From Candidatus Kuenenbacteria bacterium (GTDB lineage Bacteria; Patescibacteriota; Patescibacteriia; UBA11705; JABHMO01), in assembly GCA_013202715.1 (NCBI GenBank), contig JABMRF010000007.1, positions 72,566 through 136,565 of the forward strand: 64,000 bases of DNA. The letters are read 5' to 3'. Positions 1 through 64,000 of this stretch are shown here, one piece after another. Position numbers and translations under genes: made by a program. Every line of letters starts with the position of its first letter. Position 1 is the stretch's first letter. The notes beneath the pieces were generated by a model, which saw nothing but the letters and a program-made list of their open reading frames with translations, had not been told where the DNA came from and did not search any database.

Positions 1-446
1 TTATCCCTCTTTTTCGAGGAGGAACGGCTGATCTAAATACGACTTTGGCTCTCTCTCTAGTATCTGTGATTGTGGCTAATATTTTTGGTATGGTATCCGT
101 GGGTACATTCAAGCATCTTAATAAGTTTATTAATCTAAAAGCATTGGCCCAAATTCCCGTAAAATTCAGAAAAGATCCAACCATTATTGTGGTGAATCCA
201 ATCAAGTTTTTTGTCGGTCTGATTGAAATAATAGGTGAGATTGCCAAGGTTGCTTCATTGTCGTTTCGTTTATTTGGAAATGTTTTTGCCGGTGAAGTTT
301 TGCTCACGTCAATTGCTGTAATCTTTGCATTTGGACTACCGATTCCGTTTATGTTTTTGGAAATAATTGTCGGAATAATTCAAGCCTTGATATTTGCTAT
401 GCTCAGTTTAGTTTATTTTTCAATAGCTATGAGTGAAGAACATTAA
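1..446 (+). CDS. atpB: F0F1 ATP synthase subunit a, C-terminal part. The ORF is open to the window start (reading frame from nt 3).
   Basis: Hydrophobic C-terminal helices with the conserved LFGNVFAGEV stator motif; followed by atpE-F-H-A-G-D-C in canonical order. Confidence 0.85.
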   Translation, partial: IPLFRGGTADLNTTLALSLVSVIVANIFGMVSVGTFKHLNKFINLKALAQIPVKFRKDPTIIVVNPIKFFVGLIEIIGEIAKVASLSFRLFGNVFAGEVLLTSIAVIFAFGLPIPFMFLEIIVGIIQALIFAMLSLVYFSIAMSEEH

Positions 447-505
447 TTAATTAATAATATAGTTAACTTGATAACGACTTTAAAAACAACATTCCAGTCG
501 ATTAG

Positions 506-736
<231 letters not shown>

Positions 737-803
737 TATTTTTGTTCTGCCTCGATATTTGTTCATCGAGGTAGACTCAAGAATATTAATCCCTAATAGA
801 AAT

Positions 804-1316
804 ATGGATGATTTAATAAAAACATTTTTCATTGATTGGCGTCTTCTTATCGCTCAAGTTATTAACTTTACAATTGTTATTGTGGTTTTGGGTGTCTTTG
901 CTTTGAAGCCATTGGTAAAATTAATGAAAGAAAGAGAAGAAAAAATTAGCAAAGGAATCACTGACGCAGAAAAAATTGAAGAGAAAATAAAGCAAATAGA
1001 AGTAGAAAAAGAACAAGAAATAAAAAAAGGAAGACAGGAAGCCCAAACAATCATTGTCAAGGCAGAAAAACAAGGCGATGAAGTGCGGATTGAAAAAACA
1101 GCCAAAGCGCAAAAAGAAGTTGAAAAAGTTATTGCAGATGCGCGCGCTCAAATCAGATCCGAGAGAACCTTGATGGTTAAGGATGTCAAAGATGAGCTTG
1201 GCGGGTTAATTTCTCTTGCGCTCGACAAGATCGTTTCCGGATCAATTGACGAAAAACAGCACAAAAAATTAATAGAAAAAGCAATTGCGGATTTAAAAGG
1301 AGCGGAGCTTCAATAA
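804..1316 (+). CDS. atpF: F0F1 ATP synthase subunit b
   Basis: N-terminal TM helix then a long charged coiled coil (E/K/A-rich), between atpE and atpH. The ATG at 804 is in frame inside the 717 ORF. Confidence 0.8.
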   Translation: MDDLIKTFFIDWRLLIAQVINFTIVIVVLGVFALKPLVKLMKEREEKISKGITDAEKIEEKIKQIEVEKEQEIKKGRQEAQTIIVKAEKQGDEVRIEKTAKAQKEVEKVIADARAQIRSERTLMVKDVKDELGGLISLALDKIVSGSIDEKQHKKLIEKAIADLKGAELQ

Positions 1317-1318
1317 TT

Positions 1319-1858
1319 ATGAAAATTGCCAAGATAAAACATTACGCAAAATCACTCATAGAGATTGGACAAGGACACAATTGCTTTGAGGAAATTGTTG
1401 ACCAACTGAAAAACGTGGAAGAAAAACTTGCGGAAAATCCGGATTTCAAAAAGTATTTACTAAATAAACGAGTTGGTTTTATAAAAAAAAGAGAAGCGTT
1501 AGAGCACGTTTTTCAGGATTTTTTGAGCAAAAGGACATATAACTTTTTGTATTTATTGATTAAAAATAATAAATTAGTCAATCTTTCCGATATACTGAAC
1601 GAAACGAACAAGGTTAATCTTAAAAATAACAAAATTAAGGAAGTCTTGGTGGAGTCAGTCATTCCTTTGCCATCTGAAATAGAAAAAACAATTAAAAAAA
1701 TAATTGAGAAAAAAATTAACTCGGAAATTATTTTGCGCAATATTATCAATCAGGCGCTTCTCGGTGGGATGAAAATAACGATCGGAGATACGGTAATTGA
1801 TGGTAGTCTGTTCGGCAAGATTTCTAGGTTGCAGAGAAAAATGGAAAATTATGAATAA
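1319..1858 (+). CDS. atpH: F0F1 ATP synthase subunit delta (OSCP)
   Basis: Size, operon position and a C-terminal LLGGMKITIGDTVIDGSL-type motif typical of delta/OSCP. Confidence 0.8.
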   Translation: MKIAKIKHYAKSLIEIGQGHNCFEEIVDQLKNVEEKLAENPDFKKYLLNKRVGFIKKREALEHVFQDFLSKRTYNFLYLLIKNNKLVNLSDILNETNKVNLKNNKIKEVLVESVIPLPSEIEKTIKKIIEKKINSEIILRNIINQALLGGMKITIGDTVIDGSLFGKISRLQRKMENYE

Positions 1859-1892
1859 ATATATAAAATACTAATTGTTAAATAACTATATT

Positions 1893-3425
1893 ATGTCGAA
1901 AAATAAAGATTTTGTAATCGAGAGTCTAAAAAAACAAATAACAGACTTTGATGACCACGTGGCTGTTGATAAAACAGGGCATGTAGTTGAAGTGGGTGAC
2001 GGTATAGCAAAGATTACCGGCCTTGCCGAAGTTATGTCCGCGGAAATGCTTGATTTTGGTGATAACGTTTTTGGCGTTGCCTTGAATTTGGAAGAGGATT
2101 TGGTTGGAGCCATGATTTTGGGTGATTATCTCAAAATTAAAGAGGGGACGGTTGTAAAAAGTACAGGAAGAATTTTGCAGGTTCCTGTGGGAGAGGGGAT
2201 GATTGGCCGAGTTGTAGATCCTCTTGGCGCACCAATCGATGGCAAGGGAAAGATTGAGGCTGCAAAACATTATCCAATTGAAAAAATAGCGCCTGGAGTT
2301 ATTACTCGAAAATCGGTACACGTACCGGTTCAGACCGGAATTAAAGCGATTGACTCAATGATTCCAATCGGTCGTGGACAACGTGAATTGATTATTGGTG
2401 ACAGACAAACAGGAAAAACCGCCATTGCTATTGATACGATTATCAATCAAAAAGGCAAAGATTTGCTTTGTGTTTACGTCGCTATTGGTCAAAAAGAATC
2501 GAAGATCGCTAAAATCGTTGCGAAGTTGGAAGCCGAAGGAGCAATGGACCACACGATCATTGTTGTTGCAGGAGCTTCAATGCCTGCATCACTTAGTTAT
2601 ATTGCACCGCAAGCCGGTTGTGCTATGGCAGAATATTTTATGGACCAAGGTAAGGATGTTCTGATTGTTTATGATGATTTGTCTAAGCACGCTGTAGCTT
2701 ATCGAGAAATTTCACTTTTATTGAAACGGCCACCAGGTCGAGAAGCTTATCCGGGTGATGTGTTTTATTTGCATTCACGGCTTTTGGAACGCTCAGCTAA
2801 TTTGAATGAGGATTTTGGTGGCGGATCAATTACCGCTCTCCCAATTATCGAAACTCAAGCTGGAGATATTTCAGCATATATTCCAACAAATGTGATTTCC
2901 ATTACTGATGGTCAAATCTTTTTGGAAAGTGATCTGTTTTATCAGGGAATTCGCCCGGCTGTAAATGTTGGTTTGTCAGTTTCTCGTGTTGGATCCAGCG
3001 CCCAGATCAAAGCTATGAAAAAAGTGGCTGGAAAATTACGCTTGGAAGTTGCTCAATATCGAGAACTGGCTGCCTTTGCTCAATTTGGGTCTGATCTTGA
3101 CGATGCAACCCAAAAGCAATTGGAAACCGGTAAGCGTATTACAGAAATTCTAAAGCAAGGCCAGTATCAACCGGTAGAAGTGGAAAAACAGGTTATTATA
3201 ATTTACTCAGTTATTAATGGACTGCTTGATGATATTCAGGTGGAAAAAGTTAGTGAGTTTGAAAAGGGCTTGTATAAATATTTTGATAATAGCGCAAAAA
3301 ATGTTTTGTTGGAACTAAAGAAAAAAGGTGTTATGGATGAAAAACTGGAAAAAGATATCATCAAAATTGTGAATGAATACAAAGGAACGGTTGAGGAAAT
3401 GTTATTGAAACCAGAAAAAGAATAA
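1893..3425 (+). CDS. atpA: F0F1 ATP synthase subunit alpha
   Basis: Walker A GDRQTGKT and alpha-specific blocks ([46 protein letters not shown]). Confidence 0.95.
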
Positions 3426-3426
3426 T

Positions 3427-4386
3427 ATGGCAAAAGGCACAAGAGAAATAAAACGTCGATTGAAATCGGTCGGCAATACCCGCAAAATCACAAAAGCCAT
3501 GGAAATGGTTGCTGCAGCAAAAATGAGAAAGGCTGTTGATTCGGTTTTAGCGACTCGTGACTACGCCAATCTGGCCTGGGCAACGGTTTTGAATTTGTCT
3601 GAAAGAACTGATCAAGAGAAACACGTGCTTTTGGCCAAGAGAGACAAAGTAGAAAATGTTGCTTTGATTTTGATCGGTTCCAATCGGGGTTTGTGTGGAG
3701 GATTTAATCTTCAGGTTGTCCAAAAAGCCATAGCTTCAATAAAAAAACATGAAAAAAATATCAAAAACACAGAAGTGATTACACTTGGAGGAAAATCCAG
3801 AGATATTATTAAAGGGCTTGGTTATAATATTGTGGCTGATTTTGTAAAGGAAGATTTAACCACAAATTCTGATGAGGTTGCACCAATTGCGTCTATGATT
3901 ATAAAAGATTTTATAACGGGTAAATATGACAAAGTATTTGTCGCCTTTACTGACTTTGAATCAAGTATGAAACAGACTGCGAGAGTAAAGCAATTGTTGC
4001 CGATCGAATCTGAACCAGATGACTATCTTGGTGTCGTAGGTAAAAGTGATGGTGCGGGAGTGGGTACCAGAAAAGAATTTATTGACGAGAAAAGAGAAAA
4101 GTATTTGATCAAGGGAAAGTTTCAGTACGAGTATATATTTGAGCCAAGTGCAGAAGAAGTACTTGAGGAAATGCTTCCTCGTTTAATAGAAGTTCAGGTT
4201 TATCAAGCGGTGCTAGAATCAGATGCGTCTGAGCATAGTGCGCGCATGATCGCAATGAAAAATGCATCTGACGCTGCAGAGGATATGATTGATGACCTTA
4301 CATTATCGTTCAATCAAGCTAGGCAGGCCACGATTACTCAGGAAATTGCTGAGATCAGTTCCGGCGCCGTAGCATTGGGTAATTAA
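3427..4386 (+). CDS. atpG: F0F1 ATP synthase subunit gamma
   Basis: N-terminal MAKGTREIKRRLKSVGNTRKITKAMEMVAAAKMRKA, and a C-terminal AEISSGA..LG gamma-type helix. Confidence 0.9.
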   Translation: MAKGTREIKRRLKSVGNTRKITKAMEMVAAAKMRKAVDSVLATRDYANLAWATVLNLSERTDQEKHVLLAKRDKVENVALILIGSNRGLCGGFNLQVVQKAIASIKKHEKNIKNTEVITLGGKSRDIIKGLGYNIVADFVKEDLTTNSDEVAPIASMIIKDFITGKYDKVFVAFTDFESSMKQTARVKQLLPIESEPDDYLGVVGKSDGAGVGTRKEFIDEKREKYLIKGKFQYEYIFEPSAEEVLEEMLPRLIEVQVYQAVLESDASEHSARMIAMKNASDAAEDMIDDLTLSFNQARQATITQEIAEISSGAVALGN

Positions 4387-4426
4387 TTTGAAAATAATTT
4401 TTAATTTTATATATTTAAAACTTTAA

Positions 4427-5806
<1,380 letters not shown>

Positions 5807-5817
5807 AACCAGTTTAC

Positions 5818-6264
5818 ATGAAAATAAATTTTAAAATTGCTACACCTGAGCGAGTTGTGTTCAAGGATGACATAGATTCTGTCACCGTTCCCACTCAGAT
5901 GGGTGAAATTACGATCTTACCAAATCATATTCCATTGATTTCTATTTTGGTTGCCGGTGAAATTACGATTCGAAATGGTGAGGAGACGATAGCAATGTCT
6001 GTTGCAGGTGGTTTCCTCGAAGTTTTATCCACAAAGGTGGTGGTTTTGGCGGACAGGGCAGAGCGATCAGAAGAAATTGATGTAGAACGCGCAACAGAGG
6101 CCATGAAGAGGGCAAATGAACTTCGTGAGGAAAAAGCCGTTGATTCCCGTGAGTTTGCAGCTCTCAGTGCACAAATAGAAAAAGAGATGGCTCGAATCAG
6201 AGTCGGTCGAAAACATTCACGTCGAGTAGAACAACGTGGTTTTAATGTGAAAAAATATAAATAA
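5818..6264 (+). CDS. atpC: F0F1 ATP synthase subunit epsilon
   Basis: 148 aa with a beta-sandwich N-terminus and helical C-terminus, last gene of the operon. Confidence 0.85.
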   Translation: MKINFKIATPERVVFKDDIDSVTVPTQMGEITILPNHIPLISILVAGEITIRNGEETIAMSVAGGFLEVLSTKVVVLADRAERSEEIDVERATEAMKRANELREEKAVDSREFAALSAQIEKEMARIRVGRKHSRRVEQRGFNVKKYK

Positions 6265-6375
6265 CTCGGTTTCGTTATTCGTCTATAAGCTAACACCTAA
6301 CGCCTTCCGCCTACCAGTTATAACCTATAAACTAACAACCTAACAAGCTAACTTCCTAATTAGATATCTAACCTT

Positions 6376-6786
6376 ATGGCACACACATGTAATAATTTTT
6401 TAATGACCTGTATTGATTTCCGTTTTCACAGCGCAATTACAGATTGGGCTGAAAAGCAGGGGATTACGAAGGATTTTGATTTGGTGGCAATTGCTGGAGT
6501 TCAAAAAGCTATTTTGGATGACGATACTAGGAATGCCGCTATAAAACAACTGCACATTTCGGTCCGACTTCACAAGACAAGAACAGCAATTTTAATTGCC
6601 CATCAGGATTGCGGAGCATACGGTGGAAGTTCAGCCTTTGCCAACTGGGACGAAGAAAAAGCAAAATATACAGAAGACTTAAACGAAGCTGAAAAAGTCA
6701 TCAAAGAAAAATTCCCAGAACTGCAGGTCAAGAAGATGATTTTGACTTTTGATGAAAATGAAAAAGTTGAGATTATTGAAGTTTAA
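6376..6786 (+). CDS. Compact beta-carbonic-anhydrase-like zinc protein (paralog A)
   Basis: CIDFR and HQDCGAYGG match the beta-CA zinc-ligand and Asp-Arg dyad motifs (C-x-D-x-R ... H-x-x-C), closest to minimal Cab-type beta-CAs, but only 136 aa. Confidence 0.5.
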   Translation: MAHTCNNFLMTCIDFRFHSAITDWAEKQGITKDFDLVAIAGVQKAILDDDTRNAAIKQLHISVRLHKTRTAILIAHQDCGAYGGSSAFANWDEEKAKYTEDLNEAEKVIKEKFPELQVKKMILTFDENEKVEIIEV

Positions 6787-6810
6787 TTTGAAAATTAATT
6801 TGATATAAAA

Positions 6811-6857
6811 AAATCCCCCGTCTCGAGTTGATCGAGAGGCGGGGGTGTTTTTGTTTT
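6811..6857. terminator. Bidirectional rho-independent terminator between convergent genes
   Basis: cccccgtctcgagttgatcgagaggcggggg hairpin with an A-run before and a T-run after. Confidence 0.7.
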
Positions 6858-7335
6858 AGCGCATGAATGGATTTCTGCCGGGGCACATTCTCTCAGTGAG
6901 AATTTCATCAGCCATCTCCCTAAGTTCAAGAGAGTCGGCCTTGAATCGAATGAGTTTCAGTGTCTCGGTGTCTTTATTTACTAATTTTCGTGCTAACATC
7001 TTCGCCTCAATCGTAGAGCGAATCTCAGGACCGCCATCTTTCCAGAGCAGGAACTGCTTGATTCGGAGCGCATCGATAACCTCGTCAGAATTCATCTTCG
7101 TTTCCAAGTCAGCCTTGAGATGATCCAGTTTTCTCCATGCGTTTGGCATGGCATTGTCAAGCGCTCTTCGCGCAGGGTGCTTGTGACGGAGAATCTTCCA
7201 AAGGTTGTAAAGCTCCATTGGAGTATGTTCTTTTGATTCAACAACTTCGAGTGGCTTTGCAGCCATCACAACCTCGATTTGGAAATCGGTGAAATCGCCT
7301 TTAGCTTTTAATCTTTCTTTTGTGGTAAGTATCAT
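6856..7335 (-). CDS. Hypothetical cytoplasmic protein, divergent partner of the secreted nuclease
   Basis: ORF with an AAGGAGG RBS 5 nt upstream of the ATG at 7335; ~45% GC; no recognisable motif. Confidence 0.45.
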   Translation of the reverse strand: MILTTKERLKAKGDFTDFQIEVVMAAKPLEVVESKEHTPMELYNLWKILRHKHPARRALDNAMPNAWRKLDHLKADLETKMNSDEVIDALRIKQFLLWKDGGPEIRSTIEAKMLARKLVNKDTETLKLIRFKADSLELREMADEILTERMCPGRNPFMR

Positions 7336-7431
7336 TCTTCCTCCTTTTGTGAACGATTTACAATGAATCACTGCAATGCTGTATCTTAGCAGAGCCTAAT
7401 ATTTTTGTCAAGAGTTCGTTACAGATATTCC

Positions 7432-7460
7432 TTGACAAGCGTTTTGATTATGCTAAAATT
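7432..7460 (+). promoter_or_regulatory. Sigma70-type promoter (TTGACA-17-TGcTAAAAT) for the nuclease gene
   Basis: Exact -35 hexamer with an extended -10. Confidence 0.6.
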
Positions 7461-7509
7461 ATATTAATTTAGTTTGTCGATATCTAAAGATTCAACAAAG
7501 GAGGATGTC

Positions 7510-8109
7510 ATGAAAAGATTGGTTTTAATCGGATTGGCAACATTGACAGGACTTGTTCTTTTGGAAATGTTTGTTTTTGGTCCTGTTAATGAATGTTATG
7601 GTGGAGAAAGTGATACAAAGGGAGAAGGTTTTAAAATTGTTGAATTAATCGATTGCTCCGGCGATAAGTTTAGCCCTGATGATGGCGATTCGTTTTACTG
7701 CGTGATAAATGATAAAAAGGTTTTTGTCCGTGTCTTGGGAATTGATACTCCGGAGACAATGCATGAAGAGCATGGAATTTGCGAAAATCAAAAGCTGGGA
7801 CCTGAGGCAACTAAGTTTGCCAATAATATTTTGATGAATGCAAAAAACATTACACTTGTTCACAAAGTCGGTGATGTCGGATCTTACGGCAGACCATTGG
7901 TTCACGTCCTGGTTGACGGTAAATTGTTTGCGCCGATGCTGGTTAAAGCCGGCCTGGCTTATTCAACATTGGAACACTATGGCGATAACGGATTTTCCGG
8001 TTACGCGGCTGAGATTAATCACGTTTGGGCGAACATGACACCTCCTGAATTTGAAAATCCTCATAAGTTTCGGAAAAAGATGCGAGAAAAGTGTCCGCAA
8101 CCGGAATAA
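7510..8109 (+). CDS. Secreted or membrane-anchored thermonuclease (staphylococcal-nuclease-like)
   Basis: N-terminal signal/TM segment; VRVLGIDTPE matches the SNase R-L-x-G-I-D-x-PE calcium/active-site motif. Confidence 0.65.
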   Translation: MKRLVLIGLATLTGLVLLEMFVFGPVNECYGGESDTKGEGFKIVELIDCSGDKFSPDDGDSFYCVINDKKVFVRVLGIDTPETMHEEHGICENQKLGPEATKFANNILMNAKNITLVHKVGDVGSYGRPLVHVLVDGKLFAPMLVKAGLAYSTLEHYGDNGFSGYAAEINHVWANMTPPEFENPHKFRKKMREKCPQPE

Positions 8110-8167
8110 ATTAGTTTTCCCTGTATGTTACACTACATCCAGGGATTTTATTTTATCATTTTGCGCA

Positions 8168-8196
8168 TTGACAAGCTTTTTGGGGCGTGCTATTAT
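8168..8196 (+). promoter_or_regulatory. Sigma70-type promoter (TTGACA-17-TGcTATTAT)
   Basis: Consensus -35 and extended -10 about 35 nt upstream of the ATG at 8232. Confidence 0.55.
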
Positions 8197-8231
8197 CTCT
8201 CAAGTGTCACGGTTCTTTTTACGGAGGCAAA

Positions 8232-8672
8232 ATGTCACATAATTGTTCCGCTGTGATTATCACTTGTATGGATTTTCGGACTCAGCCTGCACTGCATAGG
8301 TTTATGAAAGAAAATGGCCTCATTGGTGATGCTGATGTACTATCATTTCCTGGTGGACCACAGCTTTTGGCCAATGATTTTAACAGAAACAGCAAATTTG
8401 CGTCCGAGATGGCGCTCCTGTCAGTTGGACTTCACAGTGTCAGGACGGTCTACTTGATTGCTCATGATGATTGTATGGCCTATGGCGGATCAGATGCATT
8501 CAAATCCAGAGCAGTTGAAAGAGAAGCATACATGACGGATCTCGTCGACGCTGCGGCTGAGATCAGGAGTTTAGCACCGAAACTTAATCTTGAGATTGTT
8601 TACAAGATTATTGTGATGGACGGCGATGGCTGGGTGGTGATCAATTTTACAGAGGGTGATCTCAATCCCTAA
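8232..8672 (+). CDS. Compact beta-carbonic-anhydrase-like zinc protein (paralog B)
   Basis: CMDFR ... HDDCMAYGG; ~40% identical to paralog A across the C-terminal half; GC ~45%, higher than paralog A. Confidence 0.5.
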   Translation: MSHNCSAVIITCMDFRTQPALHRFMKENGLIGDADVLSFPGGPQLLANDFNRNSKFASEMALLSVGLHSVRTVYLIAHDDCMAYGGSDAFKSRAVEREAYMTDLVDAAAEIRSLAPKLNLEIVYKIIVMDGDGWVVINFTEGDLNP

Positions 8673-8823
8673 GAAAGTAACTCTAGGTGGACAAATCCAC
8701 TTGGAGTTTTTTATTTTATAAAATAGTGTTATAATATGTATATTAAGAATATAAAGAGGTCTTCATAAGTCTAAATAATGCTTCGAATATACTTCTTTCG
8801 CCCTCTTTCGCCTTATTAATTTT

Positions 8824-9321
8824 ATGATAACGCTTGATTACATTTTACTTGGTTTAATTTTGGTAATTGCTTTTTTGGGCTACAAAAAAGGGTTTTTGGA
8901 ATCACTCGGTTCCATAATCGGAATTATTGCGGCCGTAATTGTGGCCGGTCGTTATTTCCCAAATGTAGCCGTCTGGTTTGGCGGTACAAATTTTTCTAAT
9001 ATTATTGCCTTCATTGTAATTTTCAGTTTAACAATAAAAATTGTCAGTTTACTGTTCTGGGTTCTGGGGAAAGTATTTAAAATTGTTACCGTTTTGCCAT
9101 TTATTTCCAGCTTTGATCGTTTACTTGGATTAATTCTTGGTTTTGTGGAGGGAATATTTGTCATGTCAATTATTTTGTATTTTATATTAAAATATCCTCT
9201 GAACGATTGGCTGATGTGGCAGATGTCAATTTCTGCGGTTGCAAAAGTTTTATTGACCGTCGGAAATATTTTTGTCCCTCTTTTTCCTGATGCGCTAAAT
9301 GCGGTGAAGTCGTTTATGTAA
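8824..9321 (+). CDS. cvpA: CvpA-family membrane protein (colicin V production protein-like)
   Basis: 165 aa with 4 TM helices and a CvpA-like helix arrangement (GLILVIAFLGYKKGFL ..., LLGLILGFVEG). Confidence 0.6.
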   Translation: MITLDYILLGLILVIAFLGYKKGFLESLGSIIGIIAAVIVAGRYFPNVAVWFGGTNFSNIIAFIVIFSLTIKIVSLLFWVLGKVFKIVTVLPFISSFDRLLGLILGFVEGIFVMSIILYFILKYPLNDWLMWQMSISAVAKVLLTVGNIFVPLFPDALNAVKSFM

Positions 9322-9416
9322 GTAAGAAGTTAAAAGTTTATAAAGTTCATAAAGTTGGAAAGTTTGAAAGAGAAAATTCAATTGCAACATTCTGAAAACG
9401 ACAATGGAGGTGGATA

Positions 9417-9638
9417 ATGAAAGTAAAAACAAAAGTGCTTGTGGGGAATTCATTTTACGCGCTGGCAATTTTATTGCTATTTGCTTTTAGTGCCGTTGAG
9501 GCCTTAGGGGGGCTAACTGCTTTAATTGGAGTCGCAGCATTGGCATTATGTTTTGGAACTATCGCCATAGTTGTTAAGTCCAATGTGCAGTGGAGTTTAT
9601 ACAAGTCGTTAACATTTGAAAATGGTAATGGCGGATAA
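9417..9638 (+). CDS. Small hypothetical membrane protein
   Basis: 73 aa with two hydrophobic helices; GGAGGTG RBS. Confidence 0.4.
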   Translation: MKVKTKVLVGNSFYALAILLLFAFSAVEALGGLTALIGVAALALCFGTIAIVVKSNVQWSLYKSLTFENGNGG

Positions 9639-9651
9639 TTAATTTGCATTT

Positions 9652-9688
9652 AATTCCGTGTCGAACGTGGCACGGAATTTTTATTATC
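9652..9688 (+). terminator. Rho-independent terminator
   Basis: attccgtg...cacggaat stem followed by TTTTTATT. Confidence 0.6.
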
Positions 9689-9694
9689 CCTTCC

Positions 9695-9724
9695 TTGCAA
9701 AATAGTGATATCTTGTGCTAAAAT
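9695..9724 (+). promoter_or_regulatory. Promoter TTGCAA-18-TGcTAAAAT placing the TSS at or next to the uvrD ATG (leaderless)
   Basis: The -10 ends 8 nt before the ATG at 9733; no SD sequence in between. Confidence 0.5.
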
Positions 9725-9732
9725 GAGAGCAT

Positions 9733-12690
9733 ATGAGTCTAATTTCTGAGTCAAACGAACAACAAAGGCAAGCGATTGTCCATGAAAATGGGCCTCAGCT
9801 GATAGTTGCTGGCGCCGGAACAGGAAAAACTCGCGTTATTACAGCGCGAATTGCTTATTTGATTACAGAAAAGGATGTTAATGTGGATGAAATTTTAGCT
9901 TTGACTTTTACCGAGAAGGCGTCTCAGGAAATGGAAGAGCGGGTGGATCAGATGTTGCCATACGGATATGTTGATTTGTGGATTTCAACTTTTCATGCCT
10001 TTTGCGATAAAGTTTTGAAAAGGCATGCGCTTGATATTGGCCTTGCTAATGATTTTAAACTTTTGGATCAAACTGAAACCTGGCTTCTCATTAGAAAAAA
10101 CCTGGACAAGTTTAATCTGGATTATTATCGACCAATGGGTAATCCTTCCAAGTTTATTCACGCCCTAATCAAACATTTTTCCCGGTGCAAAGACGAAGGG
10201 ATTTATCCGAAAGATTATTTGGAATATGCAGAAGAAATTAAGTTAAACAACGATGCTCGCGACCTGGTTAAAACTATAAAACTTGATAAGTTTTCTGATG
10301 AACAAAAAAAAGAGTTATACGCTACAGAAATTCTCCGCGTTGAAGAGGTTGCAAACGCTTATCATGTTTATCAACAAATTCTTTTGGAAAATAACAGTTT
10401 GGATTTTGCGGATTTGATAAATTGGACGATAAAACTTTTCAAGGATCGCCCATTAATACTGGAAAAATACAGACAACAATTTAAATACGTTTTGGTTGAT
10501 GAATTTCAGGACACAAATTTCGTACAGTATGAATTGATAAAACAGTTGTCTGCACCAAAAAATAATATCACAGTTGTGGGCGATGACGATCAGTCGATTT
10601 ATAAATTCCGTGGTGCGTCCATTTCAAATATCATGCAGTTCAAAGAAGATTTTCCGGATGCAAAAGAGGTTGTGCTTACTGACAATTATCGTTCATGCCA
10701 GGAAATACTGGATTTGTCATATAAATTCATTATCCAAAACAATCCGTATCGACTGGAAGAAAAGCTTGGCATTGATAAAAAATTGATTTCACACAAAAAA
10801 GAAAATTGTGAGATCGAACATATTCACCGGCAGTCGGTAGAAGAAGAGGCTGAGGCCGTTATTAAAAAAATTATCCAAATTAGAAATGATAAACAGGTGG
10901 AGTGGTCTGATTTTGCGATTTTAGTTAGAGCCAATAACAGCGCTGATCTTTTTATTAATTATTTGGAGCAAGCAAAAATTCCATATCAGTTTTTAGCCAT
11001 GAAAGGACTTTACAATAAACCGCTCATCGTCGATTTGATCAGTTATTTTAAATTACTTGTTGATTATCATGAAAGTTCAGCAGTTTTTCGAATTCTAAAC
11101 CTGCAGTTTTTAGATTTAGCACCAGAACAAGTTATCAAGCTGATTCATTATTCCAGAAGAAAGGCAGTTTCTCTGTATGAGACTTTGAAATTGGCCACAA
11201 GTATTCCTGGTGTGAATGAGAGTACAATTATTACTTTGAGTAAAATAATTGCTCAGGTCGAAAAAGATACAGCACTCGCACAAAATAAAAAACCATCTGA
11301 AGTTTTGCTCAGTTTTGTCTATGATTCAGGGTATTTGGAATATTTGAAAAACCTACCAGAAGCCAAAGCAAAAGAAAATTTGGATTATTTACAGCAGTTT
11401 TTTAAAAAAGTTCAAAATTTTGAAACCAGCGCAGAAGATCCTCGTCTAACAGAATTTATGGAAATGCTCGATATGGAAATGCAGGCCGGTGATAGTGGAA
11501 AATTAATGTTTGACGTGGAGACCGGTCCGGATATGGTTAAAATTTTAACAATCCACAGCGCCAAGGGTCTGGAGTTTGATTATGTTTTTATAGCAAACTT
11601 AGTTGATCGAAAATTTCCAACTGATGAGCGCAAAGAGCCAATCGAAATACCGAGCGCCTTGATCAAAGAAAGTATACCAGAAGGGGATTTTCATTTGGAA
11701 GAAGAAAGACGACTCTTTTATGTCGCCATGACCAGAGCCAGAATGGGATTGTATTTTTCTTCGGCTGATAATTATGGAGGCGCGAGAAAGAAGAAGTTGT
11801 CGCGTTTTTTGACGGAGCTCGGATACGAGAAGGAAAAGGTAATAGAAATGGGAAAGGAAAAGGGGATAAAAGTGGTAAAAGGGGAAAAAAAAGAAACCGG
11901 ATTTGTTTACGAAGTCCCGAAAAAGTTCAGCTTTTCTCAAATGCAAGCTTATGAAATGTGTCCGCTCAAATATAAGTATGCAAATGTGCTTAAAATTCCG
12001 ACTTTTGGCAGTCATTATTTAACATTTGGAATCACAATCCACAATACGTTGCAAAAATTTCTTGAACAAAGCTTTGCCGCGAATTTAGTTGCCCAGCAAG
12101 ATCTATTTGGAGGGAAGAAGAGTGAGGGCAGTACACTCCTGGGGCTTGAAAAGCTTAATGAGCTTTATGAAGAGTGCTGGATAGATGATTGGTATGAAAA
12201 TGAAACTCAAAAGCAGGAATATTATAAAAAAGGAAAAGAGTTATTAAATAATTTTCATGAGAATTTTAAAAGAAATAATCCCAAAGTGAAATTTTTAGAA
12301 CAATCGTTTAATATAAAGCTTGGCGGTTATTCTTTTGGCGGACGAATTGACCGAGTTGATGAACTTGAAAATGGTATGGCGGAAATTGTTGATTATAAAA
12401 CCGGACAGTCCAAGGAAAAACTTTCGACCGATGATCGTAGGCAATTGTTGTTTTATCAAATCGCGGCTGAAGAAGCTCTTAATTTAAAATTGGAAAAATT
12501 AACTTACAATTATCTTGAATCTGGAACTGAATTATCGTTTCTTGGAAAAGAAGCGGACAAGCAAAAATTAAAAGATCGATTTTTGGAAAATATTGAACAG
12601 ATCAAGGATCAAAATTTTGATCCGAAGCCCAGTGTTCACATTTGTGCGTTTTGCGATTACAAAAATATTTGCGATTTTAGGAAAATTTAA
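9733..12690 (+). CDS. UvrD/PcrA-family SF1 helicase fused to a C-terminal RecB/Cas4-like PD-(D/E)XK nuclease with a Cys cluster
   Basis: Walker A GAGTGKT, DEFQDTN, ILTIHSAKGLEFDYVFIA and VAMTRAR helicase motifs. C-terminal RIDRVDEL...EIVDYKTGQ nuclease motif plus CAFCDYKNIC. Confidence 0.85.
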   Translation: MSLISESNEQQRQAIVHENGPQLIVAGAGTGKTRVITARIAYLITEKDVNVDEILALTFTEKASQEMEERVDQMLPYGYVDLWISTFHAFCDKVLKRHALDIGLANDFKLLDQTETWLLIRKNLDKFNLDYYRPMGNPSKFIHALIKHFSRCKDEGIYPKDYLEYAEEIKLNNDARDLVKTIKLDKFSDEQKKELYATEILRVEEVANAYHVYQQILLENNSLDFADLINWTIKLFKDRPLILEKYRQQFKYVLVDEFQDTNFVQYELIKQLSAPKNNITVVGDDDQSIYKFRGASISNIMQFKEDFPDAKEVVLTDNYRSCQEILDLSYKFIIQNNPYRLEEKLGIDKKLISHKKENCEIEHIHRQSVEEEAEAVIKKIIQIRNDKQVEWSDFAILVRANNSADLFINYLEQAKIPYQFLAMKGLYNKPLIVDLISYFKLLVDYHESSAVFRILNLQFLDLAPEQVIKLIHYSRRKAVSLYETLKLATSIPGVNESTIITLSKIIAQVEKDTALAQNKKPSEVLLSFVYDSGYLEYLKNLPEAKAKENLDYLQQFFKKVQNFETSAEDPRLTEFMEMLDMEMQAGDSGKLMFDVETGPDMVKILTIHSAKGLEFDYVFIANLVDRKFPTDERKEPIEIPSALIKESIPEGDFHLEEERRLFYVAMTRARMGLYFSSADNYGGARKKKLSRFLTELGYEKEKVIEMGKEKGIKVVKGEKKETGFVYEVPKKFSFSQMQAYEMCPLKYKYANVLKIPTFGSHYLTFGITIHNTLQKFLEQSFAANLVAQQDLFGGKKSEGSTLLGLEKLNELYEECWIDDWYENETQKQEYYKKGKELLNNFHENFKRNNPKVKFLEQSFNIKLGGYSFGGRIDRVDELENGMAEIVDYKTGQSKEKLSTDDRRQLLFYQIAAEEALNLKLEKLTYNYLESGTELSFLGKEADKQKLKDRFLENIEQIKDQNFDPKPSVHICAFCDYKNICDFRKI

Positions 12691-12736
12691 AAAAGAAACA
12701 CGCCCGCAGTGAAGCAGGCGTGAAGTTGATTTTTCT
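12691..12736. terminator. Bidirectional terminator between uvrD and the convergent GC-rich gene
   Basis: GC-rich stem (cacgcccgcagtgaagcaggcgtg) flanked by A/T runs. Confidence 0.5.
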
Positions 12737-13363
12737 CTACAGGTTGAGCTGCAACCGGAAAAGGAACATGTTCGTTTCCTTGTCCGCTGGCGAAATGTCG
12801 TAACCCAGCCAGAACATTGCCGAACCGGCGGAAATTCCTCCTCCGAATGCGGCTTCGAACCAGTCATCTTCACTGAGGAAATGTTCTGTGAAGAGGCCGA
12901 CGCCCCATTTCTCGAAATTGTACATGAGGGTCGAGAGGATGTAGTACTGCCTGAACGTGTGCTCTCCATCTCCCTCTGTCGAGAGAGGAAAGTAAACGTC
13001 GCCTTCCAGGAAGAACAGCAGTTCATCAAGGCCGAGTGTCTGTTCCATCCAGACTGAGGCCAGCGCGCTCGTGCCACCGTCAGGTGACATGAATGTGCCA
13101 CCGAGTAGCCAGAGAGTTGTCTTCGGTAGACTCAGCTTCGGCCCTACGTAGGTGAAAAGCATCGGAGTCATGGTTCCGAAGTCCATCAGCGCCGTTCCGT
13201 GTACGTAACAGCTGAGATGTGCACTTTTGCTGAGCTCCGCATCGCCGATGTCCCTGCCGACGGCGATCATCAGTTGCCCGGTGGTCGTGTGCTCCTCGGC
13301 AAGAACTGACGACGAGAGACAGATCAGACAAAGAACAAACGTGAACAGTTGCAGTTTTCGCAT
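12737..13363 (-). CDS. Secreted protein of atypical composition (~53% GC), possibly a small beta-barrel
   Basis: Signal peptide MRKLQLFTFVLCLICLSSSVLA; alternating hydrophobic pattern; C-terminal FRLQLNL; GC far above the genome background. Confidence 0.5.
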   Translation of the reverse strand: MRKLQLFTFVLCLICLSSSVLAEEHTTTGQLMIAVGRDIGDAELSKSAHLSCYVHGTALMDFGTMTPMLFTYVGPKLSLPKTTLWLLGGTFMSPDGGTSALASVWMEQTLGLDELLFFLEGDVYFPLSTEGDGEHTFRQYYILSTLMYNFEKWGVGLFTEHFLSEDDWFEAAFGGGISAGSAMFWLGYDISPADKETNMFLFRLQLNL

Positions 13364-13475
13364 TTTTTCCTCCTAAGGTTGCGAAATCATCCATCGATCA
13401 AATCTTAATCACTTAATACAAGAGTATAGCATACCGTTATATAACTGTCAATAGGTAAGCTAAAATTAGATAAAT

Positions 13476-13793
13476 ATGCCGGATTCATTCAAAAATCTCG
13501 TAGCGGGTAGATTTCAAAAATCGCCCTTGGCCAATCAAATCCGGTCCAGTCTTGTGATTGAATATGCAAACGAAACTATTAGACAGTTCTGGGGAAAAAA
13601 GGGGGCAGAGCAAGCCAAAGCGGTTTCATTAAAAAGACAAATTATCAAGATAGTGTGTCAGAATTCTATAATTGCTCAGGAGCTGAATTTTAAGAAGACA
13701 AAGATTATTGAATTAGTAAATCAGAAATTTCTGGCAGATACCGTCAAAAAACTCCAAATTGTGCAAAAGGGGATTGAAAAAGACCCAGTTTAA
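13476..13793 (+). CDS. DciA-like (DUF721) small protein
   Basis: 105 aa; pattern resembles DUF721/DciA (VIEYANETI...SLKRQIIKIV...SIIAQELNFKKTKIIELVNQ). Confidence 0.35.
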   Translation: MPDSFKNLVAGRFQKSPLANQIRSSLVIEYANETIRQFWGKKGAEQAKAVSLKRQIIKIVCQNSIIAQELNFKKTKIIELVNQKFLADTVKKLQIVQKGIEKDPV

Positions 13794-13807
13794 TGATAGA
13801 ATGGAAT

Positions 13808-13884
13808 TAGTCTAGAGTCAAAAGTCAATAGTCTAGAGTTATTACAACTCAAGACTTATGACTCAAGACTTTTGACTTGAGTTA
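13808..13884. repeat. Palindromic AGTC/GACT repeat cluster (copy 1)
   Basis: agtctagagtcaaaagtcaatagtctagagt ... actcaagacttatgactcaagacttttgacttgagt; same family as 50228-50302. Confidence 0.7.
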
Positions 13885-14270
13885 TGAGTGTAGTCAAATA
13901 TTTAATCATTCTCGGAATTTGCACCGGTCTTTGTTGGGTGTCTTGGTTTTTTGTAGTGTTATTTATGAATCCATTTGAAACCGGGATTTTAGCTTTTTTG
14001 TTTTTTTATCTAAGTCTTGCTTTAGCATTGATCGGTACGTTTTCAATATTGGGATATTTATTTCGAATGATGATTTTGAAAAAAGATGAAATAGCTCATC
14101 GAGGTGTGAATATAGCATCTCGTCAGTCAGTTTTATTTTCAATTTTAATTATTGCTGCTTTATTTTTGCAAAGTCAAAGATTTTTAACCTGGTGGATTTT
14201 AGTGATTCTACTTGTATTTTTGGCATTTGTTGAACTATTTTTCATTTCATATAAAAAAGTTAATAAATAG
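13884..14270 (+). CDS. Hypothetical membrane protein
   Basis: 128 aa with four predicted TM helices. Confidence 0.45.
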   Translation: MSVVKYLIILGICTGLCWVSWFFVVLFMNPFETGILAFLFFYLSLALALIGTFSILGYLFRMMILKKDEIAHRGVNIASRQSVLFSILIIAALFLQSQRFLTWWILVILLVFLAFVELFFISYKKVNK

Positions 14271-14284
14271 CGGGGAAAGTTAAA

Positions 14285-14407
14285 CAAGCTAGACAAGCCA
14301 GACAAGCCAGACGAGTAAAGCGAATTTTGAAGTTAACTTAATTAACTCAATTCGCTCAATTCGCTCTCCTTCTTTTCTCGCTTTTCTCGCTTGTCTGGCT
14401 AGTCTTG
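14285..14407. repeat. Long imperfect palindrome in the proS 5' region
   Basis: caagctagacaagccagacaagccagacgag ... ctcgcttttctcgcttgtctggctagtcttg with an agttaacttaattaact centre. Confidence 0.65.
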
Positions 14408-14416
14408 CTTTTAAAT

Positions 14417-15661
14417 ATGAGACAAAGTAAACTATTTACAAAAACAATCAAGGACGCGCCAAAAGATGAAGTGAGTGTGAATGCTCAGCTTTTGATTAAG
14501 GCCGGCTTTGTTGATAAATTAATGGCCGGAGTTTATTCGTATTTGCCACTCGGCCTACTTACTCTTCGAAAAATAAATGATGTTGTTCGTGAAGAGATGA
14601 ATGCGATAGATGGGCAGGAAATTTTAATGCCAGCTTTGTCACCAAAAGAATTGTGGGACAAGACCGGACGTTGGGAAGACCCGGGGACGGAAGTTATGTT
14701 TCAGTTCAAGGGGCGAAGTGACAAAGAACTCGGTTTAGGCTGGACTCATGAAGAGGTTGTAACCCCACTTGTTCAAAAATTTGTTAAGTCGTATAAAGAT
14801 CTCCCAGTTGCCGTCTATCAAATTCAAGACAAATTTCGTAATGAACCGAGAGCAAAGTCAGGATTGATGCGCGGAATTGAGTTTTCCATGAAAGACTTAT
14901 ACAGTTTTCATACAACTGAAGAGGATATGTGGGATTATTATGAAAAATCAAAGCAAGCATATTTAAACGTGTTCAATCGCTGTGGATTGGACGCCAAAAT
15001 TGTGGAAGCAAGTGGTGGCGCATTTTCAAAATATTCTCACGAGTTTCAGGTTTTAACAGAATATGGAGAAGATACAGTATTTTATTGTTCAAAATGTGAC
15101 TTTGCCCAGAATTCTGAAATATCGAAAGTGAAAGCAGGCGATAAATGTCCGAAATGCGGCGAATCAATTTCAGAAGGAAAAGCAATTGAAGTTGGAAATA
15201 TCTTTCCTTTGAAAACCAAGTATTCTAGCGCTTTTAAATTTAAATATACTGCTGAAAATGGGAAAGAACAGGATGTAATAATGGGCTGTTATGGCATTGG
15301 GCCGTCAAGGGTAATGGGCTCTGTTGTTGAAATTCATCATGACGACAAAGGGATGATCTGGCCGGAGGAAATTGCACCGTTCAAGGTACATTTGCTTTTT
15401 CTCGGAAAAGACGATAAGATAAAGGCTGCAGCAGAAAAGCTTTATTTGGGCTTAAATGAGGCCGGTATTGAGGTTTTATTTGATGATCGAGATGTTTCAG
15501 CTGGTGTAAAATTGAACGATAGCGATTTAATTGGTCTTCCATATCGGATTGTGGTCAGTGAGAAGACCCTAGCTGAGGATAGTGTTGAGCTAAAAAAACG
15601 TGCCGATGAAAAGGTTGACCTGGTTGAGTTGAAAAAGGTGGTGAAAATGCTTAGTGCTTAA
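14417..15661 (+). CDS. proS: Prolyl-tRNA synthetase (short form with a Cys4 zinc ribbon replacing the INS editing domain)
   Basis: Class II motifs (FRNEPRAKSGLMRGIEF, GCYGIG); CSKCDF...CPKCGE insertion between motifs 2 and 3; anticodon-binding C-terminus. Confidence 0.85.
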   Translation: MRQSKLFTKTIKDAPKDEVSVNAQLLIKAGFVDKLMAGVYSYLPLGLLTLRKINDVVREEMNAIDGQEILMPALSPKELWDKTGRWEDPGTEVMFQFKGRSDKELGLGWTHEEVVTPLVQKFVKSYKDLPVAVYQIQDKFRNEPRAKSGLMRGIEFSMKDLYSFHTTEEDMWDYYEKSKQAYLNVFNRCGLDAKIVEASGGAFSKYSHEFQVLTEYGEDTVFYCSKCDFAQNSEISKVKAGDKCPKCGESISEGKAIEVGNIFPLKTKYSSAFKFKYTAENGKEQDVIMGCYGIGPSRVMGSVVEIHHDDKGMIWPEEIAPFKVHLLFLGKDDKIKAAAEKLYLGLNEAGIEVLFDDRDVSAGVKLNDSDLIGLPYRIVVSEKTLAEDSVELKKRADEKVDLVELKKVVKMLSA

Positions 15662-15758
15662 AATTTTAATAACAATAAATCACATTTAACTTTTGTTATT
15701 TGGTATTTGACATTAAATTGACATTTGTCATTAGGCATTTGTCATTTTGTCTATAACA

Positions 15759-16814
15759 ATGTTCAATAATTTCTTGAATAAATTTTCAAAGAAAATAGGT
15801 ATTGACCTCGGAACGGCCAATACCGTGATTTGTTTACAAGACAAGGGCATTATTATTCGTGAACCGTCTATTGTCGCGGTAAATAATCGCCTGGATCAAA
15901 TTATTGCTGTTGGCGAAGAAGCCAGAAAAATGGTTGGCAAAACTCCAGCCTACATTACTTTGGTTTATCCATTGGTCAATGGCGTTATTTCAGATTTTGA
16001 AGTAACGGAAAAGATGTTAAAGTATTTTTTTGATAAGATATTTCAGGAAAATTTTAATTTTACCGCACGGCCAAGCGTGATTATCGGTATCCCACTTGAT
16101 CTTACGGAAGTTGAAAAAAAGGCGGTAGAGGATGCGGCTCTGGGTGCAGGTGCGGGCAAGGTTTTCCTAGTTGATGAAATTATGGCTTCTGCGATTGGGG
16201 CGAGGCTTCCCGTTCAGGATGCATCTGGCAGTATGCTGATCAGTCTTGGCGGAGGAAAAACAGAAATTGCGGTTATCTCTCTTCATGGAGTTGTTCTCTG
16301 GAAGTCATTAAAAGTTGCAGGGGAGGAATTAAGCAAAAATATTGTTCAATATGCTCGTGATAATTTTAATTTATTGATTGGTGAAAAAATTGCAGAGACT
16401 ATTAAAATGAAAATCGGTTCTTCCCATGAGCAGACAGAGCAATTGACTGTGGAAATGAGAGGTCGAGATTTGATTTCCGGTTTGCCGCGAGAAATCATTA
16501 TCAACGATTATCAGGTGAGAGAAGCACTGTCCGATTCAATTGCCAGTATTGTGGATGCCATTAAATCCGTTTTGGAAATAACGCCACCTGAATTGGTCGC
16601 AGATATTTATGAGCGTGGAATTGTGCTGTGTGGCGGTGGGGCTCAATTGAAAGGAATCGATCAAACCATTGCAAAGGAAACCGAAATTCCGGTCAGGATC
16701 GCTGATGATCCAACAACTTGTTCTATTCGTGGAATAAATTTGTTGCTTGATGATGAAAAACTTTTGAAAGAAGTTTTATTGCCATCAGCAAATGATGAAA
16801 AGGTTGTTAGATAA
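15759..16814 (+). CDS. mreB: Rod shape-determining protein MreB
   Basis: IGIDLGTANTVI phosphate-1 motif, actin fold, followed by mreC-mreD-mrdA. Confidence 0.9.
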   Translation: MFNNFLNKFSKKIGIDLGTANTVICLQDKGIIIREPSIVAVNNRLDQIIAVGEEARKMVGKTPAYITLVYPLVNGVISDFEVTEKMLKYFFDKIFQENFNFTARPSVIIGIPLDLTEVEKKAVEDAALGAGAGKVFLVDEIMASAIGARLPVQDASGSMLISLGGGKTEIAVISLHGVVLWKSLKVAGEELSKNIVQYARDNFNLLIGEKIAETIKMKIGSSHEQTEQLTVEMRGRDLISGLPREIIINDYQVREALSDSIASIVDAIKSVLEITPPELVADIYERGIVLCGGGAQLKGIDQTIAKETEIPVRIADDPTTCSIRGINLLLDDEKLLKEVLLPSANDEKVVR

Positions 16815-16931
16815 AACCCAAAACCCAAGGGAAATTAGAAGCACGAAATCAAAAACATAAAGGAGCTTCTTGGAATTTAAAATTTTTAATTTATCATTTC
16901 CTTTGAATTTTGAGTTTTGTGCTTTGAATTT

Positions 16932-17744
16932 ATGCTTAAGAAGTCTTCAAAATTAATTCTGATTACAGTAGTTACAATTCTTCTACTGTTTTTTTTGCAT
17001 TACATAAGAGTGTTAAGTCCATTGGAAAATCTGATTGTCTCGACAACCAAACCTATATTTCATGGCGTTTATAAAACATCGAATTGGATTGGTGAAAATT
17101 ATCTTGACTATCAGTCCAGACAAAGACTTCTCCAAGAAAATAAGCAATTAAAAGATGACTTAGTTACATTGCTAAGAGAAAAAAGCCAATATTTAGTTGA
17201 AAAAGAAGAGAATGAATTTTTGAGATCTCAACTAAAAGTATTACAGGATAATAATTACGAATACGAAATAGCTAGAGTTATTGGAAAAAACGTAGACAAT
17301 ACGCAAAATTCTTTAGTCATTGACAAGGGAACCAAAAACAATATTTTGGTTGGTCAGCCGGTCTTGGCTGAACAGGGTATTTTGGTTGGAAAAATAATCA
17401 AGGTTACCAAGAATAGCGCCATGGTTTTATTAATTAACGATGATTTGTCAAAAGTAGCGGCAAAAATTCAAAATGACGCGAAAACGATTGGAATTGTAGA
17501 AGGGGAATATGGACTGGGCATCAAAATGAGACTGATTCCCAAAATTGAATTAGTAAAGGAGACAGATATTGTGGTAACGTCCGGACTTGAAAAGTACGTA
17601 CCGCCGAACTTGATAATTGGACAAATTGACAATGTGGTCGATCAACCGGAGGCCCTTTTTCAGGAGGCATCAATCAACTCGATTGTCGATTTATCCAAAG
17701 TGACTTTAGTTAATGTTATTATTGAAAAAATAGAGAATGATTAA
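16932..17744 (+). CDS. mreC: Rod shape-determining protein MreC
   Basis: TM anchor, coiled coil, then a beta-rich domain; operon position. Confidence 0.75.
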   Translation: MLKKSSKLILITVVTILLLFFLHYIRVLSPLENLIVSTTKPIFHGVYKTSNWIGENYLDYQSRQRLLQENKQLKDDLVTLLREKSQYLVEKEENEFLRSQLKVLQDNNYEYEIARVIGKNVDNTQNSLVIDKGTKNNILVGQPVLAEQGILVGKIIKVTKNSAMVLLINDDLSKVAAKIQNDAKTIGIVEGEYGLGIKMRLIPKIELVKETDIVVTSGLEKYVPPNLIIGQIDNVVDQPEALFQEASINSIVDLSKVTLVNVIIEKIEND

Positions 17745-18276
17745 ATTTATAAAACATTTTTTGTTACTGTTCAGTTTATTGATTGCCCAAATAGCTGTTG
17801 TGCCGGCCTTGCCAGGAAATTTTAAAAATTTGAATGTTATTTTGATTTCATTAGTTTTTATTTGTATCGTTTACAGATTTTATCTTGGGGTGAGTTATGC
17901 TCTGATTCTCGGTTTTGTTCTTGAATTATATTCAGCTCTGCCGTTTGGAGCCATGATTTTAAGTTTAATGTTGACTTTGTACGTGATTTATAAAATTTTT
18001 CAACATTTGCTTACTAATAAATCGTTTTACACACTGGCAGGCTTGAGTATTTTGGCAACGGTTATTTACAATGGGTTTATTTATGTTTACTTAGTGGCTC
18101 TTTACTTCAATCAAACAAAAGATCTTCAATTGATAAAACAGCTGTCAGTTTTGTCGGGAGTAAATATACTCTGGCAGTTGTTATTCAATATAATTTTTGT
18201 AACTATTTTATTTATTTTCTTTCATGTTTCAAGTACCAGATTTAAAGCAGTTTTTGTGGACACGGTCAAGAGGTAG
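17737..18276 (+). CDS. mreD: Rod shape-determining protein MreD
   Basis: Polytopic membrane protein overlapping the mreC stop, in the canonical position. Confidence 0.65.
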   Translation: MIKFIKHFLLLFSLLIAQIAVVPALPGNFKNLNVILISLVFICIVYRFYLGVSYALILGFVLELYSALPFGAMILSLMLTLYVIYKIFQHLLTNKSFYTLAGLSILATVIYNGFIYVYLVALYFNQTKDLQLIKQLSVLSGVNILWQLLFNIIFVTILFIFFHVSSTRFKAVFVDTVKR

Positions 18277-18282
18277 AAAATG

Positions 18283-18437
18283 AAGAGCAAAGATCAAAGT
18301 TCAAGGATCAAAGAAAGATTAAGGAGTAAAGCATAAAGAATAAAGGCAGGTGAAAAAAGAGCTCTATCTCTTTTTGCTTTAATCTTTAAGCCTTGCCCTT
18401 TCTTTGCTCTTTGCTCCTTGTCCCTTGACCCTTAATT
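18283..18437. repeat. Long imperfect purine-arm/pyrimidine-arm palindrome upstream of mrdA
   Basis: gaagagcaaagatcaaag...aaggcagg versus ccttgccctttctttgctctttgctccttg; central aaaaagag/ctcttttt hairpin. Confidence 0.65.
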
Positions 18438-18440
18438 AGC

Positions 18441-20471
18441 ATGTCAATTTTTTCACGAATCAAAATTAAATTCTTAAGACAAAGAAGTTCCGAAGGCGAG
18501 AATTTGTTTTTATTTTTAAAAGATGGATTGAGTTTACAAAGTAAAGATTTGGCTAATAGAAGGAGAGGGGACTGGGTTGAGTCCGCTTTTATTAATAATT
18601 CAGATGAAGATGTTGCGCGAACAGGGAAAAATTATTTGGGCTTGAGTTTGAGTAATAAGAAGTTGGTCTTGTTTTTGTTGTTTGTGTTAACAGGGATTGG
18701 TTTGTTGTTCGGGCGGTCAGCTTATCTTCAGGTTGTAAAAGGGGATTATTATTTGAATATAGCGGAAAAAAACAGAATTCGAATATTTAATATTACCGCT
18801 CCGCGTGGAATTATTTATGATGTAAATAATGAAGCGTTAGTGAAGAATGTCCCAAGTTTTGCTGTGTTCATTACTCCTTATGATATGAATTTTAATTCAG
18901 ACCAGATTGAAAACACCAAAAAATGGCTTTATGAAAATCTTGAAGAAATAGAAATAAAAGAGAATTTAGAAAAGATTTTGGAATTAAAACAAAATGTAAA
19001 GGAATATTTTGAGCCGGTAATATTAATTGATGGATTGGAATATGAAAAAGCATTAGCCATGCGGATAGATAGTATGAATTATCCAGGTGTGAATATTCAG
19101 GTGACTGCAAAAAGGCAGTATCTAACATATTTCAAATGGCAGCCGGTGAGTAGCTTGGCTCACGTTCTTGGTTATCAGGGAAAAATTAATCCGGATGAAT
19201 ATGAAGAATTACAAAATTCAGGTTATTTGTTAAATGACTATATTGGAAAAACCGGGATTGAAACTTCATACGAAGAACAGTTTCGTGGGAAATATGGAAA
19301 AGAGCAGGTGGAAGTTGATTCTTCGGGCAAGGCGGTCAAAATTATTGCTCGGGAAGAAATGCAAAAAGGCGATAATATATTCTTGAGTATTGATTTGGAA
19401 ATGCAGGCGAAATTGGAGGCAATTATACAGAAATATTTATGGAAATTAAATAAAACAAAAGCGTCCGCAGTAGTCATGAATCCTGAGACCGGAAAAGTAT
19501 ATAGTCTGGTGAGTCTACCTGGTTACGACAACAATTTATTTGCTCAGGGCATTTCTCAGGATAATTTTGACAATTTACTAAAAGACAAAGATCGCCCCTT
19601 GTTCAATCGCGTACTTAGTGGTGAATATCCGTCCGGGTCAGTTATCAAGCCGGTGATTGGCGCGGCAGCGTTAGAAGAAAACGTTATAAATGAAAACAGT
19701 TCATTTCTGAGTGTTGGTGGGATCAGAATTACGGAATGGTTTTTTCCCGATTGGAAAGCCGGTGGTCACGGAATTACGAACATCAGAAAAGCAATAGCAG
19801 ATTCGGTGAATACATTTTTTTATATAATTGGCGGCGGACATGGTGATTTTGAAGGGCTTGGTGTTTATAAAATGAAAGAATATGCAGAAAAATTTGGTTT
19901 GAGCAGTATTACAGGAATTGATCTGCCAAATGAACAGTCTGGATTCTTGCCAACACCGGAATGGAAGCTGGAAACAAAAAAAGAACGCTGGTATATTGGT
20001 GACACGTATCACATGGCAATTGGCCAGGGTGATTTGTTGGTCACACCGCTTCAGGTTGCAAATTACACTTCTGTATTTGCAAACAATGGTAAATTGATGA
20101 AACCTCAAATTGTTGATCGTTATTTGGATCAGGAAAGTGGACAAGAAGTTGTTTTGGGCTCACAAATTATCCGTCAGGATTTTATTGAGCAAGAAAATAT
20201 AAATATTATCAGACAGGGAATGCGCCAGGCTGTAACAAATGGTAGTGCGAAGATTTTGAATTCTCTACCGGTAACTTCAGCTGCAAAAACTGGAACTGCG
20301 CAGTGGGCGACTGACAAAACACCTCATTCCTGGTTTACCGCTTTTGCGCCTTACAATGATTCTGAATTGGTGATTACCATTCTTGTTGAAGAGGGCGGTG
20401 AAGGAAGCGCAGTGAGTGCACCGATCGCGTATGAGTTTTTGAGCTGGTACTTTCGGGAGTATAGAAAGTAA
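18441..20471 (+). CDS. mrdA: Penicillin-binding protein 2 (elongation transpeptidase)
   Basis: N-terminal TM anchor; SGSVIKP (SxxK) and KTGTAQ (KTG) motifs; downstream of mreBCD. Confidence 0.85.
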   Translation: MSIFSRIKIKFLRQRSSEGENLFLFLKDGLSLQSKDLANRRRGDWVESAFINNSDEDVARTGKNYLGLSLSNKKLVLFLLFVLTGIGLLFGRSAYLQVVKGDYYLNIAEKNRIRIFNITAPRGIIYDVNNEALVKNVPSFAVFITPYDMNFNSDQIENTKKWLYENLEEIEIKENLEKILELKQNVKEYFEPVILIDGLEYEKALAMRIDSMNYPGVNIQVTAKRQYLTYFKWQPVSSLAHVLGYQGKINPDEYEELQNSGYLLNDYIGKTGIETSYEEQFRGKYGKEQVEVDSSGKAVKIIAREEMQKGDNIFLSIDLEMQAKLEAIIQKYLWKLNKTKASAVVMNPETGKVYSLVSLPGYDNNLFAQGISQDNFDNLLKDKDRPLFNRVLSGEYPSGSVIKPVIGAAALEENVINENSSFLSVGGIRITEWFFPDWKAGGHGITNIRKAIADSVNTFFYIIGGGHGDFEGLGVYKMKEYAEKFGLSSITGIDLPNEQSGFLPTPEWKLETKKERWYIGDTYHMAIGQGDLLVTPLQVANYTSVFANNGKLMKPQIVDRYLDQESGQEVVLGSQIIRQDFIEQENINIIRQGMRQAVTNGSAKILNSLPVTSAAKTGTAQWATDKTPHSWFTAFAPYNDSELVITILVEEGGEGSAVSAPIAYEFLSWYFREYRK

Positions 20472-20553
20472 ATGTAAAATGCAAAAATCAAAACCACATA
20501 TAAAATAATTTATAAAAAAATATTTTTAATTTTGGTCTTTGATTGTGGTTTTA

Positions 20554-20583
20554 CCCCGCGCACCGGGGTCCCGCCACGCGGGA
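20554..20583. repeat. GC-rich 30-nt tandem-hairpin mini-element (copy 1)
   Basis: ccccgcgcaccggggtcccgccacgcggga, 25/30 identical to the element at 55225-55254. Confidence 0.6.
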
Positions 20584-20713
20584 CGTTTTTCATTTTGCAT
20601 TTTCCCTTTGTGAATAAGTTGACATTCTCCCAAAAATATACTATGTTCTTAATATATAGAAATAAATAAATAAGATCAGGCCTTTTTGGCCTGACTTTAT
20701 ATTGAATCAAATT

Positions 20714-21178
20714 ATGTCAAACCAAATTATTTTGACTGAAGAAGGAAAGTTAAAGTTAGAAGCGGAAGTGAAAGAGCTAAAAGAAGTTCGGCGCCCGGAT
20801 ATCATTTCAAAAATTGAACAAGCCAAAGAACTAGGAGATCTTTCTGAAAATGCAGAGTATCATGATGCCAAGGATCAGCAAGGCCTTATGGAAGCTCGAA
20901 TTTCTGAAATTGAAGGGATTCTGAAAAAGGCAGTGATTTCTCAGGTAAGTGATTCAAAAACTGAGATCGGACTTGGCTGCAAATTTATCGTTGAAAATGC
21001 TGATGGAGACAGAAGGGAATTGACCTTGGTTGGATTTAATGAAGCTGAACCACTGGTTGGAAAAATTTCCAATGAATCGCCAATGGGAGTCGCTTTTCAA
21101 GACAAAAAACCGGGAGAGACAGTTGAGGTGGAAGCGCCAAAGGGGATTATTACTTACAAGGTTATTGAGATACTTTAG
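20714..21178 (+). CDS. greA: Transcription elongation factor GreA
   Basis: N-terminal coiled coil (LTEEGKLKLEAEVKELK) and FKBP-like C-terminus; 155 aa. Confidence 0.85.
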   Translation: MSNQIILTEEGKLKLEAEVKELKEVRRPDIISKIEQAKELGDLSENAEYHDAKDQQGLMEARISEIEGILKKAVISQVSDSKTEIGLGCKFIVENADGDRRELTLVGFNEAEPLVGKISNESPMGVAFQDKKPGETVEVEAPKGIITYKVIEIL

Positions 21179-21188
21179 TTATAAGATA

Positions 21189-21223
21189 AAAAAGCAAAGC
21201 AATTGCGCTTGTGCTTTTTTGTT
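21189..21223 (+). terminator. Rho-independent terminator after greA
   Basis: aaagcaaagcaattgcgcttgtgctttttt. Confidence 0.6.
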
Positions 21224-21315
21224 TGGATTGATAATTGACTTGAAAATGTAGTTATGATAAGGTAAAATGATTATGAAATGAGTTCTGTTCTTTCTAAACC
21301 GCCTGGAGGTGTACA

Positions 21316-21783
21316 GTGGGCTATTTCCTGATTACGTTTCTCATGTTTCTTGTGATGTTGTTTTTTTCAAGCAGTGCTCAACAGGATAGAGCCGGCTGGG
21401 CAGGGATGTACGTTGTTCTTGGTACAGCCTTTTCTGCAATGGGATTTTGGTTTTCAGCTTCGCTTGAATATTCCTGGTTTGGTCCGCCAATGGGAATAAA
21501 TGAATTTTGGGTAATTTTTAGCTTAACAATGCTTTGGTATGCAGGATCACTTTTGACCTGGTATGGTTCCTGGAGAATATTTTTTCCGTCAGGAAAGTTC
21601 ATTTTTTCTCTTGATACTTTGAATGTTCCTGTTGCAGAAGGGAGAATTCATTCCCAAATGCAATATTTTGAATTTCGTGACAGAATGAATCAAGCTCACA
21701 GACAATTCAAAGATGCTGAACGTAGAGGAGAAATTCAATCAGGACCGACTATATCGGAACGATCTGATGATGAACATAGATAG
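21316..21783 (+). CDS. Hypothetical membrane protein with a cytoplasmic charged tail
   Basis: GTG start with a GGAGGT RBS; 3-4 TM helices; ~42% GC. Confidence 0.45.
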   Translation: MGYFLITFLMFLVMLFFSSSAQQDRAGWAGMYVVLGTAFSAMGFWFSASLEYSWFGPPMGINEFWVIFSLTMLWYAGSLLTWYGSWRIFFPSGKFIFSLDTLNVPVAEGRIHSQMQYFEFRDRMNQAHRQFKDAERRGEIQSGPTISERSDDEHR

Positions 21784-21818
21784 AGTAACATTTTTCTCAG
21801 TTTGAACGGAGGTACAAC

Positions 21819-22139
21819 ATGTTTATTTATTCCATTGTAACTTTCTGCCTGATTTTTCTATTGCTTCATCTTGACAAAGGTGAAAAGTGGGCATTTGCAA
21901 TTCAGTTTGGCTCAATGTTCTCCAGTGCGATTGTGTTTCTGTATATGGTTGAGTTCGGCTACTTTTTCCCAAGTTTAGCCGAGTCGGGATATATGCTTAG
22001 GCACGCTGATTATTTCACATCCCTCAAGGTTTGCGGTTTCATGTTTTCTCTGCTGAATTGGATTCTGCTTTTCAAGTTGACTAGGGGTGGATCAAATAAT
22101 AGAGCGAAGCCAGTAGGTCTAATGCTACCAACTGTCTAG
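21819..22139 (+). CDS. Hypothetical membrane protein
   Basis: RBS ACGGAGGT; 106 aa with 3 TM helices. Confidence 0.45.
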   Translation: MFIYSIVTFCLIFLLLHLDKGEKWAFAIQFGSMFSSAIVFLYMVEFGYFFPSLAESGYMLRHADYFTSLKVCGFMFSLLNWILLFKLTRGGSNNRAKPVGLMLPTV

Positions 22140-22151
22140 AAGGGGGGCTGG

Positions 22152-22526
22152 ATGAAATTTGGTATCCAGGACAGGCAAGATGGGGGATCAGACTGCATTT
22201 CACTTGGCGGTGGTATACCAGTGCCAATACCAACCAGGTTTACAGACGAGATAACTGTTGAAACTGCAGCTGAAGTTTGGCAAAAAATTCTCAAGGCTGC
22301 TGAAGATTTCGGTGAAATTTCAGGTTCTTTCACTGAAGAACAAATTGCTCAGGTTCTTGGCTTTTTGAATCTGAAATTGAGCGATTTCGTTCGGCAGTTT
22401 GGTGAACATTTCGAAATCTTCTATGCTATTCATGATGATTATGACCCGGGTGGAATTTTCTACCGTATTTGTCATGATGTAAATGCCGTATTGAAGAGAA
22501 TTGGTCGAGATGACCTAAGAGATTGA
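22152..22526 (+). CDS. Hypothetical soluble protein
   Basis: RBS AGGGGGG; 124 aa; followed by a hairpin terminator. Confidence 0.45.
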   Translation: MKFGIQDRQDGGSDCISLGGGIPVPIPTRFTDEITVETAAEVWQKILKAAEDFGEISGSFTEEQIAQVLGFLNLKLSDFVRQFGEHFEIFYAIHDDYDPGGIFYRICHDVNAVLKRIGRDDLRD

Positions 22527-22534
22527 GAAAAACA

Positions 22535-22558
22535 ATCCCGCCAAGCGGGGTTTTTTCT
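22535..22558 (+). terminator. Rho-independent terminator
   Basis: cccgccaagcgggg + TTTTTT. Confidence 0.7.
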
Positions 22559-22595
22559 TTGCAAAATTTTGTTATTTAAGTTATAATCTTTTTAT

Positions 22596-23174
22596 ATGAA
22601 CGCAGGAATTACTATCGACCAAGCTCGTGAAATATTAAACAAATACATCAAAAACCCGGCAAATGTTAACCATTGCCGGGAATCTGAGGTTATAATGCAG
22701 GCGTTAGCAAAACGACTTGGCGAAAATGAAGAGTTGTGGGGGATTGCTGGCCTTTTGCACGACATTGACTGGGAATTAGTTCAGGATGATGTTGAACAGC
22801 ATGGAATGAAAATGCAGGATATTTTGAAAGATGAGGGAGTATCTGGTGAACTAATTCAAGTGATTGTTTCGCACGTTGGTGGTTTTACGAAACATTTACC
22901 AGAGAATAATCGAGCAACTAAATTTGAACATGCGCTCGCAGCTGCAGAAACAATAACCGGGCTGATTTATGCCAGCGCTCTCGTTCGCCCGGACAAGAAG
23001 ATTGTCGAAGTGAAAGTCAAGTCAATCAAAAAGAAAATGAAGGATAAATCTTTTGCAGCAAAAGTTAATCGAGATGTTATAATGGAATGTGAGAAGCTGG
23101 AATTAAGTTTAGATGAATTTATTGAGATTTCGTTGAATGCGATGAAGGGGATCGCGAACGAAATTGGTTTGTAA
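22596..23174 (+). CDS. HD-domain (HDIG/YqeK-like) phosphohydrolase
   Basis: H..GLLHDIDWE HD motif; 192 aa. Confidence 0.6.
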   Translation: MNAGITIDQAREILNKYIKNPANVNHCRESEVIMQALAKRLGENEELWGIAGLLHDIDWELVQDDVEQHGMKMQDILKDEGVSGELIQVIVSHVGGFTKHLPENNRATKFEHALAAAETITGLIYASALVRPDKKIVEVKVKSIKKKMKDKSFAAKVNRDVIMECEKLELSLDEFIEISLNAMKGIANEIGL

Positions 23175-23255
23175 AATAAAAATTTCTACCTGACTTCAGT
23201 CAGCTCAACTGCCCAGGGTGGTGAGCCCACTGGAAGTGGGGCGGAAAATATCTAT

Positions 23256-24755
23256 ATGGAACAAAACGAAGAAGCGATTCGCTTACAAAAACTTGAAAAA
23301 ATTAAATCAATGGGAATGGAGGCATATCCGGCAAAGTTTGACAAAAAGCAAACACTGGCGGAATGTTTTGATTCCAAAGATGGCAAGAAAGTAAAAACTG
23401 CCGGCCGGGTGGTTATGTGGCGAGATATGGGAAAGCTCACTTTTGCGCATTTGAGTGATTTTTCCGGCAGAATGCAAATTGCTTTCAAGCAAGATGATCT
23501 TGGCCCCTCGGCAGGCTCGGGATTAAACAAAGATGAATATAAACAACTGCAAAAAATAATTGACCTTGGCGATTTTATTGGAGTTGAAGGTGGAATTTTT
23601 ACAACACACAAAGGTGAGCTGACTATTCTTGTTAAAAAGTGGACATTCCTTGGCAAGGCGTTGAAACCATTACCGGAAAAATGGCACGGCCTCAAAGATA
23701 TTGAAGCAAAGTATCGTCAAAGGTATTTGGATTTAATTTCAAATCAAGAAACAATGGAGCGATTTAAGTTGCGTAGTGATTTTATTAGGACTTTAAGAGA
23801 GTTTTACTGGAAAGAAAACTTTTTAGAAGTGGAAACTCCAACACTTTTGCATAGTGCAACCGGCGCTCATGCAAAACCTTACAAAACTCACAACAATGGC
23901 TTGGATATTGATGTTTTTCTTCGAATCTCGCACGAGTTGCCATTAAAACAACTTATTGTTGGAGGGTTTGATAAAATTTTCGAACTTGGTAAAGCGTTTC
24001 GTAACGAAGGTATTGATCCGTCTCATTTACCTGAGCATACTCATTTAGAACATTATTGTGCGTATTGGGACTTTGAAGACAATATCAAGTTTACAGAGCA
24101 GATGTTTGATTATATTTTTGATAAATTGAAAATTCCAAAGAAAATAAAAGTTACCGGCAAAGATGGTAAAGTTAGAGAAGTTGATTTTACAACTCCGTGG
24201 AAGCGGGTAGATTATATTGAACTGATCAAAAAAGATTGCGGTCTGGACGTCGCAAAATATGATAATCCGAAGGACCTAGTTAAAGATTTGAAAAAGAAAA
24301 AGATTAAAGTTGATGATATGGATAATATGGGCCTTGCAACTCTGATCGACAATCTTTACAAAAAGGTTTCCAGGCCGAAAATTGTTGACCCAGTGTTTTT
24401 GTATCACTATCCGATTGAGCTTCAACCTTTGGCTCGGCGGAATGACAAGGATTCTGAAATTGTTGACCAGTTTCAATTAGTTGTCGCCGGCTGGGAAATT
24501 GTCAAAGCGTATTCAGAGCTGGTTGATCCGCTGGATCAAGAAAAAAGATTCAAAGAACAAGCAAAGCTCAAAGAATCAGGAGATGATGAAGCAATGGAAG
24601 GTGACCCAGACTTTGTCGACTCCATGAAATACGGCATGCCGCCAATCTCCGGATGGGGGATGGGTATTGATCGGATTCTGACAATTTTGACTGAACAGGA
24701 AAATTTAAGAGATGTAGTTTTTTTTCCACTGATGAAACCAAAAGAAAAGGAATAA
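23256..24755 (+). CDS. lysS: Lysyl-tRNA synthetase (class II)
   Basis: N-terminal OB anticodon-binding domain; class II motifs (FRNEGID, GGIGIDRL-like GWGMGIDRIL). Confidence 0.9.
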   Translation: MEQNEEAIRLQKLEKIKSMGMEAYPAKFDKKQTLAECFDSKDGKKVKTAGRVVMWRDMGKLTFAHLSDFSGRMQIAFKQDDLGPSAGSGLNKDEYKQLQKIIDLGDFIGVEGGIFTTHKGELTILVKKWTFLGKALKPLPEKWHGLKDIEAKYRQRYLDLISNQETMERFKLRSDFIRTLREFYWKENFLEVETPTLLHSATGAHAKPYKTHNNGLDIDVFLRISHELPLKQLIVGGFDKIFELGKAFRNEGIDPSHLPEHTHLEHYCAYWDFEDNIKFTEQMFDYIFDKLKIPKKIKVTGKDGKVREVDFTTPWKRVDYIELIKKDCGLDVAKYDNPKDLVKDLKKKKIKVDDMDNMGLATLIDNLYKKVSRPKIVDPVFLYHYPIELQPLARRNDKDSEIVDQFQLVVAGWEIVKAYSELVDPLDQEKRFKEQAKLKESGDDEAMEGDPDFVDSMKYGMPPISGWGMGIDRILTILTEQENLRDVVFFPLMKPKEKE

Positions 24756-24771
24756 AATATTTAAATATTAT

Positions 24772-24796
24772 AAAAGAGCACCATGTGCTCTTTTGT
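24772..24796 (+). terminator. Rho-independent terminator after lysS
   Basis: aagagcaccatgtgctctttt. Confidence 0.65.
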
Positions 24797-24826
24797 GATT
24801 GTTGTATCAATGTGTGTTTAAAGATT

Positions 24827-25123
24827 CTAGCGATTTAGCCAAGAAGTTTGAACAGAGCTCAAAAAGCTAGGGGTTGCACCTTGTCCGACGCAAACTGCTA
24901 GAACTTCTTCTCTTGATTTGCAATGTGCGAGAGATCCTCTGATCTCTCGATGAAGTGAATTTACTTGATGTGCACTACGTCCCTGAAAATGTCCTACGGC
25001 TTCATTTCTGCTTAGAATTTTTTGAGTGACAAAAGTTTTGAATTGTCTTAGCGCAGCTCTTTCTCTCATGTTGGGCCTCCTTATGGCTAGTGAAAAGAAC
25101 AATTGAATAATTAAGTTTATCAC
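24827..25123 (-). CDS. Small hypothetical protein (uncertain; start probably internal at MRERAAL)
   Basis: ORF only; ~50% GC; no motif. Confidence 0.25.
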   Translation of the reverse strand: MINLIIQLFFSLAIRRPNMRERAALRQFKTFVTQKILSRNEAVGHFQGRSAHQVNSLHREIRGSLAHCKSREEVLAVCVGQGATPSFLSSVQTSWLNR

Positions 25124-25150
25124 AAGTAGAATAATATGTCAATATCGATT

Positions 25151-25181
25151 AAAAAAATAGGTCCGGGGCGAGGCCCGGACC
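25151..25181 (-). terminator. Terminator for the 25209-26675 gene
   Basis: ggtccggggcgaggcccggacc hairpin followed, on the minus strand, by a T-run. Confidence 0.6.
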
Positions 25182-25208
25182 ATGGAAGGAAGAAGTGTTT
25201 ATTGGTGT

Positions 25209-26675
25209 TTAATTTTCTGACTGAAACATCGAGATTTGGTTGTTTGCTATGATTGAAGCAAAGAATGCTTCAGAATCAAACATTTTCATGAGCATGGCAA
25301 AACGATACTCTTCAAGTTCAGCATCGTTTGAGTCATTAGTCCGTTCGTACCGGCTAGTCAATTCTCTGCTGGCTGTGGCTGACAATTGATATAAGTCCGG
25401 TTTAGCTATTTTTGTGTTTATCCTGAAGTATTTATTCCACAAAACTCGAAAATGAAATCTTCCAGGAGCAGAAAAACCATCACTGAAGCGTTTGTCTTGG
25501 CTGTAGAAAAGGCCCAGCTTGGTCTCTTCAAAATCAATGCAGGAAAGAAAAAGGTCTTTGAACTGAAATGAGAAAGTTTTTACAAAACTTGAGAAAGCAG
25601 AATGAACATCGTTCTCAATACCGTAGCTGTTAATAATGTAAGTAAATGAAACTCGTTGGCGGCCATCAAGTGGTGGTGGATGTACACTGCTTTTTTCAGG
25701 ATTAATTTCACATTTCCGATGAAGAAAGATCCAACTACTGTAAATCCGCAAATCAAGATTTGTCTCGGTAGTAAAGCGAAATTCCAGAGCATGACTTTGG
25801 TTGTTGTAAAGAATGTCATAAGAAGTTGTCTTTGGAAAATCTGGCATAAACATCAAAACGTGCCATGGTGTTTTATCTAGGTATTTGTACGTCGGGTTGT
25901 AATATTTAAACCATTGATCAAGAGAAGAAGGACCCTTGCTTGTTCTTAATTCAGATATACATTGGTTTTCAACTAGATAATTCACAAAGCGGGTTTGATC
26001 AATAAATTGCAGAATGTTCTTGAAGTGTATGGTTTCATCGCTGATTCCATATCCAGCAAAAGAAACAAGTTCTGGTTCTTCTGTACTTTCTTGTTCTGGA
26101 TTGAAGCTGTCTGTTTTGCAAGTACAAGGTTGTATCTCATGCATTTGCCATAGGACGTTTATTCTAAAACCGTTCTTGTGTTGGCAGGTCTTACAGTTGG
26201 GTGGAACAAAGGCAATCTCAATGTCTGTTTTGGTCCAATCAATATATTGATACCAGTCGATAAAAGTATCTTCATCAATCTTGTTTGGATTTATTTCGAA
26301 TTCGCTTGATCCTAATGAATTGACTCGACTAAAAGTGACTGTGTAGCTTTCTATGTATTCATAGGGAGTGTTCATTGAATAAGCAGTTTTGATTGAGCCA
26401 TTTTTGATTTCAAAACTTACATCATCTTGCAGTACGAGTTTAGCTTGATAAAGTACTACATTGCCCAGACTATCGTCTTCGAATTGTAAAATGACCGTGT
26501 TGTTTTCTAGCTCTGCACTGAGTTGCAGTTTGTTGCCATATGGGGTCGGGACGGCTAGATAGGCTGACCAGAATGCTGAGCACTGGTCATTGCTTTGAAT
26601 TAGTGATTCAGCAAGAGTGACTCTAGAAAAACCAAGAACCAACAAGAGAGCCAGAACAGTACGTAGCTTCTTCAT
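25209..26675 (-). CDS. Secreted cysteine-containing hypothetical protein
   Basis: Signal peptide MKKLRTVLALLLVLGFSRVTLA; 488 aa; GGAGG RBS; several Cys pairs. Confidence 0.5.
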   Translation of the reverse strand: MKKLRTVLALLLVLGFSRVTLAESLIQSNDQCSAFWSAYLAVPTPYGNKLQLSAELENNTVILQFEDDSLGNVVLYQAKLVLQDDVSFEIKNGSIKTAYSMNTPYEYIESYTVTFSRVNSLGSSEFEINPNKIDEDTFIDWYQYIDWTKTDIEIAFVPPNCKTCQHKNGFRINVLWQMHEIQPCTCKTDSFNPEQESTEEPELVSFAGYGISDETIHFKNILQFIDQTRFVNYLVENQCISELRTSKGPSSLDQWFKYYNPTYKYLDKTPWHVLMFMPDFPKTTSYDILYNNQSHALEFRFTTETNLDLRIYSSWIFLHRKCEINPEKSSVHPPPLDGRQRVSFTYIINSYGIENDVHSAFSSFVKTFSFQFKDLFLSCIDFEETKLGLFYSQDKRFSDGFSAPGRFHFRVLWNKYFRINTKIAKPDLYQLSATASRELTSRYERTNDSNDAELEEYRFAMLMKMFDSEAFFASIIANNQISMFQSEN

Positions 26676-26987
26676 TTCCCGCCTCCTGGGATTGAATTGT
26701 CAAGGACCAAAGTATATTGAAGTGTAGCATTATAAGTTGAATTGTCAACCCTTTGCTAAATTTGATAGATTTGGGTATAATATAAGTATGAATTGTGACG
26801 TATGAATTATGAATTAAGTAAATATAATTGGAACATCTCCCCTCGGGGGATTTATAAGAAAGTTAATTAGAAGTTAATTAAAGGTAATTTAAGTTACATA
26901 AAAGAAAGTTAATTAAAAAAAGGATTAAGGCCGAATATTTGGTTGTCTTGTTACACCTTGTTTCGCCCTTTTTCGCCTTATAAAAAT

Positions 26988-28256
26988 ATGTTAGATATCA
27001 AATATATCCGTGAAAATATTGAGCAACTGAAAAACGTTGCTCGCCACAAGAATATTGAAGTTGATTTAGAAAAATTGTTGGGGCTAGATGACCAGCGGAA
27101 GAAATTAACTCAAAAAATTGAAGAACTTCGAACAAAGAAAAATCAAGTTAGCAAAGAGATTCCGGGAATGCAGGAAGGTGAAAAGTCTGCTGCACTGAGA
27201 GAAATGAAAGAGGTTGACGCATTGCAGGGTGAATTGGAACAAAAATTCAAGCCAGTAATGGAAGAACTACAAACATTGTTACTAAAAGTTCCAATGTATG
27301 TTCATGAAGATGTCCCAGTTGGAATTGATGAGACTTCAAATGTTGAACTAGAGCGCATCGGCGAAGTTCCTAAATTCAAATTTGCGCCAAAAGATCATCT
27401 TCAACTTGGGAAGGATTTAGGTATCATTGACAATGAGCGTGCGGTCAAAATCGGTGGAACTCGATCTTATCTTTTGAAAGGTGACGGCGCGCGATTGGAA
27501 TTGGCACTCATGAAGTATGCTTCTGATTTTATTTCTAGAAAAGGTTATGACCTGATGAGCGTTCCGGTTATTGTAAATAGAGAAGCTCTCGAAGGAACAG
27601 GATTTTTTCCAGGCGCTGAGGAAGAAACGTATCATTTGGAAAAAGATGATAAATATTTGGTTGGTACCTCAGAAGTTGCGCTTGGCTCTTTTCATGCTGA
27701 TGAAATACTTGAAGAAAAGGATTTGCCAAAGAAGTTTGCCGGCTACTCAGTTTGTTTTCGTCGTGAGGCGGGAGCGTATGGCAAGGATACTCGCGGGCTG
27801 TATCGAGTTCATCAGTTTTTGAAAGTTGAACAGTTTGTGATTTGCAAAAATGATAATGAAGAAAGCATGAAAATGTTCAGCGAGCTTCTAGCCAATTCAA
27901 AAGAATTTTTACAAACATTGAATTTGCCATTTCGAACTCTGAATATTTGTACCGGTGATATGGGGCAGGGAAAATATTACATGAATGATCTTGAAACCTG
28001 GATGCCGAGTAGGGGAGACTATGGTGAAACTCATTCTTGTTCAGCTCTTCTTGATTTTCAAGCAAGGCGATTAAATCTTCGATACAAAGACAAAGAGGGC
28101 AAAGTTCAGTTTTGTCATACCTTGAATAATACTGTGATTGCCACACCGAGGGTTCTGATTCCGATTCTTGAATTAAATCAAACTGAAGACGGAAAGGTTA
28201 AGATTCCGGAGGTTCTTCAGCCGTATATGGATAATCAGCAAGTAATTGGAAACTAG
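26988..28256 (+). CDS. serS: Seryl-tRNA synthetase
   Basis: N-terminal coiled-coil arm; class II core (FRREAGAYGKDTRGLYRVHQF). Confidence 0.9.
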   Translation: MLDIKYIRENIEQLKNVARHKNIEVDLEKLLGLDDQRKKLTQKIEELRTKKNQVSKEIPGMQEGEKSAALREMKEVDALQGELEQKFKPVMEELQTLLLKVPMYVHEDVPVGIDETSNVELERIGEVPKFKFAPKDHLQLGKDLGIIDNERAVKIGGTRSYLLKGDGARLELALMKYASDFISRKGYDLMSVPVIVNREALEGTGFFPGAEEETYHLEKDDKYLVGTSEVALGSFHADEILEEKDLPKKFAGYSVCFRREAGAYGKDTRGLYRVHQFLKVEQFVICKNDNEESMKMFSELLANSKEFLQTLNLPFRTLNICTGDMGQGKYYMNDLETWMPSRGDYGETHSCSALLDFQARRLNLRYKDKEGKVQFCHTLNNTVIATPRVLIPILELNQTEDGKVKIPEVLQPYMDNQQVIGN

Positions 28257-28333
28257 AAACTGGAAACTTGGGTTGAGACTAATATAAAAAAGTAAGCAGG
28301 TTTTGTGAAAGCAGGGCCTGCTTTTTTATTGCA

Positions 28334-28362
28334 TTGACATTGTCAACTTTATTTGCTATATT
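28334..28362 (+). promoter_or_regulatory. Promoter TTGACA-17-TGcTATATT
   Basis: Consensus hexamers upstream of the 28390 gene. Confidence 0.5.
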
Positions 28363-28389
28363 AATATATTAACAATTAAACAGCGGGAG

Positions 28390-28749
28390 ATGGTTATGAT
28401 AATGGGAATTGTAGCTACAGTAATGCTCTCAATCCTAAGTCTGTGGATTGCACTGCGATTTGACTTGGAAAAAGTACCGGTTCAAACCTGGTCGGATCTA
28501 TTTGTGATTTTTTCTGCTGTGTTGTTTACTCCGTACATGTTCTTTGAATGGTGCTTGTTTTCAAAGGAAGAAGACAAGGAATGGCATAAAAATCATTTGC
28601 AATATCTTCTGTTGGTTGTTATTAATTTGTTACTTTTGGGTATTATCGGCAGATATGTATTTGATGCCCTCAATCTGTACATCGTTCCAATGGTTTGCTT
28701 TATTGTGTATGCATCGGGATTTGCTTACAAAAGAATGAGGCAATCATGA
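28390..28749 (+). CDS. Hypothetical membrane protein
   Basis: 119 aa with 3-4 TM helices. Confidence 0.4.
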   Translation: MVMIMGIVATVMLSILSLWIALRFDLEKVPVQTWSDLFVIFSAVLFTPYMFFEWCLFSKEEDKEWHKNHLQYLLLVVINLLLLGIIGRYVFDALNLYIVPMVCFIVYASGFAYKRMRQS

Positions 28750-28922
28750 TTCGGCAAGATATAATTAGGCTTGCTTCAATAGTAGCTTTCTTGGATACCT
28801 TGTTTATGGATCCCCAATACTTTTATGTGTCAGTATTGGCAATAGCGATGATTATCGCCGGCTTTGAATATTTTCAGTACAAAACTAAAGATAGAACAAC
28901 CCTAAGCAATGACCAGTTATAA
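28746..28922 (+). CDS. Small membrane protein, stop/start-coupled to the upstream gene
   Basis: ATGA overlap with the upstream stop; 58 aa with two hydrophobic helices. Confidence 0.35.
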   Translation: MIRQDIIRLASIVAFLDTLFMDPQYFYVSVLAIAMIIAGFEYFQYKTKDRTTLSNDQL

Positions 28923-28978
28923 AGTAGCTGGTTGTTTTTTTTGCGAAAATTTCATTTTTCAGGTAAAATGAACTGTAT

Positions 28979-30139
28979 ATGCAAGACAAGACCTGGGTCG
29001 AAATATCCCGAGAAAATTTAATTCACAATATCGAGCAATTCCGCCAAAGAGTAGGAGGGGAGGTTAAGTTGGCCGGAGTTGTGAAGTCGAACGCGTATGG
29101 ACATGGACTGGTGGATACGGTTAGCGTGATTGAGCAGTATGTAGATTGGATTGCGGTTGATAGTGTTGACGAAGCCTTGGAGTGTAACTCACTCCGTGAA
29201 GGCGACACGTCGACGTGTCGCCTTCACGTTCTTGTTTTAGGGTACACTTTATTTGACCGGTTGGAAGAGGTAGTTGAAAATGGATTTCATCAGGTCGTGG
29301 CGAATGTCGAAACGTTAGAAGAATTAATTCCGATTTGTGAGAAATTAAATAAGCCGGCTCACATCCATTTGAAAATTGAAACTGGAACTGCACGGCAGGG
29401 GATTTGGCAGGATGACTTACCAAGGTTTTTGGATAAATTTGATAATTGTGAACTTCTTAATATTGCTGGCGTTTCAACTCACTTCGCCAATATTGAAGAT
29501 ACCACTGATCATAGTTACGCTAAACAACAATTAGAAAAATTTAAACAAGCGGTTCAATTTATTGAGCAGTGGGGGAGTGGGAAGTATGAGGGACTAATTA
29601 AACACACCGCTTGCAGTGCTGCTACGGTTTTATTTCCAGAAACGTATTTTGATCTTGTCCGAATCGGAATCAGTATGTATGGCATGTGGTCGTCAACTGA
29701 AACTCAAGTCAGCGCCATGCAAAAGGGGATTCAGATAGATCTCAAGCCGGCTTTAACTTGGAAAACAAAAGTTGGGCATTTGAAAGTTTTACCAGCCGGA
29801 AGCGGAGTTAGTTACGGCTGTACTGAAAAAGTAACAACGGCAACAAAAATTGCCGTTTTACCGATTGGATATTGGGACGGATATGACAGAAAATTATCCA
29901 GTGTTGGGAATGTTTTAATTCGCGGTAAAAGATGTCGAGTTATTGGTCGAGTTTGCATGAATATGATTGTGGTTGATGTCAATCATGTGCCGGATATTCA
30001 GCTTGAAGACGAAGCTGTTTTACTAGGGAAACAAGGTGATGAAGAAATTACAGCGGAAGAGATTGCGCGCAAGGTTGGAACGATTAACTATGAAGTTGTA
30101 ACGAGAATTAATCCACAAATTAGAAGAGTGGCTGTATAA
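28979..30139 (+). CDS. alr: Alanine racemase (PLP-dependent)
   Basis: VVKSNAYGHG PLP-lysine motif; 386 aa; contains an in-frame perfect 34-bp palindrome (see findings). Confidence 0.85.
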   Translation: MQDKTWVEISRENLIHNIEQFRQRVGGEVKLAGVVKSNAYGHGLVDTVSVIEQYVDWIAVDSVDEALECNSLREGDTSTCRLHVLVLGYTLFDRLEEVVENGFHQVVANVETLEELIPICEKLNKPAHIHLKIETGTARQGIWQDDLPRFLDKFDNCELLNIAGVSTHFANIEDTTDHSYAKQQLEKFKQAVQFIEQWGSGKYEGLIKHTACSAATVLFPETYFDLVRIGISMYGMWSSTETQVSAMQKGIQIDLKPALTWKTKVGHLKVLPAGSGVSYGCTEKVTTATKIAVLPIGYWDGYDRKLSSVGNVLIRGKRCRVIGRVCMNMIVVDVNHVPDIQLEDEAVLLGKQGDEEITAEEIARKVGTINYEVVTRINPQIRRVAV

Positions 30140-30146
30140 AGTTAGG

Positions 30147-30196
30147 GAGGTGTAAGGGTTCAAGATTTTGAACCCTTACACCTCTATATCTTTTTT
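30147..30196 (+). terminator. Strong rho-independent terminator after alr
   Basis: 17-bp perfect stem gaggtgtaagggttcaa/ttgaacccttacacctc followed by a T-run. Confidence 0.8.
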
Positions 30197-30199
30197 CCT

Positions 30200-31024
30200 A
30201 TGTCTAAGATTAGTTCAAAGTATCAACACGATTACAAAAACATGGATTACAAAAATCCACGTCTGATTCGTGATAAAGAAAAGACTAAGAAAAGATTTAT
30301 GTCTTTTGTGTTTTGGTTGATTGGAATTGCTTTTTGTGGTGCGGTTTATGGTTTATTGTTTTCTCCTTTTTTTTATATTCAAAACATTCAAGTTAACGGT
30401 TTAGAAAAAGTTAAGCCGGAAAATATAAATAAAATTATAGATGAATACCGATTTAGTAAAAAATATTTTGTGTTTTCTAAGAATAATTTTTGGTTGTTTA
30501 ATAAAAATAATTTACAAGGAAAAGTTTTTGAGCATTATTATTTTGAAGAGTTCAAAATAAAAAAGAGATTGCCAAACAGAATCGAAATCAATTTAAAAGA
30601 AAAAGAATCTGCCATAAATTGGCTGACAAACAATTTGTGTTACCATCTGGATTTGACCGCCATGGCCATTGAATACTGTGAAGGCGGGAATGGTTTATTG
30701 ACTATTAAAGATTTAAGAAATGAAGAATTAAAAGTAGGGGACAGTCCTCTTGAAAAATCAGAATTGAAGTATATCGTTGAATTGAATAATCAAGTTAAAA
30801 ATATCGCCCTGGACAAGCTGCAATTAATAAATATTGAAAAAGATGACAATTTGCTTGACTTTACGACAGAGCAGGGGATTATGATTCGACTTAATTCCGA
30901 TTTAACTATTGGTGAGCAGATTGCGCGGCTGGATACTTTGCTCAATCAGCAGGAAATAAAAGACAATTTTGAAAACTTGAAATATATTGATTTGAGGTTT
31001 GGTGAAAAGGTTTATTGGAAGTAA
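30200..31024 (+). CDS. ftsQ: FtsQ/DivIB-like cell-division protein (POTRA domain)
   Basis: Cytoplasmic N-terminus, single TM (FVFWLIGIAFCGAVYGLLF), then a POTRA-like beta domain (IQNIQVNGLEKV). Confidence 0.55.
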   Translation: MSKISSKYQHDYKNMDYKNPRLIRDKEKTKKRFMSFVFWLIGIAFCGAVYGLLFSPFFYIQNIQVNGLEKVKPENINKIIDEYRFSKKYFVFSKNNFWLFNKNNLQGKVFEHYYFEEFKIKKRLPNRIEINLKEKESAINWLTNNLCYHLDLTAMAIEYCEGGNGLLTIKDLRNEELKVGDSPLEKSELKYIVELNNQVKNIALDKLQLINIEKDDNLLDFTTEQGIMIRLNSDLTIGEQIARLDTLLNQQEIKDNFENLKYIDLRFGEKVYWK

Positions 31025-31123
31025 ATTTTAGAAGGTCTTGACGGTCAAGTTAGTTTTTTCTAATCTCGTAAATCCAATAAAAAAGAGTCCAGTTCATTGA
31101 ACCGGATTCTTTTTGAGGTTTAT

Positions 31124-31639
31124 CTATTGTGCTGTAATACCATATAATTTGCAATTCACAGCTGCGCCATTACAGCGAACAATCTTTTTTGGATAAACTC
31201 GACGAAGGGTACCCTTGACGAACATCAGATGCGACCGAATCACTTCTGTTTCAAGGCTGAGCATAACATCATCTCTCCAAGTATAGGCTTCAAATGAACG
31301 ATCAGCCCATACTTCTCCTTTTTCAATGCACACCTTCACGGAAAAGCCCGCGCCAAAACCCTCGAAATACAGACAGTCATCAAGTGTCTCACTGGGGAAA
31401 ATCAGGCGTGCTGTCTTCTGCATCTCAGGGCCAGATACATGGTTGCCAGCATCTGGTACGTAGACCAGCTGGACGTCACGTAGATCTGCACTGTCCGGCT
31501 TGTCTGGCCAAGCCACAAAAAAACCGGGCTCTGTTTCCTTCTTGGTTTCAGTCTTGTCCTTGGCTACAGTCAGGGTTGTACCACCAAGCACCATCACCAA
31601 AGACAAAATTACCACCAAACAAGCTCTCAGACTCTTCAT
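31124..31639 (-). CDS. Secreted/lipoprotein-like hypothetical protein (~50% GC)
   Basis: AAGGAGG RBS; signal peptide MKSLRACLVVILSLVMVLGG. Confidence 0.45.
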   Translation of the reverse strand: MKSLRACLVVILSLVMVLGGTTLTVAKDKTETKKETEPGFFVAWPDKPDSADLRDVQLVYVPDAGNHVSGPEMQKTARLIFPSETLDDCLYFEGFGAGFSVKVCIEKGEVWADRSFEAYTWRDDVMLSLETEVIRSHLMFVKGTLRRVYPKKIVRCNGAAVNCKLYGITAQ

Positions 31640-31729
31640 GCATACCTCCTTTGCAAATATAGACACCAAAACCATTTCGCATAAGTATAGCATTATAATA
31701 ATATCCTGTCAATAGCATTTTTTTTGCCC

Positions 31730-31759
31730 TTGACATATTTAAATTAATTTGCTATAATA
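31730..31759 (+). promoter_or_regulatory. Promoter TTGACA-18-TGcTATAAT
   Basis: Consensus hexamers upstream of the 31796 gene. Confidence 0.5.
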
Positions 31760-31795
31760 TTTTGTGACCTTGATTTAAATCAAAAGGAGTACAAC

Positions 31796-32221
31796 ATGGG
31801 TCAATTTGACGAGTCAAGGACTGTTGACAAGATGGGTTTGGTTCGGAAGCTGGAAAGTGAACTTGGCTACCTTGAGGCACAGTACGGTTTTGTGATCGGA
31901 AGATCACTTGAATTCGTTTCACTGGCTGGCGCTCTCCTGGAAATGCGCAAGCGCGCACGAGAAGCGAACAAGAGGCGGGTTTTGTATTGGCGGAAAAAGG
32001 ACGTAGAGGCTTTCCTAAAGAATAGGGAAGTTGGAATCAAAATTTACTGTGTTTGTTTGGGCAGTGATTTTCGTATGCCAATGTATACAGATCCAGAAGA
32101 GATTGCCAACGCGGTCGGATATCTCAAACGCGAACTGCACATGGACGGCTTTCTTGTTGATTGGACAGGTGATACCAACGACCCAATCATGGTCAGGGAT
32201 AATGAGTATATTGAAGAATAG
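31796..32221 (+). CDS. Hypothetical protein
   Basis: AAGGAG RBS; 141 aa; no motif. Confidence 0.45.
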   Translation: MGQFDESRTVDKMGLVRKLESELGYLEAQYGFVIGRSLEFVSLAGALLEMRKRAREANKRRVLYWRKKDVEAFLKNREVGIKIYCVCLGSDFRMPMYTDPEEIANAVGYLKRELHMDGFLVDWTGDTNDPIMVRDNEYIEE

Positions 32222-32363
32222 GTTAGATAGACAGTACAATGAGCTGAGCATTCAGAATGCCCAGTTCTTTTTATTTATAAAATATTGTTGACAGTATCCG
32301 TAAATTTATATAAGCTTAAACAATGAGTCAGTGATAGTTCCTTGACAAAAAGGGGGAGTGGAG

Positions 32364-33422
32364 ATGTTAGAAGTAGACGTAGCTAGAAATGTTAAGACGG
32401 TTAAACCGCCAGTTATTGGACTGGACATTGGCACATCAAGTGTAAAACTGGTTGAGTTACAGTCAGTTGACGATGGGTTGAAGTTGAAAATTTTTGATTA
32501 TGTTCCTTTAGACCCTGGTGTAATTGTAGATGGAAAAATCATTAATGCTGAGAATGTGGCAGTTCCAATCAATTTAATGGTTGTACGCCATAATCTTCAT
32601 GGTCGAAAAGCAGTGATAAGCGTTGGTGGATTAAGTGTTATCCATAAATTGATCAATCTGCCGGAAATGAGTCAAGCAGATTTAAATGCTTTAATGGACG
32701 CGGAAGCTGAAATTTACATCCCATTTGATATTGCAGATGTATATGTTGATTCAGTAATTATAGGATCTGATACCTCTGGTCATATGAAAGTCCTCTTGAC
32801 CGCTGCCAAAAGGGAACTGGTGGATAAATACCTGAACGTTGTGATTGCGGCTGGCCTGGATCCAATTTATATTGATTCAGACATGTATGCCATGTTCAAC
32901 GTGTTTGCTACCACATCTGAGTACTCGACTGACGATAAGGTTATTTTGCTGGATATTGGTGACTCGATGATGCGAGTCGTGGCCGTTAAAAACGGTGTGA
33001 TTGAGTTCATGCGTGAGATTCCTTTAGGGGGCGCTTTGCTAACTGAAGAAATTGCTCGAGAGCGGGGAATCAGTTGGCTAAAGGCTGAACAAATAAAATT
33101 GGAGACGAGCTCTTTCCCAGATGCGCTAGATTTACAAAAGGTGTATAACCGTGTAGTTGGATCTCTAGTTGAGGAAATTAATCGCGCAGTGGACTTTTAC
33201 ACTGCAGTCACAGTTGATGGTGGCCCGAGTAAAGTATTTGCTTTTGGCGGTGGAGCAAAAACTCCAACCTTACGAGAAAAGCTCGCAGAAAAATTGGGCA
33301 TCCCAGTTGAGCTTGGTCAACCATTACAAAGCATCAGAATCGACACAAGTTGGGCTAAGTCGCTCGAGGAGAGACAGGCTGATTTGGCTGTAGTTATTGG
33401 CCTGGCCATGCGCCAAGAGTAG
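32364..33422 (+). CDS. pilM: Type IV pilus assembly protein PilM (copy 1)
   Basis: Actin-like ATPase fold; N-terminal IGLDIGTSSVKLVEL; PilM-type ADVYVDS...AAKRELVDKY...AGLDPIYIDSDMYAMFN block. Confidence 0.75.
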   Translation: MLEVDVARNVKTVKPPVIGLDIGTSSVKLVELQSVDDGLKLKIFDYVPLDPGVIVDGKIINAENVAVPINLMVVRHNLHGRKAVISVGGLSVIHKLINLPEMSQADLNALMDAEAEIYIPFDIADVYVDSVIIGSDTSGHMKVLLTAAKRELVDKYLNVVIAAGLDPIYIDSDMYAMFNVFATTSEYSTDDKVILLDIGDSMMRVVAVKNGVIEFMREIPLGGALLTEEIARERGISWLKAEQIKLETSSFPDALDLQKVYNRVVGSLVEEINRAVDFYTAVTVDGGPSKVFAFGGGAKTPTLREKLAEKLGIPVELGQPLQSIRIDTSWAKSLEERQADLAVVIGLAMRQE

Positions 33423-33553
33423 GTGAGTGACATAACCGTGTATCAGGGATATACGGTTTTTTATTTATAAAATATTATTGACAATTTTCGTAAATTTATA
33501 TAAGATTAAACAGTCAGTCAGTGGTAGTTCCTTGACAAAAAGGGGGAGTGGAG

Positions 33554-34795
33554 ATGTTAAAAACCAATCTGATTAACAGACGGGAAGAAAAAAACAAAAG
33601 TAGAACTTCTCGTAGATGGCATGAATCAAAAGCTGGTTTTGAGTTAGGTCTCATTATTGGTAAATGGCAGCCAAGAATTACATTCTGCAATCAAGGTTTT
33701 CCAGGTCTGTCGCGTATGACGCAATACATTACTCAATTACTCAAATTTCCTGCTCGACCACTTATCGGGATTGATATTGGTTCGTCGAGCATTAAACTTG
33801 TTGAATTAAAACAAGTCATGGGGAAAATGATCCTGAAGAAGTGTGATTGGATTTCTTTGGAAAGCGGAACTATTGTTGATGGCGCTGTGATGTATATTGA
33901 GATACTTCAAGATGCTATTGATGAACTTGTTGCACGTAATAATATCAAAGGTAGGCGAGTGGCCATTAGTGTTAGTGGAAACAGTGTTATTATAAAACGA
34001 ATTTGTCTGCCTGAAATGAACCAAGCTGAGCTCGAAAGTAGTATCATGTGGGAAGCTGAACAGTATATTCCATTTGATATTTCAGAATGCTACGTTGACG
34101 CTGTTATTACACAGCCGGACGTAGGTCAAGATCAAATGGCTGTACTTTTGTCAGCCGCCAAAAAAGTTGAGATTGATAATTATCTGGAGATTTTGAAGAA
34201 AGCAGGTCTTAAGCCAGTAGTTGTTGATATTGATACTTATACTTTGTTTAATCTATTTACCAATTCAGCTAACTATTCGGAAGATGAGACAGTGGTGCTT
34301 TTGAACGTTGGCAATTCTATGATGAATGTCATGGTTATTGAAAAGGGTCAGCTTGTTTTTACACGTGATATTACTGCTCTAGCTGGTAGTTTGTTGACTG
34401 AAGAAATCTCGCGTAAGTTTGCCCTGACCTATCAAGAGTCTGAGAGTTATAAAACCGGAGATTCAGAATCAGTTTTGTCGATTGGAGTTCAAAAAGAAAT
34501 TGATGGTCTGTCTGGGCGGGTAGCTTCAACTTTGACTACAGAAGTTCATCGGGCAATTGAATTTCACAAAGCGGTCTCAATTGGAGATAAAATTACAAAA
34601 GCCTATCTTTATGGTGGTGGATCAAACATGACCACTCTGAGAGAACAGATTGCTCAAAGACTGAAAATACCAGTTGAACTTGGTCAACCAATACAAGGAA
34701 TCGAAATTACTCATGGTCTTGCAAATAAAGAAATCGTAAAAGCCAAAGCCATTGAGTTTGGCGTAGCTATTGGCCTGGCCATGCGCAAAGGGTAG
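33554..34795 (+). CDS. pilM: Type IV pilus assembly protein PilM (copy 2, ~60-aa N-terminal extension)
   Basis: Paralog of copy 1 (GIDIGSSSIKLVEL; VDIDTYTLFN); carries a duplicated upstream module and terminator. Confidence 0.75.
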   Translation: MLKTNLINRREEKNKSRTSRRWHESKAGFELGLIIGKWQPRITFCNQGFPGLSRMTQYITQLLKFPARPLIGIDIGSSSIKLVELKQVMGKMILKKCDWISLESGTIVDGAVMYIEILQDAIDELVARNNIKGRRVAISVSGNSVIIKRICLPEMNQAELESSIMWEAEQYIPFDISECYVDAVITQPDVGQDQMAVLLSAAKKVEIDNYLEILKKAGLKPVVVDIDTYTLFNLFTNSANYSEDETVVLLNVGNSMMNVMVIEKGQLVFTRDITALAGSLLTEEISRKFALTYQESESYKTGDSESVLSIGVQKEIDGLSGRVASTLTTEVHRAIEFHKAVSIGDKITKAYLYGGGSNMTTLREQIAQRLKIPVELGQPIQGIEITHGLANKEIVKAKAIEFGVAIGLAMRKG

Positions 34796-34910
34796 GGAAG
34801 TGATATAACCGTGTATCAAGGATATGCGGTTTTTTTATTTATCCTATTGTAATATAATTTGATATGTGATTATATAAATACAGGCCACAATTTGAAAAGG
34901 AGCGTATAAG

Positions 34911-35390
34911 ATGTATCCCTTTGATCTCGAACTTTTAATCACTCTTTTGTGCAACTCTAAATTTTGGTGCGACAGACTTACGGATATCAACCTCGATAGA
35001 GTGTTTCCCGACTGGAACTTCATGGGAAGTGGGGGAGGGGCACATCCGATTGGCACAATCGACAACCACTGGAACTATGACGTAGTTGGATTTGAGAGAT
35101 GGAGACTGATCGTCTTTTGTCTCAAGTTCATCGCCCAGGGTGAGACACTTCAGCTCCCATACGAGCTTCTCCCACTGTGGTACCCAGATCGACCGGTACC
35201 CATCTGGAAAGTCCACCCAGACGGCCAGATCTCTATCCGTGGGCCACTGCCACCGTTACACGATCTGCAGCTTACCCTGGAGCCCTTTCAACTGAACCCG
35301 AAGTTGGGTATCTGTATATCCAACAGAGCGAAGTTTCTCCTCATCGAGGAAAGAATAGCCGCTCCTAGTGAATTTCCACTCTCTCTATGA
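34911..35390 (+). CDS. Hypothetical protein (~50% GC)
   Basis: AAGGAG RBS; 159 aa, W/P-rich. Confidence 0.45.
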   Translation: MYPFDLELLITLLCNSKFWCDRLTDINLDRVFPDWNFMGSGGGAHPIGTIDNHWNYDVVGFERWRLIVFCLKFIAQGETLQLPYELLPLWYPDRPVPIWKVHPDGQISIRGPLPPLHDLQLTLEPFQLNPKLGICISNRAKFLLIEERIAAPSEFPLSL

Positions 35391-35482
35391 AAGTGGCGAA
35401 AGAATCATCAGAACTGCTGGCGGAGCAGGGGATTGACTGGAAAACGCCCAGCGAGATGAATCCGGAAAGTCTTTTCGACTAG
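35387..35482 (+). CDS. Possible 31-aa small ORF, stop/start-coupled (ATGA) to the 34911 gene
   Basis: MKVAKESSELLAEQGIDWKTPSEMNPESLFD, followed immediately by the strong terminator at 35490. Confidence 0.2.
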   Translation: MKVAKESSELLAEQGIDWKTPSEMNPESLFD

Positions 35483-35489
35483 ACAAACG

Positions 35490-35523
35490 TATCGAGGCAA
35501 TCTTGTTGCCTCGATTTTTTATT
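35490..35523 (+). terminator. Rho-independent terminator
   Basis: atcgaggcaa tctt gttgcctcgat + TTTTTTAT. Confidence 0.75.
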
Positions 35524-36182
35524 TGCTTAATTTTCCACCCTCTTGAAATATTTTACGACACTTAACTTTTTGGAAATAAAAAAAAGAGAGTGGAGTAAAA
35601 AGTTAAGAAAAAGATAAAAAACACAAAAAAGGGGGGCAATAGAGAAGTTCAAAAAAATCTTTAAAAACCGTATATGGTTTTTAAATTTTAAATTTAAAAT
35701 TTTAAAAATTATTTTAAATATAAGAATGTAAATATATTTATTATAGATATAAATAGCCTGAGTCAATGATTGTCTAAAATTAGCACTAAATTGGTCATTA
35801 TAAAGGATCCAACAAAGCCCATATTACCCTATTTTGAAGGTTTGTTAAGGCTAATGTATTGCCTAAATTTAGCCAAAAAACAAGCCTCAAAACTGCGCTG
35901 TAAAGCGCCCAAATATCCTTTGAATACCATGGCACCTGTGAACTCTTGTTTTTTATCTAAATTTAGTACAAATTAACTCAATTTCCGCCATAGGCGGATC
36001 AGCCTTTGGCTGAAACTTAATCAACTGAGCCCTTACTTATCCACAGATGAATAGGTATAGTGCTTGGAGCTAGAATTCAACTGTATTACAATATAAATAG
36101 GTTAGCGTCTATAAATTAGTATTATGCGACACGGGCATACTTAATTTCTAATTAATCTAATTGCACTAATTTCTAATTTTCT

Positions 36183-37133
36183 ATGACTATCATAAAACTG
36201 ATCACCCACTTCCTCGATTATACTGACGTGGAAAAAGGATTGTCAAAAAAAACTCAGGAAAATTATGCCAGATGCCTGGAACGATTTAGGCGTTGGTTGG
36301 TTGACAGCAACATGCAAAATCTCCTCCCCCATGAGCTAACTAGCGAAATTGTTTGGCAATATAGACTTTTTTTGTCACGCAAAGCGATCTCAAAAAAAAC
36401 CAAAGCTGAACTGTCAAAAAAAACCCAAAATATGTATTTGATCGCACTCCGTGGGCTTCTCAGTTATTTCTCAGTGCGCGATATCCCTTCCCTCTCCCCT
36501 GACAAAATACGCCTTGCAAAACAAGAAAAAAATCATAGTGTACACTTTTTGTCTTTGGAAAAAGTCAAAAGATTACTTGATTCTCCGGCGGGAAATGATT
36601 TAACTTCAAAGAGAGATAAGGCAATTTTGGAATCATTGTTTTCTACAGGTTTTCGTGTTTCTGAATTAGTTCAATTGGATCGTGATCATATTAGTGTAAA
36701 AAATACAAATAAAGTGGTGGAGTATAGTGTCACGGGTAAAGGAAATAAAACTCGAACGGTCTATTTTTCTCTGAGAGCTCTCAGTGCAATACAGGCATAT
36801 CTTGGCGCACGCGAGGATATTGACCAGGCCATGTTCATAAATTATTCTCCAACTGCACCTGACGTTGGTTCTCGTCGGCTTACGGCCAGATCCATCGAAC
36901 GTATAGTAAAAAAGTATGTAAAATTAGCTGGTCTTCCCTTGAATACAACTCCTCATACTCTGCGTCATTCGTTTGCAACTGACCTACTAAATCAGGGCGT
37001 TGATATCCGTATGGTCCAGGAGTTCTTAGGTCACGAAGACATTTCAACCACTCAAATTTACACTCATGTTACCAACAAAAATCTTCGTGATATTTATACA
37101 AAATTTCACGGCGGGAAACGGTCTGAAAAGTAG
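36183..37133 (+). CDS. Tyrosine site-specific recombinase (XerC/XerD/phage-integrase family)
   Basis: C-terminal catalytic box HTLRHSFATDLLNQGVDIRMVQEFLGHEDISTTQIYTHV (R..HxxR..Y); N-terminal core-binding domain with K-rich insertions. Confidence 0.8.
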   Translation: MTIIKLITHFLDYTDVEKGLSKKTQENYARCLERFRRWLVDSNMQNLLPHELTSEIVWQYRLFLSRKAISKKTKAELSKKTQNMYLIALRGLLSYFSVRDIPSLSPDKIRLAKQEKNHSVHFLSLEKVKRLLDSPAGNDLTSKRDKAILESLFSTGFRVSELVQLDRDHISVKNTNKVVEYSVTGKGNKTRTVYFSLRALSAIQAYLGAREDIDQAMFINYSPTAPDVGSRRLTARSIERIVKKYVKLAGLPLNTTPHTLRHSFATDLLNQGVDIRMVQEFLGHEDISTTQIYTHVTNKNLRDIYTKFHGGKRSEK

Positions 37134-37289
37134 TTATTTTTATCCACAGTTTACTTCAATTTACTATGAAGAGAACGAAAAAAATGGTATAATAAATATG
37201 TGATAAAAACTATGAGCATTTACGTACCGCTCTACAAATTAAGTTTTAAAAAACTTATTAATTTATTTTGATTATTAAGCATATTTTTT

Positions 37290-37538
37290 ATGAAAAAAAT
37301 TTGGCAATTCATAGGAGGACTCTTCATCTTTTTCCGTAAACATACCTGGATCACTCCCCTACTCCTGGTAGGTGTGATAATAATTCAGTTTGTTTTGTTG
37401 GGATTAATTTGTTTTCGGGTAAATAATTTTCAAAGCGATTTTGAAATTTATCGTAATGATAATTCAAAAAGAACAAACCAGATTTATAGTCAGGTTTTTT
37501 TATTGAATCAGCGAGTAGGACAAGTTCTTGAAAAATAG
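37290..37538 (+). CDS. Small hypothetical membrane protein
   Basis: 82 aa with one or two TM helices. Confidence 0.35.
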   Translation: MKKIWQFIGGLFIFFRKHTWITPLLLVGVIIIQFVLLGLICFRVNNFQSDFEIYRNDNSKRTNQIYSQVFLLNQRVGQVLEK

Positions 37539-37669
37539 TAGGTAAACGGAGTACGAATATAAAATTATGATTATGAATCCATACATCCGTATCAATCCGT
37601 AATCCGTACAAAAAAAATAAAAAATTTATATATATAATAAAAAATAAAACTAAATTAAAATTTAAATTT

Positions 37670-40600
37670 ATGAAAAAAATCGCAAAAAACAAAATCTTTA
37701 CAGGGTTCATTGCTATGACAACAATTGTCTGGGCAATGGGTTTGGCTGGAGTTCTTACTCCCCTACTTCCCGCTCAGGCAGCAGTTACGGTTGCAACGGA
37801 AAACAGAATCTATTCGTCCTGGGATATGAGTGGCGGAATGATGAGTGATGTTGCAGCTTTTAAAGTTACTGCTGATTCTGGAGAAACATTGAATTCTATC
37901 AATGTCCGATTTAACAGCACTTATGGTACTGCAACTCCAGCTGCAATGCTTTCGGCTTTTAATGTGGCTGGTCAAGAAGGAGCAACTGACGTCCAAGGAT
38001 TGTCTATTTACAAAGATTCTAATGCAAATGGCTGGTTTGATCCGGGCGGAGGTGATATCGTAGTACCTTGGGAAGTTCAACCAACTTGGACTGATAATGG
38101 AAACGGTACGTTTGATACCTCCCTGAATATTGTTGATGATACTTTACCTACAAGTTATGCCGGTGATTGGAACTATTTTTTACATATGCAAATGGCCGCG
38201 TCCCCTGATGCAGGCAAATCATTTAAGTTTCAATTTGGTGCTGGCGCTGGTGGAGCAATTGTAACTTCTGGAACATCACCAAGTATTACTGCATTTGAAA
38301 CAAATTCAATTAATAGTAGTGGTGGTGGTGGTGGTGATTATACAGTTTCTCCTCGAATTACTGATATATTTTTCAAGAGTCCCACTTCATTAGTCCTAGA
38401 TTTTGATATGGACATGGATACTACTTCAGTAAACTGTAATGAAGTCCTTATTCCGGGTAGTTGTTCCAGTAAATATACTTTGTTTACTAGAGATGGTGCT
38501 GATAATCAAACAATTATTACTGCTGTCCGTGGAGTTGTTGGGGACAATACTATGGTAACTTTGACAGCACACGCTAATGCCAGAATAGGTTTGTCATCAC
38601 AGGATTATTTAGTTGTTAGTACTGATCCAGCACAGGCACCTAGAGATGCAACGAATGGTATGAGTTATAATGAGGACGGAGTGATTAATTTCCATATAAA
38701 CAACGGAAGTGCTGTTATTTCAGAAATTAAAATTGGTGGATCCGCTACCACGGATGAATTTATCGAGTTATATATAACAGATTCCGGTGGATCGGTCGAT
38801 TTGGATGGGTATAAAGTAACAGCATTGGTTTCAAATGTATATGTTACATTGGCAACGTTAGGACCAACCTCTTTAGATACTGGTAAGCATTATTTATTGG
38901 CAAATAAGGCAAATGATTATAATATGGCAGTAGATGGAGTTGCTATGTTGGCCGATTTTAACTTTTCCGGCGTGGACTTAGCAGATAATGATACTATTAT
39001 TTTAGTTGACAACAACGGTGTTGTTATTGATTTGGTTGGCTTTGGTGCAGCTGCCACGATTTATCAGGGTTACTCTCCGGCAGATTCTCCGGCTCCGAAT
39101 GGTTCAATTGAAAGAAAGGCTGTATATTCCTCTACTGGTCAGTCTATGTCAGAAGCAGATGTAGACGGTGGAAATGGTTATAATAGTTTGGATAATGGGT
39201 ATGATTTTGTGAGTAGAAACGTACTTGACTCTGATCCACAACCATCAACAGCCACAGCAGAAAGTTCCGGTATGCTGGAAGATGATTATGTAAATAGCAC
39301 TCCAACAATAGAACATATGCCTATTGCTATGGCAATAGCCGGACAAAGTATAACAATAGATGCCTATATTTACGATGTAGAAAATTCTTTTAATGCATTA
39401 ATAACAAAGCAATTGTGTTACAAAGCTCCAAATGGATCTTGGCCAGGAACTTGTGTGACCGGTACAGACGAAGGACAAAATAGAGTAGAGTTTTATATCC
39501 CAGCTTCAGAAGTCACTATAAGTGGGCTTAATTACTATATTGAAGTTATTGATTCAGGGACTTTTGCGGCTTATGCCTCTTCTAATCCTACGTCCACAAC
39601 CGCTGTCATGGCAAAATTAAGTCCTTTTTTAATAAATATTTCCGCTATTGCTGGCTCCAGGATGATTAGTGGTACAGTTTATCAAAGCGATTGCATAACA
39701 CCAATTTATAATGCGAATGTTTATGTGAAAGGCACAGGACTCAGTTCTATTAGTTCCGCTTCCGGTGTTTTCACAATTACCGGAGTTTCGGACGGAACAT
39801 ACAATTTAGAAGCAACAGCAAGTGGATATCTTTCCAGTGAAATTTGGGGAGCGTCTGTAGGTGTTAATAATCCAAATTCATCGGGCTGGGTATTTTGTCT
39901 ATCGTCAGGAACAGCTGGGCAAGGTGGGGATTCTGAAGCACCGCAGGTGATTATGTCAATGCCAGGTGATGGAATGATGGGAGCTCCAATTGATATAGTT
40001 ATTGATCGCGCTCCGATGTTTTTTATGCTTGATAAGGAAATTGATATGACCACCGTAAGCTGTACAGACTGTGATGCCGCTACAGATAATATTAAGTTGA
40101 AAAAGGTCAGCGGAGGTTCTATTACTAACATTACAGATTACAATGTTAGTTTCGATACTGGTCTGGGTGCAGCCAGTAGAGGGCAAACAGTCCAATTCGG
40201 AGGTAGTACTTCTAATCCTGTAATTGTTATTGATAAAGTTGCACTTTTGGAAATAGGAACAGATTATATAATTGAAATTACACCAGGGGTGAAAGATATG
40301 GCTGGTAATCCTCTTGAGGGAAACCGACCTGGTGGCGGACATACCATATCGTTTACTACTCAATCAACCAGTAATAATTTTAGTGGTAGTTCTGGGTTTG
40401 ACTTTACTGAAGATGAAACTTTTTGGCAAACTGGTGATTTCTCCAGTATGACCGAGGACGCTGGATACGCTACAATGATGGGAAATTTTGATGCAGACAA
40501 GGGTATGTGGGCCGGAGGTGCATATAGCCCTCTGTATGTTTATGGCTCCCAACCATCTCCTGGTAGCTGGAATGTACCTACAAATTTAACAAAAATTGTT

Positions 40601-43600
40601 ATAGAGTTTAGCGAACCAATTGATACCAATAGTGTTAATAAAGGAGCTTTTAATTTGTACTCTGTCAGTGGCGGTGTTTATACAGATGTAACCAGTACTT
40701 CTATTGTGGATGCTATATTGAGTTCAAATAAGTTATATGTAATTATGGACATTAATGGTACTTTGCCTGTTGGTGAATATGAAATAAGAGTCAAGGGTGG
40801 AGTCAGATCAATGTCAGGCATTACACTCGGCGATCCAAATAATCCGGGAAATGATCATTACATGTCAAATTTTACTGTTACCAATACAACTGATGTAACT
40901 GCCCCTACAATGAATGGTAGTTGGCCTGAAAATAATGATATGTCAGTACCAATGGACTTTGGCTTTATTGATATAGGATTTGCTGAAGCATTGGATCCAA
41001 CTAATATTAACACTACAAATGTCACTTTGAAAACTGGAACATCAACTGTGCCGACCAATGTTGAATACGATGCGATGAGACAGTCAATCAAAATTATACC
41101 TACTACCGGTTTGACTCCAGGTGTAGCATATACTGCAACTATTAGTTTTGGCGCTTCTGCCATTCAAGATTTAGCAGGATTACCCATGGATCTATCTGGA
41201 CTTCTACTCACATTCAAAATGACTACAACGGCAGATAGTACTCAGCCTGTGCTTGAGTTTGCGAATTGTGATAGCTATAGTTGTGCAATCACTTTTAATA
41301 AAGGCATGAGCGCACTCAAGCAAAGTGAAGCTTCATCAAACGCTAACCTTTGGACTGGCAGTGTGAGAAATCCGGCCAACTATGCTTTGACTTTTGGTCC
41401 AGGTGGAACTGATACCGTAGAAAGTCTTACGGCCAGTGGTGTGTCCTTTAATTATGAATATGATACCAATACCGTATTGGTTGAAGGATTATCATTTACA
41501 GGCTTAAATGCAGATACAGATAAATTTGTTTTAACAGTAACCAATGTATTAGATCTTTCAAATAATCCAATCAACACTAGTGCCAATACAGCCGGTGGAT
41601 ATATTATGGATTCATCCAAGTCCGGCGGTATGATGGGACCTGGTGGTGGTGGATTTATGGGAGGTGGTATGATGGGTGGCGGAATAATGACCGGTGGCCC
41701 AAGCGGATTTGGTGGATTTGGTGCCAAAGAAGCTATGATGATGGGCGCAGGTGTGATGCCAATGAATATGACAGCCGGCGCAACTACTACATACTTTATT
41801 GACTTCCCTATGCCTCCATCAGGTGGAACTGCTAATAAACTTGATGATGGTTCATATTTTAAATTGACCTTTCCAAAGGGAACTACTTTGACTGGTGCAA
41901 TTCCAGATCCATACAATCCAAGTAAGACTGATCTTAATATGAATGGTGATGCAGTGGTTGTTCTGTCTGAATCTGGAATCGCTGCAGATTCAGTTGCTGC
42001 AACTCAGGCTGGTGCTATCAATGATGGAGTTACAGTTTCAGGTCAAACTATGACCTTGTGGTTAGATACAAATAGCGGAACAACTAGTGATCCAGATATG
42101 TTCCACTTTGAAGTCAAGGGCATTGTAAATCCAAAGGCTCAGGATTTTAATTCTTCAGGATATACAGTAGATATGAAAGCATATAATAGTGGCGGTACAT
42201 TGATAGAATCTATGACTTCTATGCCGTACTTTATAAATGCCGCGGGGTCAAATAATATTACGATTAATGTAACTGCTGAAGATGGTCTTGGTGATATGAC
42301 TTTGATGATGGGATCACCAATGTCCGGTCCAATGGACGCAGATGTATCTCTCATGGCTGGTGTGGGAACTCAAACTTGGTCAAATTTGAATGATGGTTGT
42401 TATCATATTTTTACTGAGCCAACAATTACTCTTGGTATATATAAATATTCAGGTCAGATGAATCCGGAACCGATTTGTTTGCCGGGTTCCGGCGCAAACT
42501 GGACTGAAGCTACGAGTACATTAACCAAAGCACTTACCTTTACAAAACGTAGCGCTGCTAATTCAGCTCAGCTAGCAGTATTAGTCAGTGGTACCTTTGC
42601 AGACGCCGGTGAAGACGTAGATATTTTTGCTTTTGGCCCAAATGGTGGAACCGTTGAAACTGTGACTTTTGGCGGTGAAGTTGTAAATAATTCCACTACC
42701 CTCTTTCTTCCATCCAATGGTGATTACAATATTGGTATCGGTCCGGCAATGCCAAAGGGTCCGATGGCCGGTCCCCCACCAATGCCTGATTGGATGCCAC
42801 CTATGACAACTGCGATCACTGTCAGTGGTGTCGGTGGAACTCCGGTAATTAAACGAAACGACACCAATGCTACTATTACTGAATTACCTATATCAATTAC
42901 CAGCGCTACAAAAGAAATTCGTGGACTGGTGGTCTCCAAGGGAACAACTATAGGTGCAAGTTATACTGCAGCTGCGACAAGTCTAACCTTAACCAGTGGA
43001 AGTGGCTTTGCGGAAAATGACTTTATTTATATATCTGATGGAACAAATACCGCTACTGATAAGATTCTGTCTATCAGTGGTACAACTGTGCAATTAACCA
43101 GTGGAATGGGTACATCCTTTGCTTCTGGTAGCGCAGTCTATAACATCATTCCTGACACTGAATTATGGGCTAATCAGCCAATGGGCTTTGGTGGTATGGG
43201 ATCTCACGCAACTTCACAAGCTGATGGTTCATTTGTGTTAAAAGTTGCTTCAAATGGTACTTATGATATTGGTGCTTGGAAGTCAGGAATTGGTGATGCT
43301 CCTTCTAGTTCGGCAACTGTCAAAGATAATAATGGTGGTACAGTAGATGGAAATAGTACAGCCGACGTTAAGGTTAATGGAGCTAACATTACTACTGTAA
43401 ACCCGTTCCTAATAAAAATAGGTAGACCAGATTATGTAATCTCTGGGCGAGCTATTGATTCCAGTAATAATCCAATGCAATATACTCATGTGATGGCAGA
43501 AGAAACTACAACTCGCCAAATGGCACATTCAAATACAGATTCAGATGGTGATTATATCCTCAATGTTAGTGCAGGTACCTGGAGTATTCAGGTAGATACA

Positions 43601-46312
43601 CCTCCTAGCTTTGATGGCTGTGGATCGACCTCTGCTACTGTTGTTGTTGCCGAAGCAACTGGAGATATGAATAATCAGACATTGCAACCAGCCACTACAA
43701 CTTGTTATACAATTTCAGGAAATGTGTCTGTAGGTGGAAATCTTCAGACTAATGTGCCTATTATGGTGGAAGCCTGGGACACAGATAATGACTGGCCATC
43801 CGGAGGTTATAATCGACATGAAATGACTGATACTGCTGGTAATTATGCCGTAAAAGCTGGAGCTGGAACATACCGAGTTTCTATGTGGTCACCTGATTAC
43901 GGTGAGGTTGGATCCAATGTAGTAATTACCAGTGCTAATGTAACTCAAAATATTAGTTATGATGCTTCTGAGTTGAAAACATTGACTATTGCCTTTACCG
44001 GTGGAACAGCAAGTCAGAGAGGTTTTGTAGAAGCAAAATCAACTACAGGGTCAGGTCGTCGTGGTATACCAGTCGCTGATTTAAGTAGTAGCACAACAAT
44101 GAGTTTACCCGTCGATACATATAAAGTAATGGTGTTTGTTGATGGCCTTGGTGATTACTCCCCTTCTTCAGAGGTTGATCTCACAACAACTGATCAAACT
44201 GTAACTATAAATCTTTCAACTGAAACTTCACATGCAGTAAGTGGAACAATTTTAGATAGTAGTGATAACCCGGTTTCTGGTGCAGCAGTACTTCTTGTAA
44301 ATGAAACTACCGGGCTAGCTAAACAAGCAACTACTGATGCTAATGGTGATTATTCCGCCACTGTAAAGGAAGGAACATTTACTATCAAGGCAGAGCACAA
44401 GGATTATGCTTCATTACCAAAAGCAACTCTAGCTGTAACTTCTGATATTAACTATGATTTTGATAGTGATTCAGAAAATGAAGATATTGCTGTAGATAAT
44501 GATTTAGTTGAAAAAACTGTAAGTATTAGTGGTACGATTTATAAATCTGATGGTACAACTGAAATGAATACCGGCGGATTTGTTTACGCAACAGATTCAG
44601 TGACTGGATCAAAGGCTAAGGCCAATATTCAGGACGATGGAACATATATTCTTCCAGTTACTGCTGGAAATTGGACAGTCATAGCTGATGGACCACTTCA
44701 CTCCGAGACAACTCTTAGTACTGCTGTGTCAGTGTCAAGTACAAATGTAGCAAGTGAAGATATTACATTGACTGAAGATGCGACAGATATTAAAAAGTCA
44801 GAATCATCAACCTTTACCCCATCCTCGGGTGTTAATGTAAATGATGAAAACAATACCGGTTTTGAAATTACGGCCAGTTCAGGTTCGCTTGGTCAAAACA
44901 GCACAGCTACTTCTGGAACAATTACCCTCGAAGAAGTTGATATGCCTGCTTCTGATAATTTGGTGCCTGTTGGAAACTTTGTAGATGTTTCAATGAGAAC
45001 TACCACTTCATCAGGTACTTCAGATATTAATCAGTTGACCGGTAATGGTGCTGAAATCGTGTTTCACTATACAGCTGCTGATATGACTGCTGCCGGAATA
45101 ACAGATGAATCAATGATATCCTTGGCCTATTATGATGATACTACTGAAACTCTTATGCCACTCGATAATCTCGCCCGTGATACAACTAATAATACAGTAA
45201 CTGGTACAATTACTCATTTGACAGAAGTTGGTTTGGTTGCTCCGCCGTTGGTGTCGTCTTCAGCTCCGCGTAGTGTTATGCCAAGCGCGGGATCGGCTGT
45301 AATTACCACTCCAGCCACAGATGAAGTTACAGACGTAGTTGAAGATGATACATCTGTAGTTACAGATACAGATATTGATACTGTTACCACTGTTGTTACA
45401 GATGTCAAAGAAGTAACAAAAACAGTTATCGCTGAAACAACCGCTGTCACAAGCTTTGTTCCTGAAAAACCGGCAGATCGATCACTTGCTAAAGAAAGTT
45501 TAGCAGTCGGCGATTACATCAAGTTAACCAGAACAGCACCAGATTCAGCTGAGGAGTGGAAAGTGATTGATTACATGGCCTACGGAACAACTGCCAAGGT
45601 TAAATCAATGACTAACGGAGAAAGATTTGGACTGCTCGAAGATTACAAGATCGTTTACAACCGATTGCCTGCAGCTGATACTGACTGGGAATCACTTGGC
45701 AAGATGGCGCAAGGAACTACTCCGGCCCGAATTATCGGCCGGGAAGCTGAAGCGTTGAAAGCATTTGTCAAAGTATTTGGCCGAGTTGTAGACTTTAGTA
45801 AGTCAGCTGAAGAAAAGTTCATTCACAGCGTTGCTTATTACTTGCGCCCTGCTGAGCGTGATATGGCAAAAGAACAAGCAGCTTTGGGAACATTTGCTGA
45901 TGCTTATAACAAGCTTCCAAACACAAGTTTCTTCTGGTCAGTACTTCGAGGTGTTGCTTATTCTGGTGTAGAAAAGAATGCACCAGTCCCTGTCCCTGAA
46001 ATACCGGCAGTTGAAGTTACGGCTCCTGCTCTAGACAATGCGTCTAATGTTGTTCCAGCTCATCCCGCAACTGCTGACAGAAACTTGAAAGCTGAAATTA
46101 CCGCAGTTAGTGATTATTCAGCCTTGATGGGCGGAACTCCGGATTCAGCTGGTTGGAGTACAATTTACTTTATCTCTTACGGAAGTACTGATGCCAGCAT
46201 GGCCATGACTTCAGCTGAGAGATTGGAGATTATCAAGACTTACAAGAGTCAGAACGACAAATTGCCAACAACCGATAGTGACTGGCAAGCTGTAGCAGAT
46301 TTAGTTCAATAG
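37670..46312 (+). CDS. Giant secreted surface protein (2880 aa): signal peptide, lamin-tail domain, Ig-like/CarbopepD_reg-like beta domains, a Gly/Met-rich low-complexity linker, a Pro-rich segment and a C-terminal triple ~60-aa repeat
   Basis: Signal peptide MKKIAKNKIFTGFIAMTTIVWAMGLAGVLTPLLPAQA. LTD-like block SAVISEIKIGGSATTDEFIELYITDSGGSVDLDGYKV...DNDTIILVDNNGVVIDLVGFG. GGMMGPGGGGFMGGGMMGGGIM linker and PPPMPDWMPPM segment. Three C-terminal repeats with (A/I)YG(T/S)T...ER..(L/I)..YK...(D/N)KLP..D(S/T)DW. Confidence 0.85.
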   Translation: MKKIAKNKIFTGFIAMTTIVWAMGLAGVLTPLLPAQAAVTVATENRIYSSWDMSGGMMSDVAAFKVTADSGETLNSINVRFNSTYGTATPAAMLSAFNVAGQEGATDVQGLSIYKDSNANGWFDPGGGDIVVPWEVQPTWTDNGNGTFDTSLNIVDDTLPTSYAGDWNYFLHMQMAASPDAGKSFKFQFGAGAGGAIVTSGTSPSITAFETNSINSSGGGGGDYTVSPRITDIFFKSPTSLVLDFDMDMDTTSVNCNEVLIPGSCSSKYTLFTRDGADNQTIITAVRGVVGDNTMVTLTAHANARIGLSSQDYLVVSTDPAQAPRDATNGMSYNEDGVINFHINNGSAVISEIKIGGSATTDEFIELYITDSGGSVDLDGYKVTALVSNVYVTLATLGPTSLDTGKHYLLANKANDYNMAVDGVAMLADFNFSGVDLADNDTIILVDNNGVVIDLVGFGAAATIYQGYSPADSPAPNGSIERKAVYSSTGQSMSEADVDGGNGYNSLDNGYDFVSRNVLDSDPQPSTATAESSGMLEDDYVNSTPTIEHMPIAMAIAGQSITIDAYIYDVENSFNALITKQLCYKAPNGSWPGTCVTGTDEGQNRVEFYIPASEVTISGLNYYIEVIDSGTFAAYASSNPTSTTAVMAKLSPFLINISAIAGSRMISGTVYQSDCITPIYNANVYVKGTGLSSISSASGVFTITGVSDGTYNLEATASGYLSSEIWGASVGVNNPNSSGWVFCLSSGTAGQGGDSEAPQVIMSMPGDGMMGAPIDIVIDRAPMFFMLDKEIDMTTVSCTDCDAATDNIKLKKVSGGSITNITDYNVSFDTGLGAASRGQTVQFGGSTSNPVIVIDKVALLEIGTDYIIEITPGVKDMAGNPLEGNRPGGGHTISFTTQSTSNNFSGSSGFDFTEDETFWQTGDFSSMTEDAGYATMMGNFDADKGMWAGGAYSPLYVYGSQPSPGSWNVPTNLTKIVIEFSEPIDTNSVNKGAFNLYSVSGGVYTDVTSTSIVDAILSSNKLYVIMDINGTLPVGEYEIRVKGGVRSMSGITLGDPNNPGNDHYMSNFTVTNTTDVTAPTMNGSWPENNDMSVPMDFGFIDIGFAEALDPTNINTTNVTLKTGTSTVPTNVEYDAMRQSIKIIPTTGLTPGVAYTATISFGASAIQDLAGLPMDLSGLLLTFKMTTTADSTQPVLEFANCDSYSCAITFNKGMSALKQSEASSNANLWTGSVRNPANYALTFGPGGTDTVESLTASGVSFNYEYDTNTVLVEGLSFTGLNADTDKFVLTVTNVLDLSNNPINTSANTAGGYIMDSSKSGGMMGPGGGGFMGGGMMGGGIMTGGPSGFGGFGAKEAMMMGAGVMPMNMTAGATTTYFIDFPMPPSGGTANKLDDGSYFKLTFPKGTTLTGAIPDPYNPSKTDLNMNGDAVVVLSESGIAADSVAATQAGAINDGVTVSGQTMTLWLDTNSGTTSDPDMFHFEVKGIVNPKAQDFNSSGYTVDMKAYNSGGTLIESMTSMPYFINAAGSNNITINVTAEDGLGDMTLMMGSPMSGPMDADVSLMAGVGTQTWSNLNDGCYHIFTEPTITLGIYKYSGQMNPEPICLPGSGANWTEATSTLTKALTFTKRSAANSAQLAVLVSGTFADAGEDVDIFAFGPNGGTVETVTFGGEVVNNSTTLFLPSNGDYNIGIGPAMPKGPMAGPPPMPDWMPPMTTAITVSGVGGTPVIKRNDTNATITELPISITSATKEIRGLVVSKGTTIGASYTAAATSLTLTSGSGFAENDFIYISDGTNTATDKILSISGTTVQLTSGMGTSFASGSAVYNIIPDTELWANQPMGFGGMGSHATSQADGSFVLKVASNGTYDIGAWKSGIGDAPSSSATVKDNNGGTVDGNSTADVKVNGANITTVNPFLIKIGRPDYVISGRAIDSSNNPMQYTHVMAEETTTRQMAHSNTDSDGDYILNVSAGTWSIQVDTPPSFDGCGSTSATVVVAEATGDMNNQTLQPATTTCYTISGNVSVGGNLQTNVPIMVEAWDTDNDWPSGGYNRHEMTDTAGNYAVKAGAGTYRVSMWSPDYGEVGSNVVITSANVTQNISYDASELKTLTIAFTGGTASQRGFVEAKSTTGSGRRGIPVADLSSSTTMSLPVDTYKVMVFVDGLGDYSPSSEVDLTTTDQTVTINLSTETSHAVSGTILDSSDNPVSGAAVLLVNETTGLAKQATTDANGDYSATVKEGTFTIKAEHKDYASLPKATLAVTSDINYDFDSDSENEDIAVDNDLVEKTVSISGTIYKSDGTTEMNTGGFVYATDSVTGSKAKANIQDDGTYILPVTAGNWTVIADGPLHSETTLSTAVSVSSTNVASEDITLTEDATDIKKSESSTFTPSSGVNVNDENNTGFEITASSGSLGQNSTATSGTITLEEVDMPASDNLVPVGNFVDVSMRTTTSSGTSDINQLTGNGAEIVFHYTAADMTAAGITDESMISLAYYDDTTETLMPLDNLARDTTNNTVTGTITHLTEVGLVAPPLVSSSAPRSVMPSAGSAVITTPATDEVTDVVEDDTSVVTDTDIDTVTTVVTDVKEVTKTVIAETTAVTSFVPEKPADRSLAKESLAVGDYIKLTRTAPDSAEEWKVIDYMAYGTTAKVKSMTNGERFGLLEDYKIVYNRLPAADTDWESLGKMAQGTTPARIIGREAEALKAFVKVFGRVVDFSKSAEEKFIHSVAYYLRPAERDMAKEQAALGTFADAYNKLPNTSFFWSVLRGVAYSGVEKNAPVPVPEIPAVEVTAPALDNASNVVPAHPATADRNLKAEITAVSDYSALMGGTPDSAGWSTIYFISYGSTDASMAMTSAERLEIIKTYKSQNDKLPTTDSDWQAVADLVQ

Positions 46313-46321
46313 ATTTGAATA

Positions 46322-46366
46322 GAAAAAATAAAAAACGAGCCTCATTGTACGAGGCTCGTTTTTGTT
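46322..46366. terminator. Bidirectional terminator after the giant gene
   Basis: aacgagcctcattgtacgaggctcgtt with an A-run before and a T-run after. Confidence 0.8.
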
Positions 46367-46454
46367 ACCCATCACTTACCCCGCGTCTTTAGACCGGGAG
46401 TATAGTGTTCAGCTTCCTGTGCTTTTCATTCCCAGTCTGAAGACATGGGGTAAG

Positions 46455-46838
46455 TTAGATGTCGCGAAAATGCATTCCCAACACTGGGTCTTTTTTTATT
46501 TTTTCAATATTTTTATCAACCTGTTCATAAAATTCAGGATAATGTTGACGGGCAATCCATCTGCCTTGATATCGCTGTCGGTACGGCGGTTTTTGCAGGT
46601 GCGCAACTTCATGCGCCACTGTGCGGATCAAGCCGTTAAGGCTTTTTGGTTTCATTGTCTTGGGCGTATAAATATCCAGAACAACTGTTTTCGTTTGCAA
46701 ATTAATATAGCCAAGTGTATAGCGTTTATTACTCTTACTCCCCTTTCGGGCCATTATTTTTAATTTCAAACCTTTTACCTTTAGGATTTGGCAGATTTTC
46801 TGGAATAGGATTTGGGCCAGGTCTTCGTGATTTTGCAT
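46455..46838 (-). CDS. Small HExxH metallohydrolase-like protein (DUF45/YgjP/SprT-like)
   Basis: TVAHEVAHL (HExxH) followed by H..EFY; 127 aa. Confidence 0.4.
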   Translation of the reverse strand: MQNHEDLAQILFQKICQILKVKGLKLKIMARKGSKSNKRYTLGYINLQTKTVVLDIYTPKTMKPKSLNGLIRTVAHEVAHLQKPPYRQRYQGRWIARQHYPEFYEQVDKNIEKIKKDPVLGMHFRDI

Positions 46839-46913
46839 ATTGACAAATTGATCATTCTTTACTAAAGTATAGTAAATGATTGGTTCTTTGTAAACCCCAA
46901 CTTAGGAGAAAAC

Positions 46914-47324
46914 ATGAGACTTTTGCATCACATTCGTGAAGTGCTGGCGTTGGAAAGTGATACCTTTTTACTTATCGATCAGAGTCAATACGAAGAGTGC
47001 TCTGTATATCCGTTGTTTGGGATAGTTAACCGAGCCGTATGTTCTGGTTGTACTTCAATAAGTCAAGTTGAAGCTACACTTAATTTGCGAGATTCTAGAT
47101 TGAGTGGAACAGCTTGTAGTTTGTCAGGAGAAATTGTAGATGTTAATGTCGTAAGTGGTGTTTTCGGTTGGTATCGTATTTATGTCTTAACAGCGGCTGA
47201 AGCTATGCACGTTTTTATGCTTCTAACAAAAAAGGATACTACAACTTATTTTTCGAATCCGACCGTGTTTAGACAAAGAATGAAAATGAAAGAGCCAATG
47301 GCTCCTCTCCGTCACGTAACATAG
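46914..47324 (+). CDS. Hypothetical protein
   Basis: TTAGGAG RBS; 136 aa; terminator aagcctaatctaaggctt downstream. Confidence 0.4.
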   Translation: MRLLHHIREVLALESDTFLLIDQSQYEECSVYPLFGIVNRAVCSGCTSISQVEATLNLRDSRLSGTACSLSGEIVDVNVVSGVFGWYRIYVLTAAEAMHVFMLLTKKDTTTYFSNPTVFRQRMKMKEPMAPLRHVT

Positions 47325-47388
47325 AATCAAAGTTAATAAAATAAGCCTAATCTAAGGCTTATTTTTACGTTATATGAGGTTTATTCAT

Positions 47389-48582
47389 CTAAGGAAGGTA
47401 ATCGAGCGCATTGACCGGAATTCCGTTCACGCGGACTTCAAAGTGAAGATGAGCGCCAGTACTTAAACGTCCGGCCCCAGGTGTTCCTGGCATTCCGCCG
47501 GTCAAGCCGATCGTTTCGCCTTTGGCCACATATTCGTCTTCTTCGATCAGAATTTTACTGACATGACCGTAAACTGTTGAGATCCCTTTTGCGTGAATCA
47601 ATGAAATATAGCTGTAACCCATTCCAGAGTCCTTGGCTTTGAGAACATATCCTTCGGCAGGTGCCTTTATCACAGTCCCCTGTTTGGCTCGGACATCAAT
47701 GGCCGGATGTTCAAATAAATATCGAAATGGATAGCCCGGATCATGAAATGTTGAAGTAATCTTGTTTTGCGGAATAGGCCAGCTCAGCTGACTGTCAGTC
47801 AACTGAGGTTTGTCAGATTTGATTTGTTTAAGTTTCTCTCTTGCCTTTTTTTCAAGCTCAACTAAGTTGTTGCTGATCTGCTCCTGTTCTTTTTTTGCTT
47901 GCCAATAAAGAGTGGTAAACTTTTGTTCAGATTCCTGAGTGTCCACTAGGAGCTGATCCTTGAATTCATTTTCTCCCTGTAATTCAACAGTTTGCAATTC
48001 GAGGTCTTCTTTTAATTGTACAAACTGAATTTTTTTGTCTTCCAGTGCTTGTTTGTTTGCAAGTAAATCCTTTTTTTCTACCTTTACATTGCTGAGTGTT
48101 TTTTGAAGACTATTTTGCAGTTCTTTTGTATATTCAGCTTCATTAAAAAAATCTGACAAAGAATCATTGGACAAGAATATTTTTAATGGGTTTTGTGAGT
48201 CAGCCTGATGGATCTGCTGAACCGTTTCGGATAAAATAAGTTTTTGTCTGGAAATAGCGTCTTCAGTTTCCAATATTTGAAGTTCTTTGTTTCTGGTTTC
48301 AAGTTGAATTTGCTCAATCTCAATTGCGGTTGCTTTCACATCCAGTTCAGTTTTGGCAATTTGATTTTCCAGAATGCTAAGCTGGTTTTTCAATGACATT
48401 GCTTCTTCTTGCTTGGTTCTAATGTTTTTTTGATAAATTGCAGTTTGTTTTTTTAAATCATCAACTTCCTGCTTTTTTTCTTCAATTTGTTGATTTAGTT
48501 CAGTTACATCCTGTGCTAATAAAAACTTTGGCATTATCAAAATGCAAACGGCGATTATTAAAATTATGCCGAGTTTTTTCAT
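47389..48582 (-). CDS. Secreted M23/LytM-family peptidoglycan endopeptidase with an N-terminal coiled coil (EnvC-like)
   Basis: Signal peptide; ~250 aa of Q/E/K-rich coiled coil; C-terminal M23 motifs (GHVSKILIEEDEYVAKGETIGLTG ... GAHLHFEV). Confidence 0.8.
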   Translation of the reverse strand: MKKLGIILIIAVCILIMPKFLLAQDVTELNQQIEEKKQEVDDLKKQTAIYQKNIRTKQEEAMSLKNQLSILENQIAKTELDVKATAIEIEQIQLETRNKELQILETEDAISRQKLILSETVQQIHQADSQNPLKIFLSNDSLSDFFNEAEYTKELQNSLQKTLSNVKVEKKDLLANKQALEDKKIQFVQLKEDLELQTVELQGENEFKDQLLVDTQESEQKFTTLYWQAKKEQEQISNNLVELEKKAREKLKQIKSDKPQLTDSQLSWPIPQNKITSTFHDPGYPFRYLFEHPAIDVRAKQGTVIKAPAEGYVLKAKDSGMGYSYISLIHAKGISTVYGHVSKILIEEDEYVAKGETIGLTGGMPGTPGAGRLSTGAHLHFEVRVNGIPVNALDYLP

Positions 48583-48696
48583 ATATTAGTATTATAGCAA
48601 ATTATTTTGTAACTTGCTACACGTAATTTGCCTTTGGCGTAATTTAACTTCGTTGTAATTGATTGTACTTACTACCAATTACCTAATTACAATTAA

Positions 48697-50223
48697 TTAC
48701 ATCAATTTCGTTATCGCTAAATTAATCCGTTCGACCGTTTTTTCCTTGCCAAGAGCCTGTGCGATTTCAAACGGATCAGGAGAGTTGTCCCTCCCTGACA
48801 GAGCATAGCGCATTGGCCAGAGCATACTGCCGGTATCGATGTTATTTTCCTGAAGGAGGGCCGTAATAAGTTTTTTGAGATTTTCACTTGAAAAATCAGA
48901 TTCATTGATTTCATTCAGTAGCTTTTCAAGTAGTTTGAGGTTTTTAAGACTGTCAGTTTTATTTGATTTTTTCCAGACCAGTTTTTTTGGGTCATAATCA
49001 AGTTCTTTTTTGAAAAAGAATTCGAGAACTTCTCCCACTTCAGTAAATTTTTTTATTCTGGTTTGTTCCAGCGCCAGTATATTTTTTAAATAAGAAGATT
49101 TTATTTCTTCACCAGTATCTTTGATAACAAGTTTTTTGTTTTTTTCAATAATCAACTTTGCTTCAATTAAATATGGTAAACATTGTTCATAAAAATCATC
49201 AAGTGACAATTTTCTAATGTACATACCATTGATCCAGTCAAGTTTATCAACATCAAATACAGCACCAGATTTGTGGACATTATCGAGGCTAAACTGTTTT
49301 GTTAATTCATTCAAGGTATAAATTTCCTGTTCTGTCCCTGCGTTCCAACCGAGTAGAGCAATGAAATTAATAATCGCCTCTTTCAAATAACCTTTGTCAA
49401 TAAAGTCCTGAACTGAGACATCGCCGTCACGTTTACTCAGTTTTTTTCCATTTTTATTTAACAAAACCGGTAAATGAGCAAACACAGGCGCGTGCCAACC
49501 AAACGCTTCATAAAGTAGCGCATGTTTTGGCGTTGAGGCAATCCATTCATCACCGCGCAGGACGTGCGTGATTTTCATCAGATGATCATCTACGATGTTG
49601 GCAAAATGATATGTTGGAAAGCCGTCAGATTTTATGAGAACATAATCATCCATGTCTTTTGTTTTTACACTGATCTGGCCACGAATAAGATCCTCAAAAA
49701 TAACCTGTTTGTTTTCCGGCATCTTGAATCTGATCACGTGGGGTGTTCCGGAATTTAGTAGAGATTGAACTTCAGTTTTTGACAAGTTTCGGCAGAAGCC
49801 GTCATATTTTGGTGGCAGTTTTTGTTTGCGCTGTTCATCTCTCAGATCATCAATTCTTTGTTTTGTGCAAAAACAATAGTAGGCCTTATTTTTGTCCAAT
49901 AATGTTTTGATGTGTGTATTATAAATATCTAGACGCGCAGACTGAGTGTATGGTCCGAATTCTCCGCGTTCTTTTACTTTGTTGTCTTTTGTTAAATATG
50001 GGCCCTCCTCCCCTTCTATCCCCGCCCATTGTAGAGATTGAAGTAAATTTTCAATAGCTCCTGGCACAAGTCTTGACTGGTCTGTGTCTTCGATTCTAAT
50101 TATAAACTTGCCTTTTTCGTGGATTGCAAAGAGGTAATTATAGAGGATTGTGCGTAAATTGCCGACATGTACAAATCCGGTTGGACTTGGTGCAATTCGG
50201 ACGCGAATGATTGATGATTTCAT
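48697..50223 (-). CDS. gltX: Glutamyl-tRNA synthetase
   Basis: Class I core: RIAPSPTGFVHVGNLRT (HIGH-like) and KLSKRDG (KMSKS). Confidence 0.9.
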   Translation of the reverse strand: MKSSIIRVRIAPSPTGFVHVGNLRTILYNYLFAIHEKGKFIIRIEDTDQSRLVPGAIENLLQSLQWAGIEGEEGPYLTKDNKVKERGEFGPYTQSARLDIYNTHIKTLLDKNKAYYCFCTKQRIDDLRDEQRKQKLPPKYDGFCRNLSKTEVQSLLNSGTPHVIRFKMPENKQVIFEDLIRGQISVKTKDMDDYVLIKSDGFPTYHFANIVDDHLMKITHVLRGDEWIASTPKHALLYEAFGWHAPVFAHLPVLLNKNGKKLSKRDGDVSVQDFIDKGYLKEAIINFIALLGWNAGTEQEIYTLNELTKQFSLDNVHKSGAVFDVDKLDWINGMYIRKLSLDDFYEQCLPYLIEAKLIIEKNKKLVIKDTGEEIKSSYLKNILALEQTRIKKFTEVGEVLEFFFKKELDYDPKKLVWKKSNKTDSLKNLKLLEKLLNEINESDFSSENLKKLITALLQENNIDTGSMLWPMRYALSGRDNSPDPFEIAQALGKEKTVERINLAITKLM

Positions 50224-50227
50224 ATTG

Positions 50228-50302
50228 ATAGTCTAGAGTCTTGAGTCAATAGTCAAAAGTCGGAAATCTAACTCAGGACTTTTGACTCTAGACTTTTGAC
50301 TT
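50228..50302. repeat. Palindromic AGTC/GACT repeat cluster (copy 2)
   Basis: tagtctagagtcttgagtcaatagtcaaaagtc ... caggacttttgactctagacttttgac; same family as 13808-13884. Confidence 0.7.
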
Positions 50303-50408
50303 TATTATAGCGTAATTATATTTAATAGTAAATAGCCTTATGTTAGCTAAAACTAACGGGTTACCTAGTGTAAATTTAGATAATTTTATGAATATTAATT
50401 CATAGGTA

Positions 50409-50438
50409 TTGACAAATTTTTGAAACTATGCTATAATG
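50409..50438 (+). promoter_or_regulatory. Promoter TTGACA-18-TGcTATAAT driving the GC-rich gene
   Basis: AT-rich host-type promoter directly upstream of a 60% GC CDS. Confidence 0.55.
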
Positions 50439-50571
50439 CTGTATCAATTGGTTCTTTGAAAAATCGCTTGAGTACAACAGAAAGACCTTATTTACAATTA
50501 TCTATTGTATGTAGCGTCTTTTTGTTGTGTCGAGAGTCAACAATTTTTCAAAACCTTAATTGGAGGAAAGC

Positions 50572-52281
50572 ATGAAGAACGGAGAAAAGACGCTGAATGG
50601 AATCGTTGGTCTGTACAAGGAGTTTGGTCCCGACCTTCCGGTCGTGACCATCCAGGGAGTGCAGGTTGTCCGTCTGCCCAGCACCGTGACGGTGCTGGCG
50701 GACATGAAGGACGAGACGGTCCTCCAGCCCCTCAACCAGGCGAGGATTTTCCACGCCACTGACAGGCAGGGACAGTTTTTCCTGCTCCTCACCGAGGATG
50801 GCGCTGCCAAGATGGCATCGCTCATCGCAGAGGACCGGAACACCCGGGGTGAGGTTCTGACCGTGGCCGACGGCTACACCAAGTTCGTCACCTACACGGT
50901 GGCCATGGCAGCGGCAGCCGCCGCAGCCAAAGCCAAGAAGGCGGCAGCGGAAGCCAAGTCCCAGGCCAAGGCAGCAGCCACAGCCAAGCGGCTCGAGTCT
51001 TACAAGCTCATGGACCTGATCCGGTTCGGGCAGAGGGACTGCGTCCTCCTGCCCTCGGACGAGGTGGCGGAGATCCCGCTGCTAAAGGTCAAGCCCCTCC
51101 TGGGGACCATGGCTTCGTTCGTGAGGACCAAGCTGGAGGCAGTGGCCGAGCAGTACGAGGCCGACTACTCAACAGCTATCGCCGAGGCGCAGAAGGACAA
51201 GCCCTTCGCGCACGGCGGAGAGCTGGTCGACTGGGAGCGGGAGTTCCGTGCCCAGTGGGCTGACAAGAATGGCAAGTCCGCCCCGACGATGTGGGGTATG
51301 ACGGTTCTTCTCAGAAACTTCGACGATTACGGCGAGTTCGCCATGATCATCCGGTCGGATGACAAGGAGGCCATTCTGGGTCTCACCGGTTCGAGGTTGA
51401 TCTCTATGGGCGAGCCCATGCACTGGAGGCTCCGGAAGAAGTACTTCTTCGATCCGCGCGCAAAGGCGGCAGAAGAGGCGCGGAAGCTGGAGGCCAAGCT
51501 GGCTCGGGAAGCCAGGGCCAAGGAATCAGCGGAAAAGCTGCAGACCAAGGTCGAGGCCATGAAGGCCACCGGCAAGAACTTCCACACGTGTCAGGGCGAT
51601 ACCGTCTGGACACCTGTGGAATCCTTCGTGCGGATGTCCATGGACGATCTCGTCGTCTGCCCCGTCCTGGGGGAGATGAGCGAGGATGACGTCCTGGCCT
51701 GTATGGACGAGAAGTTCGTCGATGCGTACGAGTCCGCTCTGGACCAGGCGCAGAAGGCCGGCCCTCTCGGCGTGAAGGACTACTTCTCGTTCGAGGGGAA
51801 GTTCCGGAACGAGTATGCGAAGTCCAGCGGTGGTGCCACTCCCGGACTGGCGGACTTCGTCGTGGTGACGCGATACTTCCGTCGGGAAGGCGTGTGTTGC
51901 GCGGTCGTTCACAGGGACGATCTCGCGGCATTCAAGGCCATCGCGGGCAAGGGGACGAACCCCAACACCCGGGAGACCTACGAAGTTCCTCTTCGGGATC
52001 ACAGTGATCCCTTCTGGTGGATGCTCCGAAAGGAGCACTTCTTCGATCCCCTTTCCCAGCGAAAGGATCAGGAGAGGCAGGCAGAAGAAGAGGTCGTCGC
52101 GGTCCGGAAAGAACAGACGTTCGACCAGATGGGTGATCTCATCGGCGCTGAGCGACTGAAGGAGATGCGCGCATCGTTGGCTTCGGCCGACGAGGTCATC
52201 GATGATCACAAGTCTGCCGGCCGGCAGAAGTGGGACCGCCGGAAGAACGGTGGCGGCAAGAACCGCGGCAAGCGCGGCTAG
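50572..52281 (+). CDS. Hypothetical protein of foreign composition (~60% GC) with internal duplication, poly-Ala/Lys segments and a K/R/G-rich tail
   Basis: GGAGGA RBS; repeated P(M/F)xW(R/M)LRK(K/E)(Y/H)FFDP motif at two positions; AMAAAAAAAKAKKAAAEAK; C-terminal KWDRRKNGGGKNRGKRG. Confidence 0.6.
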   Translation: MKNGEKTLNGIVGLYKEFGPDLPVVTIQGVQVVRLPSTVTVLADMKDETVLQPLNQARIFHATDRQGQFFLLLTEDGAAKMASLIAEDRNTRGEVLTVADGYTKFVTYTVAMAAAAAAAKAKKAAAEAKSQAKAAATAKRLESYKLMDLIRFGQRDCVLLPSDEVAEIPLLKVKPLLGTMASFVRTKLEAVAEQYEADYSTAIAEAQKDKPFAHGGELVDWEREFRAQWADKNGKSAPTMWGMTVLLRNFDDYGEFAMIIRSDDKEAILGLTGSRLISMGEPMHWRLRKKYFFDPRAKAAEEARKLEAKLAREARAKESAEKLQTKVEAMKATGKNFHTCQGDTVWTPVESFVRMSMDDLVVCPVLGEMSEDDVLACMDEKFVDAYESALDQAQKAGPLGVKDYFSFEGKFRNEYAKSSGGATPGLADFVVVTRYFRREGVCCAVVHRDDLAAFKAIAGKGTNPNTRETYEVPLRDHSDPFWWMLRKEHFFDPLSQRKDQERQAEEEVVAVRKEQTFDQMGDLIGAERLKEMRASLASADEVIDDHKSAGRQKWDRRKNGGGKNRGKRG

Positions 52282-52325
52282 CTACCCAAACCTACCTAGG
52301 GACGTCCGTCCCAAAAGTCCCCCCC

Positions 52326-52360
52326 GCACTCGGGGGGGACATTTTTTTTGTCCGGATTTA
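52326..52360 (+). terminator. Rho-independent terminator (C7/G7 stem)
   Basis: gtccccccc gcactc gggggggac + TTTTTTTT. Confidence 0.85.
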
Positions 52361-52468
52361 AAAGGGGGCTCCATAGTTGCGGAGCACTGTGGAGTCCATA
52401 TAGGGATGTTTTAACGGTGATTTTGTGGAAGTTCTTTAAATTTTCCAACAGGACTATGGAGCCCCCTT
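52361..52468. repeat. ~108-nt element bounded by 16-17-bp perfect inverted repeats (possibly MITE-like or a structured RNA)
   Basis: aagggggctccatagt (52361-52377) ... actatggagccccctt (52452-52468) with internal ggagtccata/tatggagcc pairing. Confidence 0.55.
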
Positions 52469-52510
52469 TACTTTGTGTTTTTTGCGATTTTGCCTGTTTC
52501 GCGCTTTTGC

Positions 52511-52545
52511 GTTTATAGCTTGACAACTTAGCAATTTATACCTAT
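52511..52545 (+). promoter_or_regulatory. Promoter TTGACA-17-TATACT
   Basis: ttgacaacttagcaatttatacctatact upstream of the 52612 gene. Confidence 0.5.
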
Positions 52546-52611
52546 ACTAAGAAAAAGGACATGTTCGTTAAATTTGAGCCCCATGTTGCTAATTTGACTA
52601 GAGGAGGCTTG

Positions 52612-53286
52612 ATGATAAGGGTAAGTAAATCAAACTTGGTTTCGCCAATAAGCGATGCGTTTTGGCCGGTGTTTTTCTCAAGTGAATTGATTGTTCGTTT
52701 CGTTGCTCAGGCAGTTTGTTTTGCCTTGTGCGATAAAAAGAAAAAACCACAATTGATTTTTGTTTATCCATATGAAGGGTCTTCGAGTCGACCGACCGCT
52801 GGTCAGCTTTTGCAAGTTTTTCAGAACTGCAAAGATCCTTGGCGAGAGTTTAGACCATTTGCTCTGCCGGTAAAAATGTCTGACCTTCTCGATCTGACCG
52901 GCGTGAATATTGAATGTGTCCAGGATGATTCGCGAGAAGTGGTTATTCTGTATGCGAACAAACAACCGAAGGATGAAATTGATTTCTCTGATTCGATGCT
53001 TGTTAGCGGGTATGCAAAGGCCGATCTTATTGATATGAGATCGTGGCCAGAAAACCCGGAAGAATATACGGTTCATTCTGCGGGATTTGAACCTGATGGA
53101 TGGAACTCTGAACATTACAGGCTTTTCGTAGAAAACTACGTTGTTCAAGGGGATCATATTTGCAGGATTCTCGCCTTAGCCAGAATTGGCTGTGAGGTTG
53201 AACTCTCCCCCACTGTGCGTATCAACGCCAGGTCCAAGATCATGATTAACCCTCCAATCAAAGACGAACATCGAATTGTTCACTAG
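52612..53286 (+). CDS. Hypothetical protein (~45% GC)
   Basis: GGAGG RBS 6 nt upstream of the ATG at 52612; 224 aa; no motif. Confidence 0.45.
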   Translation: MIRVSKSNLVSPISDAFWPVFFSSELIVRFVAQAVCFALCDKKKKPQLIFVYPYEGSSSRPTAGQLLQVFQNCKDPWREFRPFALPVKMSDLLDLTGVNIECVQDDSREVVILYANKQPKDEIDFSDSMLVSGYAKADLIDMRSWPENPEEYTVHSAGFEPDGWNSEHYRLFVENYVVQGDHICRILALARIGCEVELSPTVRINARSKIMINPPIKDEHRIVH

Positions 53287-53292
53287 GAAATA

Positions 53293-53326
53293 AAAAGTCC
53301 CCCATCACTGGGGGCATTTTTCTTTT
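53293..53326. terminator. Bidirectional terminator
   Basis: gtccccc atcact gggggc flanked by A/T runs. Confidence 0.7.
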
Positions 53327-53336
53327 AAATATATAT

Positions 53337-54533
53337 CTATAAGTGTGCAATAATCTTTTTTGCGAATTCTTGACGGTGTGGATGAATGAATTGTAATATT
53401 TCATCTTTGCTCACCCACTTGATTTCCTCAACCTCTTCTGAATCTGAAAAGTCAATGTTTGAATCCTTACCTTGGAACTCCAACAGAAAGGCGGTTTGTT
53501 CTTGGCCTTTGAAACCTTTTAAAAGATTTTGATATTCAGCTGGATTGTCGTATCTGTGTTGTTCTGGGATTTTTTTTATTAATTTAAATAATTTTTCTGA
53601 CGCCCCAACCTCTTCGCTTGATTCTCGAACTACCGCTGTTTCTGGGGTTTCTTCTTGGTCAACTCCGCCTTGAGGAAATTGCCAATGATTTTTTCCAAAG
53701 CGTGGGTTTCTTATTATTAAAAATTTCCCTTCTTTGTTTTTAGTTACTCCAATGACATTTTGCCTGTATTCTGACTGAATTCTTTTTTTCCATTTGTGAC
53801 AAACAAGTAAGAAATCAGCTGTGGCGTTTTTGATTCGTTTCAATCGGCTTGGTTCCTGATAAAGTCGATAGGCCCATTCCAATCCCGAATCGCGAACAAG
53901 TTTTGGCGCTCGCTTGATTTTTTCTGTCAGAAAATCAATACTTCCACCTATTCCAATTGCGACTTTTACACCTGGAATTAGTTTTATATATTTGTTGATC
54001 CAAAACTCTTGTGCCGGCGCGCCCAAAGTTACAAATAGTATTTTTGGTCCAAAGGTATTGATAGAATTTAAAACTTCATCACAATTGTCTGGGTTTTTTA
54101 TGTCGATCTGGCTGATTTGGAAGTTTAGTTTTGGATATTTTTCCTTGAATAGTTTTTTTATGTCAGCTTCAGTGGACAGGGAGTCGTTTCTTAGAACGAT
54201 GAAGACTTTAGTTTCTGTATCTTTATATTTTTCCAAAATTTCTTTTGTTAAGTCTGAGCCTGCCACCCTGTTCTCGAGAGTTTCACCCAGAATCTTGGCG
54301 CCAAGTTTCAAACCGATCCCGTCAGGGATGTTTATATCGGCTCGATTCAAAACGTGTCGGTACTCATCATCTTTTTCCGCTTTTAGGCAGATTTCTGGAT
54401 TTGGAGTATATATTTTGTGCTGGTCATTGGAATTTAAAAATTGGTCAATTTTTTGTAATACAAAATCCATTGGCTGGTCGGTGATTTGAACGCCGAGGAT
54501 AATTGATTTGTTTTGGAACTCGGGAGGACGCAT
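53337..54533 (-). CDS. Fusion protein: WecG/TagA/CpsF-family glycosyltransferase (N-terminal) plus NUDIX hydrolase (C-terminal)
   Basis: N-terminal half matches WecB/TagA/CpsF-type glycosyltransferases (TPNPEICLKAEKDDEYRHVLNRADINIPDGIGL). C-terminal Nudix box GGVDQEETPETAVVRESSEEVG. Confidence 0.7.
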   Translation of the reverse strand: MRPPEFQNKSIILGVQITDQPMDFVLQKIDQFLNSNDQHKIYTPNPEICLKAEKDDEYRHVLNRADINIPDGIGLKLGAKILGETLENRVAGSDLTKEILEKYKDTETKVFIVLRNDSLSTEADIKKLFKEKYPKLNFQISQIDIKNPDNCDEVLNSINTFGPKILFVTLGAPAQEFWINKYIKLIPGVKVAIGIGGSIDFLTEKIKRAPKLVRDSGLEWAYRLYQEPSRLKRIKNATADFLLVCHKWKKRIQSEYRQNVIGVTKNKEGKFLIIRNPRFGKNHWQFPQGGVDQEETPETAVVRESSEEVGASEKLFKLIKKIPEQHRYDNPAEYQNLLKGFKGQEQTAFLLEFQGKDSNIDFSDSEEVEEIKWVSKDEILQFIHPHRQEFAKKIIAHL

Positions 54534-54624
54534 ATAGAAAAATAATTTCTACCCCACTTTCTGCGATCGCCGTAATTTTATATGAAGGCGATAGTGGGCT
54601 CACTAATGCTACCAGTTGAGCTGA

Positions 54625-55170
54625 CTAGAAGTCAGGCGGAAATTTTTTTAAAATTGAATAAATTGGGCCGGCTGGGGTAAGGTCGCTCTTTATAAGTTCA
54701 ATGGATTTCACCGTAAAGGAGAGTGCCTCAGTTTCCACTTGGTATCGAAGTTTGGCGCTGGCAGTTTTGATTCGTCCTAAAGTGATATGTGGCAAGAACG
54801 GACGATTGTCCACCTCAAGACCATTTTTTTGAAAAATATCTTTTACCGCTTCATGAATTTTTTTAAGTTTTTTTTCTGGGTCTAATATCTTAATTTTAAT
54901 TACCCGAGGTTTTTCTTTATTTGGGAATGATCCCGGCCTCTCAAGCGTCAAAATTAAATTCTCCGGAACACTAATGGATTCTAGATCTGTCTTTATCTTG
55001 TTTAGGGCTGCCTCTTTAATATTTTCAATAAAACCCAGAGTCAAGTGCAGATTCTCTGGCTCGACCCACTTGATGTTGACCCTCTGGTTTTCTTTGTCAA
55101 TTTTAAAAATAAGATCTTCGAGGTAATCCTGGACTTCTTTCGGTAAATTTATAGCTAGAAATGCTCGCAT
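54625..55170 (-). CDS. thpR: RNA 2',3'-cyclic phosphodiesterase (2H family, ThpR/LigT)
   Basis: Two H-x-T-x motifs (HLTLGFI; HITLGRI) at the correct spacing; 181 aa. Confidence 0.75.
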   Translation of the reverse strand: MRAFLAINLPKEVQDYLEDLIFKIDKENQRVNIKWVEPENLHLTLGFIENIKEAALNKIKTDLESISVPENLILTLERPGSFPNKEKPRVIKIKILDPEKKLKKIHEAVKDIFQKNGLEVDNRPFLPHITLGRIKTASAKLRYQVETEALSFTVKSIELIKSDLTPAGPIYSILKKFPPDF

Positions 55171-55215
55171 AATGTGATTGAATAATAGCATATTATCTGG
55201 TAAAATGGAAGTGAA

Positions 55216-55262
55216 GATAAGTTGTCCCGCGCGGCGGGATCCCGCTACGCGGGATAAGTTGT
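55216..55262. repeat. GC-rich 30-nt tandem-hairpin mini-element (copy 2) flanked by the 10-bp direct repeat GATAAGTTGT
   Basis: gataagttgt-cccgcgcggcgggatcccgctacgcgg-gataagttgt. Confidence 0.65.
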
Positions 55263-55293
55263 AGAGTTGTAAATAGCAATTTGGAAATAAAAT

Positions 55294-56172
55294 ATGAAAG
55301 AAGCACTACTTTATACAAAGGAATCAAATAGGATCGTTCACTGCCTTTGCTGTGAGCATCATTGTGTTATTCGGAATGGTGCCGTGGGTGTTTGTAATGT
55401 TCGGAAAAATGAGGATGGTAAACTGTACAGTTTAGTTTACGGAAAAATAATTGCTCAGCATGTGGATCCGATTGAAAAAAAGCCACTCTATCATTTTCTA
55501 AAAGGTTCACTCACCTATTCGATCGCCACAGTTGGTTGTAATTTCAAATGTAAGCATTGTCAAAATGCGGACATTGCGCAGTTCAGGGAGCACGTTGGTG
55601 AGGAGGACTGGATTCCCGGCGCTCTATTAAAGCCTGTTGATATTGTCCGATTTGCCGGGGAAAATAACTGCGAGAGCATTGCCTATACTTATACAGAGCC
55701 AACGATATTTGTCCAGTTTGCGCTCGAAACAATGAAGCTGGCGCGCCAAGCTGGATTGAAAAATGTTTGGGTGTCAAACGGATACTTTTCAAATGATACT
55801 TTTGAATTGATAAAATATTATTTGGATGCGATTAATATTGATCTTAAGTTTTTCAATGACCTGACTTACAAACAGATTTGCGGGGCGAAGTTGGAGCCGG
55901 TTTTGCGAAGCATCCGCTCGTGTGTTGCAAATAATATTCACACTGAAGTTACAACTCTTGTGATTCCTGGGATGAACGACAGCAATACTGAGCTTCATCG
56001 GATTGCAGATTTTCTGTACAATGTTGACCCGGAAATTGTTTGGCATTTGTCCGCATTTTACCCTGCGAGTGAAATGAAGGATGTTTCCCCTACTTCGATC
56101 GGAACTCTGAACCGAGCCTTGAAAATTGGCTTAGCCGCAGGCCTGAAAAACGTGTATTTAGGGAATGTTTAG
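55294..56172 (+). CDS. Radical SAM enzyme of the AmmeMemoRadiSam / PflA-like activase type
   Basis: CNFKCKHCQN (CxxxCxxC); upstream DPIEKKPLYHF and an N-terminal Cys-rich segment (HCLCCEHHCVIRNGAVGVC), characteristic of the AmmeMemoRadiSam-system radical SAM family. Confidence 0.65.
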   Translation: MKEALLYTKESNRIVHCLCCEHHCVIRNGAVGVCNVRKNEDGKLYSLVYGKIIAQHVDPIEKKPLYHFLKGSLTYSIATVGCNFKCKHCQNADIAQFREHVGEEDWIPGALLKPVDIVRFAGENNCESIAYTYTEPTIFVQFALETMKLARQAGLKNVWVSNGYFSNDTFELIKYYLDAINIDLKFFNDLTYKQICGAKLEPVLRSIRSCVANNIHTEVTTLVIPGMNDSNTELHRIADFLYNVDPEIVWHLSAFYPASEMKDVSPTSIGTLNRALKIGLAAGLKNVYLGNV

Positions 56173-56177
56173 TTTGT

Positions 56178-56203
56178 AGGTAAAATGTAAAAGTTAAAAG
56201 TAT
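56178..56203. repeat. 26-nt post-stop direct repeat AGGTAAAATGTAAAAGTTAAAAGTAT (copy 1)
   Basis: Recurs at 58949-58982 directly after the clpB stop. Confidence 0.7.
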
Positions 56204-56231
56204 GGACCCTGGAATGGGTTTTTAAAAATAC

Positions 56232-56259
56232 TTGACAAATTTCTAATTTCTTATATACT
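56232..56259 (+). promoter_or_regulatory. Promoter TTGACA-16-TATACT for clpB
   Basis: Consensus -35; about 70-nt leader. Confidence 0.5.
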
Positions 56260-56332
56260 GGGGTTGGCACTCTCTACTTCCGACTGCCAATATTACTATC
56301 AACTTTTACATAATAACTTTTACCTAATTTCT

Positions 56333-58954
56333 ATGGATATCAGAAAATTCACTACAAATTCACAACAAGCTCTTCAATCAGCGCAAGCGCTTGCTTTTGA
56401 GTACAAGCATTCACAAATTGATACAATTCATTTGCTTTGTGCACTACTTGAACAAGATGAAAGTATTGTTTTGACCGTATTAAAAAAACTGGAACTTCCT
56501 GTCGAGCAAATGATTCAGCAGGTCAAATCTATTTTGCATAAATTTCCAAAGGGCCGAACTCCTAGCGCTGCTGGCGGTCAAGTTGCCGTGACTCCGCCAA
56601 TGAATTATGTTTTGGTTAATTCGGAAAAAGAATCCAAGAAGCTGGGCGATGAATTTGTAAGTACAGAACATTTATTGCTGTCACTTTTGAAAGTTGACTC
56701 CCCTGCTTCTGAACTTCTGAAAATGTTTAATGTTGATTATGATACAGTTTTGAAAATTCTCTCTGATGTGCGCGGTGATGAAAAAGTTGACTCCCCTGAC
56801 CCAGAAAACAAAAGGGATGTTTTGGATAAGTTTACCATGAACTTGACTCAGGAAGCGCGGGAAGAAAAATTAGATCCAATTATCGGGCGAGACGACGAAG
56901 TTCGACGAATTTTACAAGTACTTTCTCGAAGAACAAAAAACAATCCAGTTTTAATTGGAGAACCTGGCGTTGGAAAAACTGCAATCGCCGAAGGATTGGC
57001 TCAGCGTATTGTTTCCGGCGATGTTCCGGAAAATCTTAAGAACAAGGAAGTTTTAAGTTTGGATATTGGCTCTCTTGTGGCCGGATCAAAATTTCGTGGT
57101 GAATTTGAAGAAAGAATGAAGGCTGTCTTGAAAGAAATTCAAAAGAACAAAGACAAATACATCATATTTATAGATGAATTGCATACAATTGTTGGAGCAG
57201 GCTCAATCGAAGGCTCACTGGACGCTTCAAATATGCTCAAGCCAGCGCTTGCTCGTGGAAATTTGAGATGTGTTGGCGCTACAACATTAAAAGAATATCA
57301 AAAATATATCGAAAAAGACGCCGCACTGGAGCGAAGATTTCAGCCCGTGATGGTATTGGAGCCTGATTTGGATGATACAATTGCAATCCTTCGTGGAATC
57401 AAGGAAAAATATGAAGTCCACCATGGTGTGCGCATTACAGATGATGCAGTTGTGGCAGCAGCAAAACTTTCTCAGAAATATATTACCGACCGATTTTTGC
57501 CTGACAAAGCTATTGACCTTGTTGACGAAGCAACATCAGCTCTTCGAATTGAGCTGAACAGTATGCCGATCGAGCTGGATCAATTGAAACGTAAGATTAT
57601 GAAATTGGAAATTGAAAAGCAAGCCATTGCCAGAGAAAAAACTGACACAGCAAAGGCAAAGCTGAGTGGCATCGACAAAGAATTAGAGGAACACAAGGAA
57701 AAAGCAAATCAACTCGAAATTCATTGGAAAAAGGAAAAAGAATTGATTGAGCAAATTCAATCTGCAAAAAAAGATATTGATAAATTAAAACAAGAAGCGG
57801 AAATTTTGGAAAGAAAAGCCGAATATGACCGAGTCGCGGAAATCCGTTACGGAACAATCCCTGAACTTGAGAAAAAGATCAAAAGTCTTCAAGCTCGTTT
57901 TCGAAAAGTGCAGTCAGGTCCTGGTGGTCGGAAAATTTTAAAAGAAGAAGTAACTGAAGAAGATATTGCTAGCGTAGTCTCAATGTGGACAGGCATTCCT
58001 GTTACAAAGATGCTACAAAGCGAAATAGAAAAATTGGCGCATGCGGAAGACGAGCTTGCCACTCGAGTAATTGGTCAGAAAAAATCAATTGCCTCGGTTG
58101 CCAATGCACTTCGTCGTTCCCGGGCTGGATTGTCAGAAGAAAATCGACCAATTGGTTCATTCCTCTTCCTCGGTCCGACCGGAGTTGGTAAGACTGAGCT
58201 GGCAAAATCGCTTGCTGAGTTTATGTTCAATAGTGAAGAAGCAATTATTCGCGTCGATATGTCTGAATACATGGAAAAGCATTCAGTTTCAAAGCTGATT
58301 GGATCTCCTCCAGGATACATTGGTCACGATGAAGGTGGGCAGTTAACTGAACGCGTTCGTCGGCGTCCTTATTCAGTAATCTTGTTCGATGAAATCGAAA
58401 AAGCTCATCCAGAAGTTTTCAATTCTCTATTGCAAATCTTGGACGACGGCAGGCTGACTGATTCAAAGGGCCGAACCGTTAATTTCAAAAATACAATTAT
58501 CATCATGACATCAAATATCGGCTCAGATACAATTCTGGATGCGATTAATAAATCTGATCTTGGCTTTGGAAATCAGGAAGCAAGTCAAAAAGAATCAATT
58601 GACAAAAAAATCCTTGGTCGCCTAAAAGAGCATTTCCGTCCTGAGTTTCTAAATCGAATTGATGAGATTATGATTTTTGATGCTTTGAATAAAAAAGAAC
58701 TGCGAAAAATTGTTGACCTTCAGCTGGAAATTGTTGGTAAACGTTTGGAAGAAAAAGAAATTCAGATCAAATTTAGCTCAGAAGTTAAAGATATGTTGGC
58801 GGAAAAGGGCTATGATCCACAGTTTGGAGCTCGGCCACTAAAACGATTGATTCAAACGATGATTCTCGATGAGCTTGCTTTGCAGATTATCGAAGGAAAG
58901 ACTAAGAGTAAAGTTAGCGTTGAGCTTTCGAAAGGAAAAGTAGTCTTTAGGTAA
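56333..58954 (+). CDS. clpB: ClpB disaggregase (two AAA+ modules, middle coiled coil)
   Basis: Two Walker A boxes (GEPGVGKT; GPTGVGKT); M-domain coiled coil; N-terminal Clp_N repeats. Confidence 0.95.
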
Positions 58955-58982
58955 AATGTAAAATGTAAAAGTTAAAAGTATA
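58949..58982. repeat. Post-stop direct repeat (copy 2, with an extra AAATGT unit)
   Basis: aggtaaaatgtaaaatgtaaaagttaaaagtat overlapping the clpB stop. Confidence 0.7.
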
Positions 58983-59065
58983 TAACAAAGGAGCTTGGAA
59001 AAAGCTCTTTTGTATTTGAATTAACGAGTCTTGCTAAAATTCCTCTTTTCCATTATAATTACAGT

Positions 59066-60436
59066 ATGCGAAATACAAAAAAGATCGTAATTTTTACTTT
59101 AATTTTAGGTTTGATTTTTCCTTTTCAAACCGTTTTTGCGGTTGATTTTAACAATGGCTATATAATTTCAGATCAGGATTTAGTGAATTCAAGTGCCATG
59201 ACTTTGGGCGAAATTCAGAATTTTTTAGATAGACGAAACGGGACACTTGATACTTATACAGCAATCGATGATGATGGAGAAATAATAACAGCAGCGGAAA
59301 TTATTTTTAATGCATCTGTTGAGCATGTTATCAATCCAAAGTTTTTGTTGGTCATGTTGCAAAAAGAACAAAGCCTGGTTGAAGATTCTTCACCAACTCA
59401 AAAACAGTATGATTGGGCAATGGGTTATGGAATTTGTGACAGTTGTGATATGGATGACCCGAGTCTTTTGAAATTCAAGGGGTTTGCAAATCAAGTTGAT
59501 AATACTGCCGGAGCAAACCGTTGGTACATTGATACCGAAGAAAACTGGATCAAACGTCCCGGCAATACATATGAAATTGATGGTGAGCAGGTCAATATTA
59601 TGAATCAAGCCACCGCCAATCTATATAACTTCACTCCTCATATTCACGGAAATTATAATTTTTGGAAAATCTGGAATCGCTGGTTCAATCAAAGTTATCC
59701 GGACGGATCATTGTTGCAAGGCGAAGGAGAACAAGGTGTTTGGTTGATAGACAATGGAATGCGCCGTCCTTTTCATTCGAAAAGTGCACTGGTTTCACGT
59801 TATGATCTAGATAATATTATTATTGTCAGCAAAAATGAAATAGATAAATATGAAATCGGTCGGGCGATTAAATTTGCAAATTATTCCCTTTTACAAATCC
59901 CAACTGAAGATGTTTATTTATTAGTAAATGACGAGCTTCGCAAGTTCGAATCAAAAGAAGTTCTGCGCACACTTGGATTTAATCCGGAAGAATATGAGCA
60001 GCTCAGCCTTGTAGACTTTGAGGAGTATGAACTTGGTGAACAGATCACAATGACAAGCGCGTACCCTGCTGGCGGATTGCTTCAGGATAATACTACTGGA
60101 GGAGTTTTCTTTGTTCAGGATGGACATAAATACGCGATTATTACCAAAGACATTTTTGAAATAAATTATCCAAACTACACCTTGACTTCAGTCACACCGG
60201 AAGAGTTGAGTAAATTTCCACGTTGGGGTGAAGTTCGACTGAAAAACGGAATTATTGTAAAGTCAGTTGAGTCACCTATTGTCTACGTTATTTCAAATGA
60301 AAAAAAGCGTCCTATTGTCTCTGCTGATGTTTACGAGCGACTTGGCTATAAATGGGAAAACATTAAAGTTGTAAGTGAGAAAAGTTTGTCGAACATGCCA
60401 CTGGGCAGTGCGGTGGATCTGGACTTTAAGAAATAA
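59066..60436 (+). CDS. Secreted hypothetical protein with four ~45-aa C-terminal tandem repeats
   Basis: Signal peptide MRNTKKIVIFTLILGLIFPFQTVFA; four repeats starting WLIDNGMRRPF, YLLVNDELRKF, FFVQDGHKYAI and VYVISNEKKRPI. Confidence 0.55.
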   Translation: MRNTKKIVIFTLILGLIFPFQTVFAVDFNNGYIISDQDLVNSSAMTLGEIQNFLDRRNGTLDTYTAIDDDGEIITAAEIIFNASVEHVINPKFLLVMLQKEQSLVEDSSPTQKQYDWAMGYGICDSCDMDDPSLLKFKGFANQVDNTAGANRWYIDTEENWIKRPGNTYEIDGEQVNIMNQATANLYNFTPHIHGNYNFWKIWNRWFNQSYPDGSLLQGEGEQGVWLIDNGMRRPFHSKSALVSRYDLDNIIIVSKNEIDKYEIGRAIKFANYSLLQIPTEDVYLLVNDELRKFESKEVLRTLGFNPEEYEQLSLVDFEEYELGEQITMTSAYPAGGLLQDNTTGGVFFVQDGHKYAIITKDIFEINYPNYTLTSVTPEELSKFPRWGEVRLKNGIIVKSVESPIVYVISNEKKRPIVSADVYERLGYKWENIKVVSEKSLSNMPLGSAVDLDFKK

Positions 60437-60438
60437 AT

Positions 60439-60530
60439 ATAACGCGAATGTCACTAATTTTAACGCGAATATCGCGAATCGCGAATGTTGCGAATAATAA
60501 TATTCGTGTTATTCGCGATTTGCCGTTCGG
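60439..60530. repeat. (C/T)GCGAAT repeat array with inverted ATTCGC units, upstream of the LigB-like gene
   Basis: aacgcgaatg...taacgcgaatatcgcgaatcgcgaatgttgcgaataataatattcgtgttattcgcgat. Confidence 0.7.
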
Positions 60531-60586
60531 CCACGAGCTCACGGCCGAGTGGCGTCATTCGCATATGTTCATATTCGTGTAAATCT

Positions 60587-61375
60587 ATGCTCACCTTTGC
60601 GGCCATTGTGCCTCATCCACCGGTCTTGATTCCAAGTATCGGTAAAGAAAATATAGATAAATTAAAAAAAACCATTAGTGCTTTGGATATTCTTGAGGAA
60701 GAATTAAATCAAGCGAATCCTGATACTATAATTGTGATTTCTCCGCATGGCGAAATTAATTTTGAAGCATTTACAGTTAATACTAATGAAAAATATACAG
60801 CAAGATTTGAAAATTTTGGCGATTTTACAACCAAGCTGGAATTTAAATCAGATCTGGGATTTATAAATCAGCTAAAAGCGACAAATGAAACAAAATTACC
60901 GGTCCAACTGATTTCACAAGAAAATCTTGATCATGGTGTGTCGGTCCCCCTTTATTACTTGACTCGAAAAAATCAAGATCGCAGAATTGTGCCGATCAAT
61001 TATAGTTTTTTGAATTTTAATAAACATTTAGAGTTTGGCGAATTGATAAAAGAAGCCATTTTTTCTTCAGACAAAAGAGTTGCAATTATTGCTTCCGGAG
61101 ATCTATCACACAAGTTGAGTTTGCGAGCGCCAGCAGGATTTTCTCCACACGCAAAAGAGTTCGACAAAAAGCTGATTCAGGTTTTGAAAAAGAAAAGTGT
61201 GCAGGGAATTTTGGATATGGATCCGGCCTTTATCGAAGAGGCTGGCGAATGCGGTCTACGCTCATTCCTGATCCTACTTGGAGCGATTAAAAACATGAAA
61301 TATGAATTTGAAGTTTTGAGCTACGAAGCACCGTTTGGGGTTGGCTATTTAGTCGGAGAGTTCAAGTTTGCGTAA
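60587..61375 (+). CDS. LigB/Memo-superfamily (class III extradiol-dioxygenase-like) protein
   Basis: N-terminal AAIVPHPPV (LigB-type metal His), VISPHGE, and ASGDLSHKLS (YgiD/DODA-like S-x-D-L-S-H). Confidence 0.55.
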   Translation: MLTFAAIVPHPPVLIPSIGKENIDKLKKTISALDILEEELNQANPDTIIVISPHGEINFEAFTVNTNEKYTARFENFGDFTTKLEFKSDLGFINQLKATNETKLPVQLISQENLDHGVSVPLYYLTRKNQDRRIVPINYSFLNFNKHLEFGELIKEAIFSSDKRVAIIASGDLSHKLSLRAPAGFSPHAKEFDKKLIQVLKKKSVQGILDMDPAFIEEAGECGLRSFLILLGAIKNMKYEFEVLSYEAPFGVGYLVGEFKFA

Positions 61376-61430
61376 TGCGAATATAGATAAATGCGAATGA
61401 CGCGAATCGCGAATGATGCGAATAAAGAAT
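61371..61430. repeat. (C/T)GCGAAT repeat array downstream of the LigB-like gene
   Basis: gcgtaatgcgaatatagataaatgcgaatgacgcgaatcgcgaatgatgcgaataaag; five units mirroring the upstream array. Confidence 0.7.
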
Positions 61431-61504
61431 AAAAGTACAAATATCGTCTTTTGGGGCGATTTTGTGATTCTAGGGCTTGTTTTTAGGTAAACTTAGTCAA
61501 CCCT

Positions 61505-61533
61505 TTGACAAATCAAGAAAAATCATGTATAAT
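61505..61533 (+). promoter_or_regulatory. Promoter TTGACA-17-TATAAT (TG directly upstream) for the GC-rich CSD-fusion gene
   Basis: ctttgacaaatcaagaaaaatcatgtataatg. Confidence 0.55.
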
Positions 61534-61658
61534 GCTACTTAAACAAGTTCCTTTCAAAGTATCGAAAACTGTGTGTTTCAGTGGACCCCTCCGGGTCTGT
61601 CTGTGGTTAGGGTTTGCATGTGCAAGCCCATCTGTTTGTTAACCGTATGGAGGTAGAG

Positions 61659-63182
61659 ATGACAGTAGATCGAGGAAGTATCGTTTCAGCTGAAGTGCTC
61701 AGAATGCTCATGTCCTCACCGGGCGAAGATGAAGAACTCAGCGGTGAGATTGTCAGCATTGGAGCCAAAGACTTTGCGTTCATTGGGAATGTGAAGGACT
61801 CACGGGGCCGGCCGGTTGATACCGGCGCTGGCGATGTGTTTCTTCACCAGGAGGAACTCCTTGGTGGAAAAATGGAAGTTGGGACGGTCCTGAAGTTCAG
61901 GGTTGTTCCCGATGAGAGGAGACTCGGTAAACTGCGAGCGCTTCAGGCGCACTCAGTCGATCTGGCTCTGGTGCCGGTGAAAAAGGAAGTTGTGTTTCCG
62001 GTGTCAGTCGTTACCGGCGCACAGTCGTTCTACCACGTGCGTGCCAAGAAGATTCTGCCGGAAATCGTTGACCAGGCTGACAACAACAAGCCGTTTGACG
62101 GTGTCTTCCGACCGACTTCCCAGGCAGATGCGATCAAGATTGCGAACCGAGATGTCCTGGCCGACGTGATCAACGTTTGGCTGAAGGCGAGCTTCGCGAT
62201 GTTCGAGAGCTTCGGTGTGAACTTCGATCTGCGCCAGCCAGTGACGGATGAAGAGCGGGACATGATCGAAAAGTACGCCCAGTCGTTTGGCAATGGTGGC
62301 ATGGATGCTGCAGCTCGGAAGCTCAAGCAGCAGTTCGAGACGTTCTTGAACACCAAGGATGTCTTCAACTACCTGTACAATTCAAATCGCCTCCTGCCCC
62401 AGAGCGTACTCAGTGTTGACTACCTGCCTGACATGATGATGGCCGCGCCGGTCTGGTTCGCACGAGGGAAAGAGGAATTCCCCAACAAACAGGATAGACA
62501 CGATCCAATGCCGGACGAGTTTGTTCAGTACATGTGCGGACTGGGCAAAACCCAGCGCATGGCAAACCTGATGCAGCTTTTCAATCGGCGCACACGGCCG
62601 TTTGACATGTATGAGGGAGACGTGATTCCTCCTCATATCTGGGAGACGATCCAGGCCTGCTCAAACAGAGACAACCTGTTGTCAAAGTTCGATTACCTGG
62701 TGATTGCCACTCCGTATCACAACATTGCCAGCAAGGAATGGGCTGATCCCAACTGGCAGGGCATGATTGATCCTTACCTGCTTGCATTCTCAAAGGATGT
62801 GCCTGAATTTTTCTTCGTGCTTGGTCGTTGGAGTGACACGGGGCTTCTGCCGCTAGTTAGCGAGATGACGGCCGATACCGTGAATTTCACGAGAGAGCAC
62901 CTTGAGGGAATTGAGAACTTTTCTCAGCCCTACTGGCACATTGAGGCTGGTGACAAAAAGGATAGTGATCCAGAGGATGATGAAGGGTCTCGGATTGCGG
63001 CTGATGGTACACATTATAATCAGAGTTTAAAAGACGGTGTTCCTGCTCCATATCTCAAGGATGGTTCATTGCCACAATTTGCCAGGGAATTGATCGAGCG
63101 TTTCGAAAAGGGTGACCTTTTCCCCTGGCTGACGGATGACACTTACACCGGAGAGCCGGATGAGACGACACCTGAAGGTTAA
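61659..63182 (+). CDS. Hypothetical protein of foreign composition (~58% GC) with an N-terminal cold-shock/S1-like OB domain
   Basis: GGAGGTAG RBS; N-terminal GEIVSIGAKDFAFIGNVKDSRGRPVDTGAGDVFLHQEEL...GTVLKFRVV parallels the CspA fold pattern (GxV..F...KGFGFI......DVFVH...L); about 400 aa of unknown domain follow. Confidence 0.55.
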   Translation: MTVDRGSIVSAEVLRMLMSSPGEDEELSGEIVSIGAKDFAFIGNVKDSRGRPVDTGAGDVFLHQEELLGGKMEVGTVLKFRVVPDERRLGKLRALQAHSVDLALVPVKKEVVFPVSVVTGAQSFYHVRAKKILPEIVDQADNNKPFDGVFRPTSQADAIKIANRDVLADVINVWLKASFAMFESFGVNFDLRQPVTDEERDMIEKYAQSFGNGGMDAAARKLKQQFETFLNTKDVFNYLYNSNRLLPQSVLSVDYLPDMMMAAPVWFARGKEEFPNKQDRHDPMPDEFVQYMCGLGKTQRMANLMQLFNRRTRPFDMYEGDVIPPHIWETIQACSNRDNLLSKFDYLVIATPYHNIASKEWADPNWQGMIDPYLLAFSKDVPEFFFVLGRWSDTGLLPLVSEMTADTVNFTREHLEGIENFSQPYWHIEAGDKKDSDPEDDEGSRIAADGTHYNQSLKDGVPAPYLKDGSLPQFARELIERFEKGDLFPWLTDDTYTGEPDETTPEG

Positions 63183-63194
63183 GTTGTAAAAACA

Positions 63195-63228
63195 GAGCCC
63201 CCCCGCATCGCGGGGGGGCCTTTTTCTT
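63195..63228 (+). terminator. Rho-independent terminator (C7/G7 stem)
   Basis: gcccccccgcatcgcgggggggc + TTTTT; same style as 52326-52360. Confidence 0.85.
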
Positions 63229-63280
63229 CCAAAAAATTGGACTGGATTTTTGTGTAATTTTTGTTATAATACAAGCACCT

Positions 63281-64000
63281 ATGAAAAAGATCGCTCAAAT
63301 TATTCCCATAAAAAAGCTGCCAAGGGGTATGCGGTTTTTTGATTACTGGGAAAAAGAAGGCGAAAGAGGGCGAAAGAAGGCGAAAGAAGATGGAGACATT
63401 GAAATTAAGGTTGGGGATATTGTGAACATTCCTTTTCGCAAGAATATGATGATCAAGGGAATTGTGCATTCTTTCAAGGATACAACCGATTTTCCAGAAG
63501 CAAAGGAGATTGACAGCTTGGATGAAGATTATGGCGGACTGCTCCCCTATCAGCTAGAATTAATTTTTTGGTTTTCCGAGTATTATTACCATTCTTTGGG
63601 CTCTACCGCTGACATGTTTTTTCCGGCCGTTCCGAAACGGGCGGTAAAGATTTCTGATGCAGAAGATGAAAAGATACCTACTTTGAACGACCAAAAAAGC
63701 GATTCAAAAGTGATCAGTTTATCTGAACAAATAAATAGTTCAAAAGAAAAAAAATATTTACTGTTTCCGTACGATTTGGAAATGAAAGAACAGTTTTATC
63801 TGGAACTGTGCCGACAGGCAATCAAAAACAAAAAGCAAATCCTAATTTTATTTCCGCAAGTATATAAAGTGGAAGAGTTTGCTCAGAAGTTACCAAATGA
63901 ACTTAAAGAAAAAACTGCCGTGCTCACTTCTGATTTATATACGGCCAAATCAAGATATTTTCGAACCTGGAAACAAATCAAGGAAAATCAAAAACAGATC
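63281..64000 (+). CDS. priA: Primosomal protein N' (PriA), N-terminal part; runs off the window
   Basis: N-terminal 3'-DNA-binding-domain pattern (F.DYW...G.IV.IPFRKNM.IKGIV), then LLFPYD and LILFPQVY helicase-entry motifs. Contains the in-frame GGCGAAAGA repeat insert. Confidence 0.6.
   Translation, partial: MKKIAQIIPIKKLPRGMRFFDYWEKEGERGRKKAKEDGDIEIKVGDIVNIPFRKNMMIKGIVHSFKDTTDFPEAKEIDSLDEDYGGLLPYQLELIFWFSEYYYHSLGSTADMFFPAVPKRAVKISDAEDEKIPTLNDQKSDSKVISLSEQINSSKEKKYLLFPYDLEMKEQFYLELCRQAIKNKKQILILFPQVYKVEEFAQKLPNELKEKTAVLTSDLYTAKSRYFRTWKQIKENQKQI

Follow-up and report, generated by a model that had tools for sequence, protein, structure and literature searches.

Two genes in a 64,000-nucleotide stretch of a Candidatus Kuenenbacteria contig (this whole stretch being referred to as the window) probably represent the surviving radical SAM enzyme (rSAM) and LigB-type component (protein B) of the AMMECR1–LigB/Memo–rSAM system, in a lineage which would have lost AMMECR1 (protein A) and in which the remaining pair would still cooperate. 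Comparison of sequences and loci showed that the two proteins are orthologues of components of this system, and that the 4 kb which separate their genes represent conserved synteny of unrelated genes. The identification of the two proteins is in itself not new, as both names are already present at NCBI, and knowledge of the system dates back to 2007, when AMMECR1 was noted to be associated with, and also fused to, a “ring-opening dioxygenase” (Balaji & Aravind 2007, PMC2034487).

Radical SAM enzyme and LigB-type protein

The rSAM gene (55294..56172, forward strand) encodes a protein of 292 aa which scores 255 bits with TIGR04337 (cut-off 220), matching positions 8-286 of the 349 positions of this profile, and 70 bits with Pfam Radical_SAM, and which is 100% identical to the NCBI entry “AmmeMemoRadiSam system radical SAM enzyme” of Ca. 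Kuenenbacteria bacterium. The three features named in the initial annotation were all located in this protein: the CX3CX2C cluster motif CNFKCKHC (C82, C86 and C89), the block DPIEKKPLYHF (residues 58-68, of which DPIEKKP is conserved), and an N-terminal Cys-rich segment corresponding to the four-Cys motif C17-x2-C20-x-H22-x-C24-x9-C34, in which C17, C20, C24 and C34 are invariant in 35 of the 35 rSAMs compared. At the sequence level, the product is confirmed as a genuine AmmeMemoRadiSam radical SAM enzyme, as had been proposed. It corresponds to a short form of the family, the C-terminal CxxC...CxxC zinc-ribbon-like tail of the full-length profile (positions ~290-349) being missing, with no remnant of it found 3’ of the stop codon. 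Of the best 120 rSAM matches, 61 possess the tail and 50 do not, and the tail-less form, which retains all catalytic motifs in these 50 sequences and is also found together with AMMECR1 (locus L040), is a natural short variant rather than a disruption.

The initial annotation had also considered that the protein might score better as a PflA or NrdG activase, an expectation contradicted by the scores obtained with the glycyl-radical activase models PflA (TIGR02493, 64 bits versus a cut-off of 232) and YjjW (TIGR04041, 66 versus 250) and with NrdG (TIGR02495, NrdG2, 41 versus 131), all of which are far below that of TIGR04337. These activases have the compact rSAM core in common with the window protein, and PflA, its only sequence relative in the PDB (E 3e-9), is the nearest solved structure, whereas the additional N-terminal four-Cys motif belongs to the window rSAM. 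No gene for a PFL- or NrdD-type glycyl-radical enzyme was found by Pfam annotation of the ORFs of the window.

The second gene lies within an ORF spanning 60485-61375, the start of which was assigned to the ATG at 60587 in view of the length of close homologues, nearly all of which have 261-263 aa, resulting in a product of 262 aa (60587..61375, forward strand) with a predicted class III extradiol-dioxygenase fold. This protein scores 145 bits with Pfam LigB (PF02900) and 44 bits with Pfam Memo (PF01875, gathering cut-off 27), while its score of 39.9 bits with TIGR04336 has to be read against a very permissive cut-off of 26 and against the higher scores obtained with Pfam LigB and HpaD (65 bits). 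The AF2 model (pLDDT 92) retrieved, by means of Foldseek, TK2203 and HpaD with a TM score of 0.84, LigB with 0.76 and MEMO1 with 0.65-0.69. By sequence and predicted fold, protein B would thus be placed clearly nearer to LigB than to Memo, and the Memo family was rejected as its best assignment; MEMO1 was not matched among PDB sequences by the profile of the LigB-type family even at E<=1. The 2-His-1-Glu site is intact (H10, H54 and E221) and is accompanied by H175 and by C222 beside the Glu, with H10, H54, E221 and H175 being invariant across the family alignment; the segment of E221 aligns with the Fe-ligand Glu motif, and that of H175 with the LSH motif, of both HpaD and aminophenol dioxygenase (APD).

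The best structural match, TK2203 of Thermococcus kodakarensis (PDB 5HEE, Foldseek E 3.6e-21), which we take to be an uncharacterised LigB/Memo-like protein, is also 262 aa in length, but is only 20% identical and does not conserve the E-C-G metal-site motif in the aligned segment. MEMO1 belongs to the same superfamily, and the window protein displays a conserved Cys-Gly at the third metal-ligand position, the Cys of which is presumably equivalent to MEMO1 Cys244, although the fold is more distant and the LigB-type Glu ligand is kept. With class III extradiol dioxygenases (LigB, HpaD/DHPAO 8IQ8, 2-aminophenol 1,6-dioxygenase, DesB and plant 4,5-DOPA dioxygenase) the protein shares the fold (TM 0.76-0.84) and conserves residues corresponding to their 2-His-1-Glu iron ligands and catalytic His, yet identity is 17-21%, the residue after the ligand Glu is an invariant Cys (C222), the partners of the family are rSAM and AMMECR1 rather than aromatic catabolism genes, and the hosts are anaerobes. 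Assignment to a characterised extradiol dioxygenase was rejected, since the scores are below all equivalog cut-offs (65 versus 316 bits for HpaD, TIGR02298; 21-46 versus 286-467 bits for MhpB, gallate dioxygenase and others). Patescibacteria are fermentative anaerobes, and O2-dependent catecholic cleavage by protein B is doubtful given such hosts. The outcome of a dioxygenase devoid of Memo affinity, raised in the initial annotation, was not obtained either, as the Pfam Memo and TIGR04336 scores both exceed their cut-offs.

The assignment as protein B, under which name the protein is already listed at NCBI as an AmmeMemoRadiSam component, is more strongly supported by comparative data than by these HMM scores. 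Outside the Patescibacteria (CPR), AMMECR1 is fused or adjacent to the LigB-type gene in all 33 evaluable loci, with rSAM adjacent in 17 of them. In Chloroflexota and Bacillota such fused or neighbouring genes adjoin a TIGR04337 rSAM, in Acidobacteriota (Pyrinomonadaceae) they have no rSAM within 10 kb, and a LigB–AMMECR1 fusion beside an rSAM was seen in most of 80 metagenomic AMMECR1 loci. The LigB domains of the fusions score 35-41 bits on TIGR04336 and their C-termini 123-136 bits on TIGR04335. The window protein belongs to the same family (36-43% identity, with the motifs AGECGLRS and SYEAPFGVG) and shares with the fusions the catalytic residues and the rSAM family, but stands alone, AMMECR1 being undetected nearby. 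No recurrent fourth gene was found in the orthologue loci of the LigB-type family. Because in other phyla AMMECR1 is fused to, or neighbours, members of this family beside a TIGR04337 rSAM, the window protein is considered a real B partner, and the LigB/Memo-superfamily gene at 60587 holds as the candidate partner that it had been proposed to be.

These data also bear on the explanation that the two genes encode a conventional HpaD- or DODA-like extradiol dioxygenase and a glycyl-radical activase, both unconnected to the AMMECR1 system. HpaD is indeed the best named NCBIfam match of the LigB-like protein, its nearest characterised folds are dioxygenases, and the PDB relatives of the rSAM are PflA only; nevertheless, this explanation is very improbable, being already contradicted by the curated cut-offs, which exclude every dioxygenase equivalog and activase model while TIGR04337 is passed, and by the AMMECR1 fusions of the orthologues, in addition to the absence of a glycyl-radical enzyme from the window and of aromatic catabolism genes nearby according to the window annotation.

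The AMMECR1 position and component states in Patescibacteria

The gene order LigT< rSAM> clpB> X456> LigB> (AMMECR1>) priA> was found in loci L001, L003, L005-L008, L012 and others, the position of AMMECR1, in those Patescibacteria that have it, corresponding in the window to the slot between LigB and priA (61376..63280, forward strand). This slot contains a GCGAAT cluster, a promoter-like site (61505-61533, 12/12) and an orphan high-GC ORF (61614-63182, 522 aa) with no match in Pfam, NCBIfam, PHROG or PADLOC, and no AMMECR1-like remnant was found in it. A tblastn search of the 64 kb window with a CPR AMMECR1 query returned nothing at E<=10, the AMMECR1 profile reached at best 9.5 bits on six-frame ORFs versus a shuffle maximum of 8.1, neither PF01871 nor PF01875 was found by Pfam in the remaining window ORFs of at least 110 aa, and AMMECR1 was not found in the 7 kb beyond the window end. 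The initial statement that no AMMECR1 gene lies between the rSAM and LigB genes therefore stands and extends, by tblastn, profile and Pfam, to the entire window. Protein A (TIGR04335/PF01871), expected beside B and rSAM in the three-gene arrangement, was not found within the window plus 7 kb, that is, in ~71 kb of a 203,828-bp contig of an incomplete genome (a metagenome bin), which includes the conserved slot. Compared to the AmmeMemoRadiSam system (TIGR04335/TIGR04336/TIGR04337), the window thus contains an rSAM passing TIGR04337 and a protein passing TIGR04336, but differs in the lack of protein A in its conserved slot, in the tail-less rSAM (match ending at 286/349), in the separation of the genes by clpB and a cell-wall protein, and in a B component of LigB type rather than Memo type.

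It is rather unlikely that the window is part of an ordinary, dispersed three-component system, with AMMECR1 located elsewhere in the genome beyond the 64 kb and nothing reduced. The extent of contig and bin inspected leaves room for such a gene, further dispersal is conceivable in a cluster which clpB and X456 already interrupt, and in L098 and L032 AMMECR1 and LigB are not directly adjacent but 0.8-1.7 kb apart. Against this, 11 of the 12 CPR AMMECR1 genes seen follow LigB (in L005, L008, L012, L015, L030, L032, L039, L040, L042, L046 and L098), and precede priA where priA is within the locus, while the twelfth, at L090, is cut at its 5’ end with only AMMECR1 and then priA visible; L005 contains all three genes in window-like order, with AMMECR1 directly after LigB. 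Furthermore, no Kuenenbacteria or Falkowbacteria entry, and none on a contig of 203,828 bp, is present among the best 120 AMMECR1 matches, whereas the LigB list contains many, and shared contigs (of 565549, 465936, 126773, 77729, 23772 and 9963 bp) suggest that CPR AMMECR1 matches co-occur with LigB or rSAM matches.

Among deduplicated CPR loci the AMMECR1 slot is filled in 10 and empty in 38. With loci spanning ±10 kb, and absence of rSAM or A denoting absence from the conserved neighbourhood, the deduplicated states comprise A, B and rSAM in nine loci, B and rSAM in 11 (including the window), B alone in 17, and A without rSAM in none. Losses of AMMECR1 and rSAM have occurred repeatedly in Patescibacteria, and the rSAM–LigB pair corresponds to one step in a decay series which recurs and goes on to the state of B alone, rather than to a unique minimal design. 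In a rough NJ tree of the single 262-aa LigB protein, the clade of the window (59-75% LigB identity) is uniformly devoid of A and mostly retains rSAM, showing that both enzymes have been retained intact in the absence of A over deep divergence in this clade.

Cooperation of the two enzymes and a possible order of loss

Another explanation, which is unlikely, is that cooperation has ended, with the LigB-type protein acting alone after the loss of AMMECR1, the rSAM having another target or being in the process of loss, and their proximity reflecting inherited synteny. The 17 CPR loci that retain the LigB-type gene without rSAM in the conserved slot indicate that B can persist alone, the two window genes lie at a distance of 4.4 kb and have separate promoter-like sites, and the window rSAM does not have the zinc-ribbon tail. 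Tight spacing also joins LigB to priA, so co-location in such compact genomes is weak evidence for shared function. However, the LigB residues H10, H54, D115, H147, H175, E221 and C222 are invariant in 10 of 10 loci with AMMECR1 and in 11 of 11 loci with rSAM and no AMMECR1, whereas in the 17 loci with neither, H116 is replaced by Tyr in 10 and E221 by Gln or Ala in five. This drift of the metal site only where rSAM is absent suggests that the canonical activity of B is tied to rSAM. The Cys motifs of rSAM are invariant in the CPR comparison, and the retention of catalytic motifs by the short rSAM, its co-occurrence with AMMECR1 and the retention of rSAM in most of the A-less clade of the window likewise argue against an enzyme being discarded.

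We know of no component of the AMMECR1–LigB/Memo–rSAM system with a known biochemical function. If the pair does keep working together without AMMECR1, the [4Fe-4S]/SAM site of rSAM (C82, C86 and C89) would generate a 5’-deoxyadenosyl radical, which would abstract hydrogen from a substrate, and the LigB-type enzyme would bind the same substrate or the rSAM product at its 2-His-1-Glu metal site (H10, H54 and E221, with H175 and C222) and transform it, a step which in anaerobic hosts need not be O2-dependent ring cleavage. Where AMMECR1 is present, it would play an accessory part, for example as a substrate-presenting or thiol-donating partner, and would not belong to the catalytic core.

The CPR series suggests a dependency order in which A depends on both rSAM and B, rSAM depends on B, and B is the component retained longest. 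A fixed order of decay in Patescibacteria, in which AMMECR1 is lost first, then rSAM and then the LigB metal site, can be put forward tentatively, its reverse state (A without rSAM) never having been seen; outside CPR, 10 loci have A and B with no rSAM inside 10 kb, and the dependency order may therefore not apply generally. If the fixed order were true on complete genomes, AMMECR1 would be a dispensable accessory, and rSAM and the LigB-type iron enzyme would constitute the catalytic core, contradicting the long-standing proposal in which the conserved cysteine of AMMECR1 acts as catalytic centre or as radical acceptor; reconstitution of the reaction could then make use of a naturally occurring minimal system of two proteins, its rSAM being tail-less and 292 aa in length.

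Intervening genes and flanking repeats

As described in the initial annotation, clpB (56333-58954) and a gene for a secreted repeat protein (X456, 59066-60436) lie between the rSAM and LigB genes. Co-transcription of rSAM and LigB is unlikely, since the genes all have intergenic regions of their own and promoter-like sites are located upstream of both clpB and X456. The clpB unit (56232..58954, forward strand, CDS from the ATG at 56333) starts with a promoter-like site (56232-56259, 11/12) followed by an inverted repeat, TTGGCACTC-N9-GACTGCCAA (56264-56290), which we take to be CIRCE-like from general knowledge of the CIRCE consensus. Because of these two sites clpB is, as far as its upstream sequence indicates, a bystander with its own heat-shock-type control; it persists where rSAM is lost (L009, L019 and L056), and rSAM is found without clpB in L011, L021, L025 and L032.

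X456 (59066..60436, forward strand) is a secreted, cell-wall-associated protein of 456 aa with no named domain and no Pfam or NCBIfam match, having a signal-like segment at its N-terminus and about four repeats at its C-terminus. Its family comprises 4,722 representative relatives, the longer of which are fused to Peptidase_S11, PG_binding_1, Amidase_2 or Pkinase; in Patescibacteria X456 is conserved as the upstream neighbour of LigB, and no member of its family was found in the non-CPR clusters. On account of the fusions of its relatives to peptidoglycan enzymes, it was judged to be a bystander. On the other side of rSAM, and transcribed divergently from it, lies the gene for an RNA 2’,3’-cyclic phosphodiesterase (LigT/ThpR; 54625..55191, reverse strand; TIGR02258 143 bits, cut-off 66), which adjoins rSAM in 12 CPR loci and persists where rSAM is lost (L022, L023 and L031), and is a conserved CPR neighbour by positional association only.

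The initial annotation had assigned to the rSAM and LigB genes a repeat family each, which is correct for LigB but not for rSAM. The 23-mer GTAAAATGTAAAAGTTAAAAGTA is present in exact copies at 56180 and at 58958 and in inverted form at 56294-56327 (none expected by chance), and these copies bracket clpB and not rSAM. Clusters of five to six GCGAAT hexamers are confined to 60444-60511 and 61377-61418, where they flank the LigB gene on both sides.

The radical SAM enzyme and its LigB-type partner

The gene at 55294-56172 (+) specifies a 292-aa protein which contains the motifs CNFKCKHC (C82, C86 and C89) and DPIEKKPLYHF, as well as an N-terminal C-x2-C-x-H-x-C-x9-C segment. The initial annotation had taken it for an enzyme of the AmmeMemoRadiSam type, and this was borne out by HMM searches, in which TIGR04337 returned 255 bits (cut-off 220) and the rival models YjjW, PflA and NrdG2 returned 66, 64 and 41 bits, respectively, all far below their own cut-offs. 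Therefore, the protein is an AmmeMemoRadiSam enzyme (R) and not a glycyl-radical activase. Its match to TIGR04337 ends at profile position 286 of 349, and alignment of the best 120 relatives revealed two natural length classes: a long form of ≈337 aa (61 proteins) ending in a zinc-ribbon-like CxxC…CxxC tail, and a short form of ≈292 aa (50 proteins, that of the window among them) which is devoid of this tail and retains all core motifs. No remnant of the tail was found past the stop codon of the window gene, and the Cys motifs do not vary within any of the groups of loci compared.

The LigB-like gene (60587-61375) encodes a protein of 262 aa, position 60587 being regarded as the true start considering that nearly all close homologues measure 261-263 aa. 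In Pfam it scores 145 bits with LigB and 44 bits with Memo; it reaches 39.9 bits with TIGR04336, for which the cut-off is merely 26, and 65 bits with HpaD against a cut-off of 316. The AF2 model is confident (pLDDT 92) and has TK2203 and HpaD as its nearest folds (TM 0.84), followed by other class III extradiol dioxygenases (TM 0.76-0.83), whereas MEMO1 is more distant (TM 0.65-0.69) and was not matched among PDB sequences by the LigB family profile, even at E<=1. The LigB-type ligands H10, H54 and E221 are kept, together with H175, and the Cys residue directly following the ligand Glu (C222) is invariant. Within the LigB/Memo superfamily, the protein (B) is thus of the LigB type and not Memo proper. 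Both R and B are 100% identical to NCBI proteins of Candidatus Kuenenbacteria bacterium, the window being drawn from a 203,828-bp contig (JGI Ga0335113_11320043), and already bear their family names there, hence the annotation itself is not new.

The LigB-like gene had also been put forward as the only candidate partner of R. This was examined in 80 loci of the LigB family from GTDB species representatives, which were profiled with HMMs built from the search matches to the radical SAM enzyme, LigB and AMMECR1 (A). In all 33 evaluable loci outside the Patescibacteria (CPR), belonging to Chloroflexota, Bacillota, Acidobacteriota and others, AMMECR1 either shares an ORF with LigB as a fusion or is its immediate neighbour, with a TIGR04337 radical SAM gene next door in 17 of them. 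LigB–AMMECR1 fusion proteins score 123-136 bits with TIGR04335 (cut-off 99); of three that were tested, two have an N-terminal LigB domain reaching 35-41 bits with TIGR04336, a range shared with the window protein. A metagenome scan with a CPR AMMECR1 query yielded, among the matches listed, mostly non-CPR AMMECR1 and only L090 and L098 as CPR loci; of the 80 metagenomic AMMECR1 loci among the matches listed, most are LigB–AMMECR1 fusions with an adjacent radical SAM gene. Balaji and Aravind (2007; PMC2034487) had already described AMMECR1 as associated with both a radical SAM enzyme and a 'ring-opening dioxygenase', the dioxygenase also in fused form. The LigB-type protein is therefore the partner of R in this system, and the bacterial protein found here beside AMMECR1 is LigB-type with a full 2-His-1-Glu site, rather than Memo-type, which matters when inferences are transferred to MEMO1. 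No recurrent fourth gene was found in the clusters of the system.

Ten loci outside the CPR carry a LigB–AMMECR1 fusion or adjacent pair with no TIGR04337 gene within 10 kb (L053, L055, L059, L060, L064, L069, L070 and L084-L086). They belong mostly to Acidobacteriota (Pyrinomonadaceae), L053 being from Dehalococcoidia, and differ in this respect from the remaining Chloroflexota and Bacillota loci; either the radical SAM enzyme is encoded elsewhere, or the A–B module works without it.

Absence of AMMECR1 from its conserved position

In the Patescibacteria loci seen to contain it, AMMECR1 follows LigB and directly precedes priA wherever priA falls within the locus (L005, L008, L012, L015, L030, L032, L039, L040, L042, L046 and L098); L090, truncated at its 5' end, shows the AMMECR1–priA part of this order. 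With 140 bits, the protein of L005 is a genuine member of TIGR04335. The corresponding interval of the window is occupied by an orphan ORF of high GC content and by clustered GCGAAT repeats. The lack of an AMMECR1 partner, as noted initially, held in the window and in the 7 kb past it: tblastn with a CPR AMMECR1 query retrieved none in the window, the AMMECR1 profile reached at most 9.5 bits across all six-frame ORFs of the window versus a maximum of 8.1 in 20 shuffled windows, and Pfam searches of every other window ORF of at least 110 aa detected neither AMMECR1 nor Memo. Considering that the visible sequence amounts to ±10 kb per locus and to 71 kb of the genome studied here, absence from the genome as a whole is only inferred, from the conserved slot being empty of AMMECR1. 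The CPR AMMECR1 query returned ≈25 CPR-like sequences among the matches listed, followed by Atribacteria, with no Kuenenbacteria or Falkowbacteria name, nor the contig of the window, among them; the LigB query returned more than 100 close CPR matches among those listed, Kuenenbacteria and Falkowbacteria included.

Two stretches were considered as AMMECR1 remnants. A tblastn match at 28674-28856 (E 0.03) scores 4.0 bits with the profile, which corresponds to noise, and was judged to be due to chance. A 29-residue stretch at 54576-54677 (+; LPVELTRSQAEIFLKLNKLGRL...), scoring 9.5 bits, resembles the N-terminal AMMECR1 region that precedes RGCIG; RGCIG itself is missing, relatives possess no equivalent, and the stretch, which terminates in a stop codon, runs antisense to the 3' end of the LigT gene; the resemblance is probably fortuitous.

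The orphan ORF between LigB and priA (61614-63182, +; orf522) is situated exactly at the AMMECR1 position of relatives and encodes 522 aa at a GC content of 46%, versus ≈38% for the genome. A sigma-70-like promoter with a perfect 12/12 match lies 5' of it (61505-61533), and a G7/C7 hairpin terminator 3' of it (63197-63219). Its product has no match in Pfam, NCBIfam, PHROGs or PADLOC and no homologue in 87 comparison loci; it was found in two JGI samples (L168 and L169), and its N-terminus looks, by eye, like a cold-shock domain. Being lineage-unique, of high GC content and without a family match, orf522 has nothing in support of a role as replacement partner for AMMECR1.

GCGAAT hexamers are clustered on both flanks of LigB (60444-60511 and 61377-61418; 5-6 copies, in part as inverted repeats), the sole other cluster in the 64 kb being one of three hexamers at 14320-14359. 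In relatives, X456 and LigB are separated by 5-27 nt, versus 150 nt in the window. The clusters may represent a set of operators or a repeat insertion specific to this lineage.

A proposed order of loss and the retained pair

Deduplicated CPR loci were sorted by the presence of AMMECR1 (A) and of the radical SAM gene (R), which gave nine A+R+, one A+R?, eleven A-R+ (the window included), seventeen A-R- and ten A-R? loci, and not a single A+R- locus. None of the LigB residues H10, H54, D115, H147, H175, E221 and C222 varies among the 10 A+ or the 11 A-R+ loci. Where the radical SAM gene is lacking (17 loci), the LigB site erodes, H116 being replaced by Tyr in ten and E221 by Gln or Ala in five.

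A neighbour-joining tree of LigB, which is rough as it rests on one short protein, interleaves A+ loci with loci lacking A or R (e.g. L008/L010, L032/L031 and L007/L009), thus implying several independent losses. The clade containing the window (with L003, L001, L007, L009 and L006) is entirely A-, has kept R except in L009, and spans LigB identities of 59-75%. These observations point to an R–B pair that has been kept working long after A disappeared, with the canonical site of B functionally dependent on R. The short form of R was considered as a correlate of AMMECR1 loss; it occurs in 1/9 A+ versus 5/11 A-R+ loci, a difference which is not significant (Fisher p≈0.16), and L040, with a short R and AMMECR1 present, counts against such a link.

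The initial observation is confirmed, and its reading as a reduced two-component version is supported at the level of the locus: the window represents a reduced variant of a known system, without AMMECR1, with a tail-less R and a LigB-type B, and this variant is common in Patescibacteria. A lineage that lacks A and has long kept R and B intact reveals which component is dispensable and which two depend on each other, and the pair would offer biochemists a simpler system of two proteins to reconstitute. The main product is the ordered-loss series, which turns the dispensability of AMMECR1 into a testable claim; the value of the finding is limited because gene loss is common in reduced genomes, the proteins were already annotated, and the absence of AMMECR1 is established at the level of the slot.

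In the mechanism we propose, R would generate a 5'-deoxyadenosyl radical and take a hydrogen from a substrate, the 2-His-1-Glu metal enzyme B would act on the same molecule, and AMMECR1, where present, would be accessory. Conservation of the AMMECR1–Memo/LigB–radical SAM system extends from archaea to humans, and human disease is linked to both AMMECR1 and MEMO1; to our knowledge, neither a substrate nor a reaction is known. For Memo–AMMECR1 systems, Burroughs et al. (2019) reportedly proposed modification of nucleotide bases or isoprenoids. RNA base modification was predicted computationally by Balaji and Aravind (2007; PMC2034487). Our literature search found no experimental characterization of the system, the published predictions being exclusively computational.

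Intervening genes and neighbouring features

The clpB gene and the gene for a secreted protein which had been noted to part R from LigB are located as described, and the gap corresponds to conserved Patescibacteria synteny: WecG-Nudix (-), LigT (-), the radical SAM gene, clpB, the gene for a 456-aa protein (X456), LigB, optionally AMMECR1, priA, def and fmt. This order recurs in relatives whose R is just 54-62% identical; co-location in such compact genomes is weak evidence for a shared function.

The clpB gene starts at ATG 56333 and ends at 58954, the automatically assigned TTG start falling inside a CIRCE-like inverted repeat (TTGGCACTC-N9-GACTGCCAA; 56264-56290) immediately downstream of a promoter-like site (TTGACA-16-TATACT, 11/12 match; 56232-56259). 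This repeat suggests HrcA-type heat-shock control of clpB in a CPR bacterium. With its own promoter-like site and CIRCE-like repeat, a terminator-like hairpin 3' of the gene, and a distribution independent of R (it is kept where R is lost and is missing from several R-bearing loci), clpB is a bystander. Exact 23-mers (GTAAAATGTAAAAGTTAAAAGTA), for which the chance expectation is zero, occur directly 3' of the stop codons of R and clpB (56168-56203 and 58946-58981) and, in inverted orientation, within the leader of clpB (56294-56327). These repeats enclose the promoter–CIRCE–clpB unit, and may be regulatory or a scar left by insertion of a clpB cassette.

X456 (59066-60436) has a signal-like N-terminus and no named Pfam domain, and belongs to a family of 4,722 representative sequences, members of which are found at loci L019, L020, L028 and L033 (ORFs of ≈2.2 kb) and as proteins P0377, P0381, P0392, P0416, P0509 and P0444. 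As its longer relatives carry Peptidase_S11 (D-Ala-D-Ala carboxypeptidase), PG_binding_1, Amidase_2 (MurNAc-L-Ala amidase) or a Ser/Thr kinase as fusion partners, X456 is taken to be secreted and cell-wall-associated, and the family looks like an undescribed peptidoglycan-associated module which is widespread in CPR. Its C-terminal repeat of ≈50 aa matches phrog_9616; a search of PDB sequences gave no match, and the single-sequence AF2 model is unusable (pLDDT 34). The spacing between X456 and LigB is 1-27 nt in most loci, with L032 arranged as rSAM<4>X456<15>LigB. As the spacing from LigB to priA is equally tight, this closeness is attributed to genome compaction and not to a shared pathway. 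A role of X456 as a CPR-specific component or substrate of the system is therefore unlikely, given also the signal-like N-terminus, the fusions to peptidoglycan enzymes and its absence from non-CPR clusters.

A WecG/TagA glycosyltransferase–NUDIX fusion (53337-54533, -) and LigT/ThpR, an RNA 2',3'-cyclic phosphodiesterase (54625-55191, -), are conserved divergent neighbours of R across Patescibacteria (L003, L007, L012, L025, L032 and others). That LigT sits beside a system with a predicted role in RNA modification is suggestive, but LigT is retained where R is lost (L022, L023 and L031).

A second orphan high-GC ORF (50560-52281, +; 573 aa, local GC 54%) is followed by a hairpin (CCCCCCCGCACTCGGGGGGG then a T-run; 52319-52349) near-identical to that 3' of orf522, the two proteins being unrelated by BLASTP (E>4). 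The 573-aa ORF may stem from an insertion of foreign DNA beside gltX, and an orphan ORF of 241 aa follows it (52561-53286). Further features of the window are two tandem PilM-like genes (32358-34795) and a tyrosine recombinase gene (Phage_integrase; 36183-37133, +), which precedes that of a 2,880-aa surface protein with CarboxypepD_reg, Big_5 and lamin-tail domains (37670-46312, +).

What the first reader, a model, noticed from the sequence alone, without database searches (positions are those of the whole stretch)
56178..58982. clpB is bracketed by a 26-nt direct repeat that starts at the stop codons of two consecutive genes
AGGTAAAATGTAAAAGTTAAAAGTAT follows the radical-SAM stop (56178-56203). 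The same sequence, with one extra AAATGT unit, overlaps the clpB stop (58949-58982). A related TAAATGTAAAATGCAAAAATCAAAACC follows the mrdA stop (20469-20498). This is not a hairpin. It may be a conserved 3'-end signal (a processing or binding site) or a repeat that mediated insertion of clpB between the radical SAM gene and the downstream genes.
Basis: seen in the sequence. Interest (0 to 1): 0.55.

Follow-up and report, generated by a model that had tools for sequence, protein, structure and literature searches.

The report
Gene-boundary heptamer repeat arrays flanking clpB
The 26-base repeat on both sides of clpB is real, but it is one copy of a small dispersed family of 7-base-unit arrays that this tiny-genome (CPR/Patescibacteria) bacterium and its relatives place next to stop and start codons. 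It is not a scar of clpB insertion, and a third, inverted copy forms the clpB leader, so the copies can base-pair.

Summary
GGTAAAATGTAAAAGTTAAAAGTAT occurs at 56179-56203 and, with one extra unit, at 58948-58979, against 0 matches expected by chance. A further near-identical copy lies 9.8 kb beyond clpB, outside the window. The mrdA copy is a true diverged member.

The source is a Falkowbacteria-like Patescibacteria contig. The repeat belongs to a lineage-wide class:
- Short-unit tandem arrays, mostly 7 nt, number 16 in spacers against 0.7 in shuffles.
- They are purine-rich in the sense strand after stops.
- They appear as reverse complements (AACUUUU-type units) before start codons that lack a Shine-Dalgarno sequence.

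Relatives with 79-84% ClpB identity keep clpB at the same position without this repeat, so repeat-mediated insertion is rejected. Their clpB leaders carry their own arrays, some with a complementary arm in the leader.

My reading is inferred, not shown. The U-rich leader copy loads ribosomes without a Shine-Dalgarno sequence. The A-rich copies are complementary masks (-19.5 and -23.3 kcal/mol). A neutral slippage and copying by-product remains a strong rival. I class it as a new variant of the known intergenic heptamer-repeat arrays.

The parts
56168..56203 (+). Post-stop copy A of the array, after the AmmeMemoRadiSam radical-SAM gene. The core element TAGGTAAAATGTAAAAGTTAAAAGT is at 56177-56201. 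It is A/purine-rich in the sense strand. TAG and TAA triplets close all three reading frames within 14 nt of the stop.
   Evidence: (family D17)
56206..56223 (+). Small hairpin ACCC-TGGAAT-GGGT followed by TTTT. It is a weak terminator-like element directly after copy A.
   Evidence: Read from the sequence and present in the fold. The terminator scan did not call it.
56232..56259 (+). clpB promoter, TTGACA-16-TATACT. It lies between copy A and the inverted copy.
   Evidence: 11 of 12 consensus matches. The same layout is seen in relatives.
56264..56290 (+). CIRCE-like inverted repeat TTGGCACTC-N9-GACTGCCAA, the presumed HrcA operator, at the start of the clpB transcript.
   Evidence: Sequence. 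Relatives carry TTAGCACTC-N9-GACTGCTAA at the same place. The CIRCE consensus is from my own knowledge.
56294..56327 (-). Inverted copy, which forms the clpB leader: CAACTTTTAC-ATAAT-AACTTTTACC. It is U-rich in the sense strand and ends 5 nt before the ATG at 56333. There is no Shine-Dalgarno sequence. Its units resemble the T7 epsilon enhancer UUAACUUUA.
   Evidence: (I5, I11)
56333..58954 (+). clpB (873 aa)
   Evidence: TIGR03346, 1250.9 bits against a cutoff of 1232.1
58946..58981 (+). Post-stop copy B. The core TAGGTAAAATGTAAAATGTAAAAGTTAAAAGT is at 58948-58979. It contains the clpB stop TAA at 58952-58954 and has one unit more than copy A.
58985..59013 (+). clpB intrinsic terminator (12-bp stem followed by a T run), directly after copy B.
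20469..20498 (+). Diverged family member after the mrdA stop: TAAATGTAAAATGCAAAAATCAAAACC.
   Evidence: 21 of 24 positions identical to copy B
20585..20603 (+). U-rich complement (GTTTTTCATTTTGCATTTT) of the mrdA array. It pairs with the array to form an outer stem that encloses the mrdA terminator.
   Evidence: fold of 20465-20605, z = -4.4
60445..60497 (+). Same architecture with a different unit: a GCGAAT array after the stop of the 456-aa ORF.
   Evidence: (D5)
60546..60577 (-). Inverted GCGAAT array, ending just before the Memo/LigB ATG at 60587.
   Evidence: (I8)
61376..61425 (+). A second GCGAAT array in the plus orientation, directly after the Memo/LigB stop. This repeats the three-copy layout seen at clpB.

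Best explanation
What it is (shown). The repeat is a roughly 25-32-nt cassette of 7-nt units, TAGG-TAAAATG-TAAAAGT-TAAAAGT. It belongs to a small dispersed family with five copies in the 73 kb I could read. That family is one of several unit families (GTAAAAK, GCGAATn, AGTCnnn and others) that this Falkowbacteria-like Patescibacteria genome and its relatives carry next to gene boundaries. The arrays have a polarity relative to the gene. They are purine/A-rich in the sense strand when they follow a stop codon. They appear as the reverse complement, U-rich with AACUUUU-type units, when they directly precede a start codon that lacks a Shine-Dalgarno sequence.

clpB has all three elements:
- a loosely conserved U-rich leader copy at 56294-56327;
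- an A-rich copy in its own 3' UTR, between the stop codon and the terminator;
- an A-rich copy after the upstream radical-SAM stop, ahead of the clpB promoter and CIRCE operator.

The near-identity of the two A-rich copies reflects recent local copying. It does not reflect insertion of clpB.

How it most likely works (inferred). The elements act in RNA. The U-rich leader array serves as a Shine-Dalgarno-independent ribosome-loading or enhancer region, like the T7 epsilon element and other S1-dependent leaders. The A-rich arrays are its complements. In read-through transcripts from the radical-SAM gene, copy A pairs with the leader and brings the radical-SAM stop next to the clpB start. The leader is then masked until an upstream ribosome or RNase III opens the stem. 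In the promoter-derived clpB mRNA, only the 3'-UTR copy can pair with the leader. Changes in unit number by slippage would tune these pairings.
For: Family and boundaries:
- All five copies lie within 12 nt of a stop or start codon.
- Arrays with period 5-11 number 19 in the 9.3% of the window that is intergenic, against 9 in coding sequence (binomial p = 8e-14).
- Spacers hold 16 arrays, against 0.71 +/- 0.78 in dinucleotide shuffles.
- Falkowbacteria-like loci have 4.1 arrays per 10 kb, against 1.1-1.5 per 10 kb in 74 other clpB loci. Period 7 is the commonest.

Polarity:
- Sense-strand purine fraction is 0.60 for post-stop arrays and 0.35 for pre-start arrays (p = 8.5e-5). The trend also holds for minus-strand genes.
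- AACTTT occurs at 1.99 per kb before starts and 0.43 per kb after stops. Its complement AAAGTT shows the reverse, 0.28 against 1.28 per kb (Fisher p = 0.03).
- None of 11 genes with a pre-start array has a Shine-Dalgarno sequence, against 13 of 38 other genes (p = 0.024).

Pairing:
- The two ends of the same spacer pair better than ends from different spacers (Mann-Whitney p = 0.004). The clpB spacer gives -19.7 kcal/mol, at the 2.5th percentile.
- The clpB leader pairs with copy B at -23.3 kcal/mol and with copy A at -19.5 kcal/mol. The background across the window is -6.7 +/- 3.0 kcal/mol.
- Co-folding the 5' and 3' UTRs gains -23.6 kcal/mol and includes the AUG. In the read-through fold, the radical-SAM stop region pairs next to the clpB start.
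- The 3' arms of the bracketing hairpins end 5-14 nt before the ATG.

Relatives:
- All six relatives have a promoter and CIRCE element, then U-rich arrays before the clpB ATG. L127, L128 and L129 also have complementary arms inside the leader, with unrelated sequences.

Precedents:
- The H. influenzae hmw1A (ATCTTTC)n array in the 5' UTR forms a long hairpin that RNase III cleaves (PMC12721329).
- TAACTGA heptamer repeats mostly abut start codons without a ribosome-binding site, and some overlap upstream stop codons (PMC4679880).
- The A/U-rich T7 gene 10 enhancer is proposed to act through ribosomal protein S1 (PMC8748333).
- An anti-Shine-Dalgarno motif was detected in only 48% of Parcubacteria (PMC9297842).
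Against: - There are no expression data of any kind. The transcription start, read-through and RNA pairing are all predictions.
- Sense and antisense strands fold equally well (sense more stable in 7 of 18 cases, p = 0.70). Nothing therefore points specifically to RNA rather than DNA.
- 5'UTR-3'UTR pairing is not a general feature. It is absent in the window overall (p = 0.54) and in relatives. The clpB pair ranks only at the 14th percentile in the fixed 40-nt-window test.
- The A-rich copies are absent from all relatives.
- Whole array hairpins come and go. The spacer upstream of Memo is 19-28 nt in four relatives and 150-297 nt in three others. None of these elements is therefore essential.
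- Some arrays do not fold at all (6265-6378 and 9322-9420).
- A coding site near 4027 pairs with the clpB leader as well as copy B does, so AU-rich complementarity of this strength can arise by chance.
- The upstream clpB hairpin is only modestly better than shuffles (z = -2.0).
Confidence: 0.42

Rival explanations
1. Neutral by-product. The arrays are long simple-sequence repeats made by polymerase slippage. They are then copied between nearby spacers by template switching or gene conversion, and made palindromic by quasi-palindrome correction. They persist only where they do no harm, just outside coding sequences and as foldable insertions. They have no function, and the clpB bracketing is an accident of two neighbouring copies.
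For: - Heptamer simple-sequence repeats are the commonest class in most bacterial genomes and were attributed to slippage (Mrazek 2007, as summarised in PMC4679880, and in PMC4692102).
- Array sequences turn over completely among relatives with 79-84% ClpB identity, and whole hairpins are present or absent.
- Near-identical cassettes lie a few kb apart: GTAAAA copies match at 24 of 25 positions, and GCGAAT blocks repeat likewise.
- There is no sense/antisense folding asymmetry.
- An array with a 10-nt period even sits in frame inside priA.
Against: - Strand polarity follows gene orientation, including for minus-strand genes.
- Pre-start arrays and Shine-Dalgarno sequences are mutually exclusive.
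- The 3' arms end consistently 5-14 nt before the ATG.
- A U-rich AACTTTT-type leader recurs before clpB in five relatives.
- The arrays are imperfect (70-95% unit identity), which is not what recent slippage would produce.
- The genome is 91% coding and would be expected to purge useless DNA.
Confidence: 0.3
2. One reading: a single-stranded 3'-end signal. The A-rich post-stop array would be a binding or processing platform. Possible partners are an RNA chaperone, an RNase or a cold-shock-domain protein with a 7-nt footprint. It could also act as a three-frame stop cassette, independent of any pairing with the leader.
For: - Copies A, B and the mrdA copy all start at or within 5 nt of a stop codon and precede terminator-like hairpins.
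- The TAG and TAA triplets spaced 7 nt apart close all three frames (read directly from the sequence). The same property was noted for TAACTGA repeats.
- CspB binds one heptamer per protein (cited in PMC4679880).
- The same 20-mer lies 1-29 nt after long ORFs in 7 unrelated metagenome loci.
Against: - The same element also occurs inverted, in front of start codons.
- Many post-stop arrays of other families contain no stop triplets.
- The sequence is not conserved at orthologous 3' ends.
- The metagenome hits are single AT-rich 20-mers, and chance matches are expected in a collection of that size.
Confidence: 0.13
3. DNA-level element. The inverted copies at 56179-56203 and 56294-56327 flank the clpB promoter and CIRCE operator. 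They could be the arms of an invertible promoter segment, a cruciform, or paired binding sites for a DNA-binding regulator.
For: - The inverted repeats enclose 91 bp that hold the promoter and operator.
- Both strands fold equally well.
Against: - In L127, L128 and L129 both arms lie downstream of the promoter, inside the leader.
- Two independent assemblies show the same orientation.
- None of the proteins scanned against protein-family libraries is a recombinase. This covers only part of the window.
- The arms are only 74% complementary.
- The same style of hairpin fills intercistronic spacers in operons that contain no promoter.
Confidence: 0.05
4. The direct repeats are the footprints or mediators of insertion of clpB between the radical-SAM gene and the downstream genes. 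That would make them a target-site duplication or a recombination substrate.
For: - The direct repeats flank exactly one gene.
- The two genes that clpB separates are functional partners: the AmmeMemoRadiSam radical-SAM enzyme and protein B.
Against: - The order radical SAM, clpB, 456-aa ORF, Memo/LigB is conserved in L127, L128, L130 and L132 without the repeat.
- Further copies exist at unrelated loci.
- The 456-aa ORF also lies between the two partners but outside the repeats.
- The Memo gene shows the same bracketing with a different array.
Confidence: 0.03

Closest known systems
Intergenic heptamer direct-repeat arrays, also called long simple-sequence repeats. Examples are TAACTGA in Beggiatoaceae and cyanobacteria (PMC4679880), GGGAATC in Xanthomonas and GGGGAYT in Nostoc (PMC4692102), and the cyanobacterial STRR heptamers.
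   Same: - Tandem units of about 7 nt that are strongly intergenic.
- They abut gene ends. TAACTGA sets mostly end next to start codons without a ribosome-binding site, and some overlap upstream stops. GGGAATC sets lie about 28 nt from the upstream ORF.
- Units that contain stop triplets close all three frames.
- The mode of spread is unknown.
   Different: - Those genomes use one dominant unit at 100 or more loci. Here several unit families each have only a few copies, and the units differ completely between related species.
- Here the arrays typically occur as direct plus inverted pairs that bracket a spacer, with purine/pyrimidine polarity relative to the gene.
- My literature searches found no description of this in CPR/Patescibacteria.
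H. influenzae hmw1A 5'-UTR (ATCTTTC)n repeat hairpin processed by RNase III (PMC12721329)
   Same: - A pyrimidine-rich heptamer array is transcribed within a 5' UTR and pairs with a purine-rich arm to form a long imperfect hairpin that controls expression.
- The clpB leader units of L128 (ATCTTGA, ATCTTTA) are almost the same heptamer.
   Different: - hmw is a phase-variable adhesin with 10 or more perfect repeats. Here the arrays have 2-5 imperfect units and sit at housekeeping genes.
- In the window, the purine arm lies upstream of the promoter or in the 3' UTR rather than in the leader.
- RNase III cleavage and repeat-number variation are untested here.
T7 gene 10 'epsilon' A/U-rich translational enhancer (UUAACUUUA; PMC8748333)
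   Same: - The leader units (U)UAACUUUU(A) match epsilon at 8 of 9 positions.
- They sit just upstream of start codons that lack a Shine-Dalgarno sequence.
   Different: - Epsilon is a single copy that augments a Shine-Dalgarno sequence in a phage of E. coli. Here the units are tandem and replace the Shine-Dalgarno sequence.
- The resemblance comes from memory plus a motif count. It is not a functional test.
REP/BIME-type extragenic palindromes and 5'UTR-3'UTR pairing as in S. aureus icaR (both from my own knowledge)
   Same: - Short dispersed intergenic repeats placed after stop codons, often in inverted pairs, and affecting mRNA ends.
- icaR shows that a 3' UTR can pair with its own leader and mask initiation.
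   Different: - Each REP unit is itself a palindrome and is present in hundreds of copies, with an associated RAYT transposase. These cassettes are not self-complementary and are few.
- Pairing of the icaR type is not a general feature here.

Membership tests
Intergenic heptamer / long simple-sequence repeat arrays (LSSR, STRR, TAACTGA type) | Head-to-tail tandem units of 5-11 nt, with more copies than composition predicts | tested here: met
   TRF finds period 7, 2.9 copies and 100% matches at 58951-58970. Spacers hold 16 arrays, against 0.71 +/- 0.78 in shuffles.
Intergenic heptamer / long simple-sequence repeat arrays (LSSR, STRR, TAACTGA type) | Strong intergenic bias, with heptamers as the commonest period | tested here: met
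   19 arrays lie in the 9.3% of the window that is intergenic, against 9 in coding sequence (p = 8e-14). Period 7 accounts for 27 of 65 arrays in Falkowbacteria-like loci.
Intergenic heptamer / long simple-sequence repeat arrays (LSSR, STRR, TAACTGA type) | The same unit recurs at many loci across the genome | tested here: inconclusive
   In 73 kb there are five GTAAAA-family loci and at least five GCGAAT loci. Several different families coexist. The rest of the genome could not be read.
Intergenic heptamer / long simple-sequence repeat arrays (LSSR, STRR, TAACTGA type) | Unit-number polymorphism between strains | tested here: inconclusive
   The only second assembly (Logan contig L002) is 100% identical across 50233-58980. 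No other close strain was available.
hmw1A-type 5'-UTR repeat hairpin / RNase III element | A pyrimidine-rich heptamer array lies inside the transcribed 5' UTR | tested here: met
   The leader copy at 56294-56327 lies downstream of the predicted promoter at 56232-56259 and ends 5 nt before the ATG. The transcription start is predicted, not mapped.
hmw1A-type 5'-UTR repeat hairpin / RNase III element | A complementary purine-rich arm within the same 5' UTR forms a long hairpin | tested here: not met
   In the window, the purine arms lie upstream of the promoter (56179-56203) and in the 3' UTR (58948-58979). The leader on its own is unstructured (-6.1 kcal/mol). The feature is met in relatives L127, L128 and L129.
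hmw1A-type 5'-UTR repeat hairpin / RNase III element | RNase III cleavage and repeat-number-dependent expression | not testable with these tools
   This needs RNA end mapping and genetics.
Intrinsic (Rho-independent) terminator | A G+C-rich hairpin followed by a U tract, within the element itself | tested here: not met
   The repeat does not fold on its own (fold of 58940-59030). The terminator is the separate hairpin at 58985-59013.
REP/BIME or MITE | A self-complementary unit, or terminal inverted repeats with a target-site duplication, present in many copies | tested here: not met
   A single cassette is not palindromic. The flanks of the four aligned copies share no duplication. Only five copies occur in 73 kb.
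Known structured RNA families (RNA thermometers, leaders, sRNAs in Rfam) | A match to a curated covariance model | tested here: not met
   No Rfam hit at gathering thresholds across the whole window. No hit at E <= 1 in 56000-59200.
Insertion scar / target-site duplication of a mobile clpB | Repeats flank a segment that is absent from, or elsewhere in, close relatives | tested here: not met
   clpB sits at the same syntenic position in L127, L128, L130 and L132 without the repeats.
Invertible promoter (inverton) | Inverted repeats flank a promoter, a recombinase is present, and both orientations occur in the population | tested here: inconclusive
   The inverted repeats do flank the promoter. 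Two assemblies show one orientation, and none of the proteins scanned is a recombinase. Sequencing reads were not available.
CIRCE/HrcA operator (the neighbouring element, not the repeat) | TTAGCACTC-N9-GAGTGCTAA between the promoter and a heat-shock gene | tested here: met
   TTGGCACTC-N9-GACTGCCAA lies at 56264-56290, directly after the -10 box. The element is conserved in six relatives. The consensus is from my own knowledge.

The most novel reading that the evidence does not exclude
The unit families could act as sequence 'addresses' in RNA. Each family would link U-rich leaders that lack a Shine-Dalgarno sequence to complementary A-rich 3' UTRs. For the GTAAAA family, the leaders belong to clpB and a 148-aa gene, and the A-rich 3' UTRs belong to mrdA, the radical-SAM gene and clpB. 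This could work in cis, closing an mRNA into a loop so that termination at the stop codon unmasks its own start; clpB and Memo/LigB show this layout. It could also work in trans, forming a fast-evolving post-transcriptional network in bacteria that often lack the anti-Shine-Dalgarno motif.
Probability: 0.08. Interest if true: 0.8.

Novelty: new variant of a known kind. Interest (0 to 1): 0.45.

Why it matters
CPR/Patescibacteria are a very large and almost entirely uncultured part of bacterial diversity. Their ribosomes are unusual, and many appear to lack the anti-Shine-Dalgarno motif (PMC9297842). How their mRNAs recruit ribosomes, and how genes in operons are coupled, is essentially unknown.

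If the gene-boundary arrays are functional, they would be a simple, rapidly evolvable cis-code for translation initiation and masking in these organisms. They would also be a useful annotation feature for finding true start codons and operon structure in metagenome-assembled genomes.

If they are neutral, they still matter practically. They break assemblies: the Logan contig ends inside the clpB repeat. They also create direct repeats that could delete genes such as clpB.

Tried and rejected
1. clpB insertion or target-site duplication. Rejected because synteny is conserved in relatives that lack the repeat.
2. Known RNA families. There are no Rfam hits at gathering thresholds or at E <= 1, and no tRNA or tmRNA in the window.
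3. General 5'UTR-3'UTR 'closed loop' pairing. It is not a genome-wide property (p = 0.54 in the window, none in relatives). Only Memo/LigB stands out clearly, and clpB weakly.
4. RNA-specific selection seen as a sense versus antisense folding asymmetry. None was found.
5. Exact-match scan of metagenomes for AAAATGTAAAAGTTAAAAGT. It returned 44 contigs with one hit each, and the source genome was not among them. About 15 hits lie in longer AAAAGT-type arrays and 7 distinct loci are directly post-stop. Chance matches of an AT-rich 20-mer cannot be excluded.
6. Cold-shock protein or RNase III genes in the window. None was found among the proteins scanned, and the 73-aa ORF at 9417 has no Pfam match.
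7. Promoter function of the TAAAAT units. Only a weak 9-of-12 match was found.
8. Extending the sequence leftwards along the contig. Two look-ups failed because my guessed start codons did not match the recorded gene calls. A third look-up, on the right side, failed for the same reason.
9. Literature searches for CPR intergenic repeat arrays. Nothing was found.
10. Integron attC sites. I considered these because they are post-stop imperfect palindromes. I dismissed the idea without a dedicated test, because the flanked genes are syntenic housekeeping genes.
Full report
OBSERVATION. GGTAAAATGTAAAAGTTAAAAGTAT is exact at 56179-56203 and recurs at 58957-58981 with one mismatch. No match was seen in 100 dinucleotide-preserving shuffles. 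The clpB copy carries one extra GTAAAAT unit (TRF: period 7, 2.9 copies, 100% matches at 58951-58970).

Two details need correcting. The radical-SAM ORF (55294-56172) stops at TAG 56170-56172, which is 6 nt before the 26-mer. The TAG inside the repeat is out of frame. The clpB stop TAA at 58952-58954 does lie inside the repeat. In an ungapped 36-nt register (56168-56203 vs 58946-58981, 86% identity) both copies begin with TTTAG. The mrdA site is a genuine diverged member, with 21 of 24 positions identical to the clpB copy.

A third copy lies inverted at 56294-56327 (CAACTTTTAC-ATAAT-AACTTTTACC) and ends 5 nt before the clpB ATG at 56333. It is 74% complementary to the upstream copy and 82% complementary to the downstream copy over 34 nt (pairs I11 and I5). 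Between the upstream copy and the inverted copy lie three elements:
- a small hairpin followed by a T run (56206-56223);
- a near-consensus promoter, TTGACA-16-TATACT, at 56232-56259 (11 of 12 matches);
- a CIRCE-like operator, TTGGCACTC-N9-GACTGCCAA, at 56264-56290.

Directly after the downstream copy comes the clpB terminator at 58985-59013. The predicted clpB mRNA therefore carries the U-rich inverted copy in its leader and the A-rich copy in its 3' UTR. The other A-rich copy belongs to the 3' end of the radical-SAM message.

A fifth copy, TAGGTAAAATGTAAAAGGTAAAAGT, matches copy A at 24 of 25 positions. It lies outside the window at window-equivalent 68780-68804 (L133:17134-17158), in a 45-nt spacer between two minus-strand genes. 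Read in the sense of those genes it is again a U-rich array just before an ATG.

SOURCE AND RELATIVES. The window is part of JGI metagenome contig Ga0335113_11320043 (203,828 bp). An independent Logan assembly is 100% identical across 50233-58980 and ends inside the clpB 3' repeat. The nearest ClpB homologues are 79-84% identical and come from 'Candidatus Falkowbacteria' and other Patescibacteria.

I fetched six related loci. L127, L128, L130 and L132 keep the gene order radical SAM, clpB, 456-aa ORF, Memo/LigB, PriA. L129 and L131 lack the radical-SAM gene. None has the GTAAAA repeat after the radical-SAM gene or after clpB. This excludes the idea that the repeat mediated clpB insertion.

One point is worth noting here. 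The radical-SAM protein is the AmmeMemoRadiSam radical-SAM enzyme (TIGR04337, 255 bits against a cutoff of 220). The LigB/Memo protein passes the cutoff for its partner, protein B (TIGR04336). So clpB and the 456-aa ORF do split a functional gene pair. That arrangement is old and shared by the relatives, and it is unrelated to the repeat.

THE REPEAT BELONGS TO A LINEAGE-WIDE CLASS. Listing all spacers shows that many start, right after the stop codon, with an imperfect short-period array. Many also end, right before the next start codon, with the reverse complement. Each pair uses a locus- or family-specific unit:
- AGTCnnn at 13809-13877 and 50230-50301;
- GACAAGCCA at 14284-14412;
- CAAAGnn and nnCTTTG at 18283-18420;
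- GCGAATn at 60445-60497, 60546-60577, 61376-61425 and two further sites outside the window.

The numbers are as follows:
- 19 arrays (period 5-11, at least 2.5 copies) fall in the 9.3% of the window that is intergenic, against 9 in coding sequence (p = 8e-14).
- Spacers hold 16 arrays, against 0.71 +/- 0.78 in dinucleotide-preserving shuffles of the same spacers.
- Falkowbacteria-like loci have 4.1 arrays per 10 kb, against 1.1-1.5 per 10 kb in 74 clpB loci from other bacteria. Period 7 is the commonest.
- GCGAAT is the most intergenic-enriched hexamer, at 5.5 times expectation.

The bracketing arrays form long imperfect hairpins that are more stable than shuffles, with z between -3.0 and -5.7 for six spacers. 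The stop-proximal and start-proximal 40 nt of the same spacer pair better than ends from different spacers: 7 of 35 fall below the 5th percentile (p = 0.004). The clpB spacer gives -19.7 kcal/mol, at the 2.5th percentile. Relatives show the same style with entirely different units, and each has its own dispersed families.

POLARITY AND LINK TO TRANSLATION STARTS. In the sense strand of the adjacent gene, arrays within 40 nt of a stop are purine-rich (mean 0.60, n = 18). Arrays within 40 nt of a start are pyrimidine-rich (mean 0.35, n = 17; p = 8.5e-5). The trend also holds for minus-strand genes.

Genes preceded by arrays have no Shine-Dalgarno sequence (0 of 11, against 13 of 38 other genes; p = 0.024). 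This was checked after correcting three start codons. The 3' arms of the bracketing hairpins end 5-14 nt before the ATG, where a 30S subunit would dock.

The clpB leader unit AACTTTT(A) recurs before clpB in L130, L131, L132 and partly L128, and before other genes in L127 and L131. AACTTT occurs at 1.99 per kb before starts and 0.43 per kb after stops. Its complement AAAGTT shows the reverse, 0.28 against 1.28 per kb.

The unit resembles the T7 gene 10 epsilon enhancer UUAACUUUA. The sequence of that enhancer is from my own knowledge. Its A/U-rich nature and its proposed action through S1 are described in PMC8748333. An anti-Shine-Dalgarno motif was detected in only 48% of Parcubacteria (PMC9297842), so initiation without Shine-Dalgarno pairing is plausible in this group.

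MECHANISM (INFERRED). The U-rich leader copy is the older and more conserved part, and it probably serves ribosome loading. The A-rich copies are its complements. Leader against copy B gives -23.3 kcal/mol, and leader against copy A gives -19.5 kcal/mol. The background across the window is -6.7 +/- 3.0 kcal/mol.

On their own, the leader and the 3'-UTR array are unstructured. Co-folding them gains -23.6 kcal/mol and covers the AUG. In a read-through transcript the radical-SAM stop region pairs next to the clpB start. This suggests that the initiation region is masked. The mask could be opened by a ribosome terminating upstream (translational coupling), by RNase III, or by heat.

The closest experimentally studied analogue is the H. 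influenzae hmw1A (ATCTTTC)n 5'-UTR hairpin, which RNase III cleaves (PMC12721329). The Memo/LigB gene shows the same three-copy layout with GCGAAT arrays, and its 5'UTR-3'UTR duplex reaches -38.6 kcal/mol (0.03rd percentile).

CAVEATS AND RIVALS. Nothing here shows transcription or function. Several results weaken the RNA model:
- Sense and antisense strands fold equally well.
- 5'-3' pairing is not a general feature.
- The A-rich copies are missing in all relatives.
- Whole hairpins are gained and lost. The spacer upstream of Memo is 19-28 nt in four relatives and 150-297 nt in three others.
- Some arrays do not fold at all.
- A coding site pairs with the clpB leader as well as copy B does.

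A neutral origin therefore remains a serious rival. It would combine slippage, for which heptamers are the favoured class (Mrazek 2007 via PMC4679880), with local copying. I give it 0.30, against 0.42 for the RNA-masking model. A pure single-stranded 3'-end signal gets 0.13, a DNA-level or inverton role 0.05, and an insertion scar 0.03.

COMPARISON WITH KNOWN SYSTEMS. The class is closest to the intergenic heptamer-repeat arrays: TAACTGA in Beggiatoaceae (PMC4679880), and GGGAATC in Xanthomonas and GGGGAYT in Nostoc (PMC4692102). It differs in four ways:
- There are several low-copy unit families per genome instead of one dominant unit.
- The units are completely replaced between related species.
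- The arrays form direct plus inverted pairs that bracket spacers.
- They have a gene-oriented purine/pyrimidine polarity.

My searches found no description of this in CPR bacteria. I therefore class it as a new variant of a known kind, of moderate interest.

Noticed in passing
55294-56172 and 60587-61375: The radical-SAM gene is the AmmeMemoRadiSam-system radical-SAM enzyme (TIGR04337). The LigB/Memo gene passes the cutoff for its partner, protein B (TIGR04336). The two partners are separated by clpB and an unannotated 456-aa ORF, and this arrangement is kept in relatives L127, L128, L130 and L132.
   Followed up: partly
60445-60497, 60546-60577, 61376-61425; L133:13552-13606 and L133:19031-19138: A second array family, with GCGAAT units, has at least five loci. 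It brackets the Memo/LigB gene in the same three-copy layout as clpB: plus, inverted before the ATG, plus after the stop. GCGAAT is the most intergenic-enriched hexamer (5.5 times expectation). The Memo 5'UTR-3'UTR duplex is predicted at -38.6 kcal/mol.
   Followed up: partly
63353-63389 and 8792-8817: An array with a 10-nt period (AAAGAAGGCG, 3.7 copies) lies in frame inside the N-terminal region of priA and encodes a charged low-complexity insert. Its reverse complement is the pre-start array of the gene at 8824, 54 kb away.
   Followed up: no
13809-13877 and 50230-50301: Two self-contained hairpins are built from the same AGTCnnn and nnnGACT heptamers (z = -3.8 and -5.3) at loci 36 kb apart. 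One precedes a 128-aa ORF and the other precedes the glutamyl-tRNA synthetase gene. Only the 4-nt cores pair; the 3-nt spacers between them do not.
   Followed up: partly
15662-18440: The mreB-mreC-mreD-mrdA cluster has 100-160-nt spacers filled by bracketing array hairpins before mreC and mrdA, and an array directly before mreB. None of these three genes has a Shine-Dalgarno sequence. In most bacteria these genes are tightly packed.
   Followed up: partly
23175-23255: The 81-nt spacer folds into a strong G+C-rich hairpin (-30.4 kcal/mol, z = -3.1). The ends of this spacer show the best pairing of any spacer in the window. It has no Rfam match and is not built from arrays.
   Followed up: partly
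35984-36013; also L127:7991-8169, L127:8713-8898 and L129 spacers: Small G+C-rich palindromes of the type TCCGCC-N3-GGCGGA recur in spacers of this genome and its relatives (3 matches in the window against 0.57 expected). They look like a separate REP-like family.
   Followed up: partly
32222-34910: Two tandem paralogous genes (32358-33422 and 33548-34795) have duplicated upstream and downstream flanks (105-nt and 83-nt repeats, 86-91% identical). This is an ordinary segmental duplication. It is the only other case of direct repeats bracketing a gene.
   Followed up: no
L002 (Logan SRR28106059 contig), whose end corresponds to window 58980: An independent assembly of the same organism breaks exactly inside the clpB 3' repeat. 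Repeated 25-mers of this kind would be expected to fragment short-read assemblies.
   Followed up: no
L083-L126 (metagenome contigs): The exact 20-mer AAAATGTAAAAGTTAAAAGT occurs in 44 unrelated metagenome contigs. About 15 of these hits lie within longer nAAAAGT heptamer arrays. In 7 distinct loci the hit lies 1-29 nt after a long ORF, and two hits lie just before terminator hairpins. Chance matches cannot be excluded.
   Followed up: partly
L132:6623-6768: The relative with 79% ClpB identity has its own post-stop array after clpB. It begins TAG-ATGTAAAAT, as in the window, and continues with about six CACAAAT units. This may be a remnant of shared ancestry of the clpB post-stop array.
   Followed up: no

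What the first reader, a model, noticed from the sequence alone, without database searches (positions are those of the whole stretch)
61505..63228. Second GC-rich single-gene island: cold-shock/OB-like N-terminus fused to a ~400-aa unknown domain
The CDS 61659-63182 is ~58% GC and uses the same promoter and C7/G7 terminator style as the 50572 gene (gcccccccgcatcgcgggggggc versus gtcccccccgcactcgggggggac). This suggests both came from the same source or use the same cassette logic. Its N-terminal ~90 residues follow the cold-shock-domain pattern (GEIVSIGAKDFAFIGNVKDSRGRPVDTGAGDVFLHQEEL...GTVLKFRVVP). The rest is unrecognised. A CSD fused to a large novel domain points to an RNA- or ssDNA-targeting function.
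Basis: partly seen in the sequence, partly recalled or inferred. Interest (0 to 1): 0.7.

Follow-up and report, generated by a model that had tools for sequence, protein, structure and literature searches.

The report
Inserted cold-shock-domain gene, unknown partner domain
A strongly promoted single gene inserted between two housekeeping genes of a Kuenenbacteria (CPR) genome encodes a cold-shock RNA-binding domain joined to a ~390-residue domain unlike any known protein, and its family is GC-richer than its host genome in nearly every organism that carries it.

Summary
The gene is real, but its GC content is 52.4% (GC3 60%), not ~58%, against 39.5% for the window. It has a perfect TTGACA-17-TATAAT promoter, a ~118-nt leader, a GGAGG ribosome-binding site and a C7/G7 hairpin terminator. 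The 50572 gene shares this layout.

The family is rare, about 250 clusters, mostly in CPR. It always occurs as a lone gene with no conserved neighbour.

In three related genomes Memo and priA are adjacent, so this ~1.9-kb cassette is an insertion.

"Same source as the 50572 gene" is not supported. In 24 of 25 loci the family's GC3 exceeds that of flanking ORFs and tracks the host. The 50572 gene has a syntenic, equally GC-rich homolog in a relative. GC-richness therefore looks maintained, not freshly imported.

A major clade of the family carries a covarying two-hairpin leader RNA. The window's leader does not match it.

Function is unknown. My best guess is an abundant, leader-controlled RNA-binding protein with a new effector domain.

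The parts
61505..61533 (+). Sigma-70-type promoter: -35 TTGACA (61505-61510), 17-nt spacer, -10 TATAAT (61528-61533)
   Evidence: 12/12 consensus match. Only 3 such sites occur in 64 kb against 0.01 expected.
61541..61658 (+). 5' leader of ~118 nt. It has two small hairpins (61579-61603; 61610-61629), UCUGUCUGUG and CUGUUUGU boxes, and the Shine-Dalgarno GGAGG at 61649-61653, 5 nt before the ATG.
   Evidence: Sequence. RNAfold gives -35.3 kcal/mol with z only -1.33. There is no Rfam hit. The leader is not matched by covariance models R1 or R2 built from the leader of another clade of the family. The SD context and a U/G-rich box followed by a hairpin are shared with the closest homologs L005, L021 and L045.
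61659..63182 (+). CDS of 507 aa (hypothetical protein HQ571_01490, Candidatus Kuenenbacteria), GC 52.4%, GC3 0.60
   Evidence: The identical protein is held by NCBI, JGI and Logan.
61737..61955 (+). Cold-shock domain, residues 27-99. RNP1-like K-D-F-A-F-I and RNP2-like D-V-F-L-H are present, with a ~12-residue insert between strands 2 and 3.
62016..63143 (+). C-terminal module, residues ~120-495: a helical subdomain (~124-241) followed by an alpha/beta subdomain (~250-420) and terminal helices (470-492). Family-conserved residues are N143, P145, P264-V-W, N309-R-R-x-R313, D321, D345, T351-P-Y-H354, W361, D371-P-Y, R390-W-S392, G395 and W426.
   Evidence: Alignments A1 and A2. The model has pLDDT >90 over most of the module. 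There is no sequence or fold match.
63197..63228 (+). Intrinsic terminator: 10-bp all-G:C stem (C7/G7), 3-nt loop, T-tract
   Evidence: It shares CCCCCCCGCA...CGGGGGGG with the terminator at 52317-52340.
61376..63280 (+). Extent of the insertion between the stop codon of the AmmeMemoRadiSam-B (Memo/LigB) gene and the priA start (63281)
   Evidence: In L046, L047 and a JGI contig (Memo 76-84% identical) Memo is followed by priA after 0-85 nt. No flanking direct or inverted repeats were found.

Best explanation
This is an accessory gene that entered this Kuenenbacteria lineage as a self-contained unit between the Memo-like gene and priA.

It is transcribed from a consensus promoter. It is translated from a strong ribosome-binding site behind a ~118-nt leader. 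A very stable terminator insulates it from priA.

The product is cytoplasmic and has two parts. An N-terminal cold-shock domain keeps the aromatic RNA/ssDNA-binding face. A ~390-residue module of unknown fold carries a small set of invariant polar residues: an NRRxR patch, D345, D371, R390 and S392.

The most likely mechanism has three inferred steps. First, the cold-shock domain holds single-stranded RNA. Second, the C-terminal module acts on that RNA or on something bound to it. Third, the amount of protein is set after transcription through the leader, as for cspA-type genes.

Shown:
- gene structure;
- the insertion;
- the CSD fold;
- the absence of known relatives for the C-terminal module;
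- family-wide GC3 excess;
- a covarying leader in a sister clade.

Inferred:
- RNA binding;
- any catalytic activity;
- leader-based regulation in this genome;
- high expression.

The GC-richness is a trait of the family. It is probably kept up by selection on codons or mRNA, or by GC-biased recombination. It is not the residue of a recent import from a GC-rich donor.
For: Anatomy.

C-terminal module:
- No match in Pfam, PHROGs, PADLOC or NCBIfam.
- No match to PDB sequences.
- Foldseek on the PDB and BFVD libraries finds nothing.

Family:
- 250 representatives at E <= 1e-3. Many carry the N-terminal CSD-like region and many start later without it.
- Loci lie in CPR classes, some Gammaproteobacteria, Bdellovibrionales and Actinomycetes MAGs, and one Woesearchaeote.
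- There are no conserved neighbours.
- There are no phage or plasmid copies.

Insertion.

GC trait:
- Gene GC3 exceeds the median flanking-ORF GC3 in 24 of 25 loci, by 0.164 on average (sign test p 1.5e-6).
- The gene is the highest-GC3 ORF in 19 of 25 loci.
- Regression on host GC3 gives slope 0.89, intercept +0.22, r 0.71.
- A3 is depleted in 25 of 25 loci.
- In the Uhrbacteria locus, r-proteins L7/L12 and L10 shift the same way (GC3 0.63-0.64 against a median of 0.55) and the family member goes further, to 0.754.

Leader in a sister clade:
- A 24-bp hairpin is 88% paired against 40-52% for slid controls. 20 of 24 pairs show compensatory changes, reached by 0 of 500 shuffles.
- The second hairpin is closed by fully paired stems in 12 of 12 leaders. 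Its loop is complementary to the 3' arm of hairpin 1 (mean z -1.9, p 5e-5).
- CUGAYUG boxes lie next to the SD.
Against: - No experiment or homology ties the C-terminal module to RNA or to any activity.
- Many family members lack the CSD, so the core function does not strictly need it.
- The window's own leader is not significantly structured (z -1.33). It is not recognised by either covariance model.
- High expression is inferred only from signals and codon bias. ATP synthase alpha and beta genes in this genome show no GC3 shift (0.30-0.31).
- The AlphaFold database could not be searched, so a predicted-structure relative may exist.
- The loci in the GC3 test are not phylogenetically independent.
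Confidence: 0.5

Rival explanations
1. Recent horizontal import from a GC-rich donor. The gene, and the 50572 gene with it, arrived lately from the same foreign source and simply have not yet drifted to the host's composition.
For: The gene is absent from three syntenic relatives. It is compositionally deviant. Its codon usage is uncorrelated with the host. The family is patchy across phyla.
Against: - The GC3 excess appears in 24 of 25 hosts, including hosts with GC3 above 0.7, and tracks host GC3 with slope ~0.9.
- The GC-rich stretch coincides with the CDS, while the promoter, leader and terminator look host-style. Terminators differ in other hosts.
- The 50572 gene has a syntenic homolog only 29% identical yet still at GC3 0.85 in a 40% GC relative, so its synonymous sites should long since have equilibrated.
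- The two proteins are unrelated.
- No mobility genes, target-site duplication or terminal repeats were found.
Confidence: 0.2
2. Single-gene anti-phage or conflict system. The CSD senses phage RNA or ssDNA and the unknown domain is a toxic effector, as in abortive infection.
For: It is a stand-alone gene that is patchily distributed and gained by insertion. It joins a nucleic-acid-binding sensor to an unknown, possibly enzymatic, domain. Family members sit next to tRNA genes in 3 loci.
Against: - No PADLOC match beyond noise.
- Neighbours are housekeeping genes, not defence islands.
- A consensus constitutive promoter and expression-type codon bias are unusual for a toxic effector.
- No homologs or anti-defence counterparts appear in phage collections.
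Confidence: 0.15
3. Abundant RNA chaperone or cold- and stress-adaptation protein with no enzymatic activity. The C-terminal module is a scaffold or oligomerisation domain, and the gene is autoregulated through its leader like cspA.
For: The CSD has an intact RNP1/RNP2 face. The leader is long. A structured, switch-like leader occurs in the sister clade. The promoter is consensus. Codons are enriched in C3 in the same direction as r-protein genes. Most invariant residues are P, W, Y or G, which are structural.
Against: Members without a CSD keep the C-terminal module and, at least in L020 by eye, a similar hairpin leader. Conserved D345, D371, R390, S392 and the NRRxR patch look like a functional site. 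No cold-box-like element was tested.
Confidence: 0.15

Closest known systems
Bacterial cold-shock proteins (CspA/CspB; Pfam PF00313) and eukaryotic multi-domain CSD proteins (Unr/CSDE1, Lin28, YB-1)
   Different: - Sequence scores fall below the Pfam threshold.
- A ~12-residue insert lies between strands 2 and 3.
- The domain is fused to a ~390-aa module absent from all characterised CSD proteins.
- Many family members lack the CSD.
CSD/S1-containing ribonucleases (RNase R / RNase II: CSD-CSD-RNB-S1)
   Same: An OB-type RNA-binding domain placed N-terminal to a large effector domain is a plausible analogy for how this protein could work.
cspA-type 5'UTR thermosensor and autoregulatory leaders
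   Same: A leader of more than 100 nt lies between a strong promoter and the SD. In a sister clade the leader has mutually exclusive pairings (hairpin-1 3' arm with its 5' arm, or with the hairpin-2 loop) and an anti-SD-like CCUCC inside hairpin 1.
   Different: There is no sequence relation to the cspA leader and no Rfam family matches. Regulation is untested, and the window's own leader does not match the motif.
TAACTGA direct repeats upstream of start codons in Beggiatoaceae (PMC4679880)
   Same: Short CTGA-containing repeats lie immediately upstream of start codons. That paper proposes them as possible sites for Csp-like regulators. The sister-clade leaders carry one or two CUGACUG boxes next to the SD.
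   Different: The repeat unit and organisms differ, the idea is only a hypothesis in that paper, and the window has CUGUCUG and CUGUUUG instead.

Membership tests
Cold-shock domain (OB fold, PF00313) | Five-stranded antiparallel beta-barrel of ~70 residues superposable on Csp structures | tested here: met
Cold-shock domain (OB fold, PF00313) | RNP1 ([KR]-G-[FY]-G-F-I) and RNP2 (V-F-V-H) nucleic-acid-binding motifs | tested here: met
   KDFAFI and DVFLH align to KGFGFI and DVFVH of Bs-CspB (hhalign probability 89%, E 2e-6). The family consensus is GYGFIG / DVFVHQ.
Cold-shock domain (OB fold, PF00313) | Score above the Pfam gathering threshold (27 bits) | tested here: not met
   The window protein has no hit at E <= 1. 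Homologs score 11.5-18.5 bits.
Cold-shock domain (OB fold, PF00313) | Binding of single-stranded RNA or DNA | not testable with these tools
   This needs EMSA or fluorescence titration.
Known anti-phage defence systems (PADLOC-DB) | Significant match to a defence protein model, or location in a defence island | tested here: not met
   Best E-values are 0.023-0.044 over short stretches. Neighbours are housekeeping genes.
Horizontally acquired genomic islet | Present in this genome but absent at the same site in close relatives | tested here: met
   Memo and priA are adjacent in L046, L047 and a JGI contig.
Horizontally acquired genomic islet | Mobility hallmarks: integrase or transposase, tRNA target, flanking direct or inverted repeats | tested here: not met
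   None were found in the window. tRNA genes adjoin homologs in L007, L009 and L011 only.
Horizontally acquired genomic islet | Composition explained by a foreign donor rather than by the gene family itself | tested here: not met
   GC3 excess is family-wide, in 24 of 25 hosts, and tracks host GC3.
Two-hairpin leader RNA of the sister clade (models R1 and R2, defined here) | Match of the window leader to the covariance models | tested here: not met
   No hit at 61535-61660 at E <= 10 with R1 or R2. There is only a by-eye resemblance in layout.
Rfam cis-regulatory families | Match at the gathering score | tested here: not met
   No hit in the window. Only tRNA and rRNA hits appear in 13 homolog loci.

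The most novel reading that the evidence does not exclude
The family is a self-contained RNA-directed module with three unusual properties. Its C-terminal domain would be a previously unseen enzyme fold. Its expression would be governed by a new switch-type leader RNA, possibly bound by its own cold-shock domain at CUGACUG boxes. Its coding sequence would be actively held GC-rich in every host. One possible reason is to keep its own abundant mRNA from being bound or processed by its A/U-preferring product or by host AU-directed RNases. Together with the 50572 gene and other GC3-high orphans, it would mark a class of CPR genes whose composition is set by selection rather than ancestry.
Probability: 0.2. 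Interest if true: 0.75.

Novelty: new variant of a known kind. Interest (0 to 1): 0.55.

Why it matters
CPR bacteria are full of unannotated genes, and few come with clear handles. This one has four.

- It has a recognisable RNA-binding domain.
- It has a confidently modelled ~390-residue partner domain with no relative among solved structures or curated families.
- A sister clade has a leader RNA with strong covariation that is not in Rfam.
- Its compositional signature contradicts the usual reading that a GC-deviant gene is a recent foreign import.

If the GC excess is selected, it offers a tractable case of selection on mRNA composition. It also warns against composition-based HGT calls in these genomes.

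Tried and rejected
- **Curated profile libraries.** Pfam, PHROGs, NCBIfam and PADLOC scans of the protein, of diverse homologs and of longer members gave nothing beyond sub-threshold CSD hits.
- **Mobile-element collections.** The IMG/VR scan and the phage and plasmid tblastn searches found no homolog, so I dropped a phage or plasmid origin.
- **Conserved neighbours.** All-against-all BLAST of flanking ORFs across 35 loci found only antisense or alternate-frame ORFs overlapping the gene itself.
- **Co-occurrence of the two GC-rich genes.** The 50572 protein gave only a self-hit in the word-indexed search. A syntenic homolog was later found by position, but that relative lacks the 61659 gene.
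- **Window leader as a member of the sister-clade leader.** Rejected by two covariance models.
- **Transposon-like insertion.** There are no flanking repeats.
- **MAFFT alignment of the second hairpin.** It was too poor to count pairs formally. I used hand-delineated stems instead, which is a weaker test.
- **Literature searches.** They found no description of this family.

Full report
**Observation.**
- The window is a Candidatus Kuenenbacteria (CPR/Patescibacteria) contig. The 507-aa product is identical to hypothetical protein HQ571_01490.
- The ORF runs from ATG 61659 to the stop at 63180-63182.
- Its GC content is 52.4%, not ~58%. GC1/2/3 are 0.60/0.37/0.60, against 39.5% for the window and GC3 of 0.30-0.38 for ordinary genes. 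GC3 peaks at 0.74 mid-gene and falls to 0.43 in the poorly conserved 3' tail.
- The promoter at 61505-61533 is a perfect TTGACA-17-TATAAT. Only three such sites exist in 64 kb, against 0.01 expected. The other two precede the 50572 gene and a 141-aa orphan at 31796.
- A ~118-nt leader ends in GGAGG, 5 nt before the ATG.
- The terminator at 63197-63219 is a 10-bp all-G:C hairpin that shares CCCCCCCGCA...CGGGGGGG with the one at 52317-52340.
- The description is therefore right except for the GC figure.

**The protein.**
- With a 132-sequence alignment, AlphaFold2 gives mean pLDDT 85.6.
- The family profile aligns to B. subtilis CspB at 89% probability and E 2e-6, matching KDFAFI to RNP1 and DVFLH to RNP2.
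- Homologs give sub-threshold PF00313 hits, and the profile finds only CSD chains in PDB sequences.
- Residues ~120-495 are modelled confidently, with pLDDT above 90 over most of the region. They form a helical subdomain followed by an alpha/beta subdomain.
- Conserved positions include an NRRxR patch, D345, T351-P-Y-H354, D371-P-Y and R390-W-S392.

**The family.**
- A word-indexed search found 11 relatives. A full profile search found 250 representatives at E <= 1e-3 and 159 at E <= 1e-30. Many begin with the CSD-like region, and many others begin about 100 residues later without it.
- Loci come from several CPR classes, from MAGs labelled Gammaproteobacteria, Bdellovibrionales and Actinomycetes, and from one Woesearchaeote.
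- The gene is always alone. The only ORF clusters shared by more than 3 of 35 loci overlap the gene itself on other frames (contexts).
- No copy occurs in IMG/VR, GenBank phages or PLSDB plasmids.

**Is it an island?**
- Yes, in the sense of an insertion. In three genomes whose Memo-like protein is 76-84% identical, gene order is conserved from gltX to fmt, and Memo is followed by priA after 0-85 nt. The ~1.9 kb at 61376-63280 is therefore extra here.
- There are no flanking direct or inverted repeats and no mobility genes. A cluster of six GCGAAT units sits at the left junction.

**Is the GC-richness a sign of recent foreign origin?** The evidence says no, on four counts.
- Across 25 loci with at least three flanking ORFs, the family member's GC3 exceeds the flank median in 24. 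The mean excess is 0.164 (sign test p 1.5e-6). The gene is the highest-GC3 ORF in 19.
- Gene GC3 regresses on host GC3 with slope 0.89 and intercept +0.22 (r 0.71). A constant offset that persists even in hosts with GC3 above 0.7 does not fit amelioration from one donor pool. Third-position A is depleted in 25 of 25 loci, and the A/T to G/C shift is roughly symmetric.
- The other GC-rich gene (50572, GC3 0.805) is not an orphan. The relative L046 has, in the same slot after gltX, a 316-aa homolog (BLASTP E 2e-17, 29% identity, one copy of a unit that is duplicated in the window protein). It has the same promoter, leader and SD layout, and GC3 0.852 in a 40.2% GC genome. At 29% protein identity, synonymous sites are saturated, so that composition must be maintained.
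- Terminators of family members in other hosts are ordinary hairpins, so the C7/G7 style is local to this genome.

**What maintains the bias is open.**
- In an Uhrbacteria locus the r-protein genes rplJ and rplL shift the same way (GC3 0.63-0.64 against a median of 0.55), and the family member goes further, to 0.754. That pattern fits expression-linked codon bias.
- In the window genome, however, ATP synthase alpha and beta show no shift (GC3 0.30-0.31).
- GC-biased recombination and selection on the mRNA remain possible.
- The two window genes have unrelated products. Their codon usage correlates only moderately (r 0.48) and differs in how it relates to the host (-0.67 against -0.07).
- One gene is syntenic in a relative and the other is a new insertion. 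'Same source' is therefore not supported.

**Leader RNA.**
- Thirteen distinct homolog loci from six nominal taxa share a ~120-nt leader.
- Hairpin 1 has 24 base pairs and an internal loop. It is 88% paired, against 40-52% when partners are slid. Twenty of 24 pairs show compensatory changes, reached by 0 of 500 shuffles.
- Hairpin 2 is closed by fully complementary 5-6-bp stems of at least eight different sequences. Its loop holds a segment complementary to the 3' arm of hairpin 1 (mean z -1.9, p 5e-5). I delineated these stems by hand, so this is a weaker test.
- One or two CUGAYUG boxes flank the SD. An anti-SD-like CCUCC lies inside hairpin 1.
- This layout looks like a switch. No Rfam family matches it.
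- The window's leader is not a detectable member. Neither the full model nor the hairpin-1 model finds it at E <= 10, and its fold is not unusual (z -1.33).
- It shares only a U/G-rich box, a small hairpin and the SD context with its closest relatives L005, L021 and L045. Four sequences are too few to test this.

**Interpretation.**
- The safest statement is that this is an accessory, probably strongly expressed, cytoplasmic protein joining a bona fide cold-shock domain to a new module.
- I think it most likely binds single-stranded RNA through the CSD and acts on it, or with it, through the C-terminal module, with leader-based control of its level (confidence ~0.5).
- Three rivals remain: a recent import whose composition is merely foreign (0.2), a single-gene defence system (0.15), and a non-catalytic RNA chaperone (0.15).
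- Function cannot be settled with these tools.

**Novelty.**
- CSD fusions are a known kind. This partner domain, the sister-clade leader and the family-wide GC offset appear undescribed.
- I rate it a new variant of a known kind, with interest 0.55.

Noticed in passing
window 50409-52340; L046 470-1700: The 50572 gene (569 aa, GC3 0.805) contains an internal duplication of ~170 aa (26% identity, E 2e-14). It has a syntenic one-unit homolog in a related genome that is equally GC-rich (GC3 0.852 in a 40% GC genome), with a conserved promoter, leader and SD. Its 141-nt leader folds unusually well (z -4.8). The word-indexed protein search had called it an ORFan.
   Followed up: partly
window 12737-13363 (-), 6856-7371 (-), 31796-32221 (+), 31124-31693 (-), 34911-35390 (+): There are further GC3-elevated ORFs (0.46-0.67). 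The four that were scanned have no Pfam match. The ORFs at 12737, 6856 and 31796 have TTGACA promoters, the one at 31796 being the third perfect consensus in the window. The 12737 product has a signal peptide. GC-rich, strongly promoted orphans seem to be a recurring class in this genome.
   Followed up: partly
L008 5889-6006, L010 5842-5964, L032 3859-3982, L017 5902-6030, L013 5811-5940 and 8 more loci: An undescribed two-hairpin leader RNA with strong covariation, CUGACUG boxes and a possible alternative pairing lies upstream of one clade of the CSD-fusion family, across several nominal phyla. There is no Rfam match.
   Followed up: yes
window 61368-61423: Six GCGAAT units within 56 nt lie at the left junction of the insertion, just after the Memo-like gene's stop codon. 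GCGAATG as such is not enriched window-wide (9 found against 7.7 expected).
   Followed up: partly
window 63335-63385: Three tandem GGCGAAAGA-like units lie inside the 5' part of priA and encode a short E/K/G-rich insert.
   Followed up: no
window 52345-52480: A ~17-nt inverted repeat (aaaagggggctccatagt ... actatggagcccccttt) lies between the 50572 terminator and the promoter of the 241-aa ORF at 52561. I saw it while reading the sequence.
   Followed up: no
L007 5578-5782, L009 1169-1339, L011 5686-5757: tRNA genes lie immediately upstream of the family member in three unrelated loci. This may mark a preferred insertion site.
   Followed up: no
L009 1559-1600: In the Bdellovibrionales locus, an ATG right after the conserved SD opens a 10-codon frame that ends in ATGA, overlapping the annotated start. 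This is either a frameshift in the MAG or a coupled upstream ORF.
   Followed up: no
L046 19922-20281: A bAvd / 23S-rRNA-IVP family gene, the accessory protein type of diversity-generating retroelements, lies ~9 kb from the syntenic region in the related genome.
   Followed up: no
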